Below, in pieces: positions 1 through 64,000 of a stretch of 64,000 bases of DNA. The stretch covers positions 248,001 to 312,000 of the forward strand of contig JAQOWU010000003.1 of the NCBI GenBank assembly GCA_030867685.1, read 5' to 3'. This DNA is from Wickerhamiella versatilis. Lineage: Eukaryota. Positions within the stretch are counted from its first letter, which is position 1. The number at the start of each line of letters is the position of its first letter. Under the pieces are notes generated by a model, which saw only the letters and a list, made by a program, of their open reading frames with translations, was not told the origin of the DNA and did no database searches. Made by a program: the position numbers and the translations under genes.

Positions 1-694
1 CACCACGAGGTCCACTGACCTCTTCATCAAATCCAAAGCTGATAAGGACGTCCCGTGTAGGCTTCCAACCCTGCTTCAGGAGGTTCTCCGTAGCTTCTAG
101 GATAGCTATCAGCGAGGATTTCGTGTCAGAACTGCCCCTGCCCCAAATATATTCACCATCGTAGTACCCTGAGAAAGGTGGATGATCCCACTGGTAGACG
201 GTTGATGGGTTTACTGGCACAACATCCTGGTGGGCCATCAAGATTGCTGGTTTCAGGCTGCGATCAGTGCCTGGGAGCGTGTAGAGCAGACCATAGGTGT
301 TCACGGTCTCCACAAACTCTGAAGTCCTGGGAAACTTGTTTGCTAGGTAGGCATGGAACTCGCCAAACACCTCAAACCGCTTGTCCTTGGTGGGATCCAT
401 GGGTAGATCGTCGAAGGACTCTGTAGGGATCTGAATCGCCCCACTTAGCAAGTCAATACTGAGGTTTCGGTACTTGGTGGTGGAAAATTGGGTCGCATTG
501 GCATAGACATCTGGTGGTGGCGCTAGGACCGGCGGCTGTGCGCAACTGGGCAATTCCACAGGCTCTGACCACCAGGGCCAAATAAGACCACCAAATATGA
601 TCACAGCAGCAGTTCCGATGGCTATGAGCCCACCCCTCTTCATCCGAGACGTCGTGCATGGGCTGGAGCCCTCTTCACGGAGTTCGATGGGCAT
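1..694 (-). CDS. CPS1: Gly-Xaa carboxypeptidase S (peptidase M20, Cps1-like), N-terminal part; runs off the window edge
   Basis: Not in the ORF track (no stop in the window). Manual translation from ATG 694: MPIELREEG...RGGLIAIGTAAVIIFGGLIWPWW (single TM)...LSGAIQIPTESFDD...LMAHQDVVPV...WDHPPFSGYYDGEYIWGRGSSDTKSSL...SFGFDEEVSGPRG, i.e. the M20 metal-binding motifs. Confidence 0.92.
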   Translation of the reverse strand, partial: MPIELREEGSSPCTTSRMKRGGLIAIGTAAVIIFGGLIWPWWSEPVELPSCAQPPVLAPPPDVYANATQFSTTKYRNLSIDLLSGAIQIPTESFDDLPMDPTKDKRFEVFGEFHAYLANKFPRTSEFVETVNTYGLLYTLPGTDRSLKPAILMAHQDVVPVNPSTVYQWDHPPFSGYYDGEYIWGRGSSDTKSSLIAILEATENLLKQGWKPTRDVLISFGFDEEVSGPRG

Positions 695-745
695 TTACCA
701 GCGTGAGACCTGAACCCTTACCCAAAGAGGGGGGGTCCTACTTTT

Positions 746-769
746 GTGCTCGTGCTCGTGCTCGTGCTT
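746..769 (+). repeat. (GTGCTC)n hexamer microsatellite, ~4 units
   Basis: gtgctc gtgctc gtgctc gtgctt, ~50 bp upstream of the CPS1 ATG. Confidence 0.8.
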
Positions 770-828
770 GGACTCGCGCCGATACGGTAAATTGACTTGG
801 GCTCAACGCTATGGCAGCAGATGTTACG

Positions 829-2157
829 CTATGTATGCGTATTATTCAAAGTACTGTTAACAAATGGTTTCCACCAATCGTTCACCACATCAGATAGACG
901 CCAATCAGACCATTCATAGTTGAGCAATCCATACGTCTCATTATAACCCCGTATCCCAGACCGGATTCTGTAACTTCCACCTATGGTCCACATGGCCCAT
1001 GAAATCCCGTTATCCGTTATGAAGTTTCGCAAACATTTCAGCTGATCGGAGAGATGTTCATTCTGGGTCGTACCAAATTCCGTTAAAATTACGGGTGCAA
1101 TGTTAGCTGCCTCGGTACAATTATTGGTATCATTGCACCCCGATGGCTTCGAGATGCCTAGTGCATTGAAGCCATCTTTGTAAAGCTCCAGTGCAAGCGA
1201 GTCGCAGTCACTACCATAATTGTAATGGTGCAACTCGAAGACAAGTTTATTTCCCCAGTCGTGCTCTGTGATGTTGAAGTGGTCGCTAGAGTCCGTGGGG
1301 TCGCAATTATGACAACTCGCCTGGTTGTACGGAGTGCCAGCTGTGAGGGCACTAAGCTCGACATCAAAGTCTTTGCCTGCCCAGGTGATAAGAAGGTCCG
1401 GATTTGCTTCATGGATGAGGTCGGCGCCTTTGGTGAAGTTGCCCACGAGGGTTTCCCAGTTGTAGCCTAAGTAGTGGGAGCTAGACTTGCGCGGCTCATT
1501 GTGAAGACTTATACTGACCATATTGTCATGCTGCTTGGTATAATTGGCAATGTACTGTAACGCGCGTGTCCAGTTGTGCACTGAAAAGTTTGTATCGTCA
1601 AACCAAGCGTCGCCATCGTCCTCGCTACAGCACCAACCTGCCTTGTCGATATGCAAATCGGGGTGTACATATATTTGTCGGGAATTCGCCTTTTCAATTA
1701 TATCATCCCACACTTCAAACCTGGTGGTGTTTTCATTCCATTCCCCGTTGTTCTCCGATATTCGGTGGCAAATGCTCGTTCCGTTGTCATTGCCAAGAGA
1801 AGATGTAAGAGATTCACAAATCGGCACGTCTTTACCACCCCGATCATAGAGGTCGTCAACCATTTCAGCGGCATACCCCATTCGGATAAAATTGAATCCC
1901 GCATCCTCAATAAAGTTCAGTATAGTGTCGGCTGATTGCCATTCTATTCCTTCTGGTAGCATTGAAACCTCGTTTAGGGGCCAGTTTACGCCTGCCCAGT
2001 GCACCACGTCGTTTCGCGCATTCACGATGTTCCTTCCTGACGTTGCGAACGGGGCGTAGGGCCAACTATCACTATCGGCCAGGATAGTGGGTAGCATCAG
2101 GAATGAAATTAGCAGGACAGCAGGTTTTATACATAATCGGCAACAGTCAAAACGCAT
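829..2157 (-). CDS. Secreted glycoside hydrolase family 5 (resembles the fungal GH5_16 endo-beta-1,6-galactanase type)
   Basis: Hydrophobic signal peptide; AGVNWP, GFNFIRM, KAGWCCS..DGDAWF, acid/base HNEPR, FELHHY, nucleophile LTEFG, WAMWTIGGSYRIRSG. Confidence 0.85.
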   Translation of the reverse strand: MRFDCCRLCIKPAVLLISFLMLPTILADSDSWPYAPFATSGRNIVNARNDVVHWAGVNWPLNEVSMLPEGIEWQSADTILNFIEDAGFNFIRMGYAAEMVDDLYDRGGKDVPICESLTSSLGNDNGTSICHRISENNGEWNENTTRFEVWDDIIEKANSRQIYVHPDLHIDKAGWCCSEDDGDAWFDDTNFSVHNWTRALQYIANYTKQHDNMVSISLHNEPRKSSSHYLGYNWETLVGNFTKGADLIHEANPDLLITWAGKDFDVELSALTAGTPYNQASCHNCDPTDSSDHFNITEHDWGNKLVFELHHYNYGSDCDSLALELYKDGFNALGISKPSGCNDTNNCTEAANIAPVILTEFGTTQNEHLSDQLKCLRNFITDNGISWAMWTIGGSYRIRSGIRGYNETYGLLNYEWSDWRLSDVVNDWWKPFVNSTLNNTHT

Positions 2158-3589
2158 TCATAGAGTTAGAGCTTATGCGAGACTCTTAATGGCAGTTAGA
2201 AACCCTCTCGGTTGCGAAATGTGTTAGTAATCTATGTAGATCACTGGGTAGACAGGTGGGCGCAATGTCTAAGACTTAGCATTATTTAAGAGGTTTCGAT
2301 ACTTTGTGCACCAGCCCTGAGTGTTATGTTATGCTTAAATTTTGCATTAGCACTCCACTACACACACATATGCAGACACGCCCTTAACCTCTATTTTTGT
2401 CATTACGGGTTTAGATCGTCCAGGTGAGTACTAATGAGAACGAAAAACTGTACTACTAAAATCTAAACCCTCCTTGAAATCTTGAGCAGCGTGGCCTAAC
2501 ATATTTACCTTAGCTGTGCCAAAATTATTCAATGCCCTTACCTCAACGTGTAGGCGGTGGGTCTGCTGTGTAATCACGCGTGCGATCACGTGAAACCGTT
2601 GAAAGCGGGTAACAAAGAAATAAGAGGGGAGCTCAGCACCATTGTGTTATAACATTTTTCTTAATAATGAGTTGGTTTTTTTATAACTTCCCCTTGTCTA
2701 CTGGTCAGCAGAATACAGTCGCAAACGACCGGCATGCAAGGGTGGGCTATAAGTGAGCCACCAATCAGACGCAATACTGAGGGAATGTTGATCACATGTC
2801 GGGTACCTCTAAGCATAGCGAACCATTATTATTCGACAGATATGATTCAATACCAGAAACTCAAAATTTGGATACTGTGAAGCTTCCGTTAATTTAGAAA
2901 AGTCAATATGACATCATGCACTAGCGACCCATGTTCTTGCACAGCCCCTTAGACAAAAGTTCCATACTTCGCAGGCTGAATTAATTCTGCCCTAAGTACA
3001 GCATACCACATACAAAATGGAAATGTTGTTGCAAAGTCTGTAACAAAACTAAGTCTCCTTTTGTCTTCGAAGATGTGGAGGTCTTCATACCGAAATTTCC
3101 TACCCTATCCCAGGCACAGCCTTGCCTGCTTTCGCTATAGGGTAGGTTAGATTCGAAGCAACACTAACGCTGGAAGTAGAACCACCCGCAAAACTCGTTT
3201 GATTTTGCTATGGTCTTATATTGAGAACTGTTCCTTCCCACGTTTACGACATGCTGCTTGTGTCTGCCTACTAATTATGAGTCGAGAACGACTCGCGAAA
3301 ACGAATATGGTGGGACTAACGACAAGACTAAAAATAAAGTGTGCGTAGAATAATCAGGTTAGAAATATCTATCAAACCCTTATTGATTATCGCGGTCTTC
3401 TATTTAAGCAGTATTGGTTAATTATTTCGGGCTTTCCTTGGTGCACTGATCGTATTGTTCTAGAGAACGTTTCTTTCGGGGTTAGAACTAGACGCGCGAT
3501 GGCCAGTGTAAGATGGCGCCCATGCTTAGGCGCACATACCAGTCAGGTGACCGTGTAAAATACGTGACGCATTAATTTTAGAAGCTAAC

Positions 3590-3599
3590 ATGACGTCAT
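3590..3599. promoter_or_regulatory. CRE/ATF-type palindrome ATGACGTCAT upstream of the cell-wall protein gene
   Basis: Perfect 10-bp palindrome ~270 bp upstream of ATG 3867. Confidence 0.4.
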
Positions 3600-3866
3600 T
3601 TTGTTACCGAGAATTTTCAAGTATACCGACTGAGGCAAGAGATGAAGTTGTACTACAGTCGTGTTATAGGTTCTAAACTAAATTAATGCAAAATACAAAT
3701 AGTTTTACACCCAAAACTGCCCAGAGTCTTGCCTGCTTTTACACGATCACAGCATGTAAGGGTAAGGTGACCGCTAGCCCCACATCAAGCGGGGTCTATT
3801 CATAGAAAACCAAAAGAGTATATAGTGAAGCTCAGTGCTCACCAGTTTACAACAACAATCACCCAC

Positions 3867-4364
3867 ATGATTTTTGGAAAGACTATCTCTACCTTTGCTG
3901 CACTGGCGACCGTACTTGCCTCTGTTAAAGATGTGAAGCTCGTCACTGAGTCCGATAGCTCAGATGTGAATAATTCGCCGCTGATCGGTCTGCATGAGGG
4001 TGCAGGCTTCAACTTTGTGTTCTTGGCTGACCCATCCTCAGGCAAGTCTGGCGACACCTACAAGTATGACGATGAGACCGGCAACGTGTACAAGCCCACC
4101 TCAGTCAATGGTGACGAAACAGCCAACTACACCTTGTCCTTGGACAACATTAGTGATGTGTTGGTTGTTCAAGAATCAGTTAACGACAACTCTCCTCTAA
4201 CGGTAGAAGGCGGCTACCTAGCCTTCAATGGCTCAACCAGCGCCTTCTTTGCTGGGAAGAATCTGACGTATGACCCATACGGATACAGTCACAGGCAGTA
4301 TGCTCTCGTGGGTACCAGTGGACAGGATACCATTGCCGTGAAGGTTAAGGTGAACGATGCTTAG
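3867..4364 (+). CDS. Small secreted cell-wall protein, Pga30/Pga31/Rhd3-like
   Basis: First ATG is 3867 (the track starts at an upstream GTG); signal peptide; the LHEGAGFNFVFL and DPYGYS motifs are typical of the family; no GPI tail. Confidence 0.7.
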   Translation: MIFGKTISTFAALATVLASVKDVKLVTESDSSDVNNSPLIGLHEGAGFNFVFLADPSSGKSGDTYKYDDETGNVYKPTSVNGDETANYTLSLDNISDVLVVQESVNDNSPLTVEGGYLAFNGSTSAFFAGKNLTYDPYGYSHRQYALVGTSGQDTIAVKVKVNDA

Positions 4365-4425
4365 AGCTAGAAACTTAGAAACGTAAAGATTGCCTACAGT
4401 TAACACAAATTTCATCCAGATTCAA

Positions 4426-5736
4426 TCAGTCAGAATTTTGCCGCACGAACTCCTTCAATTCAAGGGGATTACCATCCATTCTGGACCCGCTACCACTATC
4501 AATGCCCTTTATCTTCTCATTCCACGACCATAGCTCCTTTAAGTCTTTTTCCAAATGGCCCTCGAGTAGGTCAACCACCTTATCACCTATCACAGGCAAA
4601 AATTTCCAAGCATGTGCGGAGCCTCCGGTGACAAGAAGAACATTCTCCAGCCCAGGATGGAAGTCTATGAGAAAGTTCGCCGTTTTCGTCTGAGTCAACC
4701 AGCACATTTTCGTTTTTGAAAACTTGCGTTCCGCTAATGATGGCATGATCTCCTTAAGATTCAACCGAAGTTCCTCCTCGGCACCTTTTGGCATCCAGTC
4801 CCTAGGGTTTGATATTTGGGTCCGGGGATACGAAATGACCTGAGTTCCCACATGCTGCGGATCAGGATGGGGGATTTCCACAGTGTTCAGGTACCCAGGA
4901 GATCTTCGAAGAACCTTCACTTCATGACGCAGTGGAGGGAATATATTCACCCCTGTTGACAGGTTCGTGGTGATCGACATGTTTTTCCATCTATTCTCTT
5001 CATCCTCGGTAACATTGAACCACCCCACCTCTATGCACGTCATATTACATATATTTTCGAGGTTTACCAACTTGGCGCTCCATGCACCAGCAGCAACGAT
5101 GACTAGCTGAGCATTTATTGTTCTGCCACTGGCGAGCTGGACGCCATTCGCCCGATTACTCCCCGGTTCGAAAGTGACATTCTTGACCTCGTCATACAAA
5201 AAGTGAATTTGTGCATAGCGCTTGCACTTTTCGTAGTAGACCCGCATGGCATTGTCAGCCTCAATAAATCCTGCGTCGAAATTTGTATACGCCTGATTCC
5301 AACGAGTATCGGCCTCACTGTGTCCTTCAGTAGTGCCGTGGACATTAGAAAAGACAGAACCTGAACCTTCCACAAGTTTGAAGTTGTCCGTTGCACTTTG
5401 GATATTCTTGAGCTGCGAATTCCAATGCACACCCCATTTGTCCATTTTCCCATCAAATACGAAGGTCATTCCTACCTGGTGAAAGAGGGGAGAAAGCTCT
5501 GCATCATGCCTAATCACTTCTGTTGCTTCATGGGATAGTTTTGCATAAAGCGGATTCGTGTAGTCGAATCTCAAGCACCGGGTTGTATCAACACTGCTAC
5601 CATCTGGCACCGGCGGTTCGAATCTGTCAATTACCGTGATATGAGACTCGGGGCTTCTCTTGGCATATGCTAGGGCCGTTGAGAGACCAAAAATACCGGC
5701 ACCAATAACCACAACCTCCTGAGGTGGGCTCACCAT
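4426..5736 (-). CDS. FAD-dependent amine oxidase (sarcosine / L-pipecolate / fructosyl-amino-acid oxidase family)
   Basis: VVVIGAGIFGLSTA Rossmann motif, SSVDTTR, AAGAWS, KMCWLTQT (covalent-FAD Cys position), GGSAHAWKFLPVIG. Confidence 0.9.
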   Translation of the reverse strand: MVSPPQEVVVIGAGIFGLSTALAYAKRSPESHITVIDRFEPPVPDGSSVDTTRCLRFDYTNPLYAKLSHEATEVIRHDAELSPLFHQVGMTFVFDGKMDKWGVHWNSQLKNIQSATDNFKLVEGSGSVFSNVHGTTEGHSEADTRWNQAYTNFDAGFIEADNAMRVYYEKCKRYAQIHFLYDEVKNVTFEPGSNRANGVQLASGRTINAQLVIVAAGAWSAKLVNLENICNMTCIEVGWFNVTEDEENRWKNMSITTNLSTGVNIFPPLRHEVKVLRRSPGYLNTVEIPHPDPQHVGTQVISYPRTQISNPRDWMPKGAEEELRLNLKEIMPSLAERKFSKTKMCWLTQTKTANFLIDFHPGLENVLLVTGGSAHAWKFLPVIGDKVVDLLEGHLEKDLKELWSWNEKIKGIDSGSGSRMDGNPLELKEFVRQNSD

Positions 5737-5822
5737 CCGCTGGCAAATAAACTAGAAAGATAAATTAGCTAAGCGGTCGAGGAGAAGATAAGCAGATGAT
5801 TAGTCTAGCTGTGAACTATATA

Positions 5823-7298
5823 TTAGCTTAGATTCAATTCGTAGTCCTGAAGTTTTGCCAATGGTTGTTTGGCGTACACACGAGGCCCGCTATCGCCCTC
5901 AGCTATTCCATTAGGGTCCTCAGGGAAATCTTTGGCCTGTCTCCAGCGGAAGAGATTCGTATAGAAGTTACTCCTGCCCTCAATTTTGTCCACCAGAAAT
6001 TTTCCAAGTACAGGCAGCATCTTGAATGCGTGTCCTGAGCCTCCAGTGGACACAAAGACGTTATCTTTTCCAGGAACGAAGTCGTATATATAATCATTGT
6101 TGATTGTGTCAGTATACCAAATGATTTTTGGCTCAAGATGGATCCCAGCATCAACCAAATCAGGGAAAAATAGCTTCAGCCAGCTGATTGCTTGGTCCGT
6201 TATATGACTGGTGAGCCTAACTGCAGGAGGGTCCGAATTGGCAGTCCAAGGAACCGACACAACCCTACCATTCTCCAAAGTGACTGGGTTCGTATATTTT
6301 GTTTGACGAATTATCATTTTCATATAGCCCTCAGGCTCCGCAACCGGAAACATGAACATACCGCCCAAGTAATCCTTCTCCCTTGAATGGCCTGATTTCC
6401 AAGATACAATGGGGAAGTTTCGACTTCGGTATTTCTCAAATAGATCCTTTCTATCCTCAGGGATTTTAAAAACCATGACATTACCTGAAGACGCCTCATT
6501 AATACCCTCTAGTTCTCCTACGAGTGACGTGCTCCACGGCCCTGCCGCCATAACCACTAGGTCCGCAGGGTGCTCCACATTATCCATTGTCACTATTCCG
6601 CCAACCTTGTAGTTGCTCTCAGGCGACTTGAGGAAGCATTTCATTTTACCTTCGGGCTCACCCAGCACAAATTTCACGCCCATGGACTCACACAGATATT
6701 TGGCGAACTGGCAACCACGCGATGCGTAGAGCACACCTGAAGTAGTGTCAAGACATCCATGGATCGGATCAAGCCCGCGTGCTCTCAGATTATCCACAAA
6801 CTTGATCTTCTCACTTAATCCAGCCGGAAAGGCCCGGTGCATGTCCTCTTTACTGTCGAGATCATAGCGCAGCGAGGCTATGCCTGCCTTTTCGAAATTT
6901 TTGCGACTCGATTCCTCTTCCCAGCCTACACAATCGTCGAGCCGCAAGATTGAGCACTGGTCAAAAATTAGCTGGTTGGTGTATTTCTTGGCCTCCTCAG
7001 GTGGTACCAGGGCCAGTTGGCGATTCCAGTCCTGCCAGATTCTCTGCGCCTCCAATGCCAATTCTTGGTAATGCACCTTATCTCCGTATTCGGCGCGAAA
7101 TATCTTGTTCAAATCAGCAGATGCTGTATCTGCACCTTCTAGAAATGTGTAATGATTCTGATTCATATCGAGCCGGTCAAATACGGTCACGTTCCTATAG
7201 CCATTCTTTGCTAGATGGAGAGCATTGGAAAGACCAAATACTCCAGCACCCACGATGATTATCTTGGAGTCTTTGCTATAGCCACGGACATCAGGCAT
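5823..7298 (-). CDS. Second FAD-dependent amine oxidase, sarcosine-oxidase family
   Basis: IIIVGAGVFGLSNA, ASADLNKIFR, AAGPWS, WYTDT, GGSGHAFKMLPVLG. Confidence 0.9.
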   Translation of the reverse strand: MPDVRGYSKDSKIIIVGAGVFGLSNALHLAKNGYRNVTVFDRLDMNQNHYTFLEGADTASADLNKIFRAEYGDKVHYQELALEAQRIWQDWNRQLALVPPEEAKKYTNQLIFDQCSILRLDDCVGWEEESSRKNFEKAGIASLRYDLDSKEDMHRAFPAGLSEKIKFVDNLRARGLDPIHGCLDTTSGVLYASRGCQFAKYLCESMGVKFVLGEPEGKMKCFLKSPESNYKVGGIVTMDNVEHPADLVVMAAGPWSTSLVGELEGINEASSGNVMVFKIPEDRKDLFEKYRSRNFPIVSWKSGHSREKDYLGGMFMFPVAEPEGYMKMIIRQTKYTNPVTLENGRVVSVPWTANSDPPAVRLTSHITDQAISWLKLFFPDLVDAGIHLEPKIIWYTDTINNDYIYDFVPGKDNVFVSTGGSGHAFKMLPVLGKFLVDKIEGRSNFYTNLFRWRQAKDFPEDPNGIAEGDSGPRVYAKQPLAKLQDYELNLS

Positions 7299-7807
7299 TC
7301 TCGGAGTAAGTAAAGGATGTCGGGTTGTGTGTCACTTCTGGAAATGTGACTAATGATACTGGAGTTCCGTAGGACACGTCGACTAGTGAAATTCCTCTGT
7401 TTGACGGGTATAATAGCTTATGACTATAATTCATTTTCAGTATATATGATGAATACTACAAGTTAGCCAGCTTTGGTCATCCCGGCTATCGAAAGCTCCG
7501 GCTACTCGGATTCACCTTCCACATGAAATGAGACATGCTTACACATACAGAGATAAGAACTAAGTATAGTGGCTTACCCCAGGAGTTAACTAGAATACGG
7601 ATCTCGCACCAACATCAGGATAATTACATTAGATATGCAATTTTAAGTGATTAGTTCTGATATCTTCACATGTAAATTGTATGCTGGTCTGCGATCTTGT
7701 AGATGACGAATCAAAGATAAGATTTGGTATCGCACCCTCCTCTGACTGAACATAGCTCTGTAGCTGTTCGACATTTATCGTGCGCCACACCAAAATAAAA
7801 TTAGTAA

Positions 7808-9343
7808 ATGTCTTTTGGCCATTTAGAGGACAAGAAGAATGGGCTGGTGGAGACGAGCAGCTTCACCGTGCCTGAGCACGACACTGGCGAGCTGTCTGAC
7901 CTCAAGGTGGACCATAATGCTGTGGACGAAGGCTTCGACTATGCCGTGGGTACAATGGGGATGGATATTGATCCTGAATCCGAAAAGAAGGTTGTTAGAA
8001 AGATTGATTTTTTCATCCTGCCCCTTATGTGCATACTTATGTCTTGCCAGATATGCAATAAATCATCCAACTCGTATGCAAGCATCATGGGCCTCGAGGA
8101 AGATCTGAACATGTCAGATGAAGCATACTCGTGGGTAGGAAGCTCTTTCTATCTTGGTTACCTATTCTTCGAATTTCCTGCATGTTATCTTCTCCAGCGC
8201 TTTCCTCTCGCAAAGGTCCTAGGCACATCCGTTGTAGTCTGGGGGGTAGTGGTCTGCTGTCATGGTGTATGCCATAGTACACCAACATTTCTACTCTGCA
8301 GGACTTTTCTAGGGGTATTCGAGTCGTTCATGGATCCTGCGTATATGCTTCTGACGTCGCAATGGTATCGGCGGGACGAGCAGTATATTCGAAGCGCATG
8401 TTGGCTTGGCTTGCAAGGATTTGGCACTATGATAGGGTCAGGAATTGCGGCAGGGCTTTACCGACACGTGCACAATGGAGGTTCTTACTCTATGGCCCCA
8501 TGGCGGTTACTCTATGTGATTACAGGCGTCATCACAATTTTCTTTGGCCTCTTATCGTTCTTCCATGTTCCAGATATCCCAGTAAAGGCATGGTTCCTGA
8601 ATGAGCAGGAGAAGAAGATCGCCGTTGAGCGGATCCGGGAAAATAAAACCGGCTTTGGTAACCATACCTTTAAGATGTTTCAGTTGAAAGAAGCCTTGCT
8701 GGATCCAATTACATGGCTTTCCGCTTTTTTCATGATTGGATACGGCATCCCAAATAGCGGCATTGCAAACTTCGGCTCCAAACTTCTTCATGACAGCTTT
8801 GGCTTTGATACCTACAATGCATTGCTGATGAATATGGTAGGTAGCGGTATGGATATTGTGTTCCCGCTAGTGTTTGCCCTCTTCAATTTGTACGTTCTGC
8901 CTAGCCGTCTCATCACCTGCTTCATTATCAACTCGCTCAACTTCATGGCACTCTGCCTCCTCGCGTGGGGTCCCAACATGGGGTCCCAGCTCTCGGGATG
9001 GATCATATCCTTCCTTACAACAGCCTCGTGGGCATGCATGTCCTCCGTCATATCCACTAACGTTGCTGGCAACACAAAGAAGTCTGTTGCAGATTTCCTA
9101 TTCCTAGCAAGCTTCTCCGCAGGTAACATTATCGGGCCTCAAATTCCTCCCACCCAGACTACAGGAAAGGAAGCGATGGTGGGCACTTATGTTCCCTCGC
9201 TTCTTGCACCTGCGATCATGTTTGTAATTTTTTACTACAGGAACAAGAAAAAGGACCGTGAAAACCAAACAAATGATATGGTAAATTCTGAATTTTCTGA
9301 TTTGACAGATAGAACGAATCCTGAGTTTCGCTATGCGTTGTGA
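7808..9343 (+). CDS. MFS transporter, Dal5/allantoate (anion:cation symporter) family
   Basis: ~12 TM; RKIDFFILP, YSWVGSSFYLGY, SQWYRRDEQ, NVAGNTKK, C-terminal FSDLTDRTNPEFRYAL. Confidence 0.92.
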   Translation: MSFGHLEDKKNGLVETSSFTVPEHDTGELSDLKVDHNAVDEGFDYAVGTMGMDIDPESEKKVVRKIDFFILPLMCILMSCQICNKSSNSYASIMGLEEDLNMSDEAYSWVGSSFYLGYLFFEFPACYLLQRFPLAKVLGTSVVVWGVVVCCHGVCHSTPTFLLCRTFLGVFESFMDPAYMLLTSQWYRRDEQYIRSACWLGLQGFGTMIGSGIAAGLYRHVHNGGSYSMAPWRLLYVITGVITIFFGLLSFFHVPDIPVKAWFLNEQEKKIAVERIRENKTGFGNHTFKMFQLKEALLDPITWLSAFFMIGYGIPNSGIANFGSKLLHDSFGFDTYNALLMNMVGSGMDIVFPLVFALFNLYVLPSRLITCFIINSLNFMALCLLAWGPNMGSQLSGWIISFLTTASWACMSSVISTNVAGNTKKSVADFLFLASFSAGNIIGPQIPPTQTTGKEAMVGTYVPSLLAPAIMFVIFYYRNKKKDRENQTNDMVNSEFSDLTDRTNPEFRYAL

Positions 9344-9777
9344 GCTGCATACTCAGGCAATCAAATTATCGCGAGACAGAGATTGGTAATAAAGATTTTT
9401 ATAGGTAATTTAAGTATTAGCATAATTATTCATATAATAGATATAGACATTTTCAAGCTAAGGAAGAAGTAGCGACATTGTAGCTTTTTAGCTTAAGAGA
9501 TACGGATTTCAAAGAGTCGGTCAAAATAGAGTATGGAAATAATGTTATTCATATACTAGAAACCATTCGAACTTTGGAGATGGCCATTCACCCCTCCCAG
9601 AAACAATTAAACATGCACCTGAAAATATACTCTCTTACTCCTATACTGAATCAAGTAGTTTTGGACTTTATTTCTGACCAAAGCACTTAGTATCTGCTGT
9701 TGATACTTTGCAGAGGCAATTTGTCAATTAATTACCAGCTAAAATAATTGTACCATGAGGGACAAAATAGCAAATGT

Positions 9778-11358
9778 TTAATAGGCGTAGCGGAATTCAG
9801 GGTTTTCGAAGTCTGTAAGATCGGCAAATTCGGCATTCTTCATATCTGGGGGAAGTGCTTTACCTAAGCGGTCCCTGCGTCGATTCTCCCACACATTCAA
9901 CAGCTGAATGAGTATAACGCAGAAAAGAAGCACAACGGAACACACAGCCATTGCTAGCTTCCCAGATGTATAATTTGGCGGCCCCCGAAAGCTCTGAGGC
10001 CCGCAGGCGCAACCTGCGGCGTACGCCGTGAGGGTAAGGGCACTTGTAACCACTTTCTTAGTGTGTCCTGCGGTGTTTGATGCGATACTAGAGATCAGGG
10101 CAGTAAATGCAGGGAAAATACTCCAATACCAGATATATGCTCCCGCCAATTGTGAGCCTGCATTGGGTCCCCAGGCTAACAGGCAAAGGGCGAGTACCGA
10201 CACTGCTGCACCAAAAATCCCCCACACCATGCGGCATCTCGTGAAGAAGTATGCTGCCAATACTGCGTTGAATGCACAGACTATGAATTCTGTACCCCCA
10301 GCTGGCAAGGACATTAGTAGAGACATGTTGCCGGTGTTGTCATCCTTTATGATCCCTTGGATTACCAGAGAGAGGAAGCTGGACAGCGCTCCTGATGGAA
10401 ACTCACAGGCAAACATGCCGGCAAAATATACATATGTTCTGAGGTCTTTAAATACTTCAATGAATTGATAAAGCTTAAACTCTGCGTTACCATACCCCTG
10501 TTTGTTGTCGCGAATTCTCTCAATGTGGCCTCTAGCCTCATCCTCAGTTAGGAACCAAGCCTCGCTTGGAGTATCCGGGATGTGAAACCAGAACAATACG
10601 CCAAGAATAAAGCTTATTGCGCCCACGGTGATGAATAGAGCCTTCCATCCGGCTATGTCCAGCGTCCCATCCAATCGTCTCACATTGAAGCCGTAACCTG
10701 CTGCAAGAATTATAATATAGCCTAGCCCATTGAATGAGCACCAGAACAATATTCTGCTGAATTGCTCCTCGCGTTTGTACCATTGAGCTGTTATCAAAGT
10801 GAATGACGGCGTTATAACACTTTCAAGAACACCCAGTATGGTCCGGCATGCCAGATAACCAGCGACATTACGGCACGCTGCAGAACACAGCATCACGACT
10901 CCCCACAGTACAACTGTAATTGACGTGACTTTCGCTATAGGGAATCGCTGAATGACCAAGGACATAGGAAGCTGGAAGATAAGGAAGCCGAGGTAGAAGC
11001 TCGTACCTACCCAGCTGTACTGGCCCGAGGACATATTAAGATCCTTTTTCAAGCCCATAACAGCAGCAGGGCTGTTGGAGAGCTTGTCCATATACTGAGC
11101 GGCATATACGCAAGACAGAAAGAGGGTGACGTAGAGATCAGCTTTCCATCGAAGTCTTTTTTCGGCCTGGGGACTTAACTTCAATGCACCGTGATTCTCC
11201 AACTCAAGAAGCGCAACATCTTTGGTGGTATGCTGTTTCAAATGGTGTTCCAACGGGTCTACCACGTGCCCAACTTCATTGAGTTCTCCAGTTTGGATAT
11301 CATCATCAATTCCTTTCGCCGCTATGACAGGCGATTTTTTAATGTCTTCCAGACTCAT
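9778..11358 (-). CDS. MFS transporter, Dal5/allantoate family (second paralogue)
   Basis: First ATG is 11358 (MSLEDIKK); YSWVGTSFYLG, AQWYKREEQ, NTAGHTKK, FADLTDFENPEFRYAY. Confidence 0.92.
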   Translation of the reverse strand: MSLEDIKKSPVIAAKGIDDDIQTGELNEVGHVVDPLEHHLKQHTTKDVALLELENHGALKLSPQAEKRLRWKADLYVTLFLSCVYAAQYMDKLSNSPAAVMGLKKDLNMSSGQYSWVGTSFYLGFLIFQLPMSLVIQRFPIAKVTSITVVLWGVVMLCSAACRNVAGYLACRTILGVLESVITPSFTLITAQWYKREEQFSRILFWCSFNGLGYIIILAAGYGFNVRRLDGTLDIAGWKALFITVGAISFILGVLFWFHIPDTPSEAWFLTEDEARGHIERIRDNKQGYGNAEFKLYQFIEVFKDLRTYVYFAGMFACEFPSGALSSFLSLVIQGIIKDDNTGNMSLLMSLPAGGTEFIVCAFNAVLAAYFFTRCRMVWGIFGAAVSVLALCLLAWGPNAGSQLAGAYIWYWSIFPAFTALISSIASNTAGHTKKVVTSALTLTAYAAGCACGPQSFRGPPNYTSGKLAMAVCSVVLLFCVILIQLLNVWENRRRDRLGKALPPDMKNAEFADLTDFENPEFRYAY

Positions 11359-11875
11359 CCTGCAGAACGGAACCGTGTCAAGGTGGTAGTGCTTCCCCTT
11401 CCGTAGGCTTCTGATACTTGAATAAGCCACTGTCGCTCCCCCTTTCCCAATCGTCCATTTGAATAGATAAGAGTACGATCTCAGTCATCCAACGGTAAGA
11501 TGGTGACTTCCCAGTCGATTCAGACGCAAGTAGCTGCTGAGGCCATTTACCAACTTTGATACATGTGGTGGTGCAGATATATCGCCTATTCGTCTCAATC
11601 ACCCCCTCGTATCCACTGGAAACCGATCAAGATTGAATTAATTTGTAAGCCCAATCACTGGACCTTATGCTTTAATTGTAGTACTATAGAGCTATCAAAA
11701 GCGGTTGAACAGTAAGAATCTATTTTGACATTCGGTGCAAACGATGAATGTCAGTGGCTTTCCGCTGGCGGTTGGCGGCTCGCGGCTCGCGCTCCTTGGA
11801 TCGACCCTAACCCGTATTGCTTTATATTTGGCCATACCTATTTTTGTTTCTCAAGAGGGGGCTTCATACGAAATC

Positions 11876-12601
11876 ATGTGCACCAAACTCTCAGATTATC
11901 GTCTTCTTTGCTTTGATGTGTATGGAACGCTTATTGACTGGGAAGCTGGTATACTCCAAGCCTTTCAACCAACCCTTGAAAAAAATCACAAAGCAGATGC
12001 TTTTACACGAGAGGAACTGTTGAAGACATACCATGAATTAGAGCGAGAACAACAAACCAAAACACCGGATCTGCCTTACTCCGAACTACTGGAAATAGTC
12101 CATCCTCAATTCGCATCACGGCTGGGTCTTGAACCTCCCTCCCCGGACGAAAGCAAAGCCTTTGGCCAGTCTGTGGGGAGCTGGCCAGCATTTTCAGATA
12201 CTGTGGAGGCATTGCGTCGGTTAGCGAAACATTATAAGCTTGGCGTTCTTTCCAACGTCGATCGCGAATCCTTCGCAAAAACCAATGCTGGAAGCTTGGG
12301 TGGAGTTCCATTTGATCTGGTGGTTACTGCCCAGGATGTTGGGTCTTACAAGCCAAGCCTTCGTAACTTCGACTACATTCTCAATGAAGCGAAGTCCAAG
12401 TTCGATATAGATCCCCAGCAGGTATTGCCAACTGCACAGAGCCAGTTCCACGATCACCAGCCTGCACATAAAAAAGGGCTGAAGTCGTCGTGGATTGTAA
12501 GACCAGGTGCTACAATGGGTAATGTCGAAGATGCAATTTATGACTGGAAATTCGACACTCTCGGTGACATGGCCGATGCGCTCGAGAGAGAAGAATACTA
12601 A
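11876..12601 (+). CDS. HAD-superfamily hydrolase (haloacid dehalogenase type II), most like L-azetidine-2-carboxylate hydrolase
   Basis: Likely start 11876 (MCTKLSDY). FDVYGTLIDWEAGI, QQTKTP, FGQSVGSWPAFSDTVEAL, HYKLGVLSNVDR, TAQDVGSYKP and TAQSQFHDH are collinear with Pseudomonas AZC hydrolase / Aspergillus AzhA-type proteins as I recall them. Confidence 0.85.
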   Translation: MCTKLSDYRLLCFDVYGTLIDWEAGILQAFQPTLEKNHKADAFTREELLKTYHELEREQQTKTPDLPYSELLEIVHPQFASRLGLEPPSPDESKAFGQSVGSWPAFSDTVEALRRLAKHYKLGVLSNVDRESFAKTNAGSLGGVPFDLVVTAQDVGSYKPSLRNFDYILNEAKSKFDIDPQQVLPTAQSQFHDHQPAHKKGLKSSWIVRPGATMGNVEDAIYDWKFDTLGDMADALEREEY

Positions 12602-12662
12602 TTATATATTTAGAAACAAAAATTAGGATTGAATGCTATTAAGTGTGTATATAGTGGTCATA

Positions 12663-14336
12663 TTATGCAAAACTGAGCACCACTCCCTTGTTCTGAGCAA
12701 GCTCGTTCCAGTCAACACAGCGGGTGCCGTCATGATCGAGAGACCACACCTCTTCCAGCAGAGACTTGACTTGGGTTACATTACGCGCACGCACTCGCTT
12801 GGAGAGTCCATCAAGCATCTCACTAACTGACTTGCGTTGCTGTGAGCACCAGGATGCTGCACCAGTGATAAATAACGGGAAGAGAATTGCACCTTCAACT
12901 TGGCTGCAAAGGAGCTGGGGTAAAAGCACATTCAACTCGCGAGCAGACTTACGAATTAGCGGCGATCTTGAGCAGACATGAAAAATACACTGGTATAAAT
13001 GCAATATAGCAACTTTCTGGAACACTTCAAAGAGGACTACCTGAAGGCGCAAATCTGTGATACTAAGATTTGCTAATAGCTCAGTATCTGGACGGCATGC
13101 TAAGATTTTGCGCTCAATTGCCTTAGCACGGGCTGTGATAGGGGACCATTCGCCCACTTCATTGTGTAATTCAAGCTCGTCTTGATGTTTTGCATCCCTT
13201 GCAAGCTCATTAATGGCTACAAGCTCCACAAATAGATCTTCACAACAGGCGCACAATGTATCCGGAAACTTTTCTGTTTCCTGGGAAAAAATGAAGGCGA
13301 AGTCCTGGCTACTGAAGAGCATAGGGCACTCTAGGGAGCTTGAGGCAAGGATCTCGTGATATGCGAAGTTTTTTAGCAACCACCGAACACTTTTACTCTC
13401 TAGAAAGCTGGCGAGTCCACCTTGTTTCTGGATCACTTCAGCGGCCCAGCGCATATACTGACGCCAGTCACTTACATCTCCACAGCATATTTTTCCCGAC
13501 GCCATACAGAGGAGTGACGCCAGTACTTCCTCCTTCAGCATTGGTTCCCTAAGTTCCATGCGTTCAGCCGCTAATGCAAAGTACTTGCGACCAATATCTT
13601 CGTCCCCTCTATGCCATGCAGCCCATCCAATGAGTGCGTAAAGCGTACTGCTACAACGTAAACTTATAGCCAGAAACACTGTTCGAAAGTAATTGACCGG
13701 GGAAACGGTGGCCATGGCACTCTGATAGTCCCTAAAGTACTCAAAAAGTTCGATTCCCTCTAAATCTAAGTTTGGATATGCGCTTTGAAGCATGCAGGTC
13801 GATGGAGTGGGCTCATTGGCCACACCTAGAGGAGGATCCAGGTCTTCATCTCCCAGCAAGTTTGCGATATCTGACGGGTGTGAGCTGTTTATCTCGCCTA
13901 ATATACAGGCTGGAGAAAAAAATGAATCAAAAGGTAATGAAGGCATTACTGGGCTTGATGCAGCAGGAAGCGGTACAGAAAGACTTGGCGCAGAGACCCC
14001 GGATGTCAGCTCTTCTGGATTAGATCTGAGAGAAAAATCTGTGAAGTGAAGAGGCAACTCAAGCTCCCGTTCCCCTCCGGCTGAGTTCCAAACGCTAGTG
14101 TGAAGAACTGATTGATGCCCCCGTCTTGGCGGCCTACCCATATTTCCATGTTTTTGGATGGACGGATCCGAATATTGGCACGTGAGGTTGAGCCGAACGC
14201 ATGCAGCGCATCTAGGTCGTGATTGATCACATCGCTTCTTTCGCCTTTTGCACATCAAGCACCCATACCTAGAGCGTCTGCCAATCCCATGCGGTGTGGT
14301 AGCTACTCTACTAGAAGATAAAGATTCTTCTTCCAT
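12663..14336 (-). CDS. Zn(II)2Cys6 transcription factor with fungal-specific TF C-terminal domain
   Basis: GCLMCKRRKKRCDQSRPRCAACVRLNLTCQY; FAYHEILAS, LFPLFITG, DWNEL in the C-terminal domain. Confidence 0.93.
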   Translation of the reverse strand: MEEESLSSSRVATTPHGIGRRSRYGCLMCKRRKKRCDQSRPRCAACVRLNLTCQYSDPSIQKHGNMGRPPRRGHQSVLHTSVWNSAGGERELELPLHFTDFSLRSNPEELTSGVSAPSLSVPLPAASSPVMPSLPFDSFFSPACILGEINSSHPSDIANLLGDEDLDPPLGVANEPTPSTCMLQSAYPNLDLEGIELFEYFRDYQSAMATVSPVNYFRTVFLAISLRCSSTLYALIGWAAWHRGDEDIGRKYFALAAERMELREPMLKEEVLASLLCMASGKICCGDVSDWRQYMRWAAEVIQKQGGLASFLESKSVRWLLKNFAYHEILASSSLECPMLFSSQDFAFIFSQETEKFPDTLCACCEDLFVELVAINELARDAKHQDELELHNEVGEWSPITARAKAIERKILACRPDTELLANLSITDLRLQVVLFEVFQKVAILHLYQCIFHVCSRSPLIRKSARELNVLLPQLLCSQVEGAILFPLFITGAASWCSQQRKSVSEMLDGLSKRVRARNVTQVKSLLEEVWSLDHDGTRCVDWNELAQNKGVVLSFA

Positions 14337-14383
14337 GAGTCATCATTCCAGAATTGATTACCAATCTGCCGTTGATAACGCAA

Positions 14384-16039
14384 ATGAATGAGGAGTCTGG
14401 GGTGAGTTCAGAAAGAACTCCCCTTATTCAGGAAACATACAATGGCTTGTCAAGACGTAGATTGATCCTGCTGCTTGCTGCACTATATTCTGGATCGCTT
14501 CTAGCTGCAATGGACTCCACGATTGTTGCGACTCTAATGGGACATATAGCCAGCGACCTTGAACAGCTGGATAATATATCATGGGTTGCAACGGGCTACA
14601 CTGTTTCGTACTCTGCATTCCAACCTCTCTATGGTAAACTTTCTGATATCGTGGGTCGAAGGAAGGTATGTGTTTCCTGTACGCTCATATTTGCGTTAGG
14701 GTGTGCCATGTGCGGCATAGCCAGAGGGCTTCCTATGCTTATAAGCGGTCGGTTTGTATCTGGGATTGGTGCTGGAGGAATGCTTTCTATGTCCACGATC
14801 ACCATTTCCGACTACATACCACTACGGAAACGCGGGTTATTCCAGGCGATCTCAACTGTGGCATTTGCCTGTGGATCTGCAGCTGGTGGAATATTAGGGA
14901 GCTGGTTCACTTATTTTGGAGGGTGGAGACTCGCATTTGAAGCTCAAGTACCTTTAATTATGCTTTGTGCCGCTGCTGTTTTCTACACTGTTGTTGATAA
15001 AGAGACAAAAGGTACAAATCCAGATGGTGCCCCTGGAAACAAATTAGGAAGGATAGATTTTGTGGGTTCTTGCTCTTCAATCATGGCGCTCTTGTTGCTT
15101 ATGGTGGGTACCACGACGGGTGGAAATCAATTCTCATGGATCAGCACGCCGATATTTTTATGCTTCATTCTGTCGGCACTGCTATTTGGCTTCTTCATTT
15201 ACTGGGAGTCTTACAGAGCCTCTGAACCCATTATGCCCATGAATATCCTGAGCAATAGAACGGTGTGGACTGCGTGCTTCACGAATTTCCTTGGGTGCGC
15301 AATGACTTTTGCTTTCATATATTATGGTCCCCTATTCCTTCAGGCGCTCTATGGCTATAGTTATACCACTGTATCCTACCGTCTTATAGCAAACTTCGCC
15401 GGACTTGCTGTTGGTTCGCTAAGTTCTGGAATCTACATACGCCATACAGGTCGTTACTGGTGGGCAGGAATATGGAGCTCCATAGCCGGGTTTTTTTCAG
15501 GCCTATTCTTTCTTTTAGGTACATCATGGAGCTCCAGCGGATCAAATATTTGGTACCAGGAAATAGCCTTTTTTCTACAAGGAACAGGGTATTGTGCAAT
15601 GCTCACTACCACTCTCATAGCCCTAATTTCTGCAGTACCTCCTGAATTCCAGGCCATTACCACTGCAGCACAGTATACCTTTAGGGGGGCTGGCTCTTCG
15701 ATTGGTATTTCAGCCGCTGCTGCTGTAATGCAGAACGTACTGAATTGGCGACTGAATACCCTCCTTCCCGACACCAAAGAGGCCGAGGAAGTGATCCGCA
15801 ATGTTTCAAAAAGCATTGAAGCCATACAAAATGTTCCAGATGAATACTTTAATGCAGTCATTAATAGCTACAATGTCACGGAGGTGGCCGTGTTTTCTTT
15901 GATTTTCGCACTAGGTGTTGTCGCCCTTCTGACCTCTTTTTTACAAGGTGAGCATGAGCTCGAGAAAAAACCAGCCTATCGGCACGAAATCGAATCAATC
16001 GCGGAGCAAACTATTGACGAGCCAGCGGTGGAATTTTAG
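14384..16039 (+). CDS. 14-TM MFS (DHA2), Vba-like vacuolar basic amino acid transporter
   Basis: First ATG is 14384; N-terminal SERTPLI dileucine-type sorting motif; QPLYGKLSDIVGRR, GRFVSGIGAGG, SDYIPLRKRG. Confidence 0.88.
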   Translation: MNEESGVSSERTPLIQETYNGLSRRRLILLLAALYSGSLLAAMDSTIVATLMGHIASDLEQLDNISWVATGYTVSYSAFQPLYGKLSDIVGRRKVCVSCTLIFALGCAMCGIARGLPMLISGRFVSGIGAGGMLSMSTITISDYIPLRKRGLFQAISTVAFACGSAAGGILGSWFTYFGGWRLAFEAQVPLIMLCAAAVFYTVVDKETKGTNPDGAPGNKLGRIDFVGSCSSIMALLLLMVGTTTGGNQFSWISTPIFLCFILSALLFGFFIYWESYRASEPIMPMNILSNRTVWTACFTNFLGCAMTFAFIYYGPLFLQALYGYSYTTVSYRLIANFAGLAVGSLSSGIYIRHTGRYWWAGIWSSIAGFFSGLFFLLGTSWSSSGSNIWYQEIAFFLQGTGYCAMLTTTLIALISAVPPEFQAITTAAQYTFRGAGSSIGISAAAAVMQNVLNWRLNTLLPDTKEAEEVIRNVSKSIEAIQNVPDEYFNAVINSYNVTEVAVFSLIFALGVVALLTSFLQGEHELEKKPAYRHEIESIAEQTIDEPAVEF

Positions 16040-16069
16040 GCCTTATAAATCTCTAAAAATTAGCGATAG

Positions 16070-17302
16070 CTATATATCACAGTACACCCACTCCCCATTC
16101 TTAATGATTCCCGAAATTCCATTACTTTGGTCTGTTAGTAGACTAATGTTCTCCAATGGATCACCATCCACAATCAAAATATCGGCATACGCGCCTTCAA
16201 AAATGACTCCTAATAGGCCTTCCATTCCTAGAATTTCAGCGCCGATAAGAGTTGCTTGACAAATAGTATCAAAGTTACCAATAAGCTTGGAGCGTATAGT
16301 AAGCTCCTCGCTCTGGAAAGGATGCAAATCGCCAAGAAGATCGGTGCCAAGACCCATCTTAACGCCCTTCCGGTGGAGAAGCTTCGTGGCCTTCAACCCT
16401 TCGAGGCGTACTGTCTCATTTTTTTCCAGCGACTCCTTTGGCATCCCTGCCTCGGCGCCTTTCCGCTTCATTGCCTCATAGGTTACCAGGGTTGGTACTG
16501 CATATGTCCCATGCTCAAGCATCAAGTCCGCGGTAGGCTCATCTATCAGATTGGCGTGTTCAATTGTGCGCACACCCAGCTTCACAAGCCGCGAGACAGC
16601 CGTGGGTGTGTACGCATGAGCCATAACGTATGTTTGGTGTGATTGCGCCACTTCCACAATCGCCTTGATCTCATCGACAGAATATTGCAGGTTACCAATT
16701 GGGTCTGTCGGAGAAGCAACACCACCAGATGCCATTATTTTAATCTGGGATGCTCCTGCACGCAGTTCTTCCCTTGCTGCCTTTCTTACCTCGTCAACGC
16801 CGTCCACAATCCGACCCAATGCGCCCATACTACGATGGCAATCGCATAGCTCAGGCTTGCTGTTATCAAAACGACCACGGAAGTCAGCATGGCCACCAGT
16901 CTGGGAAAGTGACTTTCCAGATATGAATAAACGTGGTCCTGGAACCAACCCTTCTTCAATAGCCTGGCAAAGCGCGAAGTCCGCACCGCCGGCGTCCCTA
17001 ACAGTGGTGAATCCGCGGCTTAACATTCCTTTTAGGATTGGCAGAGCCCTCAAAACAGCAAGGGTATCAGGCAACTTGCTGTTAGGCCCGAGGCTTGCAT
17101 TGGATGCAATCACATGGACGTGACAGTCAATCATTCCTGGCATCACTGTCCTACCCTGGAGGTCCACATTGACTGCACCTTCCGCAGTGATGAGTTCTTT
17201 TGTTACCTTGGCAATTCTACCCTCATGAATCAAAATTGTATAGAGGCTTTTGTCATCCCGATGGTAGGCATCGACAATCCTTGAGTTTCGAAGCACTATC
17301 AT
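16070..17302 (-). CDS. Metal-dependent amidohydrolase, Xaa-Pro dipeptidase/prolidase-like subfamily (bacterial-type)
   Basis: MPGMIDCHVH (HxH), GFTTVRDAGG, QTGGHADF, QIKIMASGGVASPTDP, AHAY, IEHAN, GTDLLG. Confidence 0.9.
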   Translation of the reverse strand: MIVLRNSRIVDAYHRDDKSLYTILIHEGRIAKVTKELITAEGAVNVDLQGRTVMPGMIDCHVHVIASNASLGPNSKLPDTLAVLRALPILKGMLSRGFTTVRDAGGADFALCQAIEEGLVPGPRLFISGKSLSQTGGHADFRGRFDNSKPELCDCHRSMGALGRIVDGVDEVRKAAREELRAGASQIKIMASGGVASPTDPIGNLQYSVDEIKAIVEVAQSHQTYVMAHAYTPTAVSRLVKLGVRTIEHANLIDEPTADLMLEHGTYAVPTLVTYEAMKRKGAEAGMPKESLEKNETVRLEGLKATKLLHRKGVKMGLGTDLLGDLHPFQSEELTIRSKLIGNFDTICQATLIGAEILGMEGLLGVIFEGAYADILIVDGDPLENISLLTDQSNGISGIIKNGEWVYCDI

Positions 17303-17667
17303 TCGCCGGTGTATTATGTAATGGTCGAGATAAGCATTCTAAAGAGGCACCATGACCCATCACGACGAGTTCTTGCTCGGTGGATCCTTTTACAAAATTT
17401 TTGACTTCTTTAACTTATGGGCCAGCAGTCGTTGACTTATCTCTCGTGTAAAATCTCGGATAGATACGAACATGGGCATTTCCATGCAGAACCTTAACCT
17501 TTAATGAGCTAAAATAAACCCATCAGATAATTCATGGTATCTTTTTACGGTAGTAAACCACTAGCTCAACACATTTTCTAATTTTAGAACAGAACTGTTA
17601 GCGTCTGTATTAGTCATATATCGGCCATTTAACTTATAAGCAGCATTCGATCCGGGCAACCTCTGCA

Positions 17668-18528
17668 ATGTCTACGTCTGCATATACAAATACAAAATAT
17701 GACGCGGCAGGATATCAATTATTCCGTCCTACCTATCCAGATTCATTATATGAGCATTTATCTAGTTATATTGGTTGCACCAAGCCGGCATTAGCTGTGG
17801 ATTTAGGATGCGGTACAGGTCAAGCTACTAAAGCTCTGGCCAGTAAAGTATCAAAGGTCTATGGCGTCGACATCTCGGAAGCTATGATAAAACAGGCGAA
17901 GGAGCAACCTGACTTACCCTCCAACGTTGACTACCTAGTTGGAAATGACACCACCTTGCTGGATACATTTGCCCCTCACAGTGTTGACCTGTTGACTGTG
18001 GCCGAAGCATTCCATTACATGTCCTTTCCGGGCTTTCTTGACTCGGTCCACAGGATCCTCAAGCCTAATGGGGTACTGGCTGTTTGGTCATACTACATGC
18101 CTGCCATCATTTTAAACGAATCTGACACAAAGTCTGGATATACTCAAGCGGGCGACATGATATCTCGGCTCAACTTTGAGACATTATCGCCGTACTGGGA
18201 GAAGAGACAGCATAATCTTGACGACATGTATGCCTCCATCAAGTTCCCTCCAAATCAATTCAAGGATGTGGAAAGGCAGGTGAACGACAACGATAAACTC
18301 CGCCCTGGGCAGCCTTTTGAGCTCGTGCGAAATGACATGAAGTACCGCGATGTTATAAATTTGGTACGGACGTGGTCAAGTTATCACAATTGGAAGCGAG
18401 CCCATCCCGAAGATCCAGATATTGTGGACATCACTGACGAAAAAATCAAGCAAGCCACGGGGCTCCAAGAAGATGATGCGGTTACCGTCAAGTGGAATAC
18501 CGTTTACATATTTGCCCGCGCAATATAA
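17668..18528 (+). CDS. SAM-dependent methyltransferase, Tmt1/Crg1-like
   Basis: YQLFRPTYP, VDLGCGTGQAT, GVDISEAMI, AEAFHY, LKPNGVLAVWSY, RTWSSYHNW. Confidence 0.87.
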   Translation: MSTSAYTNTKYDAAGYQLFRPTYPDSLYEHLSSYIGCTKPALAVDLGCGTGQATKALASKVSKVYGVDISEAMIKQAKEQPDLPSNVDYLVGNDTTLLDTFAPHSVDLLTVAEAFHYMSFPGFLDSVHRILKPNGVLAVWSYYMPAIILNESDTKSGYTQAGDMISRLNFETLSPYWEKRQHNLDDMYASIKFPPNQFKDVERQVNDNDKLRPGQPFELVRNDMKYRDVINLVRTWSSYHNWKRAHPEDPDIVDITDEKIKQATGLQEDDAVTVKWNTVYIFARAI

Positions 18529-18573
18529 GTCTTTGGCTTAGCAACCTACATAAATCTAAGTAAGTATTTTGTT

Positions 18574-19263
18574 TTAAAACATCGCTTCAGCACTATAATT
18601 TACTGGTACCTCGGCGACACTGGCCGTGTTAGGCAAGCTAACCACCGTGCTGACAATATTTGCAATATCCTCGGGCTGAGTTACCTTGTCCAACTGATTT
18701 TCGGCCATTTGATACCGTGCCATATCTGTTGCTACAAAACTAGGACATATCGCGGTTGTGCGAATACCCTTGGAGAATCCCACCTGTCGCAACCCATGTG
18801 CAAGGGCGAGAACTGCGTGCTTCGTCACTGCATAGGAAGAAGAGGCCTGTGATGCCACCCGTTTAGACGACAGCGAGGCTATAACGACGATACGCCCACT
18901 TCCAGTCTTCTCAAGCGAAGGGAAGGCTGCTTTAGCCAGCCGACGGGTCGCCCGTACATTCACCTGCCACATCGTGTCGAACTCCTCCTCAGTGACGTCG
19001 ATGACGGATTTTGGATACATCACCCCGGCATTCGCTATCAAGGCATCGATCCTACCGAACTTCTCCAAAGCATACTCAACCCATTCATCCTCGTTGCCCT
19101 TGAGGGCATCGTAGGGAAACACCTGGACACCTGGGCGCGCTCCCAGCTCCTCTCCACCACTTCTAATGCCTAGAGAGACATTCCAGCCATCAGCCAAGAA
19201 TTTTTCTGCTATGGCTTTTCCGATTCCTCGATTCGCACCGCTAATTAGCGCCACCCGGGTCAT
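18574..19263 (-). CDS. Short-chain dehydrogenase/reductase, bacterial-type
   Basis: SGANRGIG, FGRIDALIANAG, YAVTK (YxxxK), ICPSFVATDM, TQPEDIA. Confidence 0.9.
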   Translation of the reverse strand: MTRVALISGANRGIGKAIAEKFLADGWNVSLGIRSGGEELGARPGVQVFPYDALKGNEDEWVEYALEKFGRIDALIANAGVMYPKSVIDVTEEEFDTMWQVNVRATRRLAKAAFPSLEKTGSGRIVVIASLSSKRVASQASSSYAVTKHAVLALAHGLRQVGFSKGIRTTAICPSFVATDMARYQMAENQLDKVTQPEDIANIVSTVVSLPNTASVAEVPVNYSAEAMF

Positions 19264-19419
19264 GTGGGATAAGACTGATTGATATGAATAATGCGATTTG
19301 CTGCTGCAGAGATTAGATAGTGCATTAGGTGAAACAATCCGCTTGAGAATAAGAGATCCCGGCTCTAAATGTAGTCAGATATGAAACTAAACATGCTATT
19401 TTATTTACGAACTACGGAT

Positions 19420-20298
19420 TCATGTCGACGCTATGTCCTGTAGCAGGGTAGGGCCGACTGGCTTCCAGTCAAGAGATTTCTGGGTAATCGTGGACGTACC
19501 GTCAACATCGCTTCCGACAAAATAGCTCAAAAAGCCATAAAAGTCTGAAGCCTCCTGCATGGAGATGTTTTTGATCGGCACGTCAAGGACTTGTGCCACA
19601 GCTTCCACTATGTCCTTCACCTCGACCCCATCCTCTGCCACGGCATGGTAGTGCGATCCCGATGTACCGTTCTCCAGGGCAAGTCTGTATAGGCGTGCAG
19701 TGTCGTTCACATGGCAGGCGGCCCATTTCTGCTTACCATCGCCAATATACGCTATTGAGCCCTTCTGCTGGGCAAACCCGGCCAAGAATGTAACAAGGCC
19801 TTGCTTTTTAGTGTCGTGAATTTGGGATAATCGCACCACACTAATCCGAACGCCTTGCTCAGCAAGTTTGCTGGAAGCCACCTCAGCAAGAACCCGGGGA
19901 TAGCCAGGTTGGTCTACGTTGCTCACAGTTTCTACTGCAGGCTCAGTGGGGCTCGATTTGCCAAGTCCGATTACTCCTGTTACCACCAAGGGCTTGTTAG
20001 TGCCCTTTAGGGCGTTGCCAAACGTCGTGATGACAGCAGCTTCTTCCTCACAAGATTCCACAATTTTGTCGAAACTGCCGAAAGCCAGGTGAATCACACC
20101 GTCTACCTTCTTAGCTGTCTCGCTAAGGAGCTCTGAATTCGAGATGTCACCGACTACTGGCTCGATACCAGCCTTTCGCAATTCCTTGACCTTTGACTCG
20201 GAATGGGTAAGACCGACGACCTTATGGCCAGATTGGATCAATTCCTGAGCAACATGGCTTCCCACAAATCCTGATACACCTGTAATGAATACAATCAT
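19420..20298 (-). CDS. NAD(P)-dependent epimerase/dehydratase-like extended SDR
   Basis: First ATG is 20298; VFITGVSGFVGS, DGVIHLAF, VVRLSQIHD, YIGDGKQKWAACHVND. Confidence 0.85.
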   Translation of the reverse strand: MIVFITGVSGFVGSHVAQELIQSGHKVVGLTHSESKVKELRKAGIEPVVGDISNSELLSETAKKVDGVIHLAFGSFDKIVESCEEEAAVITTFGNALKGTNKPLVVTGVIGLGKSSPTEPAVETVSNVDQPGYPRVLAEVASSKLAEQGVRISVVRLSQIHDTKKQGLVTFLAGFAQQKGSIAYIGDGKQKWAACHVNDTARLYRLALENGTSGSHYHAVAEDGVEVKDIVEAVAQVLDVPIKNISMQEASDFYGFLSYFVGSDVDGTSTITQKSLDWKPVGPTLLQDIAST

Positions 20299-20593
20299 TA
20301 TCACCCGCCGCGGCTTGGGCCTGAGAAAGAGGTTCTCTATATAAAGTGGTTCTCTATGTTTGTAATTGCCACGGAGCGGATATCATATCCCCGGTAAAGG
20401 TGGCCGAGGTAGTTTTGCTTAAAAAAGGTTTTTTTTTACACTTTGTGGTGTAGAAAACTAGCGAATCTTGTGACCAGAGAAAAAAAGTATGATGCGACTC
20501 ATATGCGCGACATTTTTCAAGGACTTAATGTATGCTCCTGTATGCTCCTAACCCCAATCAAGCCGGGGCCGCATCCCAGCTTAACCTAGCTAA

Positions 20594-22521
20594 TTAAATT
20601 ATGGCGCACTCATCACCGTTCTGAAAAATTTCCTGGGGTAGCACCTCGAGATTGTTATCTGTTAGGGACTGGGCGGTGTCAACATTGCATAGTTCGTAAT
20701 GGCGGCCCATTATATCCACCAGGGCTTTCCATATCCCCGCCGAAGGAATATTATAGTGACCATAGGGCCATCTACCGGTCTGGATCGATGATATGCTTGT
20801 TCGAAGAAAATAAATGTCGTTTTGATTAGAATTGTGCGTTGGGTAACGGAGCTGCTTGTAGAGGAGGGTGCACACAGCAGTGGTCACCGCAGATAGAGTG
20901 ATCAGCGCACACTGGCCCTTGCTTTTGTATGAATCCACCCCTGCCTTGCATAATTCCCGGGCAGCACCTGAAACTTTAGCCAGTTTCCGGGCAAACTGCC
21001 CGGAAACTGATCAGGATGAAAAGCAGGTATTGTATGAAGGGCCAGTAGTATGTAATGGTACCTAAATTTGACCATAGCCAGCGGAAGTAACTCCACTAGC
21101 TCATTTACCCCCGTATTGGGGTAGTAGTCCCTGGTCCAATCCTTGTCGTTAATAGCTTTGCGCCACTCCGTCAGTTCACCATCAAGATAGCCAATCGCAT
21201 CACTAATCTGCCATAGGGTGTGTTTCTGGGCATGGGGGGAGAAAATGAACGGATAGGCTTTTTCATAAATCCTATCCAGTCGCTGAGCAAGCTTGATATA
21301 CTGCATATTTGGCCGGTCCAGCATCCCATCTAGCCACACCGTTGACGAGTGTACCGCGGGTGGTTTCTGAGAGAGCATAATCCTGAAGTTATATGTGACG
21401 TGGCAGACAATGTGCCAGACCCTCTCTCTCCATTCTGCCTCCTTCGTACTGTACCGCATTCTCTGGCTGGGGTTGTCCAGGCCAATTGCCTTCGACATGT
21501 CAATAATAACGTCCAGGTAGAGTACGATGGATGGCACTGCCTCACCCCCAAGCAAAATGAATACCAGCAGCGTCGAGAGTCTGATTTCTAGAAACCCCGG
21601 TGGGGAGAATCGCATGAAGTTAAGCGTCCTGATTGCTTGACACACCGCGGCCCTCTTATGTTTCCCAAGGATTTCCTCGGAAAAGATGCTATGGTCCTTG
21701 CGGAGCTTTATGTCGGTGCAACCAATTAGGATGATTGCTGCGAGCTGGCCCCTTCTCAGGGGATCTGGCGTAGTCGGCATCAGCCTGAATCCCACCTCCT
21801 CCAGAGGCATGAGCGGACGTACAAATGTATCAGCTAGATCAGTATATATGCGGATACTGGCCTCCAGTAATGCGACATTGGGCTCGAACTCCGTGGTCTC
21901 CCCAAACATTTTCACAAACACGTTTTGGATATCCCACCACGCCTGATGGGAGGTGGCCTCGAGGCGCTGCGGAAGCATTGGGTCGCCCAGTTTAAACGCC
22001 AGCGACGATATATCCTCTGGGCTTAATATGGAAAGGAAAACACTAGACATGTAGATGGAAGTGTTTGCTTGGCCCCCTACCGTATGGGCCTTCATGATTG
22101 CGAGCCGGTCATTAAATAGCAGGTTGCCTTTGAGTTTACCAGCATCTCCAGAATGCTTTCCACCAGGATCATCAAGGGTTCCCACACATTTCGAGGAGGC
22201 ATTCCTCACTCCATCGTTGCCCCCACCTCCGATCGCACCTCCATTTGTAACCCTCGCCACATCGGCCACCAGCGAGCCGAGAACAGCCTCAAACCGGTTG
22301 AATTTGTCCTCAATTCGATCGAGCTTTCCATTTACAGCCGCGAACCGCGTGTCGGAGGTGGCATCTCGCGGTAATTTGCTGTACTCGCAGACCTCACCCC
22401 GTTTCTTGCACTGGCCGCAGATCGGCGACACAGAATCACAACGAGACTTCCTCTTTCTACAGTTGTTACATGCAATTGATGACCGCAATTGCTTTGTCTT
22501 TGGTTGAGAATTATCGGACAT
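20594..22521 (-). pseudogene. Zn(II)2Cys6 transcription factor with one frameshift near 20980-21010
   Basis: ACNNCRKRKSRCDSVSPICGQCKKRGEVCEY. The main frame degrades after HPDQFPG, while a second frame (LAKVSGAARELCKAG...TAVCTLLYKQL...) continues the C-terminal domain to the stop at 20594. Either a pseudogene or an assembly error. Confidence 0.75.
20981..21009. repeat. Perfect 13-bp inverted repeat with 3-nt loop
   Basis: cagtttccgggca-aac-tgcccggaaactg. Confidence 0.95.
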
Positions 22522-22665
22522 GGTGCACCTCGCGGCCCGAAGAGCCGGTCCGATTGGTAAGCATGTGATGGGGTTTAAATACGTTTAAAGCTGAAGAAAT
22601 AATAAATTATTTAACTAATAGCCAAATATTAACGAAGATTCATGTGGCCCGGTCCTGCATTCATC

Positions 22666-23592
22666 CTACTTCGGGGTAAAATCAAAGGTCAACCCAGTGA
22701 GCGCCTTTGTTTCCTCAAAGAGCTTCTCAGTGATCTTGGGATCATCGGCTAATGGTGCTGTGTCGTTCACCACAGGATTTCCTCTCATATTCATAATTCC
22801 ATCAGGCCCCCAGTACGATCCCGGCTTGACAGAGGGATCAGTTGCTGCACGCAACGTTGGCAACGCTCCCTGGGCACTACTCTGGGCTAAAACATAGTTG
22901 AGGATCCTAAACAAGAACACAGTGCGCTGCAATTCGGTTGCAGCATAGCCTGGGTGGGCAGCAGCAACCTGGGGTGACTTGATTCCCGCATCTACGAGTC
23001 GACGACTCAATTCCTTCGCAAAGACCAAATCAGCTAGTTTGCTTGTGGCATAGGCTTGGATAGAATCGTATTTACGCTTTTTCCAATCCAGATCATCAAA
23101 CGACTCCGCCTTTGCCTGTTTGTGCAGGCTGCTTGATAGCACGACGATCCGCGAGCCCTCTGTCTTCGTGAGCAAGGGCAGCAGGTACTTGGTGAGTGCA
23201 GCATGCCCGAAGTAGTTCGTGCCAATTTGCAGCTCATGGTCTTGCTTGGTCCGGGTGTAGGGGGTCATCATGACGCCTGCGTTGAGAATGAGCAGGTCAA
23301 GACGCGTGTTCTCACCCATAAACTTTGTGGAATACTCCTTCACCTGGTCCAAATCGCTCAAATCAAGCAGCTGGAACTCTGCAGCGCCTTTGCCCCCTGT
23401 CTTTGCCTTAGCAACCTCGTCGTTGATCTTCTTGGCCGCTGCCTCGCCTTTCTCGGTGTTGCGACATGCAAGAATAGTTTTGGCGCCATGGAGGGCCAAT
23501 CCAAGTGCAGTTTCATATCCCAGGCCGGTATTGGCTCCCGTGATCAACGCAACACGTCCTGTTTGATTTGGAATATTCTCAGTCGTCCACAT
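22666..23592 (-). CDS. SDR oxidoreductase, retinol-dehydrogenase/protochlorophyllide-reductase-like
   Basis: WTTENIPNQTGRVALITGANTGLG, LILNAGVM, GTNYFGH, YATSKLA, AAHPGYAATEL. Confidence 0.9.
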   Translation of the reverse strand: MWTTENIPNQTGRVALITGANTGLGYETALGLALHGAKTILACRNTEKGEAAAKKINDEVAKAKTGGKGAAEFQLLDLSDLDQVKEYSTKFMGENTRLDLLILNAGVMMTPYTRTKQDHELQIGTNYFGHAALTKYLLPLLTKTEGSRIVVLSSSLHKQAKAESFDDLDWKKRKYDSIQAYATSKLADLVFAKELSRRLVDAGIKSPQVAAAHPGYAATELQRTVFLFRILNYVLAQSSAQGALPTLRAATDPSVKPGSYWGPDGIMNMRGNPVVNDTAPLADDPKITEKLFEETKALTGLTFDFTPK

Positions 23593-23957
23593 AGTTTATT
23601 CGGTTAGTCAGTAATTGATGCATGTGACGGTATATTTTTTTGTGATTTGATACCATAATAATTTATGTTAGTACCGTGGTTTATTCATTTCCAGCCTGAG
23701 TTGAAGCTTAATTATATTCTTTGAGCTGCTGATGGGGTGTGGCATTGCACAGCTCAGCCTACGTATCCTAAATAGGACTCTTACCACAGGTGACTTTTTT
23801 AGCGAGAAATGTTGTCGAGAAAGCACTTGCATGTGATGTGGCAGCATCTGCTATATCCACAGCAACATCTCAATGCGAAAGAAAAGAAAACCTACGCCAT
23901 CAGACTGTATCTAATTTGCTAGATACAATTAGTAACTTCGTTCAGGTTGGCCGACCG

Positions 23958-25460
23958 ATGATGCATCGCCTTATCGCAGCATTTTTGGTGGCAGTTAATG
24001 GACTGGAACCTGAGCAAAATGTCTTGAGTAAACATCTACAAGATTCAGACGTCGTTATTCCTCCCTCAAGATCATACAATGGCCTAAACAAACTGCCCCC
24101 CATGGGATGGAATAATTGGAATGCATATGGCTGCGATGTTAGTGAGGAGCTTCTTATTTCCACCGCAAAAACTACCAAGAAATTCGGTCTGCAAGACTTG
24201 GGGTACCACTACATTACCATGGACGACTGCTGGTCGATTGGCCGCAACCTGACCGGCCACCTCGTACCCGATCCAGTGCGATTCCCCAATGGTATTCGCC
24301 ATTTGGCTGATAGACTCCACTCAATGGGATACAACTTCGGTATGTACTCCAGTGCAGGTACTCTAACGTGTGCACTGTTTCCCGGATCGTTGGACTACGA
24401 GACGGAGGACGCGGACTTTTTCGCAGACAACCATGTGGACTACCTGAAGTACGATAACTGCTACAACAAGGGCCTCCAAGGCACACCGCAACTGTCATTC
24501 AATCGCTATGAAGCAATGGCCAACGCACTGCTGGCTACTGGCCGTCCCATTGTATACGCATTGTGCCAGTGGGGCACGGACTATGTGTGGCAGTGGTCCC
24601 AGCCCATCTCCAACTCTGCCCGCATGAGTGGTGACATATATGACTCGTTCAATCGGCCGGATCCGAGCTGTATCACGCCAGATGATGCACCGAGTGCACT
24701 GGCCCTCCACAGGTGCAGTGTGATGAATATACTCAACATAATGGCGACTGTCCAGTCCAAGTCGAGGTCAGGCTGGTTCAATGACATGGACATGCTCGAG
24801 GTTGGCAACGGTGGCATGGATGACAACGAGTATGTGACGCACTTCTCGTTATGGGCCATGCTGTCATCGCCATTGCTGATGAGCACAGATATAAACCACA
24901 TCCTGCCCAGGGACTTCTCCATTATTGCGAATCCTGCCATTATTGCCCTAAATCAGGACCCTTTGCCACGAGGAGCGTCGCGGATCTGGCTTAAGGAGTG
25001 CGAGGACAAGGACCAGTATGGGCTTTGTGACCACCAGCTGTGGACCCGCACAATGGCCAACGGCGATAAGGTCATAGCCCTCATAAATGGCGGTAACAGG
25101 TCGGCAACGCTCACTGCAAGTCTTCAGGATATATTCACCGAGGAGCTGACCTCAGGCACGTACCACCGCAGCAAGAGATACCTCGAGCAGACGTGGGACG
25201 TCCATGACCTTTGGGCGAACAGGCTGTCCGAAAAACAAGCCGGAGAAATTTTGATGAATGGTGCAGCAGCATTCGTGGAGTCCAATCCTGAGTCAGTTGC
25301 GTGGTACAACTCCACAGAGATGTCGTATGAGGCTGGACTCCGATCGAACCATCCTGCGCTGTTCGGGGCAAAAGTTGGGAAAATTGGACCCAACGGAGAG
25401 TGGAGTGTGGATATTCCTCGTCACTCAACAGGGCTATACCGACTCAGAAAAACAGACTGA
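23958..25460 (+). CDS. MEL1: Secreted alpha-galactosidase (GH27, melibiase-like)
   Basis: First ATG is 23958, followed by a signal peptide; PPMGWNNWN, MDDCW, FGMYSSAG, YLKYDNCY, RMSGDIYD, NDMDMLEVGNG. Confidence 0.9.
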   Translation: MMHRLIAAFLVAVNGLEPEQNVLSKHLQDSDVVIPPSRSYNGLNKLPPMGWNNWNAYGCDVSEELLISTAKTTKKFGLQDLGYHYITMDDCWSIGRNLTGHLVPDPVRFPNGIRHLADRLHSMGYNFGMYSSAGTLTCALFPGSLDYETEDADFFADNHVDYLKYDNCYNKGLQGTPQLSFNRYEAMANALLATGRPIVYALCQWGTDYVWQWSQPISNSARMSGDIYDSFNRPDPSCITPDDAPSALALHRCSVMNILNIMATVQSKSRSGWFNDMDMLEVGNGGMDDNEYVTHFSLWAMLSSPLLMSTDINHILPRDFSIIANPAIIALNQDPLPRGASRIWLKECEDKDQYGLCDHQLWTRTMANGDKVIALINGGNRSATLTASLQDIFTEELTSGTYHRSKRYLEQTWDVHDLWANRLSEKQAGEILMNGAAAFVESNPESVAWYNSTEMSYEAGLRSNHPALFGAKVGKIGPNGEWSVDIPRHSTGLYRLRKTD

Positions 25461-26126
25461 TGCATTGTGTAACTCCTGGTAGCTAAGTTATTTTGTTTTC
25501 ATTAAGCTGACAGATAAGCTACCGTTACCGACACACACCGGTTACATTCTAATATATATGATAACAATAAAAACTTTTAGCGAATGCCACCCGTACTAAA
25601 AAATCCGTTAACATAAAAGATTGAGTTGTGAAGATGCCTCAGGCTTCTCTGCATGGTGAGACAATACCGGTAAGAGCCGTACCGAATGAATCATACTGAG
25701 GTTTACCAGTACAGTATGCATTAGCAGCTAGTTATTTATTTCGGCCATATAATGTTAAGTACCTCCTATGGACAAGCTATAAAAGGTTGATCTATGGTTA
25801 AGCGGAGTGGCCTACCTGGTTCGATGTCATTGGTAAGCATTGTTTCATTGAGATATGGCGGTTTTGGGGAAATTAATTTTCAGACCAGTCCAGTTTAGTT
25901 ATTAGTAGACGACGGAGAATTTCGATCAAATACTTGCAATCTCAATGAATTATCTCGTTCACCAAACGACACTATCGTAGCAGTAGGGTAAGAGATCTCT
26001 TATGCAGAGTTTATTAGTGCTGCGTATGTAATATACATACCGCTTATCCAACCAGTATCTAGAGATAGATATATCTCCAACATTCCAATTATACTAGAAA
26101 CGTCTCAGTCATTCAGGTTGGATAGG

Positions 26127-28400
26127 ATGAATCTACTTAGTTTGGCCGTTGGCATCACGTGTGCCGTTGCAGCCAGTACCGCCAGTCCGTTGCAAAAGCG
26201 GGCTGAGGATTATTATGTTGGAACGAGGTGGCCAAGCGTTCCTTTCGAGGTGCCCGAAAGCTGGGCAGGTGAAATGCCGATCACGACTGTCCATGGAAAC
26301 TTTACTGACAGCTTATTCTTTTGGTACTACCATGCCGAGGAGGGCTGTGGCAGTGACGAGGACTTGGTTATCTGGGTGAACGGCGGACCAGGTTGTTCGA
26401 GTTTGGAAGGTGCGCTTCAAGAGAATGGGCCGGTAGTTTTTCCCTGGAATATTTCGGGTCTTCCTGATGAGCCCTATGTCAAGCTCAACCCCTACTCCTG
26501 GCACAAGCTCGCCAGTATATTGTACGTCGAGGAACCCGTGGGAACGGGCTTTTCAGAAGGCACAGTTGACATCAACGGCTACGCAGATGCCGCAGAGGAG
26601 TTCTTCTCGTTCTTGGAAAATTTCTACAAGACGTTTCCCGAAAACAAGGGCAAGAAACTCTGGATAACTGGCGAGTCTGATGCGGGCCAAATGGTGCCAT
26701 ACATCGCGAATCACATTTATAGCCACGACAAAGAATCCAAGTCGGCTGGAATTAATCTTAAAGGGATCTCGATCAACGATCCTGTATTCACAGGGAACTT
26801 TTTCGGGGCCGAGGCTGCCATGATTCCATTTGCTTACGCCTGGAAGGATACCCTTGGCTTCTCAGACGAATTCCTTGAGTCCGTCACCAAGGAGGCTGAT
26901 AAGTATGGTCTGGCTGACTATCTTGAAAAAAACCTGGTGTATCCCCCCCCCGAGGGCGGCCTGAAGATTCCAGAGCAGGCCAACTTTTCGGAGTTTGATC
27001 CGTCGGATGCCGTCACCAACCAGGCCTTCAGCGAGAATCCGCTACTGAATGTGTACAATGTGAACCAGTCAGTACCCATAAATGACTCGCTCGGTTTCCC
27101 CCCCAATGGCGACGAGTCAACACATAATATCATAAATGATGTTCCTGGCTTTAAGGAAATGATCCACGCGCCTAATATGGCTTGGGTCGAATGCGGTAGC
27201 AATGTGTTCAATAATACACCAAACGATCCGTTACCAGACGTCTCGGTTCTTCCCGGGGTGATCGAAAAGAGTGAGCGCGTGCTCATTCAGCATGGTAACA
27301 ATGACATTCTTTTGCTAATGAACGGATCAGCACTGGCCATTCAGAACATGACATGGGGTGGAAGCCGTGGCTTCCAGTCTGAACCCACAGATGTACTTCG
27401 GGTCGAAGGCCGAGATGCTGGTAAGTATCACTCAGAAAGAGGCCTTACTTTCATTCAGGTATGGGAGTCCGGCCATATGATTCCTCAGGACCAGCCAGCC
27501 GTTGCATTTAAGAATCTGGAATACCTCCTGGGCCAGATCAGTTACGAGGAAATGGGACAAGATTCTGTTGGTTGCAAGGCCAGTACCACCAGCTCAGCTC
27601 CTGCTGCAAGTTCGTCCAAAGCAGCTTCGTCTAAGCCCCTATCTGTCGCTGTCGTGCCAACCTCTTCCTCTGGCAAGAACTTATCTACCACAAGCATAGA
27701 GTCCTCTGGTAAACTGTATGCGAGCAGTGGCATAAATCCCACTACCAGGCCATCTGGCAGCGAAGCTCTTTCCGTAGCGCAATCCTCGGCTGTTTCCAGC
27801 ACAGCATCCAAGTCGAAGCGATCTGTAGACTCCAGTGTGGCACAGGTAAGCTCCCACACTAAAGTTCTAACCAGTGGATCCGGCCACAAGACGTTGGTTA
27901 CAGCCTCTGCTTCCAATAGCTTATCAACGGATTCCGCTGAAGCCACTACGTGGACCACATTCTGTCCAAGTCCCACAAAATTCTCAGCCGCGGGATCGAC
28001 AGTTACAGTTACTGCGCCCACGACATTGACCTTCACCGAATGCTCTTGCACATTAACTGAGTCCGGAAAGCACAGTGAGCCCTCGCTTGCTCCTGTGATT
28101 ACATCCTCAGTTAGTACAGAGACTGACTCTCGTACTATTTATACCACATTCTGTCCATCACCCACCACTCTCAGCGTCGCGAACTCAACAGTAGTTGTTA
28201 GTAGCCCCACTACGCTTACACTTACACTTCCTGTCACTACTGTTGCTAGTAATACGAAAAATTCAGAAAGTGAAGCCACCCCATCCTCAATCATGGAACC
28301 CTCACTTACTAGTGCGCCGGCGGTGGCTAATAATGGAGCATACTACACACCTAACTGGTGGAGTCACTTGGTTCTTCCTTTTATTCTGTTACTGGTATAG
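26127..28400 (+). CDS. Serine carboxypeptidase (S10) with Ser/Thr stalk, cell-wall repeats and predicted GPI anchor
   Basis: Signal peptide; [30 protein letters not shown] (Ser), HGNNDIL (Asp), SGHMIPQDQP (His); ~270-aa S/T tail with two TTFCPSPT repeats; ends NNG...LVLPFILLLV. Confidence 0.9.
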   Translation: MNLLSLAVGITCAVAASTASPLQKRAEDYYVGTRWPSVPFEVPESWAGEMPITTVHGNFTDSLFFWYYHAEEGCGSDEDLVIWVNGGPGCSSLEGALQENGPVVFPWNISGLPDEPYVKLNPYSWHKLASILYVEEPVGTGFSEGTVDINGYADAAEEFFSFLENFYKTFPENKGKKLWITGESDAGQMVPYIANHIYSHDKESKSAGINLKGISINDPVFTGNFFGAEAAMIPFAYAWKDTLGFSDEFLESVTKEADKYGLADYLEKNLVYPPPEGGLKIPEQANFSEFDPSDAVTNQAFSENPLLNVYNVNQSVPINDSLGFPPNGDESTHNIINDVPGFKEMIHAPNMAWVECGSNVFNNTPNDPLPDVSVLPGVIEKSERVLIQHGNNDILLLMNGSALAIQNMTWGGSRGFQSEPTDVLRVEGRDAGKYHSERGLTFIQVWESGHMIPQDQPAVAFKNLEYLLGQISYEEMGQDSVGCKASTTSSAPAASSSKAASSKPLSVAVVPTSSSGKNLSTTSIESSGKLYASSGINPTTRPSGSEALSVAQSSAVSSTASKSKRSVDSSVAQVSSHTKVLTSGSGHKTLVTASASNSLSTDSAEATTWTTFCPSPTKFSAAGSTVTVTAPTTLTFTECSCTLTESGKHSEPSLAPVITSSVSTETDSRTIYTTFCPSPTTLSVANSTVVVSSPTTLTLTLPVTTVASNTKNSESEATPSSIMEPSLTSAPAVANNGAYYTPNWWSHLVLPFILLLV

Positions 28401-28792
28401 TAAATACCTGAGTGACTACTTTTGTGAAATAGCTAGAATGTTTTTATAGTTTCAAAAGCCCAACTAGCATCTAAGTTATAATGATGTAAACACATGGGCG
28501 CTAGGAAATATAAGAATATCCTTAATTTGTCGAAATCTTCTATGATTAGAACATATTTTTCTTTACTTGATAAGACTCGTGTTCAAGATCCCGTTGCAAA
28601 ATGCCAAACGTCTTATGGATGACTGGTGATAAAAAGCAGCCAATATCGCAGATACGAAAATTTGCGTAACTATCTTGTTTCCTAGGATAAATGTCAGTTG
28701 TAATCCTTACAAAAAGATATTGAATTTATAGTTGGATAATAAAAGAAAAATAAGTTCTTATAGATCTGTTCTGCCTAGTAACACTACAGGCA

Positions 28793-31522
28793 CTAGACTA
28801 CTCTGAATGTACCTCTGTCAGGTCCAAAGTAGCCTCTAGGATCCGTTATAGGATATGTGGCACTGCTATTAGCATCTAAAGTATTGCCCACAACATTGTT
28901 ACCCCACCAGCTATCATCAGGGTGGTGGTGATACTGAGTGGCGAAGAACACAAACAAGGCAGCAAAAGCAATGCCAACAGAAACACCTTGGTACGCAATA
29001 TATGAATATTTATTCCAGAAACGTGGATATTTCTTTTCCACAACGAAATGCCAAATAGCACCGAGGTAGAAATTGGGGAAGTAATACATCCAGTTGTAGT
29101 TCTGACCCCAATCCCTACCAGCATTCAGAATGACAATTTCATGGATTCCTTGGAGCCAGCTGAATTTCAAAAACTTGTGCAATCGTGAATCCTCGGGATA
29201 GCGCTTAGCAAAAGTGGGTAAAATGACCTTGCACACCCAAAAAGGTATAGGATACAGGGCACCGAGTAGAAAAGTCCACTTGAGGGTGGGATATATTTGC
29301 TCAAAGATAACACGTGAGCCGATAGTACCGAAACCTACAGCATTGTTGAAAGCACTTTCTGCGGTGACACAGTAGAATCTCGAGGGATAACCTACTTCGC
29401 AGAAGTGAGGTATGCCGCCCCCAGCCTGCCAAGACATGATTCCAGACATGACCAAAGAAGTCAAAACCGTCGATATTAGCTGGCCACGAAACATTGCGCG
29501 CGGTTTGATTCCTGAGTAATGTGCAATCTTCTGATTGTCAACCCAATTGTCAGTTTGCTCTGTAAAGCAGTAGGCATAATATTGAGCAAAGAGATTACCA
29601 GTTCCATTGTGGTCAAGAGCTAGTCCAAAAATAATAGACAGGAACTGCTGGGGACTGAAGAAGTATGTAGTAGTGGAGCGCAGGGTATTTGCAGGAAGTA
29701 GAAGTAACCATGCAATTGCTGCACCTACAAACAATGTCCATACAGGACAGTTGACAAATCCCCAATGCTCCACCGTTGCAATTGATAGACCGAAACCAAC
29801 ACATAGCAAAATACCATACCAGTATTCTGGTGCCTCGGGATGCTTTTTCATTTCGCGGCTGAAACGGTCGTCATAGTTTTCAAGAATTTTAGTGCTTGAA
29901 ACTACTCCTTTTGCAAAGGAGCCAATGTTTTTGACCAACAGTTTCCACTTGTAAAGAATCATCCATACTACCACAGCAGGCATATACATAAAGTTGACGC
30001 CATAGTTTAGAAGGAATCCTGCAGAGAAATATGGCTGGCTGTAATTCTGATATCTTTCAGTATTGAACGAATTATCATCGTTGAGTACTCGGCTCACGTT
30101 AAATTCTTGGCCTTCGTTGTCGAAGAGACCTGCAGTATTGATAGGCAAGTATTTTGTAAATCGTACATTAGTGTACCACATGATAATAATTGCGATCGTG
30201 CAGATGAGATACCCCGTAGTCCATTGCCATAACCATCTCCATGGTATGTAGAAAAATGTACAGCCCGACCCAACAACATTCGGATCGAATGTGGCTAGCG
30301 GATTAAGTGCTAGGCCAGTGGTTACACCAGTCATAGCATTCAGATCTACGTTATTCGGATCAATCCATGTCATCCACCCAAATTGTGAAAGTGCTTGAAA
30401 CCCTACGTTGGTGACCCAATACCACAAGAAATTAGCCCATCCAATAACCCAGAACATTTCATGCATTGTAAGCCGTAACCAAAGTGGCCTTTCGCGAGGT
30501 TCTTTTTCCGTAATTGCGCGCCCCAATGTGTTGAGATAAAGTGAGTCATAAAAAACACATTCCTCTGGGTATACAAAAAAGGTTCTCATAATACCGGCAA
30601 GTCCGAATCCAGTCAAGGCGAAAGATAGTTGTGCCATGATTACGAACCCAAAGGAAGCTGGACCATTTTTCAAGTCGCCAAGACCAAAAAATTTATCTGC
30701 AGATAAGGCTACTGCGACATCCTCTGCCCAGTTGCACCCGATACTCACTGCAAAAACCACTGAGCCAAACATTTGCTCGCGGTAGCTCCAAGGTTTTCCA
30801 GAGTTAAGGACAAACTTGCGACCCCACCCTAGAGGTACAACTATGCGAGGCAGCAATGCCCACAATTTACCTGTTCCCGCCATGAGTATTTGAATAGCAC
30901 CACCGCTGAGCGTCACCGGAGGCTGACGTTCATAGAAAAATGTGTCCAAAGAACACGCTGCCATAGCCCAGAAAAGACTGAGAAAGTATGTCCGAAAGTT
31001 CTCATAATCTTCACTTTCCTCCCATCCGTACGGTTTAGTGCACGACCGTACCTGTGGATATACACTCCAATCGTATATGAGGTACGTCTCAAAGGCAACA
31101 ACAGTTTCGTATTCCTGCTCCTTCATATCCTCAATGGGATGGCCATCGGCAAGATCTTTGAGAAAACCGAGAAAATCACCAGGAACATTGTCATCATCCT
31201 CGTATCTCAATACTCTTTCACGTAAAATCTCAAGCCATTCCTCAAAACTGCGATCTTGCATGTGGCTCAGAATATATTCCCACAACTCAGGCGGAATCGT
31301 CTTCGCACTCCAGCTGCAGTATTTGCGGATCGTGTATTCTTGAATACTTGCTTCTTCGGATGTAACTAATTCATTCTTTAGTCCTTCCACATCGCCATAT
31401 GCCTCAACCTTTGAATTAGCGCCTTTTTCGACGTCTGCTGACGGAACAATCTGCGGGATTCTGTCAGGATCCGGTGCACCTGAATTTACGGTGCCTCCAG
31501 AGGCAATCGGCTGCATATTCAT
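28793..31522 (-). CDS. OPT-family oligopeptide transporter (Opt2-like), copy 1
   Basis: WSVYPQVR, NSGKPWSYREQMF, GFGLAGIMR, YSQPYFSAG, KIAHYSGIKPR, WWGNNV, GYFGP. Confidence 0.92.
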   Translation of the reverse strand: MNMQPIASGGTVNSGAPDPDRIPQIVPSADVEKGANSKVEAYGDVEGLKNELVTSEEASIQEYTIRKYCSWSAKTIPPELWEYILSHMQDRSFEEWLEILRERVLRYEDDDNVPGDFLGFLKDLADGHPIEDMKEQEYETVVAFETYLIYDWSVYPQVRSCTKPYGWEESEDYENFRTYFLSLFWAMAACSLDTFFYERQPPVTLSGGAIQILMAGTGKLWALLPRIVVPLGWGRKFVLNSGKPWSYREQMFGSVVFAVSIGCNWAEDVAVALSADKFFGLGDLKNGPASFGFVIMAQLSFALTGFGLAGIMRTFFVYPEECVFYDSLYLNTLGRAITEKEPRERPLWLRLTMHEMFWVIGWANFLWYWVTNVGFQALSQFGWMTWIDPNNVDLNAMTGVTTGLALNPLATFDPNVVGSGCTFFYIPWRWLWQWTTGYLICTIAIIIMWYTNVRFTKYLPINTAGLFDNEGQEFNVSRVLNDDNSFNTERYQNYSQPYFSAGFLLNYGVNFMYMPAVVVWMILYKWKLLVKNIGSFAKGVVSSTKILENYDDRFSREMKKHPEAPEYWYGILLCVGFGLSIATVEHWGFVNCPVWTLFVGAAIAWLLLLPANTLRSTTTYFFSPQQFLSIIFGLALDHNGTGNLFAQYYAYCFTEQTDNWVDNQKIAHYSGIKPRAMFRGQLISTVLTSLVMSGIMSWQAGGGIPHFCEVGYPSRFYCVTAESAFNNAVGFGTIGSRVIFEQIYPTLKWTFLLGALYPIPFWVCKVILPTFAKRYPEDSRLHKFLKFSWLQGIHEIVILNAGRDWGQNYNWMYYFPNFYLGAIWHFVVEKKYPRFWNKYSYIAYQGVSVGIAFAALFVFFATQYHHHPDDSWWGNNVVGNTLDANSSATYPITDPRGYFGPDRGTFRVV

Positions 31523-31940
31523 CTAAGAAGTGAACAAATGTACAGATAGATAGGAAGGATTATATTATTCTATGCGAAGTAGCCCAATATGATCATTTAA
31601 TTATATCAAGGGTTTGGTTATGATGCAACTTCCTAGAATATGATGCAACTATTTAGGGTATGGTACTTCATTTATGGCCGTATCATTGGTGGGTCATTTC
31701 GTCCGTAGTATCCTGCTCACGGAATCAGAATAGTAAAATCTTGCCAAGGGGCTATTTCCCATTTTCTTTATTGTCTCTATGCATGATAAGGTGAATATCT
31801 ATCTTAACTTTGGAGTTTTTTGGTCAGTTGTCACGGTCTTATACATCTGGCCTTTAATGACCCACTGCACTTTAACTATAGCCGCTCATCAGGGGTTTCT
31901 TAGCCCTGAAAAATTTCTCTAACTACGTTTATGAGGAACA

Positions 31941-32550
31941 ACTTTCTCATGAAAGACTAACATATTTGCCTCGTTGGAATCTTTCAGTCTTCAGTTGTTG
32001 AGCTTCAATACATTTATACTCATCCGGTAGTTTATTCTGCCGTTTGCCTCGGTTCTAAAGTCCCACCCTTGCACTGACGTGCCGTGATCAACCCCAACCC
32101 TGGATATGAGATGACATGATGATCATTCCGAGACTGCCGAGTTTCCCACTAAGAATATTACAAATATCCTTAATTCTGAAGCCAAGCAGTTCCAGATATG
32201 TATAATTTGATTGACGGTCGATAGTTGCCGCAGATCAGATAGGAATAAGAATGTCAGCAGTCCATATCAAGCAATCACCCTTCTGTGGCAATATCGCACG
32301 ACAAGCACCTTCTAGGCAGTGTATCGCACCCCACCCTCCAGGAAAGTGTTATTTTCTCTGGAAGAACGTGGAAACATTGAGAAGGGAATAAATTTAGAGT
32401 AGAGGCTTAGATCTTAGGCGCAGTACATCAAACGGATGCAGAAAATACAAATTTATATAGAGTTAGACAAGATATTAGTGATGTAAAATACTCAATGCGA
32501 GGCTATCAGAATCTGTAAAATCTAAGAGTAGTGAGGTAGGCTACCTTGCA
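31941..32550 (-). pseudogene. Degenerate ORF relic, copy A of a ~600-bp diverged duplication
   Basis: Aligns by eye with 36659-37301. Minus-strand fragments SLYSKFIP, CLEGACRAILPQKG, RIFVIFLVGNSAV and TEANGRINYR, interrupted by stops and frameshifts. Confidence 0.65.
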
Positions 32551-32793
32551 AGTATCACAGAGGGATCAGTCAAACGATTTGTCTTGTTTGAGAAAAGCAC
32601 ATATAAGCCTTCAACCAGGTAGGCTTATATAATTCATTTAGGTCGTATTTTGACATGGAAAATCTTCGTATTCTAATTTAAATGTAAATTAAAGATTTTG
32701 ACTCCGTACGTACATAACGATAGTGATTACATTGTATATTGGCAGAAAAGACATTAACCTCTTCCAAGCAAGCTGCTAAACATCTAAAGTTAT

Positions 32794-35544
32794 TTAGTCC
32801 ACCCGAAAAGTTCCTCTGTCAGGTCCAAAGTATCCCCTGGGGTCCGTTATATTGTAGATAGCCTTTTCATTACCGTCAAGCGTGTTGGTGTATACTGTAT
32901 TTCCCCACCAATTATCAGTGCCTTCACCGACATCATGATGATATTGGGCCGCAAAAAAGCAGAAAAGTGCGGCAAAAGCAATGCCAACCGAAACAGCATT
33001 ATAGAGAATGTAGGAATACTTGCTCCAAAACCTTGGGTACTTCTTTTCTGCTATAAAATGCCATAACGCACCGAGGTAGAAGTTGGGGAAATACTGCATC
33101 CAGTTGTAACTAGTACCCCAAGACATACCGGCATTCAAAATTACAATCTCGTGAATGTTTTGGAGCCAGCTGAATTTTAAGATCTTGTGTGTACGCGAAT
33201 CTTCTGGATAGCGCTCGGCAAGCATAGGCAGAAGCTTTTTGCAAACAAAAAATGGAATAGGGAAGAGAGCACCAATCAGAAAGGTCCACTTAAGCGTAGG
33301 ATAAATTTGGTTGAATGTAACGTGTGGGCCAATAGTACCAAATGCGACCGCGTCATTGAAATAAGTCTTGGCAGAAACACAGCGGAAATGAGCGTCATCA
33401 TCAGTGTCACAAAATGTTGGAGTCTGTTTGCCTTGAGCTTGCCATGTAACAATACCTGCCATAACAAAAGCACTTAAAATTGTGGATATAAGCTGGCCAC
33501 GGAACATAGATCGCGGTTTAATGCCGGAGTAATGTGCAATTTTCTGGTTATCCACCCAATTATCAGTTTGTTCGGTAAAACAATAAGCATAGTACTGGGC
33601 AAATAAATTCCCAGTTCCATTGTGATCCAATGCCAAGCCAAAGACAATGGACAAAAATTTAGCTGGGCTGAAGAAATAGGTAGTGGTGGCACGAAGGGTG
33701 TTTGCTGGGAGCAAAAGCAGCCACGAGATGGCAGCGCCAACAAACAATGTCCACACAGGACAATTGACAAATCCATAATGCTCAACACAGGCAATAGACA
33801 ACGCAAAGCCGATGCACAACATGGCTAGGTACCAGTACTCTGGAGCTTCCTTATGCTTCTTCATATCACGGCTGAAGCGGTCATCGTAGTTCTCCAAAAT
33901 CTTCGTACTGGAAGTAATTCCTTTTACGAAGGAGGAAAAATTCTTCACCATGAGTTTCCATTTATAAAGAATCATCCACATGATGACAGCTGGCATGTAC
34001 ATGAAGCTGACACCGTAATTCAGCAAGAAACCAGCTGAAAAGTATGGCTGGCTGTACTGCTGGTATGCTTCAACATCGAATTGAGTGCCATTCAAAACCT
34101 TGGTCACATTGAATGTTTGACCCTCGTTGTCAAATATATCGTTGGTATTAATGGGAAGGTGTTTGGTATATCGCACATTTGTATACCACATGATGATTAT
34201 AGCAATTGTGCAGATAAATAACCCCAGGGTCCACTGCCATAGCCAGATCCATGGGGTGTAAAAGAATGACATGCCTAATCCTGCCTGGTTTGGATCAAAC
34301 GTCTCAATTGGGTTAATTCCTAAGCCTGTCACACTACCAGTCATCGCACTGAGATCAACATTATCGGGCTTGATCCAAGTAATCCAGTCAAAGTATGAAA
34401 GGGCCACAAAACCGAGGTTAGTCACCCAGTACCATGCGAAATTACACCATCCAACAAGCCAGAACATTTCTGATGATTTCAATCTTACTGATAGCGGTTT
34501 TTCTCGAGGCTCGTGCTCGGTTATAGCACGTCCCAAAGAGTTGAAGTAAAGCGAATCATAGTATACGCACTCCTCAGGGTAGACAAAGAAGGTTCTCATA
34601 ATTCCAGCCAGTCCAAATCCCGTTAGTGCAAAAGAGAGCTGTGTCAAGATGACGAATCCAAATGAAGCGGGACCCTGCGGATCAACACTTCCGTCTGGAA
34701 GAAATCCAAGATTGAAGAAATTTTTATTGGAAAGAGCGACTGCGACATCTTCCGACCAGTTACAACCGATACTCACAGCAAATACAACAGTGCCAAACAT
34801 CTGTTCTCTGTAGCTCCACGGGTTTCCCGAATTGATAACCAACTCACGACCACGTCCCAGAGGAACCACAATGCGGGGGAGTTTCGCCCAGAGCTTTCCT
34901 ACCGCAGCCATTAAGATTTGAATGGCTCCACCGCCCAGACTAATTGGGGGGTAGCGCTCATAAAAGAATGTATCCAGCACGCAAGCAGCCAGGGAAAAGA
35001 ATAGACTAATAACATATGTACGAAAGTTTTCATAGTCCTCACTCTCATCCCAGCCATAAGGCTTGGTACATGTGCGTACCTGGGGATAGATACTCCAATC
35101 GTATATGATGTAGGTTTCGAAAGCCACCACGGTTTCATAATCTTCTTGGGTCATGTCTCCTATGGGCTCGCCTCCGGCAAGATCCTTAAGGAATTCGATG
35201 TAGTCACTTGGGACATTCTCGTCCTCACTAAACCGCTCAGCACGCTCACCAAGAATTGCTAGCCACTCAGTGAAAGTACGATCTGTCATATGGGTTAAAA
35301 TATACTCCCACATATCGGGGGGAACTGTGCTAGCGGTCCACGTACAGTAACGACGGATAGCTGTCTCTTGAATACTCATTTCCTCAGATGTAACAATTAC
35401 TCCGGAGATTTTTTCCAGATTCTCATCGATACCACTAGTCTTTGGCATTTTCTCAACATCGTGGGTTGGTATCTGAGGAATTCTGTCGGGATCCATGGAT
35501 CCCGACGCGACAGTGCCTCCAGAAGCAATCGGTTGAATGCCCAT
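32794..35544 (-). CDS. OPT-family oligopeptide transporter, copy 2 (tandem paralogue of copy 1)
   Basis: Shares the N-terminal QPIASGGTV..DPDRIPQI and C-terminal ITDPRGYFGPDRGTFRV with copy 1. Confidence 0.92.
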   Translation of the reverse strand: MGIQPIASGGTVASGSMDPDRIPQIPTHDVEKMPKTSGIDENLEKISGVIVTSEEMSIQETAIRRYCTWTASTVPPDMWEYILTHMTDRTFTEWLAILGERAERFSEDENVPSDYIEFLKDLAGGEPIGDMTQEDYETVVAFETYIIYDWSIYPQVRTCTKPYGWDESEDYENFRTYVISLFFSLAACVLDTFFYERYPPISLGGGAIQILMAAVGKLWAKLPRIVVPLGRGRELVINSGNPWSYREQMFGTVVFAVSIGCNWSEDVAVALSNKNFFNLGFLPDGSVDPQGPASFGFVILTQLSFALTGFGLAGIMRTFFVYPEECVYYDSLYFNSLGRAITEHEPREKPLSVRLKSSEMFWLVGWCNFAWYWVTNLGFVALSYFDWITWIKPDNVDLSAMTGSVTGLGINPIETFDPNQAGLGMSFFYTPWIWLWQWTLGLFICTIAIIIMWYTNVRYTKHLPINTNDIFDNEGQTFNVTKVLNGTQFDVEAYQQYSQPYFSAGFLLNYGVSFMYMPAVIMWMILYKWKLMVKNFSSFVKGITSSTKILENYDDRFSRDMKKHKEAPEYWYLAMLCIGFALSIACVEHYGFVNCPVWTLFVGAAISWLLLLPANTLRATTTYFFSPAKFLSIVFGLALDHNGTGNLFAQYYAYCFTEQTDNWVDNQKIAHYSGIKPRSMFRGQLISTILSAFVMAGIVTWQAQGKQTPTFCDTDDDAHFRCVSAKTYFNDAVAFGTIGPHVTFNQIYPTLKWTFLIGALFPIPFFVCKKLLPMLAERYPEDSRTHKILKFSWLQNIHEIVILNAGMSWGTSYNWMQYFPNFYLGALWHFIAEKKYPRFWSKYSYILYNAVSVGIAFAALFCFFAAQYHHDVGEGTDNWWGNTVYTNTLDGNEKAIYNITDPRGYFGPDRGTFRVD

Positions 35545-36658
35545 TTGGAAAGCTACACTCGGATAGCCGCTGCTAAGTGTAAAAATTCAGCATCCAATAG
35601 GAACATCGGTAATTTATATAGTCGAGTGGGACAAGTAGGAGATAAGATTAATGGTGTTAGGGTTAGGGTGCTTCGTTTGCCAGAGTCCATTTGGCACAAA
35701 ATTCTGATCTTCTATGGATCCAAATAAGTTCTTTTTCATTTTCCTTGGCATGATATATCACCTGTATACCCAATTACGCGGGTTAAATGAAGCTTACATC
35801 ATCTGGCTAGCGTATTTTCTGGTTTAGGGGAGCCATATCTTTAGCTATGTTGCATTGCATGGTCTTGTCCGTGTTCACTACAAGCTAGTAGCTCATCGTT
35901 CTCGATCAACTGAACGCATTCTAAGATATTTCCGAAGGATATCGTCGAGCAATTTTTATGACTACCGGGATTGTCTAATTTTTATCGCGAAAGCGAGATG
36001 CTAATAATGACACCGAATATAAGGGTTAACGGTTTTTTGTACAAAAGGGGGGGTATTTGGTCAAAATATTCCGGACAACTTGCGTGACTGAATTCTAAAG
36101 CACCGCTTATCTGATGCTGCCATATTTGTTTCAAGTTTGGAGCGCTATACGAGCTCTCCTGAAGGATCTCTAAAGAGGTCTGACGTGTTGTAACAGTCTA
36201 CTAGTTCCGAGACTTAGTTGCTATAATCTTAATAAATATTTACCCTGGTATGCTCTAGGCAATTTCCGGTATCAATAGGCTATATATTCATCTTCGGAGT
36301 GAAAAAATTGGAGGGGGAGAGAAAACGGATTGTCTGTTTTGTGCAAGATAGCCCACCATGATTATTTAATTACGTATAGTATTAGGGTAAGGCACAACTT
36401 TATTCGTGGTTACATTATTGGTGGGCCATCTTCATTGCAAGATCTTGTCCACAGACCCGTAGAATTAAAGCTTTCAAAACGGAATACTCTGCATAATTTT
36501 TGTGCTTCTCTGCGATATTGATGTGTATAGGGTGTACCTCTAATAGCTTAGATGTCATGATGTTGTGCATCTGGCCTCTACTGATACCATTCTCCTTAGA
36601 TGTAGCTGTCTATAAAAGTTTTACTTGTACCAAAACGCTTCCCTGGCTTCTCTAGTAT

Positions 36659-37301
36659 CACTCCCATAGGATGAACATGTTTGCCTCGCCCAAATCTTTT
36701 TTAGTCCTTAGCTTTTGAGTTCCAAGGCACATACAACTATCCGATAGTTCATCCTGCCGTTTGTCTCTGTTTTGAATACTCACCTTTTCTTGGAGAGGTG
36801 TGACGCGCCTTAAATACCCTACCCTCCTGAATAAGACATGACGAGATGTGATTATGATTATCCGAAGACTGCTGAGTTTACCATTAAGACCATTACAAAT
36901 ATTCTAGAGTCTCCAGCCAAGCCATTCGAGATGTGGACACGTTCATTGACGAATGGTAGTTGTTGACGATTACTTAGAGTTAAGTTTGACTATCAGTATT
37001 CCATATGAAGCAATTAGGACCCTTCTGTGGCATAATCGTAAGACACGCTCCTTCCAGACAGAGTGTTACACCAAACTTCTAATTCAAAGCATAGTTGCTT
37101 CTGGGAGGACATAGGAACGTTGAGGTGGGAATGAACTCAGAATAGATGCTTACTACTTAGATGGTTGGAATGGTATATTGAATAGATGCAGGAAATCCAG
37201 CATATAGCAAGTCAAACTTTAATGATGTAAGGTCATCATTGTGATGTTATCAGAATCTTTGCAACTTTTGGAAATACTAGTAGTGAGATAGGCTACCCTG
37301 C
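36659..37301 (-). pseudogene. Degenerate ORF relic, copy B of the duplication
   Basis: Minus-strand fragments SIYSEFIP, CLEGACLTIMPQKG, RIFVMVLMVNSAV and TETNGRMNYR; in-frame stops. Confidence 0.65.
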
Positions 37302-37991
37302 CATGTCTGGCAAACCCCAATAAACTAATCACCCACGCATTATATACCTCTCAATTTAGCATCATAAGGTTGCTTTTTTGATCTAAACATGCAGGAATAT
37401 GGGTTAGACTATCAGAACGAGAATGAAGACACGGCTATCTTGATCCATCCCCAGAAGAAAAAAAGATACCTATGAAATCGAGTCATAATAGTGGTTTATC
37501 GTTATGAAGGTTATGTATTAGACATCTTAAAGTGCGGATGTTTTCATCACCTTTGTATTAAAAGAGATTTGCTCATCCTCATCGTTCACCCAGTCTATGG
37601 AGTTATTATTGACATTGCCACACAACAGGCTGGTAGAATTTCCAATTTTGCTTACAGCATTGCCTTGGTGGTCAGTAACATGTGTGACCTCGCTTGGGAT
37701 TCCCTAGTGCATCGGACCTCATTAAACTGCGCATGGGCACCGTTTCCACATTTAAGAAGGTCCCCTGTCTGCAGTTCCCACATACGTTGTGGAATTATCC
37801 TTGGATACTATCTTAGTCTCTTCAGTAAATGCTCATAACAAAATATCTCAACGGACACTTCTATCCCGTGAGATAACATTATACCTACTTCTGAAATTAG
37901 TGAGACGCTTCCTATCGATGTGACACTTAAAATCGGCAAGGGTCGTAAACTCTTCACCAAACTCACATCGGAAAAAAATATCAGTTCTAAG

Positions 37992-38561
37992 CTAATGTTT
38001 CAAATTGACATGTTTTTTCAAGGCCTCAGAGGACGTATAGAGTTTTCCACAATCGGAACAGCGCATTTCCTGACCCATGTGAACGGTGCGGACATGGTCA
38101 CGCTCTAGGGATAATGTAGGATTCTTGCGTGCCCTAGGAATATTACATGTTTCAAACTTGCATCCATAGAATACCTTACCTTTCTCATTAATCCTGTCCA
38201 TGAATTCATCCTCATCTTTGCTACCGTAACCATCAGGATCCCCCTTGTTCAGGTCAGCTAGATAATCTGGATGCTTTGCCTTCACATGCCTGTGGCGCAG
38301 ATCCCTTCTCCCATATCGAGAGGAGCACCCAGGGCCTGGGCAATCGTATAACTTGTTTTCGTGCTTATGGCGTATATGATCTCGTATAGACCATATTTTT
38401 ATATGCTTCTCATTCTTGCACAACTTGCACTGAAAATGGAATTTCCCCTGTCCTTCAATTCTTTCCCATTTCGAATCTTGGGGCAATGTGCCTTCTGCAC
38501 CGTTCGCATTTGGCTCGCAGCGTAACTGCTTGGGCTTAGAGGAAGTATCTGTGCCATTCAT
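37992..38561 (-). CDS. C2H2 zinc-finger protein, probably truncated or decaying
   Basis: Four finger-like units (CKLC..HIRHKH; CPGPGC..HVKAKH; CKFETC..HVRTVH; CSDC..HVNLKH); a degenerate fifth finger follows the stop in frame. Confidence 0.75.
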   Translation of the reverse strand: MNGTDTSSKPKQLRCEPNANGAEGTLPQDSKWERIEGQGKFHFQCKLCKNEKHIKIWSIRDHIRHKHENKLYDCPGPGCSSRYGRRDLRHRHVKAKHPDYLADLNKGDPDGYGSKDEDEFMDRINEKGKVFYGCKFETCNIPRARKNPTLSLERDHVRTVHMGQEMRCSDCGKLYTSSEALKKHVNLKH

Positions 38562-39912
38562 GTTGAGTCGATATGAGTCGTGTAGACCTCAAATTTACTG
38601 CGAATAGAGGGGTATTTATATTTTTTGGCTGGTGGTTTCAAGTCCCATCTCCAAGTCCCGTGGCTTTGGGGTGCGGTGAGGAGACCTGACATAAATTATA
38701 ATGAGCCTTGAAGGATAACCGAAAAAAAATTGGAGGAATCCGTTCCAATTGAAAATTTATTGCGGAAATAGTTAATAGAGCATTGTACCGTGTGTCCAGA
38801 AGTCCCACCCACCATATATATATATATTTATTGCGATGACGCGTTCATAAAGGCCTAACCCTAATCGCCGAAAGAGCCCACATAAGTATTTAGTAATAAA
38901 TGCATATAAAAGTATCTGTGTTCAATGGCTACGACAAAGCCATTTAGAACATGAAGAGAGCTTTTGCTCATGATAAATATATCTTAATTATTATAGTAAT
39001 ATACTTATTATTGTTTTATCACTAATTAAGGGCTTTGCTGCGATGCCACTACACTCACCAAGTTATGATACCCTAGCCCGTGTGAGGAGAACGCGTCTGA
39101 TGTGTATACTACGTTTCCTTGGCAAAACCAGGATTTAGCAACTATGCAAGACATGAGAAATACAATGGGAATAAATTTATGAGGCCTTGCCTGAGGCATA
39201 AATACTGGCTACCTGCTAAATTTCTAATGCCAGTTGTTTGAAGTCCAATCATGAAAAACTAAATTTAGGATATTGTGTTTGTTGTCGTACATATCAGAGT
39301 AGACATGTCGTTAAAACAGCCAGACATGGTAACCTGCAGCTAATCACAATTTAATATTTAGAGGCCAGCATACCTCGAAAACTTAGGTTTGTGAGATTGA
39401 CCAATGAAATGGAGCCACTAAATGTATGTTTATTTCACCATACTATGTACAAGACAGAGAAATAGATCACTTAAATACTGTAGCATGAAAAAATAAGGAC
39501 TTTAGGGGCTCAATCCATCTTATAGTGTAATGAAATAGCTGGTTTACACAAACTAGTCGATAGGAGAGAATGCGGGCGTATGAGAAATGCGCTTCTCACA
39601 AACGCAAGGCAAACAGGGCACGCACAACACATATGACCAGCCGCATGTCAATATTCGAGATTTAGAGATTTAAGCGTACCGTATAAAGCTATTGCTAGTC
39701 CTTTCTTTTCATATCCCAGAACACTTGAAGTGAAGTCACTTGCTCAAATTAAGTTTTGCTTAAAAGAAAGTCGAATAATTAGTAGTAAATAATAGCTTAG
39801 TTAACTATCACTTTTGTTGGATACATACTAGCTCCCAGCGTGCGTGTGAGATATAATCAGTTGAATTATTGAATGATCAGATATTTTTATCCAATACTTG
39901 CTAGCAAGCAAA

Positions 39913-42711
39913 TTAGATAGGAATCTGTCCTGGCGGAGGTCCGAAGTATCCAACAGCAGGTATAGAGTGGTAAGAGAGATTAACCCCATTGTAATCATTT
40001 GTCGTGGTGTAAATCGAATTCCCACCCCAATTAAGATCAACAATATGGTTATATTGAGTAGCGAAAAAATTGAATAAACCACCAAAGGCTACGCCAACAA
40101 ATATCGCGCTATACATAACAAATGCGTATTTGGCCCACCATCGCGGGTATCGAGGCTCAACCCACTTACGAAGGAATAAACCCATTTCAAAGTTTGGCAG
40201 CTGGTACCACCAGTTACTTGGGGCCCATCCAGAGGCTCCAGACAACAGCATCATTTCGTTCACGTAGTCTTTAAGGAAAATATTTGCACCATGGAATATG
40301 CGGTTCATCCAGCTACCAGGTCTAAATTTGTCCGCAATCTTACCAAAGTATCTTCGGCCCAACCAGAATGGGACTGGATAAAGCGCTCCAAACAAGAAAA
40401 CATACTTCAACGACGGGTACAAATCATTGAACACAATGTTTGGGCCTATCATTCCATACTGAATACCAGCATTGAAGAATGTCTTCTCGTCAGGGCAAGT
40501 GAACTTTCGTGCACCATCTGGGTTTTCACACATATTTTTAACAGCTCCTGATGTCTGCCAGGAAATCAACCCAGCTTCCACGAGTGAGACACAGACCATA
40601 CTAACAATCTGAACGCGGAACAAAGAACGCTGAGCAATGCCAACGTAGTTAGCCATAGCCAATTGGTTAACCCAGTTGTCGGTTTGTGCCATTGTGGTTA
40701 TAGCAAAAGTACGGCCGATAATTACACCGGTGGCTGACTTAATACTTTGACTGGGATCACTGCTTTTCATTGCAAACCCACAAATAATCTCAAGTAATGT
40801 CGACACACTAAATCCACCAGTAGTTCTTGCACGCAGGACATTATCAGGATAAACAAACACCAATGTAAAGCCCAAAGCAAGGAACACACTCCAAACCCAG
40901 TTCAATTCCAGAAAATCATAAATACCGAAAAACACAAGACATAACACAATCGATATCACAAACATAACTAAATACCACGATTCGGGGGTCTCTGGATATT
41001 TTGCCATAGCACGGGTAAAGCGAGTGTCGAATTGTTGCAGAACATCACCAGGGACGAGCATGCCTTTGATTACCATCTTCACAGAGTCTTTCCAATTCAT
41101 TTCTCCCTGGCCAGTCCAGCTACCCTTTGCAATATTATTGAATGAAGTGCGAATCATCTTACCATAGGCCAAAATTGAATACACGAACATTCCAGGCAAC
41201 ATAGCAAGCTCAATACCAACAGCAACTAAGTACCCAGCAGTATAATATGGTGCTGAATATTGCTGGTAAAGTTCCGGAACGAACGTACCATTTGTGTTTA
41301 CAACCCTACTAAGGTTGTACGGTTGACCGGTATTATCAAATAATGAATTAGAATTGATCGGAAGATGTCCAGTATAACGCACATTCGTATACCACATGAC
41401 AAGCAATGCAAAAGTACCAATTGACAGACCAGCCATAGTTATGACCTGGATCTTCCATGGGACATAAATGCAGCTAAATCCAATATTGTTCAAGTCAAAG
41501 GTTGGGATAGGATTGAAGCCCAAACCATTGAAGGGACCAGTTACTGCCTGAAGAACTGGGTCGGTAGGGTCCATCCACGACGTCCAAGTAAAATACGATA
41601 GCGATGCCCATACAAGATTAGTAATCCAAAACCAGCCAAAACTCATCCAAGAGATTAGCCAGAAAAACTCATGCGAGGTAAACGGCCAACCACTAACCTT
41701 CTCACGGACTTCAGTTTGTACTAGAGCGCGGTTAAGCCGCAACCAAGGGAGTATATCGAACCACACCATCTTGGTGGGATATACGCAGAATGCTCTGAAA
41801 AATCCTGAAATGCCAAATCCAAGGAAATTTGTACACAGTGTCAACAACACAGGAAAACCGAAGCCCTTCGCTTCATCCATACCCAGAAAATGCTCGTTTG
41901 CGAGGGAGATAACGGCCTGTTGGGAGTATGGTGACGTAAGACAGACTGCCATGGCAAGATAGGCGAACGTCTGCTCTTTGAAGGTCCAAGGATGGCCACT
42001 ATTAACGACAAGTTTACTTGGAGTAGTCCCGATGTAGGGTATTCTGACCCTGGGGAAAGGCATTACAATTCGGGGAAGTCGTGCCCAGAGCTGGCCGCTG
42101 AGGCAAATAAGCAGCTGCACCGCACCTGAATCAATCGTGATTGCAGGATAACGGACCTCAAAGAATGTGTCCAATGTGCAGCCCGCACAGGCCCAAATTG
42201 TTCCGATAATATATGTACGAAGATTCTCGTAATCGTCCTCATCCTCTTCGTCAATGGGACGGGTAACAAAACGCACCTCAGGGTAAATCGACCACTCGTA
42301 AATAAGGAAAGTTTCAAAAGCAACCATGGTTCTCCATTCCTCCATGGTCATATTCGGGAGGGGTCCCTCTAACAAGGAGGCCAAAAATTTCCTATACTTA
42401 CGTGGAACACACTCATCGTCATCGTGATACTCGACCAGACGCCGTAGAATTTCAAGCCATTCGGCGGTTGTGCGGTCCTCCATGTGGGAATAGATCAATA
42501 GAATGTCATCCTCAGAAATAGTCTTGAAGTTGAACTCATCCCATTTCTCTGCAACATCGACCTGCTTAATCGATCCTTCTGTAACGTCGACAGGAGCCTT
42601 GGTGAGAAGCTCCACTTTGCTGTCAGTGGCAGAGGCAATATCCTCAATGACACCTTCCTTTTTGGTAGGCTCATACCCAAAGTCCTCAATGATCCCTCCT
42701 TTTTCAGACAT
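39913..42711 (-). CDS. OPT-family oligopeptide transporter, copy 3 (more divergent)
   Basis: WSIYPEVR, NSGHPWTFKEQ, YSAPYYTAG, YPETPESWY, WGGNSIY, GYFGPPPG. Confidence 0.92.
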   Translation of the reverse strand: MSEKGGIIEDFGYEPTKKEGVIEDIASATDSKVELLTKAPVDVTEGSIKQVDVAEKWDEFNFKTISEDDILLIYSHMEDRTTAEWLEILRRLVEYHDDDECVPRKYRKFLASLLEGPLPNMTMEEWRTMVAFETFLIYEWSIYPEVRFVTRPIDEEDEDDYENLRTYIIGTIWACAGCTLDTFFEVRYPAITIDSGAVQLLICLSGQLWARLPRIVMPFPRVRIPYIGTTPSKLVVNSGHPWTFKEQTFAYLAMAVCLTSPYSQQAVISLANEHFLGMDEAKGFGFPVLLTLCTNFLGFGISGFFRAFCVYPTKMVWFDILPWLRLNRALVQTEVREKVSGWPFTSHEFFWLISWMSFGWFWITNLVWASLSYFTWTSWMDPTDPVLQAVTGPFNGLGFNPIPTFDLNNIGFSCIYVPWKIQVITMAGLSIGTFALLVMWYTNVRYTGHLPINSNSLFDNTGQPYNLSRVVNTNGTFVPELYQQYSAPYYTAGYLVAVGIELAMLPGMFVYSILAYGKMIRTSFNNIAKGSWTGQGEMNWKDSVKMVIKGMLVPGDVLQQFDTRFTRAMAKYPETPESWYLVMFVISIVLCLVFFGIYDFLELNWVWSVFLALGFTLVFVYPDNVLRARTTGGFSVSTLLEIICGFAMKSSDPSQSIKSATGVIIGRTFAITTMAQTDNWVNQLAMANYVGIAQRSLFRVQIVSMVCVSLVEAGLISWQTSGAVKNMCENPDGARKFTCPDEKTFFNAGIQYGMIGPNIVFNDLYPSLKYVFLFGALYPVPFWLGRRYFGKIADKFRPGSWMNRIFHGANIFLKDYVNEMMLLSGASGWAPSNWWYQLPNFEMGLFLRKWVEPRYPRWWAKYAFVMYSAIFVGVAFGGLFNFFATQYNHIVDLNWGGNSIYTTTNDYNGVNLSYHSIPAVGYFGPPPGQIPI

Positions 42712-44858
42712 CACTCTCGCTATTTCACGATAGAGAAATTAGGCCGGATGGGACGGGATATATGCTTTTTGCCTGCTCTTATCTTAAATTTGTAATAGTA
42801 TGCATGCGATACCCTTCGTATGCATATGGAGCAAGATGAATAAATTGAGAGCCGTAAAGAAGCTCTCTAGTGCCTGTTCTAGTATATATTTTACTAAAAA
42901 GAATTCTTTGATTCAAACCACTGCTTTCTCGGCTGCTAGTTAGCATAGGGTTTATTATCATTTGGCAAATATGTTGGATATGTGGGTAAGGAAATCTGCT
43001 TGAATGGCCGATCAAATTTTTAGGTACTGAACTAAGGACCCCTGGTACCCACCTGAAATCCTAACTCTATTATTAGCACAGTGTTTCGGCCCATTAACAA
43101 TTAGTAGGACGTAGCTGCGGTGTGCAACGATGAGTTTTAATGATAATGCGACTACGTCGTATTGGGATATATTTACCGCATTGGATCGTAGTGGCTGGAG
43201 TTGACGATTACACTGGTTTAACAATAACTCTTAAGGATATATCATTATATATTTTTGTCAAGAATTGAAACGAATTACACGCGCTCAGTGGCTAAACTTC
43301 TGTCACGCCACGCCATGACACGATCTCTTCCTAGCTATTTTTTCTTGACCTGTATATCTTGATTGATCTCCGAATTTGCACTTTCCAGGAGAAAACTTTA
43401 AGAAAAAGGCTGAAGAGGAGTATTCTATGTGCTAAGTACTAGAAGACTAATTAGCCGATAACTTCAGGATCATGCCTCTTGACAAAAAGTGGTACGTTGA
43501 AGCTTAAATGCTTTCGTTTGAAAAAACAGTAAACGGTGAAAACTCCATAATTTCTTCACTTCCTAACGATAATAAGATCAAATCGCTCTCGTGAAAAAGA
43601 GCTTATCTAATGAAGTTTCTCCGTAATCGCCTTCTGGGGGAGGCTCAGAGACCCAGAAAGCTTTAGCTCTTATCTTAGCATGCCATAAAGATGTTAGGGT
43701 TATGCAAGTACTTTCGCGAATGCATTGATATATCGTAAATTGCACTCAGAAGATAAAGTTTTAAGGAATTTGATATACCGAAGTATCCTGTGGTGGGCTT
43801 TTTTTCCTAGCTGTGGCCTGCTAGGGTTGATTATCAAATCAAAAGTTATATACGACGACTATCAAACAAGGGGGAAGACAGTGATCGGCATTGTGCCTGT
43901 GAGTTTGACAAAGTTCTGAAGAATTATTATTGGTGGTACTTTACACAGTAATTATAAGGATATGGCTCCGAGAGCTGAATGGAGAGGCCAGAAAGTCAAG
44001 TCATAATTAGTATGTAGCGGGTCTCTCACTTTTTTATATTTATATGGCTTGCCAAATTTAGCATGTGACACTTACAGGATGTAAGCTACTACATCGTCGG
44101 CTTAATCTGCACATACTATCACGGTCTGATTGCCACGAACTTCTTTATGTGGTCTTGTCACAGAGATCGGAAAGGCTTTCTACACAGTGTACTCTGTGCC
44201 TAAAGGTCACATAACTCTAATTCTATTTTCACATCAGCTTTTCCAATATCAAAAAATAAAAAAGTTATATAATCACCGTGACTCCAATTGGGCACTCGTC
44301 AGTCTCAGAGAGGTGCGCACCTTATCTAGTGCCGTATCACTAGGGTAGGGGTAAAGGAATATGTTAATTTTATGAGACTAGCTTACGGCAATTGCTAAAG
44401 TTAGGAGCAATACATGCAAAGCTAATATTTAATGGATTCCTGCTTAATTAGACCGAGACCGTAGCTGTGGATATTGTGCAAGTAATGTGGAAAACAAGGT
44501 AACAATATCTTTTGCCAAGGAAGATAGTCTGGTATGCTGCTGTGACCTGACGTATAGCTGTATACATCTAACTTGTAAGTTGACAGCCCGTATTAGGTAC
44601 GTGATGGTATTACGGAGCAATATCAATATCGCTATAGCAAACTCCCCAGTAGGAAGTGTGTAGTTCTACTCTAAACATAGCGAAGAAAGTACTTTGGACT
44701 CAGAAGAGAGCATTGACCCTTCGGTGAATGAGACAAAAAGCCTTTTAAGCGACTATACGTCTCTCTGACATTTATCTTCTGCGTTTCTTTGAATTTCTTA
44801 AAAGGCCTTCTGGTTACTTTACCACTTCACCCTTACCCAACGTGACTGTCTCTCTCGT

Positions 44859-45908
44859 ATGGTGATGAGCGTGGCAAAATCTGACAGGTTTGAGATCCAG
44901 CTGTACCCACATAGCAGCCACGAATGGTACACGTTTGGTGATAATATCAATGCTCATCTTTTTTTGAATCAGAAAAAGGCACGGCCTATTGGTAAGGTAA
45001 CAGCGAGACTGAGATGCGTACAAATAGTGCGTTTGCCGAAACATCAGGGATGTAATAGCCAGCAGTTTCATATGGAGGCAATCGAACGTTATAATGGCCC
45101 TGAAATCCCCGTTATTGACCTTACTGGTCATAAGTTAGCAGCTAAGAGTCACCGCTATCCTATCAGCTTCGTGATACCTTCAGAAATCAAAGCCTTACCG
45201 CCTTCGTACGATGACTGGTATACTGGCTTCGGAAAATCTGAGTGGTACGGTGCCAAGTGGTTTCTAGAACTGAACGAGTCGACCGATTTGGTAATTTCTG
45301 AGGAAATACCTATTCGCGTGTTTCCAAAAGGTTCACTCGTTACGCCTACACCCTTGACTCGTCGCATCATGGAAAAAAGTTTCGATGTGAAACTTCCTCC
45401 CCTACCGCGATCGCAAAAGCTGTTACAGGTTGGGAAGTATGATCGATGTCAGGTGATGGCAAGTATGCAATCGTCCACAATTGTGTACGCTGGCCAGCTG
45501 CCAGAGCTTTGCATCGCCATCAGAACCGATATAAGAGATGTTGCTGTGCTATATAAAGTTGTTGTTTCCCTACGTTCTCGTGCTAAGACCAGTATCGACA
45601 ACTGGACAAATATAAGTGAAAGCACAAAAGTCCTTGCGAAATGGTACCCTGATATTCCAATTGATGATGAGGTTGATATAACCTCGGAAATCCTCGCTAA
45701 CCTGCGTGAGCAGAAGATTTGGCAATACGATATAACTACTGATATGACCTCGGTTACTCATTTTTTGGATTTTCGAGCCATAGTTTTAGGCAAATGGAAT
45801 CCAGGATTCAATGTGACCTTGCGACTTACCTCTCCTATACGAATTGCGGCACCGTGGGATGGTAGTACTAATGAAGAGGTACTTCCCGCATACTCTGTTG
45901 TGGCCTAA
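44859..45908 (+). CDS. Alpha-arrestin-like protein (candidate Rsp5 adaptor)
   Basis: Arrestin-N pattern YTFGDNINAHLFL..HRYPISFVIP..LPPSY; C-terminal LPAY PY-type motif. Confidence 0.7.
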   Translation: MVMSVAKSDRFEIQLYPHSSHEWYTFGDNINAHLFLNQKKARPIGKVTARLRCVQIVRLPKHQGCNSQQFHMEAIERYNGPEIPVIDLTGHKLAAKSHRYPISFVIPSEIKALPPSYDDWYTGFGKSEWYGAKWFLELNESTDLVISEEIPIRVFPKGSLVTPTPLTRRIMEKSFDVKLPPLPRSQKLLQVGKYDRCQVMASMQSSTIVYAGQLPELCIAIRTDIRDVAVLYKVVVSLRSRAKTSIDNWTNISESTKVLAKWYPDIPIDDEVDITSEILANLREQKIWQYDITTDMTSVTHFLDFRAIVLGKWNPGFNVTLRLTSPIRIAAPWDGSTNEEVLPAYSVVA

Positions 45909-46555
45909 TGAAATATCCCCAATTCTGATCTTCGTGGCCAGTGGGTATCTTGGATTGCAACCTAACCGAATCGCAATATTTCAGCATGTCCATAAATCTA
46001 TTCGCTAACAAGTCCTCGAAGCTAGGTAAGTAGGTAGTCCACAAATTGCTGTTAATGCTTATTACTTCGTACAATTGTGTATGCTTTCGGTATTATTCTC
46101 TTTTTATAATCACATTATCTGCGTCATACAGCTCCAGGGCATAGTTCTGAAGTAGCCCATTAATTCGCTAATTGAGGGATTTGCGTCATAGAAGCAAGGG
46201 TTTTTTACAGCTGACATCAATAGTTGGAAACTTTTCAAATACTACTAATGGCAGGTAACGATGATTGCTTTGGGGACCTATCCAAAAATTGTTAGAAAAA
46301 TTTCAACTACCAATGACTATTCAAGTAATACCATCAGATATCTCATAAGAGTAAGATATGACAAACGTGGAGACAACATCCTACTATCTCTGGCTCATAA
46401 CACTGACTTCAAGGCTAGTTCTGTGTTAAGAACTAAGCTTCCGATATTATTATTTTCTTCCTTAGTACTAGTAGAGGAATCCAATACTCACAGTGATAAT
46501 CAAACTTGACTTACGTCTTTAAGGTGTCACCGATTATTATTTGCGCTACCAGAAA

Positions 46556-47593
46556 ATGCTGAATCTAACAGGAACGGACTTAATTGAAGCAGATATTTAC
46601 CCTTCATCTGAGCGAAAATGGTTCAACTTTGGCGATAGGGTGGTTGGCAAGGTAGTATTGAGGCTTAAGACTTCAAAGGTCATTGGTAAAGTAACAGCGC
46701 AGCTGAGATGTATTGCAATAATACGGTCGCCTCCAGATAGTAGATCGATCAGCTCTGAGTTTTTCATAAAAACTAATGAAGTTTTCAACAGTCAAATTAT
46801 GACTGTTGCTGATCTAGGGGATCATAAAGTGGCTGCTAATGTTCACCAATATCCCATAAGTTTCACAATCCCGTCCGATATTAAAGATTTACCTACTCCA
46901 TATGATGACTGGTGCTCCTTTAAGGGCAAGAAAAAGTGGTGTGGTGTAAAGTGGGTTTTAGAACTCAAGGAATCAAATGGCATACTGCAGTCCATAGACG
47001 CGCCCATTGTTGTCTTTCCCGAAAGTAACACTATCACTCCGCTTATCCACCCATTACAGGAATCACAGGAAGCCTTCGAGATCGAAATCCCTCCTTATTC
47101 CAGATTGAGAGGTGCATTTGTGAGTCTCTTCGTTGAGAGACAGTACCGTTGTGAGGTAAAGATGTGCATGAAATCCACGCCCGTTATCTATGCGGGCAGT
47201 CCTCCCGATATCTCTTTATCCATCATGCCAGATGTTCCAAATCAGATAGTAATGTTTCAAGTGGTCGTCTCTCTTTGCAACTGTGTGGAGACAACAGAGG
47301 GCTATTGGACTAATACGAATCAGAATTCCAGGGTTCTTGCAAAATGGTATCCACAAAAAACGCTATATGGACCACTTGACCTAACCGCCGAATTCCGCAG
47401 GAATCTACGAGAGCAAAACGTATGGGAAAGCGACCTAAAATTTGGCTCGGTCAATGTAACACATTTTTTGGAATATACTGTATCTGTTTACGCCAAGTGG
47501 AATAGGGATGTACAGCAGTTGTTGAAACTCACCTGTCCCGTCAAAATAGTTCCACCAGTTATCGCAAAAATGCCACCAGCGTATAGTTCTTAG
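46556..47593 (+). CDS. Alpha-arrestin-like protein, tandem paralogue
   Basis: First ATG is 46556; FNFGDRVVGKVVL, IGKVTAQLRC, HQYPISFTIP, YDDW, VLAKWYP and VTHFLE shared with the upstream copy; ends PPAYSS (PPxY). Confidence 0.72.
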   Translation: MLNLTGTDLIEADIYPSSERKWFNFGDRVVGKVVLRLKTSKVIGKVTAQLRCIAIIRSPPDSRSISSEFFIKTNEVFNSQIMTVADLGDHKVAANVHQYPISFTIPSDIKDLPTPYDDWCSFKGKKKWCGVKWVLELKESNGILQSIDAPIVVFPESNTITPLIHPLQESQEAFEIEIPPYSRLRGAFVSLFVERQYRCEVKMCMKSTPVIYAGSPPDISLSIMPDVPNQIVMFQVVVSLCNCVETTEGYWTNTNQNSRVLAKWYPQKTLYGPLDLTAEFRRNLREQNVWESDLKFGSVNVTHFLEYTVSVYAKWNRDVQQLLKLTCPVKIVPPVIAKMPPAYSS

Positions 47594-47715
47594 TATAGTG
47601 GCAGGAGCAATATTATCCACCACAGACGTAGTCTTATTTTATCCCAGATTGATACCAAAGACTGCGAGCTGGTTTGCATTGTCAATTGAAATCCACATGC
47701 TAAAATCTAATGCAA

Positions 47716-48738
47716 CTAGTTAGCTACTTTTACAACAAGCTTGCCATAATTTTTTCCTTTAAGAAGCCCCATGAAAGCTTGGGGCGCGTTTTCCAGACCA
47801 TTAACAGTGTCTTCAAGGTACTTCACCTCGCCTTTACTGACCCACTCAGTCATGTCCCGAATAAACGCGGGCTGTTCGTCAAAGTGTTCTGAAATGATAA
47901 ATCCCTGGACTAAGAGTCGCTTCTTCAATATAGCTGTCAAAAACTGTGGGAGCTCATTTTGTCCAGTGGTAAGTGCTGTCTTGTCAGCATTATACCAGCT
48001 TATCAATCCACATACAGGAACTCGGGCAAAATCATTGAGCAGCGGCCATACCGCTTTAGTAACCTCACCACCCACATTTTCAAAGTAAACGTCAATTCCC
48101 TTAGGTACTGCCGCATGCAGCTTGGCAGCGAAGTCGTGATCATGGTGATCAATACAGGCATCGAATCCTAAAACGTTCAAAACGTGGTTACACTTCTTCT
48201 CACCTCCAGCAACTCCAACAACCCTGCAGCCTTTTAATTTTGCAATTTGGCCAACAGTAGCACCAACCGGTCCGCTCGCAGCAGCGACCACCACCGTTTC
48301 TCCCGCCTTGGGCTGACCTATCTTTAGAAGCCCATGCCACGCAGTAAGTCCAGGCATTCCCAAGACACCCAATGCCCATGAAGGGTTCTTCAGATTTGAC
48401 GGTAATTTATGAGCAGTTTTACCATCTATGATGGCACGACTTTGCCAGCCAGTTAAGGTAAGAACGAGGTCCCCAGGAGACAGGCCTTCATACTCAGATT
48501 TTTCTACCTCTGCAACATTGGAGCCTGTCATAACATCTCCCAGTTCTAAGCTTGCTGCATAGTTCTTTTCAGCCGACATTCTACTACGCATATATGGATC
48601 CAAAGACAGGTAGAGTATTTTGACCTGTACCTGACCTGTTGAAAGAGGCCCTAATTCAACTTCCTCCTTACGAAAGTTCTCCTCGATTGGCTCACCATTT
48701 GGACGGGAGGCCAATACAATTCGTTCGCTAACCACCAT
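47716..48738 (-). CDS. NADP-dependent alkenal/double-bond reductase (CurA/YncB, prostaglandin-reductase-like MDR)
   Basis: IVLASRPNGEP, YLSLDPYMR, LGVLGMPGLTAW, AAASGPVG, GIDVYFENVGG, VPVCGLIS, KNYGKLVV. Confidence 0.92.
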   Translation of the reverse strand: MVVSERIVLASRPNGEPIEENFRKEEVELGPLSTGQVQVKILYLSLDPYMRSRMSAEKNYAASLELGDVMTGSNVAEVEKSEYEGLSPGDLVLTLTGWQSRAIIDGKTAHKLPSNLKNPSWALGVLGMPGLTAWHGLLKIGQPKAGETVVVAAASGPVGATVGQIAKLKGCRVVGVAGGEKKCNHVLNVLGFDACIDHHDHDFAAKLHAAVPKGIDVYFENVGGEVTKAVWPLLNDFARVPVCGLISWYNADKTALTTGQNELPQFLTAILKKRLLVQGFIISEHFDEQPAFIRDMTEWVSKGEVKYLEDTVNGLENAPQAFMGLLKGKNYGKLVVKVAN

Positions 48739-48950
48739 ATTCGTTGCTGCTTGTTATGTAATATGGCAAATTAACGTTTTGTATCCGAGCCGAGGTAAAA
48801 TTCAAATGAGGAAGATAGTAGCTAAGCCGCCAAAATTTGGTAGATAACGGTTATCGCAGCCGGAATAGTAGAAGCCGTAAGAGATAATATATCACTTAAA
48901 GATCAACTAGATAATAACTACGGCTTATGCGTCTGGTAGGACAAGTAAGA

Positions 48951-50465
48951 TTATGAGTGCCAGTAGTCGTTGCCATTCTCATAAGCATATGCAAACTTCT
49001 GGCAATGTGGGCTGTCGTAGTCTTTCTGTGACCCAAGAGGCCAAATAGGGATCTGACAAAATTCGTCACTGCCACAATCCTCACAAAATTTCCAAGAGGG
49101 CCAGCGCAAATAATCTAGCAGGTCTGATAATCTCTTTTTGGCATCTCTGTGGGACCCGGTATGACTTAGAACTGATAGGTCAGAGCATATCCGAAGGGAA
49201 ACCGTGTATATAGAATCAGCTGCTAAGGAAGGAGATTGGAAATCGGGTATGAATTGTACCGCACATCTGTGAAATAGACTTGAGTCATCGGTATCAGAAG
49301 CATCTATGAATGGTTTCACAAGACGGTTAGTCTCTTCCAAGATATCATTAAGGTGTGGTGTCCTCGACATCATTTTCAGGCTAGAACCATAGCGCTTTAC
49401 AACCATGTCCGCTATAGCCTGCCAGTCTGTTTCTCTTTCCTCTGGATTTAGGGTGAGAATCCACGACTTAATGTCGTGCTGTATAGGTTCTAAATCATGC
49501 GCAGGAATATGATTGAGTCTGGGAAGAGGAGAATCTTCCGGAAAGAGATCCAGGCTATAGTTGTATGCAGTAATAAACTGATCAAAATTAGTGATTACAC
49601 GATTGCCACCGAGTCCCTGGTACCTGGATGAAAAAACACGCATATCATCGGCCATGCCATTGAATCCCGGCTTTCCATGTCCGTCATGCTCAGGTTCACC
49701 ATGTGAAACAGCATCCATATCGATAAGATCGAGATTTGAGAGCGGATTGCATAGATTCACCTCAAACCCAAGCTCCATTCGGATCATTCCGTCGATCCTT
49801 CCTTCGAAATCGGTTTCAGCTAGACTGCAGAGAGCATAGAGCCTGTCATAATCTCTCATACCGTCCTTCTCAATCGTGTCATTGAATAGTATGCGGTCCT
49901 GAAAGTCCAATGTCCCTTTATCTGATTTACCCGCGGACATCCCATCGAGATATATCAGCCTCAAGTCCCGAGATGCTACATATGTATGTAGCCAACCGTA
50001 ATTGGACATATTTTGCCCTGATGTACCTATCCATGCTTCCTCATCGCTTCTCTTCGTGCTTCCCCAAATTCTATTCCAAATATTTCGAAAGAATCTCATT
50101 ACAGTTCTGATTAAAGTGTATCCCTCATCATCTGGACCTCCGGGACCCCCGGGACCTCCAGGTCCTGGACCATCAGGGCCTCTAGGTGGCTTGGGCCTCG
50201 CAAAATTTAGTGCGTGCTCTGGCTCAAAGGCCAAGAAAACCACATCTGTTCTAGGTGTTCTGGAAGCATCGCCATGAAAAAGCCGTGTACCTTTAGGTAT
50301 CTGGGCATAGAAAAGAGACATCCCGTTATGATCCACAGAAGAACCCCATGCCTTCATGGCGGATTGGATGGAATTGAATATGTGATTAGCATTTTCCAAA
50401 TCACTGGAGAAGGCATAAACGTATGCGACACAGAGAAAACTGAGTATTGTTTGCATAGAGTGCAT
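48951..50465 (-). CDS. Conserved fungal secreted/membrane protein of unknown function
   Basis: Hydrophobic N-terminus; NANHIFNSI..WGSSVDHNGMS, YLDGMSAGK, IRMELGFE, DWQAIADMVVKRY; Cys-rich C-terminus; Gly/Pro low-complexity insert. Start is 50465 or 50456. Confidence 0.75.
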   Translation of the reverse strand: MHSMQTILSFLCVAYVYAFSSDLENANHIFNSIQSAMKAWGSSVDHNGMSLFYAQIPKGTRLFHGDASRTPRTDVVFLAFEPEHALNFARPKPPRGPDGPGPGGPGGPGGPDDEGYTLIRTVMRFFRNIWNRIWGSTKRSDEEAWIGTSGQNMSNYGWLHTYVASRDLRLIYLDGMSAGKSDKGTLDFQDRILFNDTIEKDGMRDYDRLYALCSLAETDFEGRIDGMIRMELGFEVNLCNPLSNLDLIDMDAVSHGEPEHDGHGKPGFNGMADDMRVFSSRYQGLGGNRVITNFDQFITAYNYSLDLFPEDSPLPRLNHIPAHDLEPIQHDIKSWILTLNPEERETDWQAIADMVVKRYGSSLKMMSRTPHLNDILEETNRLVKPFIDASDTDDSSLFHRCAVQFIPDFQSPSLAADSIYTVSLRICSDLSVLSHTGSHRDAKKRLSDLLDYLRWPSWKFCEDCGSDEFCQIPIWPLGSQKDYDSPHCQKFAYAYENGNDYWHS

Positions 50466-51516
50466 CAATGCAGCATCAGCTGCCAATTAATAACTATTAT
50501 TCCGCTAATTCCGCTTACAAAGGATATCTAAGCCATCAGCCTATTTTTGGCTTAAAGACCTATTTACGATCTCAATGTTGATCTCGCTGCACTAAGCCCA
50601 CGTATTAGCTTGCTATCTACTCTTGTCAAGCGGGCAGCTCGAGGATGTTCTTTTCGTCACCCTCTTCCGCGCCGACGTATCATAAACTTGAATTTGTCCT
50701 AGAAATAAATTTTGCACGCTATAAGACATATGAGTATCCTTTCTTGAATCAATTTGTTCATCCCAGGCGCAACTTTTATCAGAGTGTTTTGGATGGAGAC
50801 TGACTCCGTTACTATCGTCCTTGGCTCGATCAACGCATTTTAAATACTTCTTACATATATATAAGTAATTGAAATCCAGTATCGTAAGCCCACAAACTGC
50901 CGCTGGAAACCACTTTAGAAAGCTAATTATATAATAGCGCCTGTGACCGTTTAGGATAGCACTTGTGATACTCCTATTTGGCGACTTACCACTGTTTTTA
51001 TGATAGTTTCTTCAACGTAACGGCTGGATTGATACTTCTAGATACTACCGAGCTGTTCTCAAACAATAAGGAGTAGAGTGGCTCTGAACCGTTGGCAGCA
51101 GTTACGGCGTGCTGTACGGGAACACTTTCTATGCTTAAATAGAGCGAGTGGTCTTCATAGCCAATAGAATATTCAATTGCGTAAACATAACCGTAAACAT
51201 AAATATATGATAAGATTGACGATCTCGCTAGCCATTCCTAATCGAGTAATATGCCGAAAGTCGCAAATGAGGCAGAAAACGGGGATGTCGATTCCCCTAC
51301 TATAATGAAGCTAAGTTGCTTTTTACTCCTGTTATCCAATATAAAATTAAAAATTTACATATAATATTTATGGGACTTTGAGAGGTTGTTATCCAGTTTT
51401 CCGTGCATATCATACCCGGCATTACCGTATTACTAATACATCTGGCAGGTCATCCGTATTACAAAATACGTGCAGATGCACAACTTAAAAGGCACAGATG
51501 GGCGCCTGTGCAACAA

Positions 51517-52878
51517 ATGAAATTTGGTATTGTATTACTGGCGACTACTCTTGCAGCCCCCACTAGCAGTAATTCAACCTGGCCCTCACAATGTGGCCCT
51601 GAATGTCAAGCCATTGTGAAACAAGCCCTAGGGTCAGAGCTTTCGGAGTTGGCCTCGAATGTGTCTACTGATCCCTTCTACCAAACACCAGATAACTTCT
51701 CATCGTACTCACCAGGTGAAGTGGTTCGTTGGCAAGACCTGGTAAAGGTCCAGGCGGAAGGTCCTGGTGCACCGGCCAATACAACTTTTGCAGTGCCTAT
51801 GAGTATGTCACTGTCTCGATTTATGTACGTTTCAGAGGATATCAATGGTACCAAGATTCCTGCTACCTCCTTCGTGCTGTTGCCCTACACAAGTTCAGTG
51901 GGTACGAACTCCACACTGCCGACTATTGCATGGACCCATGGAACATATGGCATGGGACGGCAATGCACCGCCTCGAATAATGCAGAACTCTGGTATAGCT
52001 GGGAGGGTCCATTTGCACTCGCTCAGGCTGGTTATGCGATAGTAGGACCGGACTACTCGGGACTAGGAACGAGTATCCCTGGTGGATTCAAGTATGAGGC
52101 TGGGTGGTTGCATGCAATTGATACTAGCTACGCTGTCCAGGCCGCCCAATCAAAGTTGAAGAAGAAAATCTCAAAGGACTGGGTTGTGGTAGGTCACAGC
52201 GAAGGTGGACAGGCGGCATGGCGCACCAACGAATACCAAGGAAGCATTGGTGGTGGTCCTGAGACTAATGGCTTCCTGGGTGCAGTCTCCTGTGCTCCTG
52301 CACTCCAGACCAGGAAACTAATTCCAGCAACGTGGGATAGCGTCCAAGGGGGACCTGTGGGTAATGGTGAGGAGATGATCTACCTAGAAACTCTTGCCCG
52401 GACATACCCCGATCTCATAAAGGTTGAAGACTACGCTACTGAAGACTTCATTAAGGGAGTGAACTCTGTTAAAGCGGGCTGTCTTCCCTCATGGCAAACC
52501 CTTTTCACTAATTTTACTGTCAAGGACTTGTACACGAATACCTCGTGGCCATTTTCTGAAGCAGCCATCAAGTATGAAACGGAACTCAACAAACCTGAGC
52601 CACATAAGCTAGCAGCACCTATGCTCGTCCTTCAAGGCCTGGGTGACCTGATTGTACGGCCAAATACCACTATTTCAGCTTTCAAGTCGACCTGCTCAAC
52701 CTTTTCTAAAAGTACGGCTGCAGAACTCCGCCTTTTCCCTTATCTCAACCATGATCCCCTTATGTATGCGGGAATGCCCCAAATAGTTGCATGGGTGAAG
52801 GATCGCTTCGATGGTGTTCCAGTTAGCCTGGGCTGCACATCACGCACTGAGACTCCAGAAGTCCTTCTGGAGCAATAG
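51517..52878 (+). CDS. Secreted lipase/esterase (LIP-type alpha/beta hydrolase)
   Basis: ATG 51517 with signal peptide; WTHGTYG, GPDYSGLG, GHSEGG nucleophile elbow, LQGLGDLIV, NHDP. Confidence 0.85.
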   Translation: MKFGIVLLATTLAAPTSSNSTWPSQCGPECQAIVKQALGSELSELASNVSTDPFYQTPDNFSSYSPGEVVRWQDLVKVQAEGPGAPANTTFAVPMSMSLSRFMYVSEDINGTKIPATSFVLLPYTSSVGTNSTLPTIAWTHGTYGMGRQCTASNNAELWYSWEGPFALAQAGYAIVGPDYSGLGTSIPGGFKYEAGWLHAIDTSYAVQAAQSKLKKKISKDWVVVGHSEGGQAAWRTNEYQGSIGGGPETNGFLGAVSCAPALQTRKLIPATWDSVQGGPVGNGEEMIYLETLARTYPDLIKVEDYATEDFIKGVNSVKAGCLPSWQTLFTNFTVKDLYTNTSWPFSEAAIKYETELNKPEPHKLAAPMLVLQGLGDLIVRPNTTISAFKSTCSTFSKSTAAELRLFPYLNHDPLMYAGMPQIVAWVKDRFDGVPVSLGCTSRTETPEVLLEQ

Positions 52879-53014
52879 TTATACACTGATAGACTGTGCT
52901 ATGAACTGTAGAATTCAAACCCTGATGTTTTTTTAAGTAGCCCATACATATGCACTCCGTTAAGAATAGTGGCTTTCCCACCGTTGCTGGCCTGCTGAGG
53001 GGAGCGGCTGGGGT

Positions 53015-53024
53015 ATCACGTGAT
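53015..53024. promoter_or_regulatory. bHLH/Cbf1-type palindrome ATCACGTGAT upstream of tricalbin (another TCACGTGA at 2586-2593)
   Basis: Exact palindrome ~210 bp upstream of the ATG. Confidence 0.4.
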
Positions 53025-53234
53025 GTGTCATATCATTTTATGTGTTGCGAATATTGGAAGACCAGGGAGAGCCAGAGCAGAAAACCCAGTCGTAGTGACG
53101 TAATTGACAACCGCTACCCGTCTTCTTTCGTATGAATTTAAGTGCTAGGTCAAATCAGATACAATCTCAGATTGCCCCCTTCCGCTATATAAAATATATT
53201 ATTCAGCGGTTACAGGTTGAACCATCTCTCGCCA

Positions 53235-56200
53235 ATGGAAGGAAGTAGCCAACGAGATTCCTGGCCTGACGAAAGCGAGGATATAGGTTTTCATGAAAAG
53301 GACTCAGAAGACCCATCTTTACTTGATCATATGATGGAAATTGGGGACTTTCTAAAGCCATATATCAAGTTAACGTCAACAGAGAAAAACAGACGCTCCC
53401 TAGATTCAGACACCACAGATATGGACGATAGTGTGGGGAGTGCTACTGCGCATCAGCAAAGTGGTACTGGTGGTACTGGAGACCGAGTGCCCGAAAGCAT
53501 ATATTCTGACCTTGATAGTTTAACGAGATTGAGTGAGAGCCAGCAGCATCTTTCTCCAGGTTTGAGTAGTTCCTCCCAGGAATTGAGGCCGCAGCGGTCA
53601 AATTCAGTGAATACCAAGGCAATGGGTGGCTATGCCAAAGATCTGGCCAACTCAGCACTTCGGAGTTCCTTGAAATACGGGGCTAAATCGATCCGCAATA
53701 GGTACGGAGCCGTCCCACCAGTGGCTGATCGTTCCAATGAGAAAAGGGCTAGTGAAGAAACAGAAAGGAGTTCTGGAAGAGTATCTATGGAATCGTCTGA
53801 AAGTGACCTGAGTGGAGGTGGAGAACTGGCCGTGAAAGACCACTCGGACTCGCGGCCCGGAGATGCTGTGAGGGTCCGCCAGCCCAAAACCCAATCCACG
53901 ACACCAGATATAGATGCGGCAAGATATCGTAAGAAATTCAGGACTCGTGAAGAGCAAATTAGGCATCAAAGAGAACTACGGGCAGAGCTCGTGGGATGGC
54001 ATCAAATAGGCGGGTGGGATAGTCCTTCGCATTCAAATAGTTCGAAGGATAATTCTGATCTCCTGCACAGAAGAACATTTCTGGACGATTACATTTCTGA
54101 TAGATTCCTAGGGGACTGGTATCAGAATACTATTCTTATAGTGGTTTCCACGGCTGCAGGATGGTTCTTGGGACACCTGGGAATGGGTATTTCGTATATT
54201 TCGATTGTATTAGCTTTCACGGCCACTGCGTATAGATCCTCGATGCGCAGAGTGCGCAGAAACTGCCGGGATGACCTTATGCGGGCCCAAGCTCTGCGAA
54301 GAATTGAGAAGGAAAGTGAAACAATGGAATGGCTTAATTCATTCATGACGAAATTTTGGTTGATTTATGAACCCTCGCTCAGTATGACAATCGCACAAGT
54401 CACTAACGAATTACTAGAGGAGCAAAAGCCTGGATTTATTGATCAAATCCAGCTCGACCATTTCACCCTGGGATCAAAGGCGCCTAGAATAGATCTCATT
54501 AGGAGCTTCCCAAAGACCGACCCGCAGGAGGTGGTCATTGATATGGCAGCCAGCTTCACGCCCAACGATACTTCTGATTTAACTGCCCGGCAACTACAGG
54601 AAAAAGTAAATCCGAAAGTAAAACTGGGAATCCGGCTTGGCAAGGGCTTTTTGAAAAAGAAATTTCCCATCCTCCTCGAAGATATGAGCTTCAAGGGAAA
54701 AATGCGATTCCGAATCAATATGATTAACACATTTCCACATATAAAGACGATTGAGATGTGCTTTTTGGATCCTCCCGATTTTGATTTCGTCCTTAAGCCT
54801 ATAGGTGGTGAAAAATTCGGTTTCGATATCAAAATTATCCCAGGTCTGAGTGAGTTCATAAAGCAGGTGGTTGATACAAATTTGGGACCCATGGTATACT
54901 CTCCAAATACCTTCCAGCTGAATGTGCAGCAACTTATAGCTGGTGTTGGTGTGTTGAGTGGAGTGGGGGTTGTGGGTATAAATATAAAGGCTGCTTATGA
55001 TCTACTTCCTGATTCAGGTGGTACCGTTGAGGCCTATGTTCGACTCGTCAACAAAGATAAGAAAGAACTGGCTAGGAGCAGGGTCAAAAAAGACTCGCGC
55101 AACCCAGTATGGGAGGAGTATCTCTACGCTATTGTTACAAGCCTGAATGAGGTTTTCCACCTGGAGGTTTGCAATTTCCAGGAAGGAGCATTGAACTATG
55201 CTATTGGCTCCACGTCGTTCTCTGTTGACAATGTGCCTGCTGATATGACCAAAGAGGTCATTTATAACGGAGGATCACCAAAAGGTGAACTTGAGTATAT
55301 GGCTCGGTTCTCAGAGATCCAGATGCCTCAAGGTGACGATCAGGTTCAGGCTAGGCGTAGTCGTGATATGAAATCTGGAATTCTGCACTTGACCGTTGTC
55401 GGCGCACGTCAATTGGATACCAAATCGTCTCGGGTTGCGCACTTGAGTCCGTTTTGTGATATCGAACTAGACGGAAAGCTTATCGACTCCACTAAAACTA
55501 CCAGTGGAACTGATAGCCCGGAATGGAACCACAGTGCTGAATATATTGTTCACAATAAGGCTGCCAGTAAAATTACTTTCCGTGTACGCAATGGGCGGTC
55601 ACGCTTCTCTTCGACAATTGGCTTGTTCAGAACACGGCTGGTGGATTTGCTGGCTAGTAACGAGCGAGGAATTGATTATTTCAATCTAAGTGATTCAACT
55701 GGTCAGATATTTCTACAGACACAGTGGAAACCTGTAAGTATTTTGGGGACTGATTCAGAATCTTATCTTGAGCCGATTGGGGTGGTCAGGCTAGCAATCT
55801 CTTCTGCTGTGGATCTGCCGGAAAAGGGACGCATCATTGGTCCCTATTGCAGAGTTTCTATTGGTCAAGAAGAAGTTTATAGAACTCCTCATGGATCTAA
55901 CGCGCGAAATCCGGTGTGGGATGGAATTAAATACTTGCCAGTCCAATCAGAAACACAAACAATGACATTTGAGGTCATGAATTCGAGAAAACATGGCAAG
56001 CACCTCACAATAGGGAGTTTTCAAGTTCGCCTTTCCTCTATTGTCCATAAGGATAGTCTTGGAAATTACAAATTATTTTCTGCCAACCGAAAATTCGCTA
56101 GCAAGTTTTATAGCCCTGGTGGTGCTTGCCAAGGTCTACTATGGTACACTATGGACTTCTTTCCTTGCATTCGTGTGATATCTCCCTCGGAAAAGGAGCA

Positions 56201-57593
56201 TAAGTTACAAGAAAAAGCGAAGATAGACGAAATTCGGAAGGTAGCCATTGAGAATGAGGGTCTTAGTGAATCGTTGAAGGAGGAGCTAAAACTCCGAGAA
56301 GAGCGTTTGGATCTGGCTACCGTTGATCTTTCCCTAGAAAAACAGCTTCAGTATCATAGCGGCATTTTTGCTTTCTCAATATTATCTGCAAAAAATATTG
56401 ATGATGGAATGCGGCTGGTGATATTTGCCAACAATCTTCCTGCACCCATATTTAGCAGTCCACCGGCCCAGAGAACCAAGCTCAGTATCGAGGGAAGTAC
56501 AGGGGACTTTGTGAGCAGACAAATTAACCTGAGTAGCATACGACTGGTCATCAGTGAAAATTCTGACGGGTCTGATCCCCAATACGAGAGAACTCTTGGC
56601 TGCTTTGAACTGATGCGGGCTGCGTTTGACTTCCCTTGTGTGTTTGACCTTGGTCGACCTTCTATAGAGCTTCAAGCGCGCCTGTTCCCTCTACCAGAGC
56701 TCCATACAGATAACCTCGGGGACATTAGTCGGACTGGTTCCATCATAGTTGAGCTTCTTGGTGCAGTTAATCTTCCAAGCGCAGACAGATCTGGACTGTC
56801 GGATCCTTATGTTAGGTTTTATCTTGCCGGTGACCGCGACTGTATGTATATGTCTGATGTCGAGAAGAACACCTTGAATCCAGTATTCAATGAAAAATTC
56901 AGATTTGATGTTGGGGATGTTGCAAGCTCTACCCTTAAGGTTTTCGTTTACGATTGGGACTTAGGGAGTCGTGACGATTTGCTGGGAGGATATATCTTTA
57001 AACTGGAAGATCTCACTCCGCTAGTCTGGAAAGAATATGAGGTAGAACTTCACCATGTCAAATCCAAACGAGATATCTTCAATTCAAGGAAATCAGGAGG
57101 TGTTCTTAAGCTCCGGATGAAATTTGCACCGGGCTATCTTAACTCTGACCATGGGACCAAACTGGTGGGCTCAAAATCGGTGTCAAGAGTTGCGGGTGGT
57201 GCACGTAGGACTGTTCCAGCCCATATGCACTTAACTGAGCATGCTGATACGGAAACCTTCGTAGTAAGTGTCATGAAAATGTCTGTAACAAACATTAACT
57301 CTTGTCCAAAAGAAGTACAGATTCGCACATATCTTATAACGCATTCCGAAAAAGAGGTCTTCAGATCGAAAACCTTAAAGATTGAAGAAGCATGTGAGAG
57401 CATTAAGGAAGACTTTGAAGTGGTCGCTAATGAAGGGCATTTCCTTGGTGTCAAGGTGGTCTCCGTAAATGCTTTTGGAAGGCATAAAGATATTGGTCAG
57501 GCAGCAGTTAAACTTGTCCCAGGGGAGCAGAAAGCGGAACTAGGCAAGGACTTATCTGTTTTACTTACTGTAACACGAGCTGAGCCGGCTTGA
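53235..57593 (+). CDS. TCB: Tricalbin (ER-plasma membrane tether: TM hairpin, SMP domain, multiple C2 domains)
   Basis: GDWYQN + TM, ESETMEWLNSFMTKFW.IYEP (SMP), FTLGSKAPRI, several C2 domains including ADRSGLSDPYV..YDWDLGSRDD. Confidence 0.93.
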   Translation: MEGSSQRDSWPDESEDIGFHEKDSEDPSLLDHMMEIGDFLKPYIKLTSTEKNRRSLDSDTTDMDDSVGSATAHQQSGTGGTGDRVPESIYSDLDSLTRLSESQQHLSPGLSSSSQELRPQRSNSVNTKAMGGYAKDLANSALRSSLKYGAKSIRNRYGAVPPVADRSNEKRASEETERSSGRVSMESSESDLSGGGELAVKDHSDSRPGDAVRVRQPKTQSTTPDIDAARYRKKFRTREEQIRHQRELRAELVGWHQIGGWDSPSHSNSSKDNSDLLHRRTFLDDYISDRFLGDWYQNTILIVVSTAAGWFLGHLGMGISYISIVLAFTATAYRSSMRRVRRNCRDDLMRAQALRRIEKESETMEWLNSFMTKFWLIYEPSLSMTIAQVTNELLEEQKPGFIDQIQLDHFTLGSKAPRIDLIRSFPKTDPQEVVIDMAASFTPNDTSDLTARQLQEKVNPKVKLGIRLGKGFLKKKFPILLEDMSFKGKMRFRINMINTFPHIKTIEMCFLDPPDFDFVLKPIGGEKFGFDIKIIPGLSEFIKQVVDTNLGPMVYSPNTFQLNVQQLIAGVGVLSGVGVVGINIKAAYDLLPDSGGTVEAYVRLVNKDKKELARSRVKKDSRNPVWEEYLYAIVTSLNEVFHLEVCNFQEGALNYAIGSTSFSVDNVPADMTKEVIYNGGSPKGELEYMARFSEIQMPQGDDQVQARRSRDMKSGILHLTVVGARQLDTKSSRVAHLSPFCDIELDGKLIDSTKTTSGTDSPEWNHSAEYIVHNKAASKITFRVRNGRSRFSSTIGLFRTRLVDLLASNERGIDYFNLSDSTGQIFLQTQWKPVSILGTDSESYLEPIGVVRLAISSAVDLPEKGRIIGPYCRVSIGQEEVYRTPHGSNARNPVWDGIKYLPVQSETQTMTFEVMNSRKHGKHLTIGSFQVRLSSIVHKDSLGNYKLFSANRKFASKFYSPGGACQGLLWYTMDFFPCIRVISPSEKEHKLQEKAKIDEIRKVAIENEGLSESLKEELKLREERLDLATVDLSLEKQLQYHSGIFAFSILSAKNIDDGMRLVIFANNLPAPIFSSPPAQRTKLSIEGSTGDFVSRQINLSSIRLVISENSDGSDPQYERTLGCFELMRAAFDFPCVFDLGRPSIELQARLFPLPELHTDNLGDISRTGSIIVELLGAVNLPSADRSGLSDPYVRFYLAGDRDCMYMSDVEKNTLNPVFNEKFRFDVGDVASSTLKVFVYDWDLGSRDDLLGGYIFKLEDLTPLVWKEYEVELHHVKSKRDIFNSRKSGGVLKLRMKFAPGYLNSDHGTKLVGSKSVSRVAGGARRTVPAHMHLTEHADTETFVVSVMKMSVTNINSCPKEVQIRTYLITHSEKEVFRSKTLKIEEACESIKEDFEVVANEGHFLGVKVVSVNAFGRHKDIGQAAVKLVPGEQKAELGKDLSVLLTVTRAEPA

Positions 57594-57736
57594 AATATCA
57601 GTGAAATATTGAAATTAAATTAAATCATTTTGATACTATTTGAGACTTAGTTTATAAACCATTTGTTATTTATAAGTTTTCACTGGGATATCAGATGACA
57701 TATTATTATCAGCATATCTACGATTACTAAGGTAAT

Positions 57737-59274
57737 ATGCGAGCAAGTGTCTGTGTCTGTCTCATAAATTGTGTCCTAGCATTTGCAAACCAGGTGCCTT
57801 TGTCAAAGGATAAGACTGCTTTAAATCCTCAACTGGTGTCGGATGCCTGGCTTCACGCGTTTGGAAGCCCCCCAACTCGTGGTGACAGCGAGTTCGCTCA
57901 ACGCTACCTTCAAGACCTTAATTTCCCAGAACAGAAATCGCGATCGCGAGGCCCGTTTCAAGTCACAAAGGCTACTATGGATTATGAGCATGTTTCCGAA
58001 ATCCATCCGAATTATAAAATTAGAGTCAAGGATCCGTCAAAGCTTGGCCTCGATGATGTGAAACAATATACTGGATACTTGGACGTCCTGGATGAGGATA
58101 AACATTTTTTCTTCTGGTTTTTGAATCCAGGAATGATCCTCAAAATGATCCAGTTATCCTGTGGCTCAATGGTGGTCCAGGCTGCTCATCGACTACTGGT
58201 GAATTTTTTGAGCTTGGACCTTCTTTATTCACAGTTAATGGAAGCCTGAAGTACAATGAAAACTCCTGGAATACTAATGCTACGGTGATCTTCCTTGATC
58301 AACCTGTCAATGTCGGATACAGTTACAGCTCAGAGCGAGTTGGCAGCAGTCGAGCCGCAGCCGAAGACGTTTACAGTTTCTTGTCCTTGCTATTCGAAGC
58401 CATGCCGGAATATAACTCTGGACAAGAATTCCATCTAGCTGGCGAGAGTTACGGGGGCCACTATCTACCAGCAATTGGACGTGCAATTTTAGAGCACCCA
58501 GAGCGTAATTTTAATCTCAGTTCAATCGTTCTTGGCAATCCAATAACTGACCCAAGATATCAGGTGGAGGCTTCAGTATCTATGATGTGTGGGGAGGGTG
58601 GTTATCCGGCTATATATGAGCCAGAAAATTGTACCGACCTGTACAGAAAAGTACCCCGCTGTGAAATGCTTTACCAGCAATGCCAAGACTCGCAGAGTTG
58701 GCTAATGTGCTTGGGTGCTCAGCTTTATTGCGGTACAATAAAGGAGCCATTTTTCAAGACCAAACGCAACTATTATGACATTTCGCAGGTTTGTACTGAA
58801 GAGGAGCCTTGCTATCCGGAGATGGACCATATTGACAAATTCTTGAACGAAGAGCGGGTCAAAAATATTGTGGGAGCTGAGGTATCTTTCTTTGAAGGCT
58901 GCAGCAGTTCAGTATCATCTGATTTTTCGTTCACTGCCGATAGAGCTCGAAATTTTGCACCAGATCTCTCCTTCATATTGGACAGTGGCGTTCCCGTCCT
59001 TCAAGTGAGTGGCAAACTCGATTATGCCTGTAACATCCTGGGATCTCGTAGGTTTCTCCCGAAGCTTCAATGGACTGGGGCGTATGAGTTCAATAAAGAC
59101 TACTTAAGTCCCTGGATCCTAGATGACGAGGTGGTGGGCTGGAGTAAGTCCGCACTAAATCTACTTTGCTATCTTGAAATTGAAGGTGCCGGACATATGA
59201 TTCCACATGATAAGCCTGAAGTTATGCACACTGTCATCACTCGCTGGCTCCAGGGATATCGGTCGTTTTATTGA
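57737..59274 (+). pseudogene. PRC1: Carboxypeptidase Y-like (S10) gene with a 1-nt deletion frameshift in a T run at 58118-58122
   Basis: [17 protein letters not shown] in one frame continues as [23 protein letters not shown] in the next frame; GESYGGHY, GKLDYACN, GAGHMIP. Adding one T restores a single ORF. Confidence 0.85.
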
Positions 59275-59857
59275 CCTTAACTTTTCTTGTGACTTAGTAG
59301 AGTAGGAGTAATACGTAGGTTCTTAATGGTATAAATATTTGGGACATTTTTATCAAGCATTGCATTCACTTCTTCGGTGGATAACTAGTCGCTCGCTTCG
59401 TTAGGTTATCACTGCGGTAAAAAAGACGAGAATGACAAATTTTCTTTATATGCACTCTTCCTAAAAAAATGGATAGGATAGGAGCTCAATACATGTTTCC
59501 TTTTACAGTGAATTGATACGGCATTTGCCCCACACTAATGTATGACGTCGGTTTCGAGGCCGAATGGGGCGGATAAGGGTTACTCGCACGGCACTGGCGT
59601 ATTGATTTTTGCATTCGCTAGAGCAGTGCTGGGAACAAATAAAAAAAATTTTCAACGGAAAACTAAGGCTTATAACTGCCGTGTAACTAGTTCACCTTCC
59701 CTAACATATCGGCTATCCTGCATCGTCCTACCAGTCCTCGATAGTAAACATGCCGAAGAAATACGGAGGTGAATAATTACTGACATATACTGCATAGCGT
59801 GACGTCGAGCTAGATAAATAGTTTCCGAGAAAGGAATTTATTGACAAATCTTTCTGA

Positions 59858-61546
59858 ATGGATCTGGCACCATCAAATGTATCCGTTAACACATTTTCCA
59901 CGGATTGGCTCCCGCAGCCACTAGTTTCCCATTTCTTCGGAATTAGTATTGAGGCTGACAGCATTGCGAAATATGCTGAGAATGACCTCTTAAGAAATGC
60001 CCTCGAATCGCTCGGCAGGGTTGTTCCAATTCGTGTCGGTGGAATCATTAACGACCACACATTTCCTACCCCGGAACTGAACGAAACATCGAAAATGACA
60101 CACAGTAGCGATCCTGCGCAACCCAATTCCAACACGATTGTCAACTTTTATATTACCGAAAATTGGTTTGACACTTGGCTTCCTTATTACCATCCAGACA
60201 CACAATGGATATACACCCTGAACTTTGCCCACGAAGAAAATGACTGGGGCAACGCGACGTTAATGTACAATTGGGCACAGAAAAAACTTCAACCGCATGC
60301 CTTTGAGGTTGGGAATGAGGTCGACCATTATATTCATGAGGGATACCGGACTCAAAATGAATGGGGCATTTCCGAGTACGTCAGGGAGTTCAATCACGTG
60401 GTTTCCAAATTGAATTCCTCGGCAAAGTGGCAGGCTGCCGTCTTTGCAGATCCGCCGGAATGGTCTGATCAACAAAACGAGATAGATGATCTGAGCCTGG
60501 TAAACCTTACAAGGGCCGGTTTCAATCAATCATTGTACAGTGTACACATGTATCCTCAATCTAATTGCAACCCTGAGCGAATTTCGCGCTTGTCTCTTGA
60601 GCTACTATCAAATCACCAAGTTGTCTGGTCAAATGTCAGTCAGTACATCCCTCACGTTGATGCCGTGAGTCCGGGAAGTGTTGTTCTAGGTGAAACAAAT
60701 TCTGCGAGCTGCAAAGGTAAATCAGGAATAAGTGATACATTTGGCACAGCCTTGTGGCTCGTCGACTATTCACTAGCTGCGTTGTCTGTAGGAATCGAGC
60801 GATTGTATTACCACTGGGGATACCAGAATCCATATTCGGCTATCCAGCCAATTATGTACGAGATGGAGGATGAAAATGTTACGGCAGGTATCCGTGCCAA
60901 TTGGTATGGATTCCAGTTCTTGACATGGCTAGGGTCAAATACCAGCGATGCATATCACATTTTTCCGTTGAGTGGTGCAAATTACTCCGACTTCAGTGGA
61001 TATTCTATTGTATCCGATGAATCAGGCTTAGAACAGCTGGTCTTTGTCGATCTAGGTATCTGGAATTCATCAACGCATTTGTCGAACCCATGTACGCCCA
61101 GATCTGGTGACGCGAGCATTAGGTTTGCATCCAATGGCACAAGACCAACCCGTACAGTGAACGCCCACACAAATTGGACAGAAGGCAGTGAGTATGATGT
61201 GGTACGACTCACAGGACCGGGAACCAATGCCAAAACTGGGGTCCAGGTTGCAGGTTTGTCGCTAAACGATACCACGGGAACCCCTGTTGGTACCCTGGAA
61301 TTGGATTCAGGAAGAGTTGAGTCGGGGGGCATGATAAATGTAACTATGTCGAAAGCTGAGGCCATTGCAATAGTATTGAGAAGTGGCAAGGGTGCATCAA
61401 ACACATCCAATTCGAGTTCAGTGTCCATTTCGTCATTGGTCCCCAGTGCACCAACTATAACAAGTTCTTCACTAATTCAAGTTTCGAATGGGGCTTCAGC
61501 TCTTTCAATAGGAGGCTTGTCTGCGCTAGTACTTTACCTGATGTGA
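59858..61546 (+). CDS. GH79 beta-glucuronidase-like protein with Ser-rich, GPI-like C-terminus
   Basis: FGISIE, IRVGG, EVGNEVDHY, VHMYPQ, LGETNSASC.GKSGISDTFGTALWLVDY; ends SNG...GGLSALVLYLM. Confidence 0.85.
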   Translation: MDLAPSNVSVNTFSTDWLPQPLVSHFFGISIEADSIAKYAENDLLRNALESLGRVVPIRVGGIINDHTFPTPELNETSKMTHSSDPAQPNSNTIVNFYITENWFDTWLPYYHPDTQWIYTLNFAHEENDWGNATLMYNWAQKKLQPHAFEVGNEVDHYIHEGYRTQNEWGISEYVREFNHVVSKLNSSAKWQAAVFADPPEWSDQQNEIDDLSLVNLTRAGFNQSLYSVHMYPQSNCNPERISRLSLELLSNHQVVWSNVSQYIPHVDAVSPGSVVLGETNSASCKGKSGISDTFGTALWLVDYSLAALSVGIERLYYHWGYQNPYSAIQPIMYEMEDENVTAGIRANWYGFQFLTWLGSNTSDAYHIFPLSGANYSDFSGYSIVSDESGLEQLVFVDLGIWNSSTHLSNPCTPRSGDASIRFASNGTRPTRTVNAHTNWTEGSEYDVVRLTGPGTNAKTGVQVAGLSLNDTTGTPVGTLELDSGRVESGGMINVTMSKAEAIAIVLRSGKGASNTSNSSSVSISSLVPSAPTITSSSLIQVSNGASALSIGGLSALVLYLM

Positions 61547-61894
61547 TATATTATCCCCTGGTTGCTATTTTTGTCTTCCTGCGGGAAACTTACAAGGTTA
61601 CTAGATAGATAGGCGCAGATGATCTAGGACCATCTTCAGTAAAGCTGACTTGGAGCCTATGCAAAGACCACCGCCTCTATCATGCTTCGAGGACAATTCC
61701 TTTACATTTTTCATTGACCTTGGAATACATATATTGATCCAGGCAGAATTAATCGATTTAGTTTCCCTACCTCCTTTGCCTTGAATGCACTATGTGTCTC
61801 TCTGTTGATGCCGCTGAAGAGCCTACGGTACGACTGACTAGGAACCCACTAATAAATATAAAGTATATTGTACAGTTCATCCAGATTTCATTAT

Positions 61895-63439
61895 TCAGGA
61901 GTAACCTGGTTGGTTGCACATGTAGCCTTCAGACATTTCCATGTGATCACTCCACGTGCCATTCGCCAGTTTGTGTAGAGGATCACACTCTACGCTTAGT
62001 CGTTTCTCACGGATCCTATCTACCATCCAACCCGAAGTAACTGATTTCCAAAATCCCTTCTTTTTGGAATTTATCGCGGCGCCCCGATACACCACGCCTA
62101 GCTCAAGTTGGCAACGCCCCCATTCAAATACCCAAAGAAGGCATTGTTCTTCTTCCACACAGGCCTGTTTGCAGGCTTCCTTGCTACTGGCCGCGTTATC
62201 GCCGTTAAATACGCGACTAGTTTTTTCTTCCCAACGGCCACTCGTATGCTGCATGATGGCATTCCAATCACTGCGCTCGTCGACAACGTAGGGCATAATA
62301 AAGTCTCGGTAGATATCCGCGAACGTAACATGAGATTTTGACATGGGTATAGTTTGTTCATAGTTGTATAGCAGATCAATCTCGCTGGGGTTTAAGTGGT
62401 GCCAGGAGATAAGTGGCAAGCACCACCCATTGGGACCGACGGCAATGTCCCTTGTATTTGAACCTTGAAACGGCGTGTCGTAGCAAGGATAGTTACCCCA
62501 GGGAACTTCGACAAGTAATTCATCGACGTACATATATAGCAACATCCCCACCAACGCATCACCTGCAATATTCGGATCAGCCAAATCCATGAACTTTTCT
62601 AGCACTTCATTCATTCGGCCACGATCAGAGTGAGGATTAGCCCCAAATAAAGCAGACATTGCTCCGCGGCTGACAGCCACACCAGAGCCACCATGGGCAA
62701 ACTGGATCGAAATTTCTTCGCCATGTTTGTTGTTGACATGAAATGTCCAATCAGCCGCTCGGCCAATGTAATGAGGCTCTGAGTAGTTGTAGCTTTTCAG
62801 ATGCTCAAGTAGTCCCCGTTGTAGAACGTAAGAATCAGCATCGATGAAGACAAACCACTCTGTATTAGCAGGCGCGTTCAGCCAAGCATGGGCCAGCATG
62901 GGCACGTTTTTATACTTGTCAAGTATCCAACCTGGGTAGTCGTTAATGTCATCCAGCTCCCAAAGCCATTTGTTCTCCATTGCTTCTCTAAGTTCAAAGT
63001 ACTTGCCAAGATGAGAACGATGTCTCTCGACCAAATCCTGGGGGAGCCACTTCAAAATGTCGATAACAGGAACACCACACACCTCTGTCTCTACATCTGC
63101 ATAAACAGCATGGTGTGGCCATCGTTTGAGAGTGCTACGTATGTGGGGGGGAAGCCGACTTTGAGTAACGGTTGCCCCTGTTTTTAACATCATGAAAATT
63201 TTATCGGCATAGGCATCCAATGGACCATCTTTGACATGTGCCTCCGGTTGATATCCCGAATAATGAAACAACGGCTCCCTTGGGGGTGTGTGCCCGGTCT
63301 CAGTGGCTTGAGAAAACACAGATAACGGGTTGGCCGAGTTAGGGCCTTTTCTGAGCATCCATCCCTGACTAGCAAGTACCAAGAAAATTGCCACTAAAAT
63401 CACCAGCCCCAGCTGTATTCTAATTTTCTTGCCAAGCAT
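61895..63439 (-). CDS. Glycosyltransferase family 31 (Fringe-like), type II membrane protein with C-terminal PAN/apple-like module
   Basis: N-terminal TM; MLKTGAT, GWILDKYKN, WFVFIDADSY (DxD), FAHGGSG, AGDALVG, SWHH; CKQACVEEEQCLLW. Confidence 0.85.
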   Translation of the reverse strand: MLGKKIRIQLGLVILVAIFLVLASQGWMLRKGPNSANPLSVFSQATETGHTPPREPLFHYSGYQPEAHVKDGPLDAYADKIFMMLKTGATVTQSRLPPHIRSTLKRWPHHAVYADVETEVCGVPVIDILKWLPQDLVERHRSHLGKYFELREAMENKWLWELDDINDYPGWILDKYKNVPMLAHAWLNAPANTEWFVFIDADSYVLQRGLLEHLKSYNYSEPHYIGRAADWTFHVNNKHGEEISIQFAHGGSGVAVSRGAMSALFGANPHSDRGRMNEVLEKFMDLADPNIAGDALVGMLLYMYVDELLVEVPWGNYPCYDTPFQGSNTRDIAVGPNGWCLPLISWHHLNPSEIDLLYNYEQTIPMSKSHVTFADIYRDFIMPYVVDERSDWNAIMQHTSGRWEEKTSRVFNGDNAASSKEACKQACVEEEQCLLWVFEWGRCQLELGVVYRGAAINSKKKGFWKSVTSGWMVDRIREKRLSVECDPLHKLANGTWSDHMEMSEGYMCNQPGYS

Positions 63440-63655
63440 TTTGACCGGGGGTGCGTGACCTAGTAGGCCTTATCTTACTTCACTGTTTAGTAAACTGACA
63501 TTTTGATACGGCACCAGCATGCTAACTACTACGTTAAATATGTACTGAATCATATTTGAACAAGATGACTGAAAGCCTAGCACATTGCGAAGAACCTGCC
63601 TTGTGATAGCTCAGACATCGGTCTAGGATAATTTTCTTTATAAATCAGAACTTTC

Positions 63656-63775
63656 AGCTACGGCCATATCCAGCAGGTAACTGGGCTTCCCGTCCGATCA
63701 GCCATACATAAGCTGCTGAGAGCCTGATTCAGTATTACGGTGGGAGACCACGTGAGAACGGCAGGTGCTGTAGTT
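63656..63775 (+). rRNA. RDN5: 5S ribosomal RNA (dispersed copy)
   Basis: AGCTACGGCCATATC...TTCCCGTCCGATC...TAAGCTG..AGAGCCTGA..AGTA..GTGGG.GACCA...CAGGTGCTGTAGTT, collinear with yeast 5S; 5' and 3' ends pair; ~120 nt. Confidence 0.95.
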
Positions 63776-63787
63776 TTTCCTTTTTTT
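63774..63787 (+). terminator. Pol III oligo(T) terminator of the 5S gene
   Basis: tttttccttttttt directly after the 5S 3' end. Confidence 0.8.
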
Positions 63788-63798
63788 GCTGCCTATTA

Positions 63799-64000
63799 CT
63801 ATGGAATTTCTAGGACTAACTGGCCTGGATATTTTTTGGCAATAAAGTCCTTCTGTGCCTCAACGATATTTCCCAACGGATAAACCTTGCCAATCCGCGG
63901 CTGGATCTCGCCCTTATCTATGTAAGATACCAAGTTCTCAAACACAACGTCATCCTGAAATGCGCATCCAAAAAAGTACAGGTCCTTCAGATACACAGTG
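63799..64000 (-). CDS. C-terminal end of an MDR zinc-type alcohol dehydrogenase/quinone reductase (bacterial-type), partial
   Basis: TVYLKDLYFFGC..FENLVSYIDKGEIQP.IGKVYPLGNIVEAQKDF..KKYPGQLVL matches MDR C-termini; the gene begins beyond the window. Confidence 0.75.
   Translation of the reverse strand, partial: TVYLKDLYFFGCAFQDDVVFENLVSYIDKGEIQPRIGKVYPLGNIVEAQKDFIAKKYPGQLVLEIP

Follow-up and report, generated by a model that had tools for sequence, protein, structure and literature searches.

The ten genes at positions 4426-19263 of the window, a 64,000-nucleotide stretch of Wickerhamiella versatilis, stand about an even chance of forming a chimeric imino-acid scavenging cluster. On the same footing, the cluster would be a nitrogen-regulated catabolic and detoxification unit for proline-type imino acids, their toxic analogue L-azetidine-2-carboxylate (AZC), and peptide or N-acyl conjugates.

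Layout and promoters of the block

The ten ORFs are intronless and run from ATG to stop in the standard code (Table 1), which applies in this host because CTG codons sit at leucine or hydrophobic columns in three of the genes. The gene families named in the earlier note agree with the Pfam assignments and the closest solved structures (6iwe, 3djd, 3smv, 3feq/3mkv). The host is a budding yeast known from food fermentations.

Table 1. Genes and promoter-type spacers of the block, in window positions.
Feature	Positions	Strand	Length	Matches and sites
OX1, FAD amine oxidase, sarcosine/pipecolate/fructosyl-amine oxidase family	4426-5736	-	436 aa	Pfam DAO 3e-26
OX2, distantly related second oxidase of the same family	5823-7298	-	491 aa	Pfam DAO 7e-25
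Divergent promoter, OX2/permease A	7299-7807			GATAAG at 7552 and 7716
Permease A, MFS, anion:cation symporter (Dal5) family	7808-9343	+	511 aa	Pfam MFS_1 6e-37
Permease B, second Dal5-family MFS	9778-11358	-	526 aa	MFS_1
Divergent promoter, permease B/HAD gene	11359-11875			GATAAG at 11466; contains 132 bases of a longer ORF 5′ of the likely true start
AzhA-type AZC hydrolase homologue, HAD superfamily	11876-12601	+	726 bp, 241 aa	Pfam HAD_2/Hydrolase
Zn2Cys6 transcription factor	12663-14336	-	557 aa	Zn_clus 1e-8, Fungal_trans_2 7e-55
Head-to-head spacer between start codons, transcription factor/permease C	14337-14383		47 bp	
Permease C, DHA2-type (14-helix drug:H+ antiporter/Vba-like) MFS	14384-16039	+	551 aa	MFS_1 5e-43
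Metal-dependent amidohydrolase, related to the prolidases/N-acyl-proline hydrolases Sgx9260b/c	16070-17302	-	410 aa	Pfam Amidohydro_1
Divergent promoter, amidohydrolase/methyltransferase	17303-17667			GATAAG at 17329, CTTATC at 17436
Tmt1-like SAM methyltransferase	17668-18528	+	286 aa	Methyltransf_11 2e-20
Classical short-chain dehydrogenase (SDR)	18574-19263	-	229 aa	adh_short 1.5e-35

The tight packing claimed for these genes was borne out. Six of the 11 gaps are shorter than 100 bp. Within the block the gaps have a median of 86 bp, whereas the 20 gaps elsewhere in the window have one of 488 bp (one-sided Mann-Whitney p 0.003), and the coding share is 86 %, compared with 69 % in the flanks. 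The block is no assembly chimera, since it is collinear on one 114-kb contig in a relative that is approximately 4 % diverged. In relative X9, contigs break off at 14338 and restart at 14361, in the spacer between the transcription factor and permease C, and 1-bp indels within OX1 and permease C may be decay or assembly error.

GATAAG sites, counted on both strands (GATAAG/CTTATC), were likewise present in the promoters as described. There are seven in the 1,680 bp of promoter-type spacers of the block (4.2 per kb) and 11 in the 13,981 bp of other promoter-type spacers in the window (0.79 per kb), an approximately five-fold difference in density (Poisson p 4e-4). The SDR promoter has a GATAAG at 19268. 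Compaction and GATA-site enrichment are consistent with a nitrogen-regulated unit.

The best surviving alternative, possible although the less probable reading, is a plastic nitrogen-scavenging island, in which genes useful singly would lie side by side because the region accepts new and foreign genes, under general nitrogen catabolite control alone and with no common pathway or regulator. The flanks contain three OPT transporters, two S10 carboxypeptidases, an M20 peptidase, an alpha-galactosidase, another Zn2Cys6 gene, and SDRs; because so many unrelated genes for hydrolases and nitrogen scavenging surround the block, the clustering perhaps reflects a plastic genome region and no pathway. 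GATAAG is also present in the OPT and carboxypeptidase promoters, and a search for a Zn2Cys6-factor motif common to the block promoters found none, with no 8-mer in at least three of the six, which also favours an island. However, the block is far more compact than these flanks, and its promoters exceed the others of the window in GATAAG density.

The AZC-hydrolase-like gene and the bacterial-type amidohydrolase

The HAD gene was first listed as 11744-12601 on the forward strand, however its true start is most likely Met45 (11876), which makes the protein 241 aa, equal in length to the homologue group and to Aspergillus nidulans AzhA. It aligns end-to-end with the AZC hydrolase of Pseudomonas (PDB 3smv/8ywo; 6e-60, residues 4-236 against 2-234), and five of five AZC-pocket residues are kept (Asp12, Tyr14, Trp20, Tyr64, and Asn122, as listed in an excerpt of bioRxiv 10.64898/2026.09.25.754441). 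By sequence, it is an orthologue-grade relative of AZC hydrolase with candidate activity. Identity is 69-74 % to proteins of Aspergillus, Penicillium, Colletotrichum, and Fusarium, and the gene is probably foreign to the host; a relative's genome has a second copy, approximately 87 % identical, at another place. In the excerpted text of PMC8016842, the family is reported to be missing from budding yeasts, and AzhA to be needed for AZC detoxification and use in A. nidulans and sufficient in S. cerevisiae.

The amidohydrolase keeps all of the metal-ligand positions (HxH, K, H, H, and D) and closely matches solved prolidases (3feq, 2.5e-136; 3mkv, 3e-132), relatives that hydrolyse Xaa-Pro dipeptides and N-acetyl- and N-propionyl-L-proline (PMC11511702, in excerpt). 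It is probably of bacterial origin, being 64-68 % identical to Burkholderiales enzymes (Caballeronia/Paraburkholderia) and nested inside a Burkholderiales clade (SH-aLRT 99); its GC3 of 47 % is like that of the host. Among 61 bacterial loci with a relative of at least 60 % identity, a 4-hydroxyproline epimerase gene is present in 57, directly upstream on the same strand in 48, and FAD D-amino-acid-dehydrogenase-like, DapA-like, and GntR genes are each present in 56. In the donor bacteria, the amidohydrolase belongs to a 4-hydroxyproline operon.

A different, improbable reading of the block is xenobiotic or mycotoxin detoxification. Halogenated acids or toxic amides, and not imino acids, would then be the targets of a haloacid-dehalogenase-type hydrolase and an amidohydrolase of the ochratoxinase kind, working with an efflux pump, a methyltransferase, and a reductase. 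The HAD protein does match haloacid dehalogenase type II (TIGR01428, 2.8e-32) and PDB entries titled (S)-2-haloacid dehalogenase, ochratoxinase (4c5y, 3e-38) is in the family of the amidohydrolase, and permease C resembles DHA2 drug exporters. The dehalogenase match, however, scores 112.3 bits, below the equivalog cut-off of 125.4, while the AZC pocket is complete; the amidohydrolase is far nearer to the prolidases, its donor lineage is located in hydroxyproline operons, and GATA-site enrichment points to nitrogen control, not to a stress response.

The HAD and amidohydrolase genes have different probable foreign origins and lie 3.5 kb apart, as an island would allow, but they share one chemical theme and co-occur in unrelated contigs. 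On one bacterial contig (L097), a HAD-like gene directly adjoins an amidohydrolase-like gene of the same strand, and genes for hydantoinase/oxoprolinase and a TRAP transporter lie next to them; such genes also recur together elsewhere: they are 6-8 kb apart at most on a fungal-like metagenome contig (L084/L096), and approximately 9 kb apart in Paraburkholderia fungorum (L060). HAD homologues are present in one of 78 bacterial amidohydrolase loci, and an amidohydrolase relative in only three of 80 metagenome HAD loci (45 with at least 5 kb of flank), from two contigs. The whole ten-gene arrangement was found only in near-identical relatives, which again favours an island. The combination of oxidase, Dal5, HAD, and transcription factor genes put forward in the earlier note was found in no other lineage: homologues of the oxidases, permeases, and factor were near the HAD homologue in none of seven fungal-like loci (within 10 kb, E 1e-3), and not one of the 78 amidohydrolase loci from bacteria brings several block genes together.

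The oxidase pair, the permeases, and the remaining genes

The nearest solved structure to OX1 is fructosyl peptide oxidase 6iwe (1e-39). OX1 retains Cys345 of the CW motif (Cys in 29 of 30 aligned rows), has no SKL-type signal at its C-terminus, and has its nearest named relatives in budding yeasts (Ogataea, 53 %; Kuraishia, Pichia, Wickerhamomyces, and Debaryomyces). OX2 aligns with OX1 along only part of its own length, at 32 % identity, matches PDB 3djd (1e-22), and has Ile in place of the conserved Cys, with Ile or Leu there in five of 22 rows, OX2 itself counted. Both score far under the curated cut-offs of the N-methyltryptophan oxidase and monomeric sarcosine oxidase models. Fructosyl-amine/peptide oxidases and sarcosine oxidase are among their closest PDB structures, and sequence similarity places the two in the MSOX/fructosyl-amine-oxidase family, which oxidizes secondary amines.

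In Candida arabinofermentans, the homologues are neighbours, with successive accession numbers on a single contig of 701,640 bp (ODV85603.1 and ODV85604.1, the latter the best named relative of OX2 at 64 %), and in two Neofusicoccum species an OX1-like and an OX2-like protein are a single 912-aa model, either fused or merged. Judged by these comparisons, OX1 and OX2 are an old pair conserved across classes of Ascomycota, which argues against an island. The OX1 homologue in D. hansenii (DEHA2F00396), presumably near a chromosome end as we read its systematic name, would support one.

It is very improbable that nicotianamine or Amadori products are imported, with the oxidases cutting N-alkyl bonds and the hydrolase opening the freed AZC, as the earlier note had suggested, for although nicotianamine includes an azetidine-2-carboxylate unit and the oxidases are nearest to solved fructosyl-amine/peptide oxidases, their E-values indicate just family-level similarity, the block encodes nothing that would handle sugars or keto-amines, the amidohydrolase would be left without a role, the donor contexts give no pointer to such substrates, and nothing specific points to these or to saccharopine.

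Permeases A and B are 37 % identical over their full length. TIGR00893 (2.A.1.14) is the best model for both (2e-66 for permease A) and TIGR00711 (DHA2, 4e-38) for permease C, all under the curated cut-offs, in keeping with the Dal5-type and Vba-like labels first given to them. The Zn2Cys6 factor, encoded midway along the block, is a candidate regulator of the pathway. The methyltransferase matches trans-aconitate 3-methyltransferase 3g5t over its full length (2e-27), and the SDR has generic PDB matches only; both are part of the compact block, with no visible link to the imino-acid theme. The imino- and secondary-amine theme proposed around the AZC-hydrolase-like gene is supported by the HAD gene, amidohydrolase, and oxidases.

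Proposed pathway and comparison with known systems

As an imino-acid scavenging cluster, the block would have been put together from parts of three origins. The two Dal5-family permeases may take up dipeptides, N-acyl amino acids, or similar anionic sources of nitrogen, from which the amidohydrolase would free the imino acid by cleaving Xaa-Pro/Xaa-Hyp dipeptides or N-acyl-imino acids. The AzhA-type hydrolase would open the four-membered AZC ring to 2-hydroxy-4-aminobutyrate, removing the toxin and passing its nitrogen to GABA-type catabolism. C-N oxidation of secondary amines (proline, pipecolate, and sarcosine-like N-alkyl amino acids) by OX1 and OX2 would give imines and H2O2, and permease C could export or sequester toxic analogues. 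The Zn2Cys6 factor would mediate substrate induction, with GATA factors limiting expression to poor-nitrogen conditions; the methyltransferase and SDR may be passengers.

Expansion of PIPOX (sarcosine/L-pipecolate oxidase) in Brettanomyces has been proposed to serve proline use in fermentations (PMC7052964, in excerpt). Both cases involve this oxidase family in broadly related fermentation yeasts, but here there is one conserved heterologous pair, OX1 and the Cys-less OX2, linked to other imino-acid genes, and no multi-copy expansion.

In size, lack of introns, and pocket residues, the HAD gene resembles the A. nidulans AzhA/NgnA and Pseudomonas sp. A2C AC hydrolase systems, and the same product, 2-hydroxy-4-aminobutyrate, would be expected. 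It differs in its host, as budding yeasts are reported to be without the family (PMC8016842, in excerpt), and in its setting, a block that has no Mpr1/NgnA-type acetyltransferase and in which it lies amid permeases, a transcription factor, oxidases, and a prolidase; the excerpted text of PMC8016842 makes no mention of a gene cluster around azhA.

The amidohydrolase shares ortholog-grade similarity, metal-ligand positions, and clade with the Sgx9260b/c prolidases (cog1228, MEROPS M38) of Paraburkholderia/Burkholderia. In contrast to their operon, the yeast gene is without the hydroxyproline epimerase, D-hydroxyproline dehydrogenase-like, DapA-like deaminase, and GntR partners; its neighbours are now permeases of eukaryotic type, the Zn2Cys6 factor gene, and oxidases of the MSOX family. 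The GC3 of the gene has moved to that of the host.

The DAL cluster of S. cerevisiae, the prn proline cluster of A. nidulans, and the nitrate cluster of Ogataea each combine one or more permeases, catabolic enzymes, and a Zn2Cys6 regulator with GATA-site promoters. The present block is alike in its packed permeases, catabolic enzymes, Zn2Cys6 gene, and GATA sites, and differs in its enzyme set, of which at least one member is probably of bacterial origin.

Organization and promoters of the ten-gene block

The earlier note had described ten tightly packed genes at 4426-19263, and this was confirmed. All ten are open reading frames (ORFs) running from ATG to stop with no signs of introns, and the family labels given to them agree with Pfam in every case. 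Three of the genes have CTG codons that fall in leucine or hydrophobic columns of the homologs, therefore the standard genetic code applies. The block is 86 % coding, versus 69 % in the remaining window, and its median spacer is 86 bp, versus 488 bp in the rest of the window (P=0.003). Six of the spacers are shorter than 100 bp, including the 47 bp head-to-head gap between the regulator and permease C. The genes are thereby physically clustered beyond the local norm, with a Zn2Cys6/Fungal_trans_2 regulator embedded among them.

Features of the block and its surroundings (window positions)
Feature	Position	Strand	Class or remark
Small ORF	3867-4364	+	Weak DUF7907 match; signal-peptide-like start
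OX1	4426-5736	-	DAO-type flavoprotein
OX2	5823-7298	-	DAO-type flavoprotein
Permease A	7808-9343	+	MFS permease
Permease B	9778-11358	-	MFS permease
HAD gene	11876-12601	+	HAD hydrolase
Regulator	12663-14336	-	Zn2Cys6 plus fungal transcription factor domain
Permease C	14384-16039	+	MFS permease, DHA2-type
Amidohydrolase	16070-17302	-	Amidohydro_1 enzyme
Methyltransferase	17668-18528	+	Class-I methyltransferase, Tmt1-like
SDR	18574-19263	-	Short-chain dehydrogenase
Three OPT genes	28793-42711	-	Oligopeptide transporters, 909, 916 and 932 aa
Listed with the OPT genes	26127-28400	+	
Listed with the OPT genes	2-694	-	
Listed with the OPT genes (second S10 ORF)	58402-59274	+	S10 profile positions 131-420 only
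ORF ahead of second S10 ORF	57737-58249	+	170 aa, no Pfam match

The arrangement is real, since the window is collinear over 3000-22900 with a 114 kb contig from a relative at about 4 % divergence. Only in relatives that close was the block seen in full, and the sequencing runs that match the stretch are labelled as food fermentation, food and sediment metagenomes. No direct repeats of at least 40 bp are present within positions 1-26000, there are no tRNA genes in the window, and the motif GATAGCCCACT, seen at loose contig ends of relatives, is not present in the block.

GATAAG sites had been noticed in the block promoters, and these are enriched five-fold: the block's promoter-type spacers, 1,680 bp in total, contain seven GATAAG/CTTATC sites, against 11 in the 13,981 bp of the window's other promoter-type spacers (P=4e-4). 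As for a motif specific to the regulator, no 8- or 9-mer is common to three or more of the six block promoters, and CGG-N-CCG occurs once in each of two. In relatives, parts of the spacers (7359-7481, 9743-9777 and 17544-17652) give way to dissimilar sequence that is about as long or longer; the block promoters evolve faster than the block genes.

In sequencing run X9, which is only guessed to be RNA, contigs span all ten genes at depths of 33-90 and are broken at two divergent promoters (7342/7710 and 14338/14361), a weak hint of expression. Between the divergent start codons of the regulator and permease C there are 47 bp (14337-14383); with one X9 contig ending at 14338 and the next starting at 14361, the leaders would be very short. 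By far the highest X9 depth, 177-485, is over the small ORF ahead of OX1. X9 contigs also have single-base indels relative to the window at 4850 and 5208 (OX1) and at 15568 (permease C), and the protein clusters include members of 428 aa (OX1) and of 417 and 146 aa (permease C). These may be due to gene decay in some relatives or to assembly error.

Around the block is a peptide-scavenging neighbourhood, made up of the three large OPT genes in tandem orientation, two S10 serine carboxypeptidase genes and an M20 peptidase. The second carboxypeptidase, which is incomplete against its profile and preceded by an ORF without a Pfam match, may be split or frameshifted, or may contain an intron.

The two hydrolases and their origins

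Based on the 241 aa members of its protein cluster and the lengths of its homologs, the HAD protein most likely starts at Met45, at position 11876. The AZC-hydrolase-like gene around which the earlier note had built the block is homologous over its full length to a characterized enzyme, the Pseudomonas L-azetidine-2-carboxylate (AZC) hydrolase (3smv/8ywo; 6.4e-60), with residues 4-236 aligned end to end against 2-234. The nucleophile Asp12 and the pocket residues Tyr14, Trp20, Tyr64 and Asn122 are all identical in the alignment (five out of five), the pocket being as listed in bioRxiv 10.64898/2026.09.25.754441. The product is a putative AZC hydrolase, predicted to open the ring of L-AZC. As a type II L-2-haloacid dehalogenase (TIGR01428), the protein scores 112.3 bits, under the equivalog cut-off of 125.4.

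Among the best 120 of 5,384 HAD matches, those that carry an organism name all come from filamentous ascomycetes (64-74 % identity), and only two proteins, both without an organism name, are closer (87 and 81 %). A quick maximum-likelihood tree of 41 rows unites the three yeast-type sequences in one clade (SH-aLRT 99), which sits within Eurotiales rows (SH-aLRT 90-92). It is likely from this placement that the gene was transferred from a filamentous fungus. A yeast clade outside all filamentous fungi is not rejected by the AU test (P=0.47), and ancient retention with widespread loss elsewhere is possible. Co-transfer of neighbouring genes was discounted, there being no permease, regulator or oxidase homolog within 10 kb in seven fungal-like HAD loci.

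A second, diverged copy elsewhere in the genomes of relatives is indicated by two further runs (X18 and X10), where a separate short contig aligns to the body of the HAD gene alone (11869-12591), at about 87 % identity, and continues into unrelated sequence at both ends. The annotation of two Aspergillus homologs, P0038 (400 aa) and P0049 (389 aa), shows a fusion with an aldehyde-dehydrogenase domain (PF00171), a hint that the AzhA-type gene of some Aspergilli has an aldehyde dehydrogenase gene as its neighbour.

The amidohydrolase is close to the solved prolidases 3feq/3n2c (2.5e-136) and 3mkv (3.2e-132). Against both 3feq and 3mkv, the motifs CHVH, QIKIMASGG, MAHAY, TIEH and GTDL are conserved; in this superfamily they carry the binuclear-metal ligands (HxH, carboxylated Lys, His, His and Asp). 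By sequence closeness and clade placement, it belongs with the cog1228 prolidases/N-acyl-proline amidohydrolases (Sgx9260b/c, MEROPS M38). According to a review, the solved relatives hydrolyse Xaa-Pro dipeptides and N-acetyl- and N-propionyl-L-proline (PMC11511702). The Caulobacter-type Xaa-Pro dipeptidases (NF051886) are a different subfamily, for which the protein scores 249.6 bits against a cut-off of 500.

All named rows among the best 120 amidohydrolase matches are betaproteobacteria, for the most part Caballeronia, Paraburkholderia and Burkholderia, and align along their full length with 60-67 % identity; only three proteins without an organism name are closer (98, 82 and 79 %). In a quick tree of 81 rows, the yeast clade (100) falls inside a Burkholderiales clade of 63 rows (SH-aLRT 99). 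The GC3 of the gene, 47 %, is that of the host, and the gene is embedded in long yeast contigs. Judging from this nesting, the host-like GC3 and the surrounding yeast sequence, the gene is an old bacterium-to-yeast transfer and not contamination.

In donor-type loci, those with a relative of at least 60 % identity, a 4-hydroxyproline epimerase gene is present in 57 out of 61, and in 48 of the 61 it is immediately upstream of the amidohydrolase on the same strand. FAD D-amino-acid-dehydrogenase-like, DapA-like and GntR genes are each present in 56 of these loci. Only one of 17 more distant loci has the epimerase. In the donors, therefore, the amidohydrolase gene is part of a 4-hydroxyproline catabolic operon. 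The native substrates are likely to be dipeptides or N-acyl conjugates, from which the enzyme would release proline or hydroxyproline. Transfer of operon partners along with it was discounted, since no other window protein is consistently homologous in the 78 bacterial loci. Taken together, both hydrolases are probably foreign and of different origins.

The oxidase pair

OX1 and OX2, about 32 % identical to one another, had been placed in the sarcosine/pipecolate/fructosyl-amine oxidase family. This is borne out by a DAO-type FAD domain and matches to solved members of 1e-39 for OX1 and 1e-22 for OX2. Neither reaches the curated cut-offs for N-methyltryptophan oxidase (257) or soxA_mon (479.65), scoring 101.5 and 94.5 bits (OX1) and 75 and 79.1 bits (OX2), respectively. 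The cysteine of the CW motif, presumably the flavin attachment site of this family, is present in OX1 (29 of 30 rows); the position is Ile or Leu in OX2 and its four closest aligned relatives (5 of 22 rows). No SKL-like tripeptide for peroxisomal targeting is present at the C-terminus of either protein.

The nearest named relatives of OX1 (49-53 %) are from the budding yeasts Ogataea, Kuraishia, Pichia, Wickerhamomyces, Candida arabinofermentans and Debaryomyces. Together with the dense, intronless genes and the standard reading of CTG, these relatives put the host in the Saccharomycotina, probably close to the Pichiales. For OX2, the closest relative with a species name is ODV85604.1 (64 %), from C. 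arabinofermentans, and the OX1 homolog of that species, ODV85603.1, is on the same 701,640 bp contig; the accessions are consecutive, so the two genes adjoin. In Neofusicoccum parvum and N. ribis, a single model of 912 aa (P0405 and P0554) resembles OX1 in its first half (41 %) and OX2 in its second (36 %), and a Phyllosticta model (P0253, 752 aa) has the halves in the same order. Because the pair adjoins in C. arabinofermentans and is joined in these models, it is, from such comparisons, an old functional module, whether the models are truly fused or merged in annotation. Likewise, P0419 of Penicillium digitatum (867 aa), as P0405 and P0253, has two DAO domains or is a merged model, with an OX1-like or other DAO-family half and an OX2-like half. 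P0412 (717 aa) has a single DAO stretch at 261-672 and no Pfam match in its first 260 residues. One report describes an expansion of the oxidase family in Brettanomyces, where it is proposed to serve proline use (PMC7052964).

Possible pathway or scavenging island, and known systems

The HAD and amidohydrolase genes are 3.5 kb apart, around the regulator and a transporter. Relatives of the two were also found together in two metagenome contigs and one genome locus: adjacent on one strand in a bacterial contig (L097), beside hydantoinase/oxoprolinase and TRAP-transporter genes, within 6-8 kb in a fungal-like contig, and about 9 kb apart in Paraburkholderia. Such co-location is rare, seen in 3 out of 80 HAD loci, 45 of which have at least 5 kb of flank, and in 1 out of 78 amidohydrolase loci.

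Contig L097 (1-9406) is operon-like, with genes for TRAP DctP/DctM and hydantoinase/oxoprolinase A and B, together with two HAD hydrolases and an amidohydrolase. Identity to the yeast counterparts is 45 % for one of the HAD hydrolases and 41.5 % for the amidohydrolase. Possibly this is a bacterial locus for cyclic amino-acid derivatives.

There is about an even chance that the block is a nitrogen-regulated cluster that both scavenges and detoxifies imino acids of the proline type, AZC and conjugates of these, in which a native oxidase pair would work with two acquired hydrolases. A pathway is favoured because two probably foreign enzymes of imino-acid chemistry cluster around a regulator and transporter, and because their relatives co-locate in unrelated DNA. 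Neither the Tmt1-related methyltransferase nor the generic SDR fits this theme.

The main rival, a plastic island of scavenging genes that share no pathway, is possible but less likely. Against a pathway are flanks full of other scavenging genes, the rarity of the co-location, the seven fungal-like HAD loci without oxidase, permease or regulator homologs, and promoters that share no regulator-specific motif; the joint occurrence of HAD and amidohydrolase relatives in unrelated bacterial and fungal-like contigs argues against the island. The version involving nicotianamine and Amadori products found no specific support.

Tentatively, and with the odds somewhat against it, the imino-acid cluster could be a working catabolic pathway that a food-fermentation yeast has built from three sources under one Zn2Cys6 factor and GATA control. 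These would be a native, ancient two-oxidase module, which would be one fused protein in some filamentous fungi, a prolidase captured from a hydroxyproline operon of Burkholderiales, and an AZC hydrolase of the filamentous-fungal kind. The yeast would thereby resist, and feed on, the plant toxin AZC and proline/hydroxyproline peptides. If so, this would be the first AZC-catabolic locus in the Saccharomycotina, and one of the rare instances in which selection has brought independently acquired foreign genes together according to function.

At this locus, a yeast lineage has an AZC hydrolase-type gene beside a bacterial prolidase and imino-acid-type oxidases. Should the genes act together, the locus would clearly exemplify how a eukaryotic metabolic cluster is built from independently acquired genes, and would explain how a fermentation yeast copes with plant substrates that are proline-rich, nitrogen-poor or contain AZC. 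The conserved oxidase pair, joined in some models, is an uncharacterized two-enzyme module of biochemical interest in itself. AZC is present in beet. It is also reported in Liliaceae and Agavaceae (PMC8016842).

Literature searches turned up neither a yeast cluster of this composition nor anything pertinent on such a bacterial-to-yeast transfer; the phylogeny tables in the supplement to PMC8016842 may include homologs from yeasts. That paper states that azhA-type homologs are missing from the Saccharomycotina and gives absence of the hydrolase as the reason why budding yeasts are unable to use AZC. In Aspergillus nidulans, AzhA is required for AZC detoxification and use, and it is sufficient in Saccharomyces cerevisiae (PMC8016842). 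The HAD protein is 69-74 % identical to Aspergillus homologs other than AzhA. The A. nidulans gene (AN12472) is intronless, 726 bp long and encodes 241 aa, and the yeast HAD gene is of the same size.
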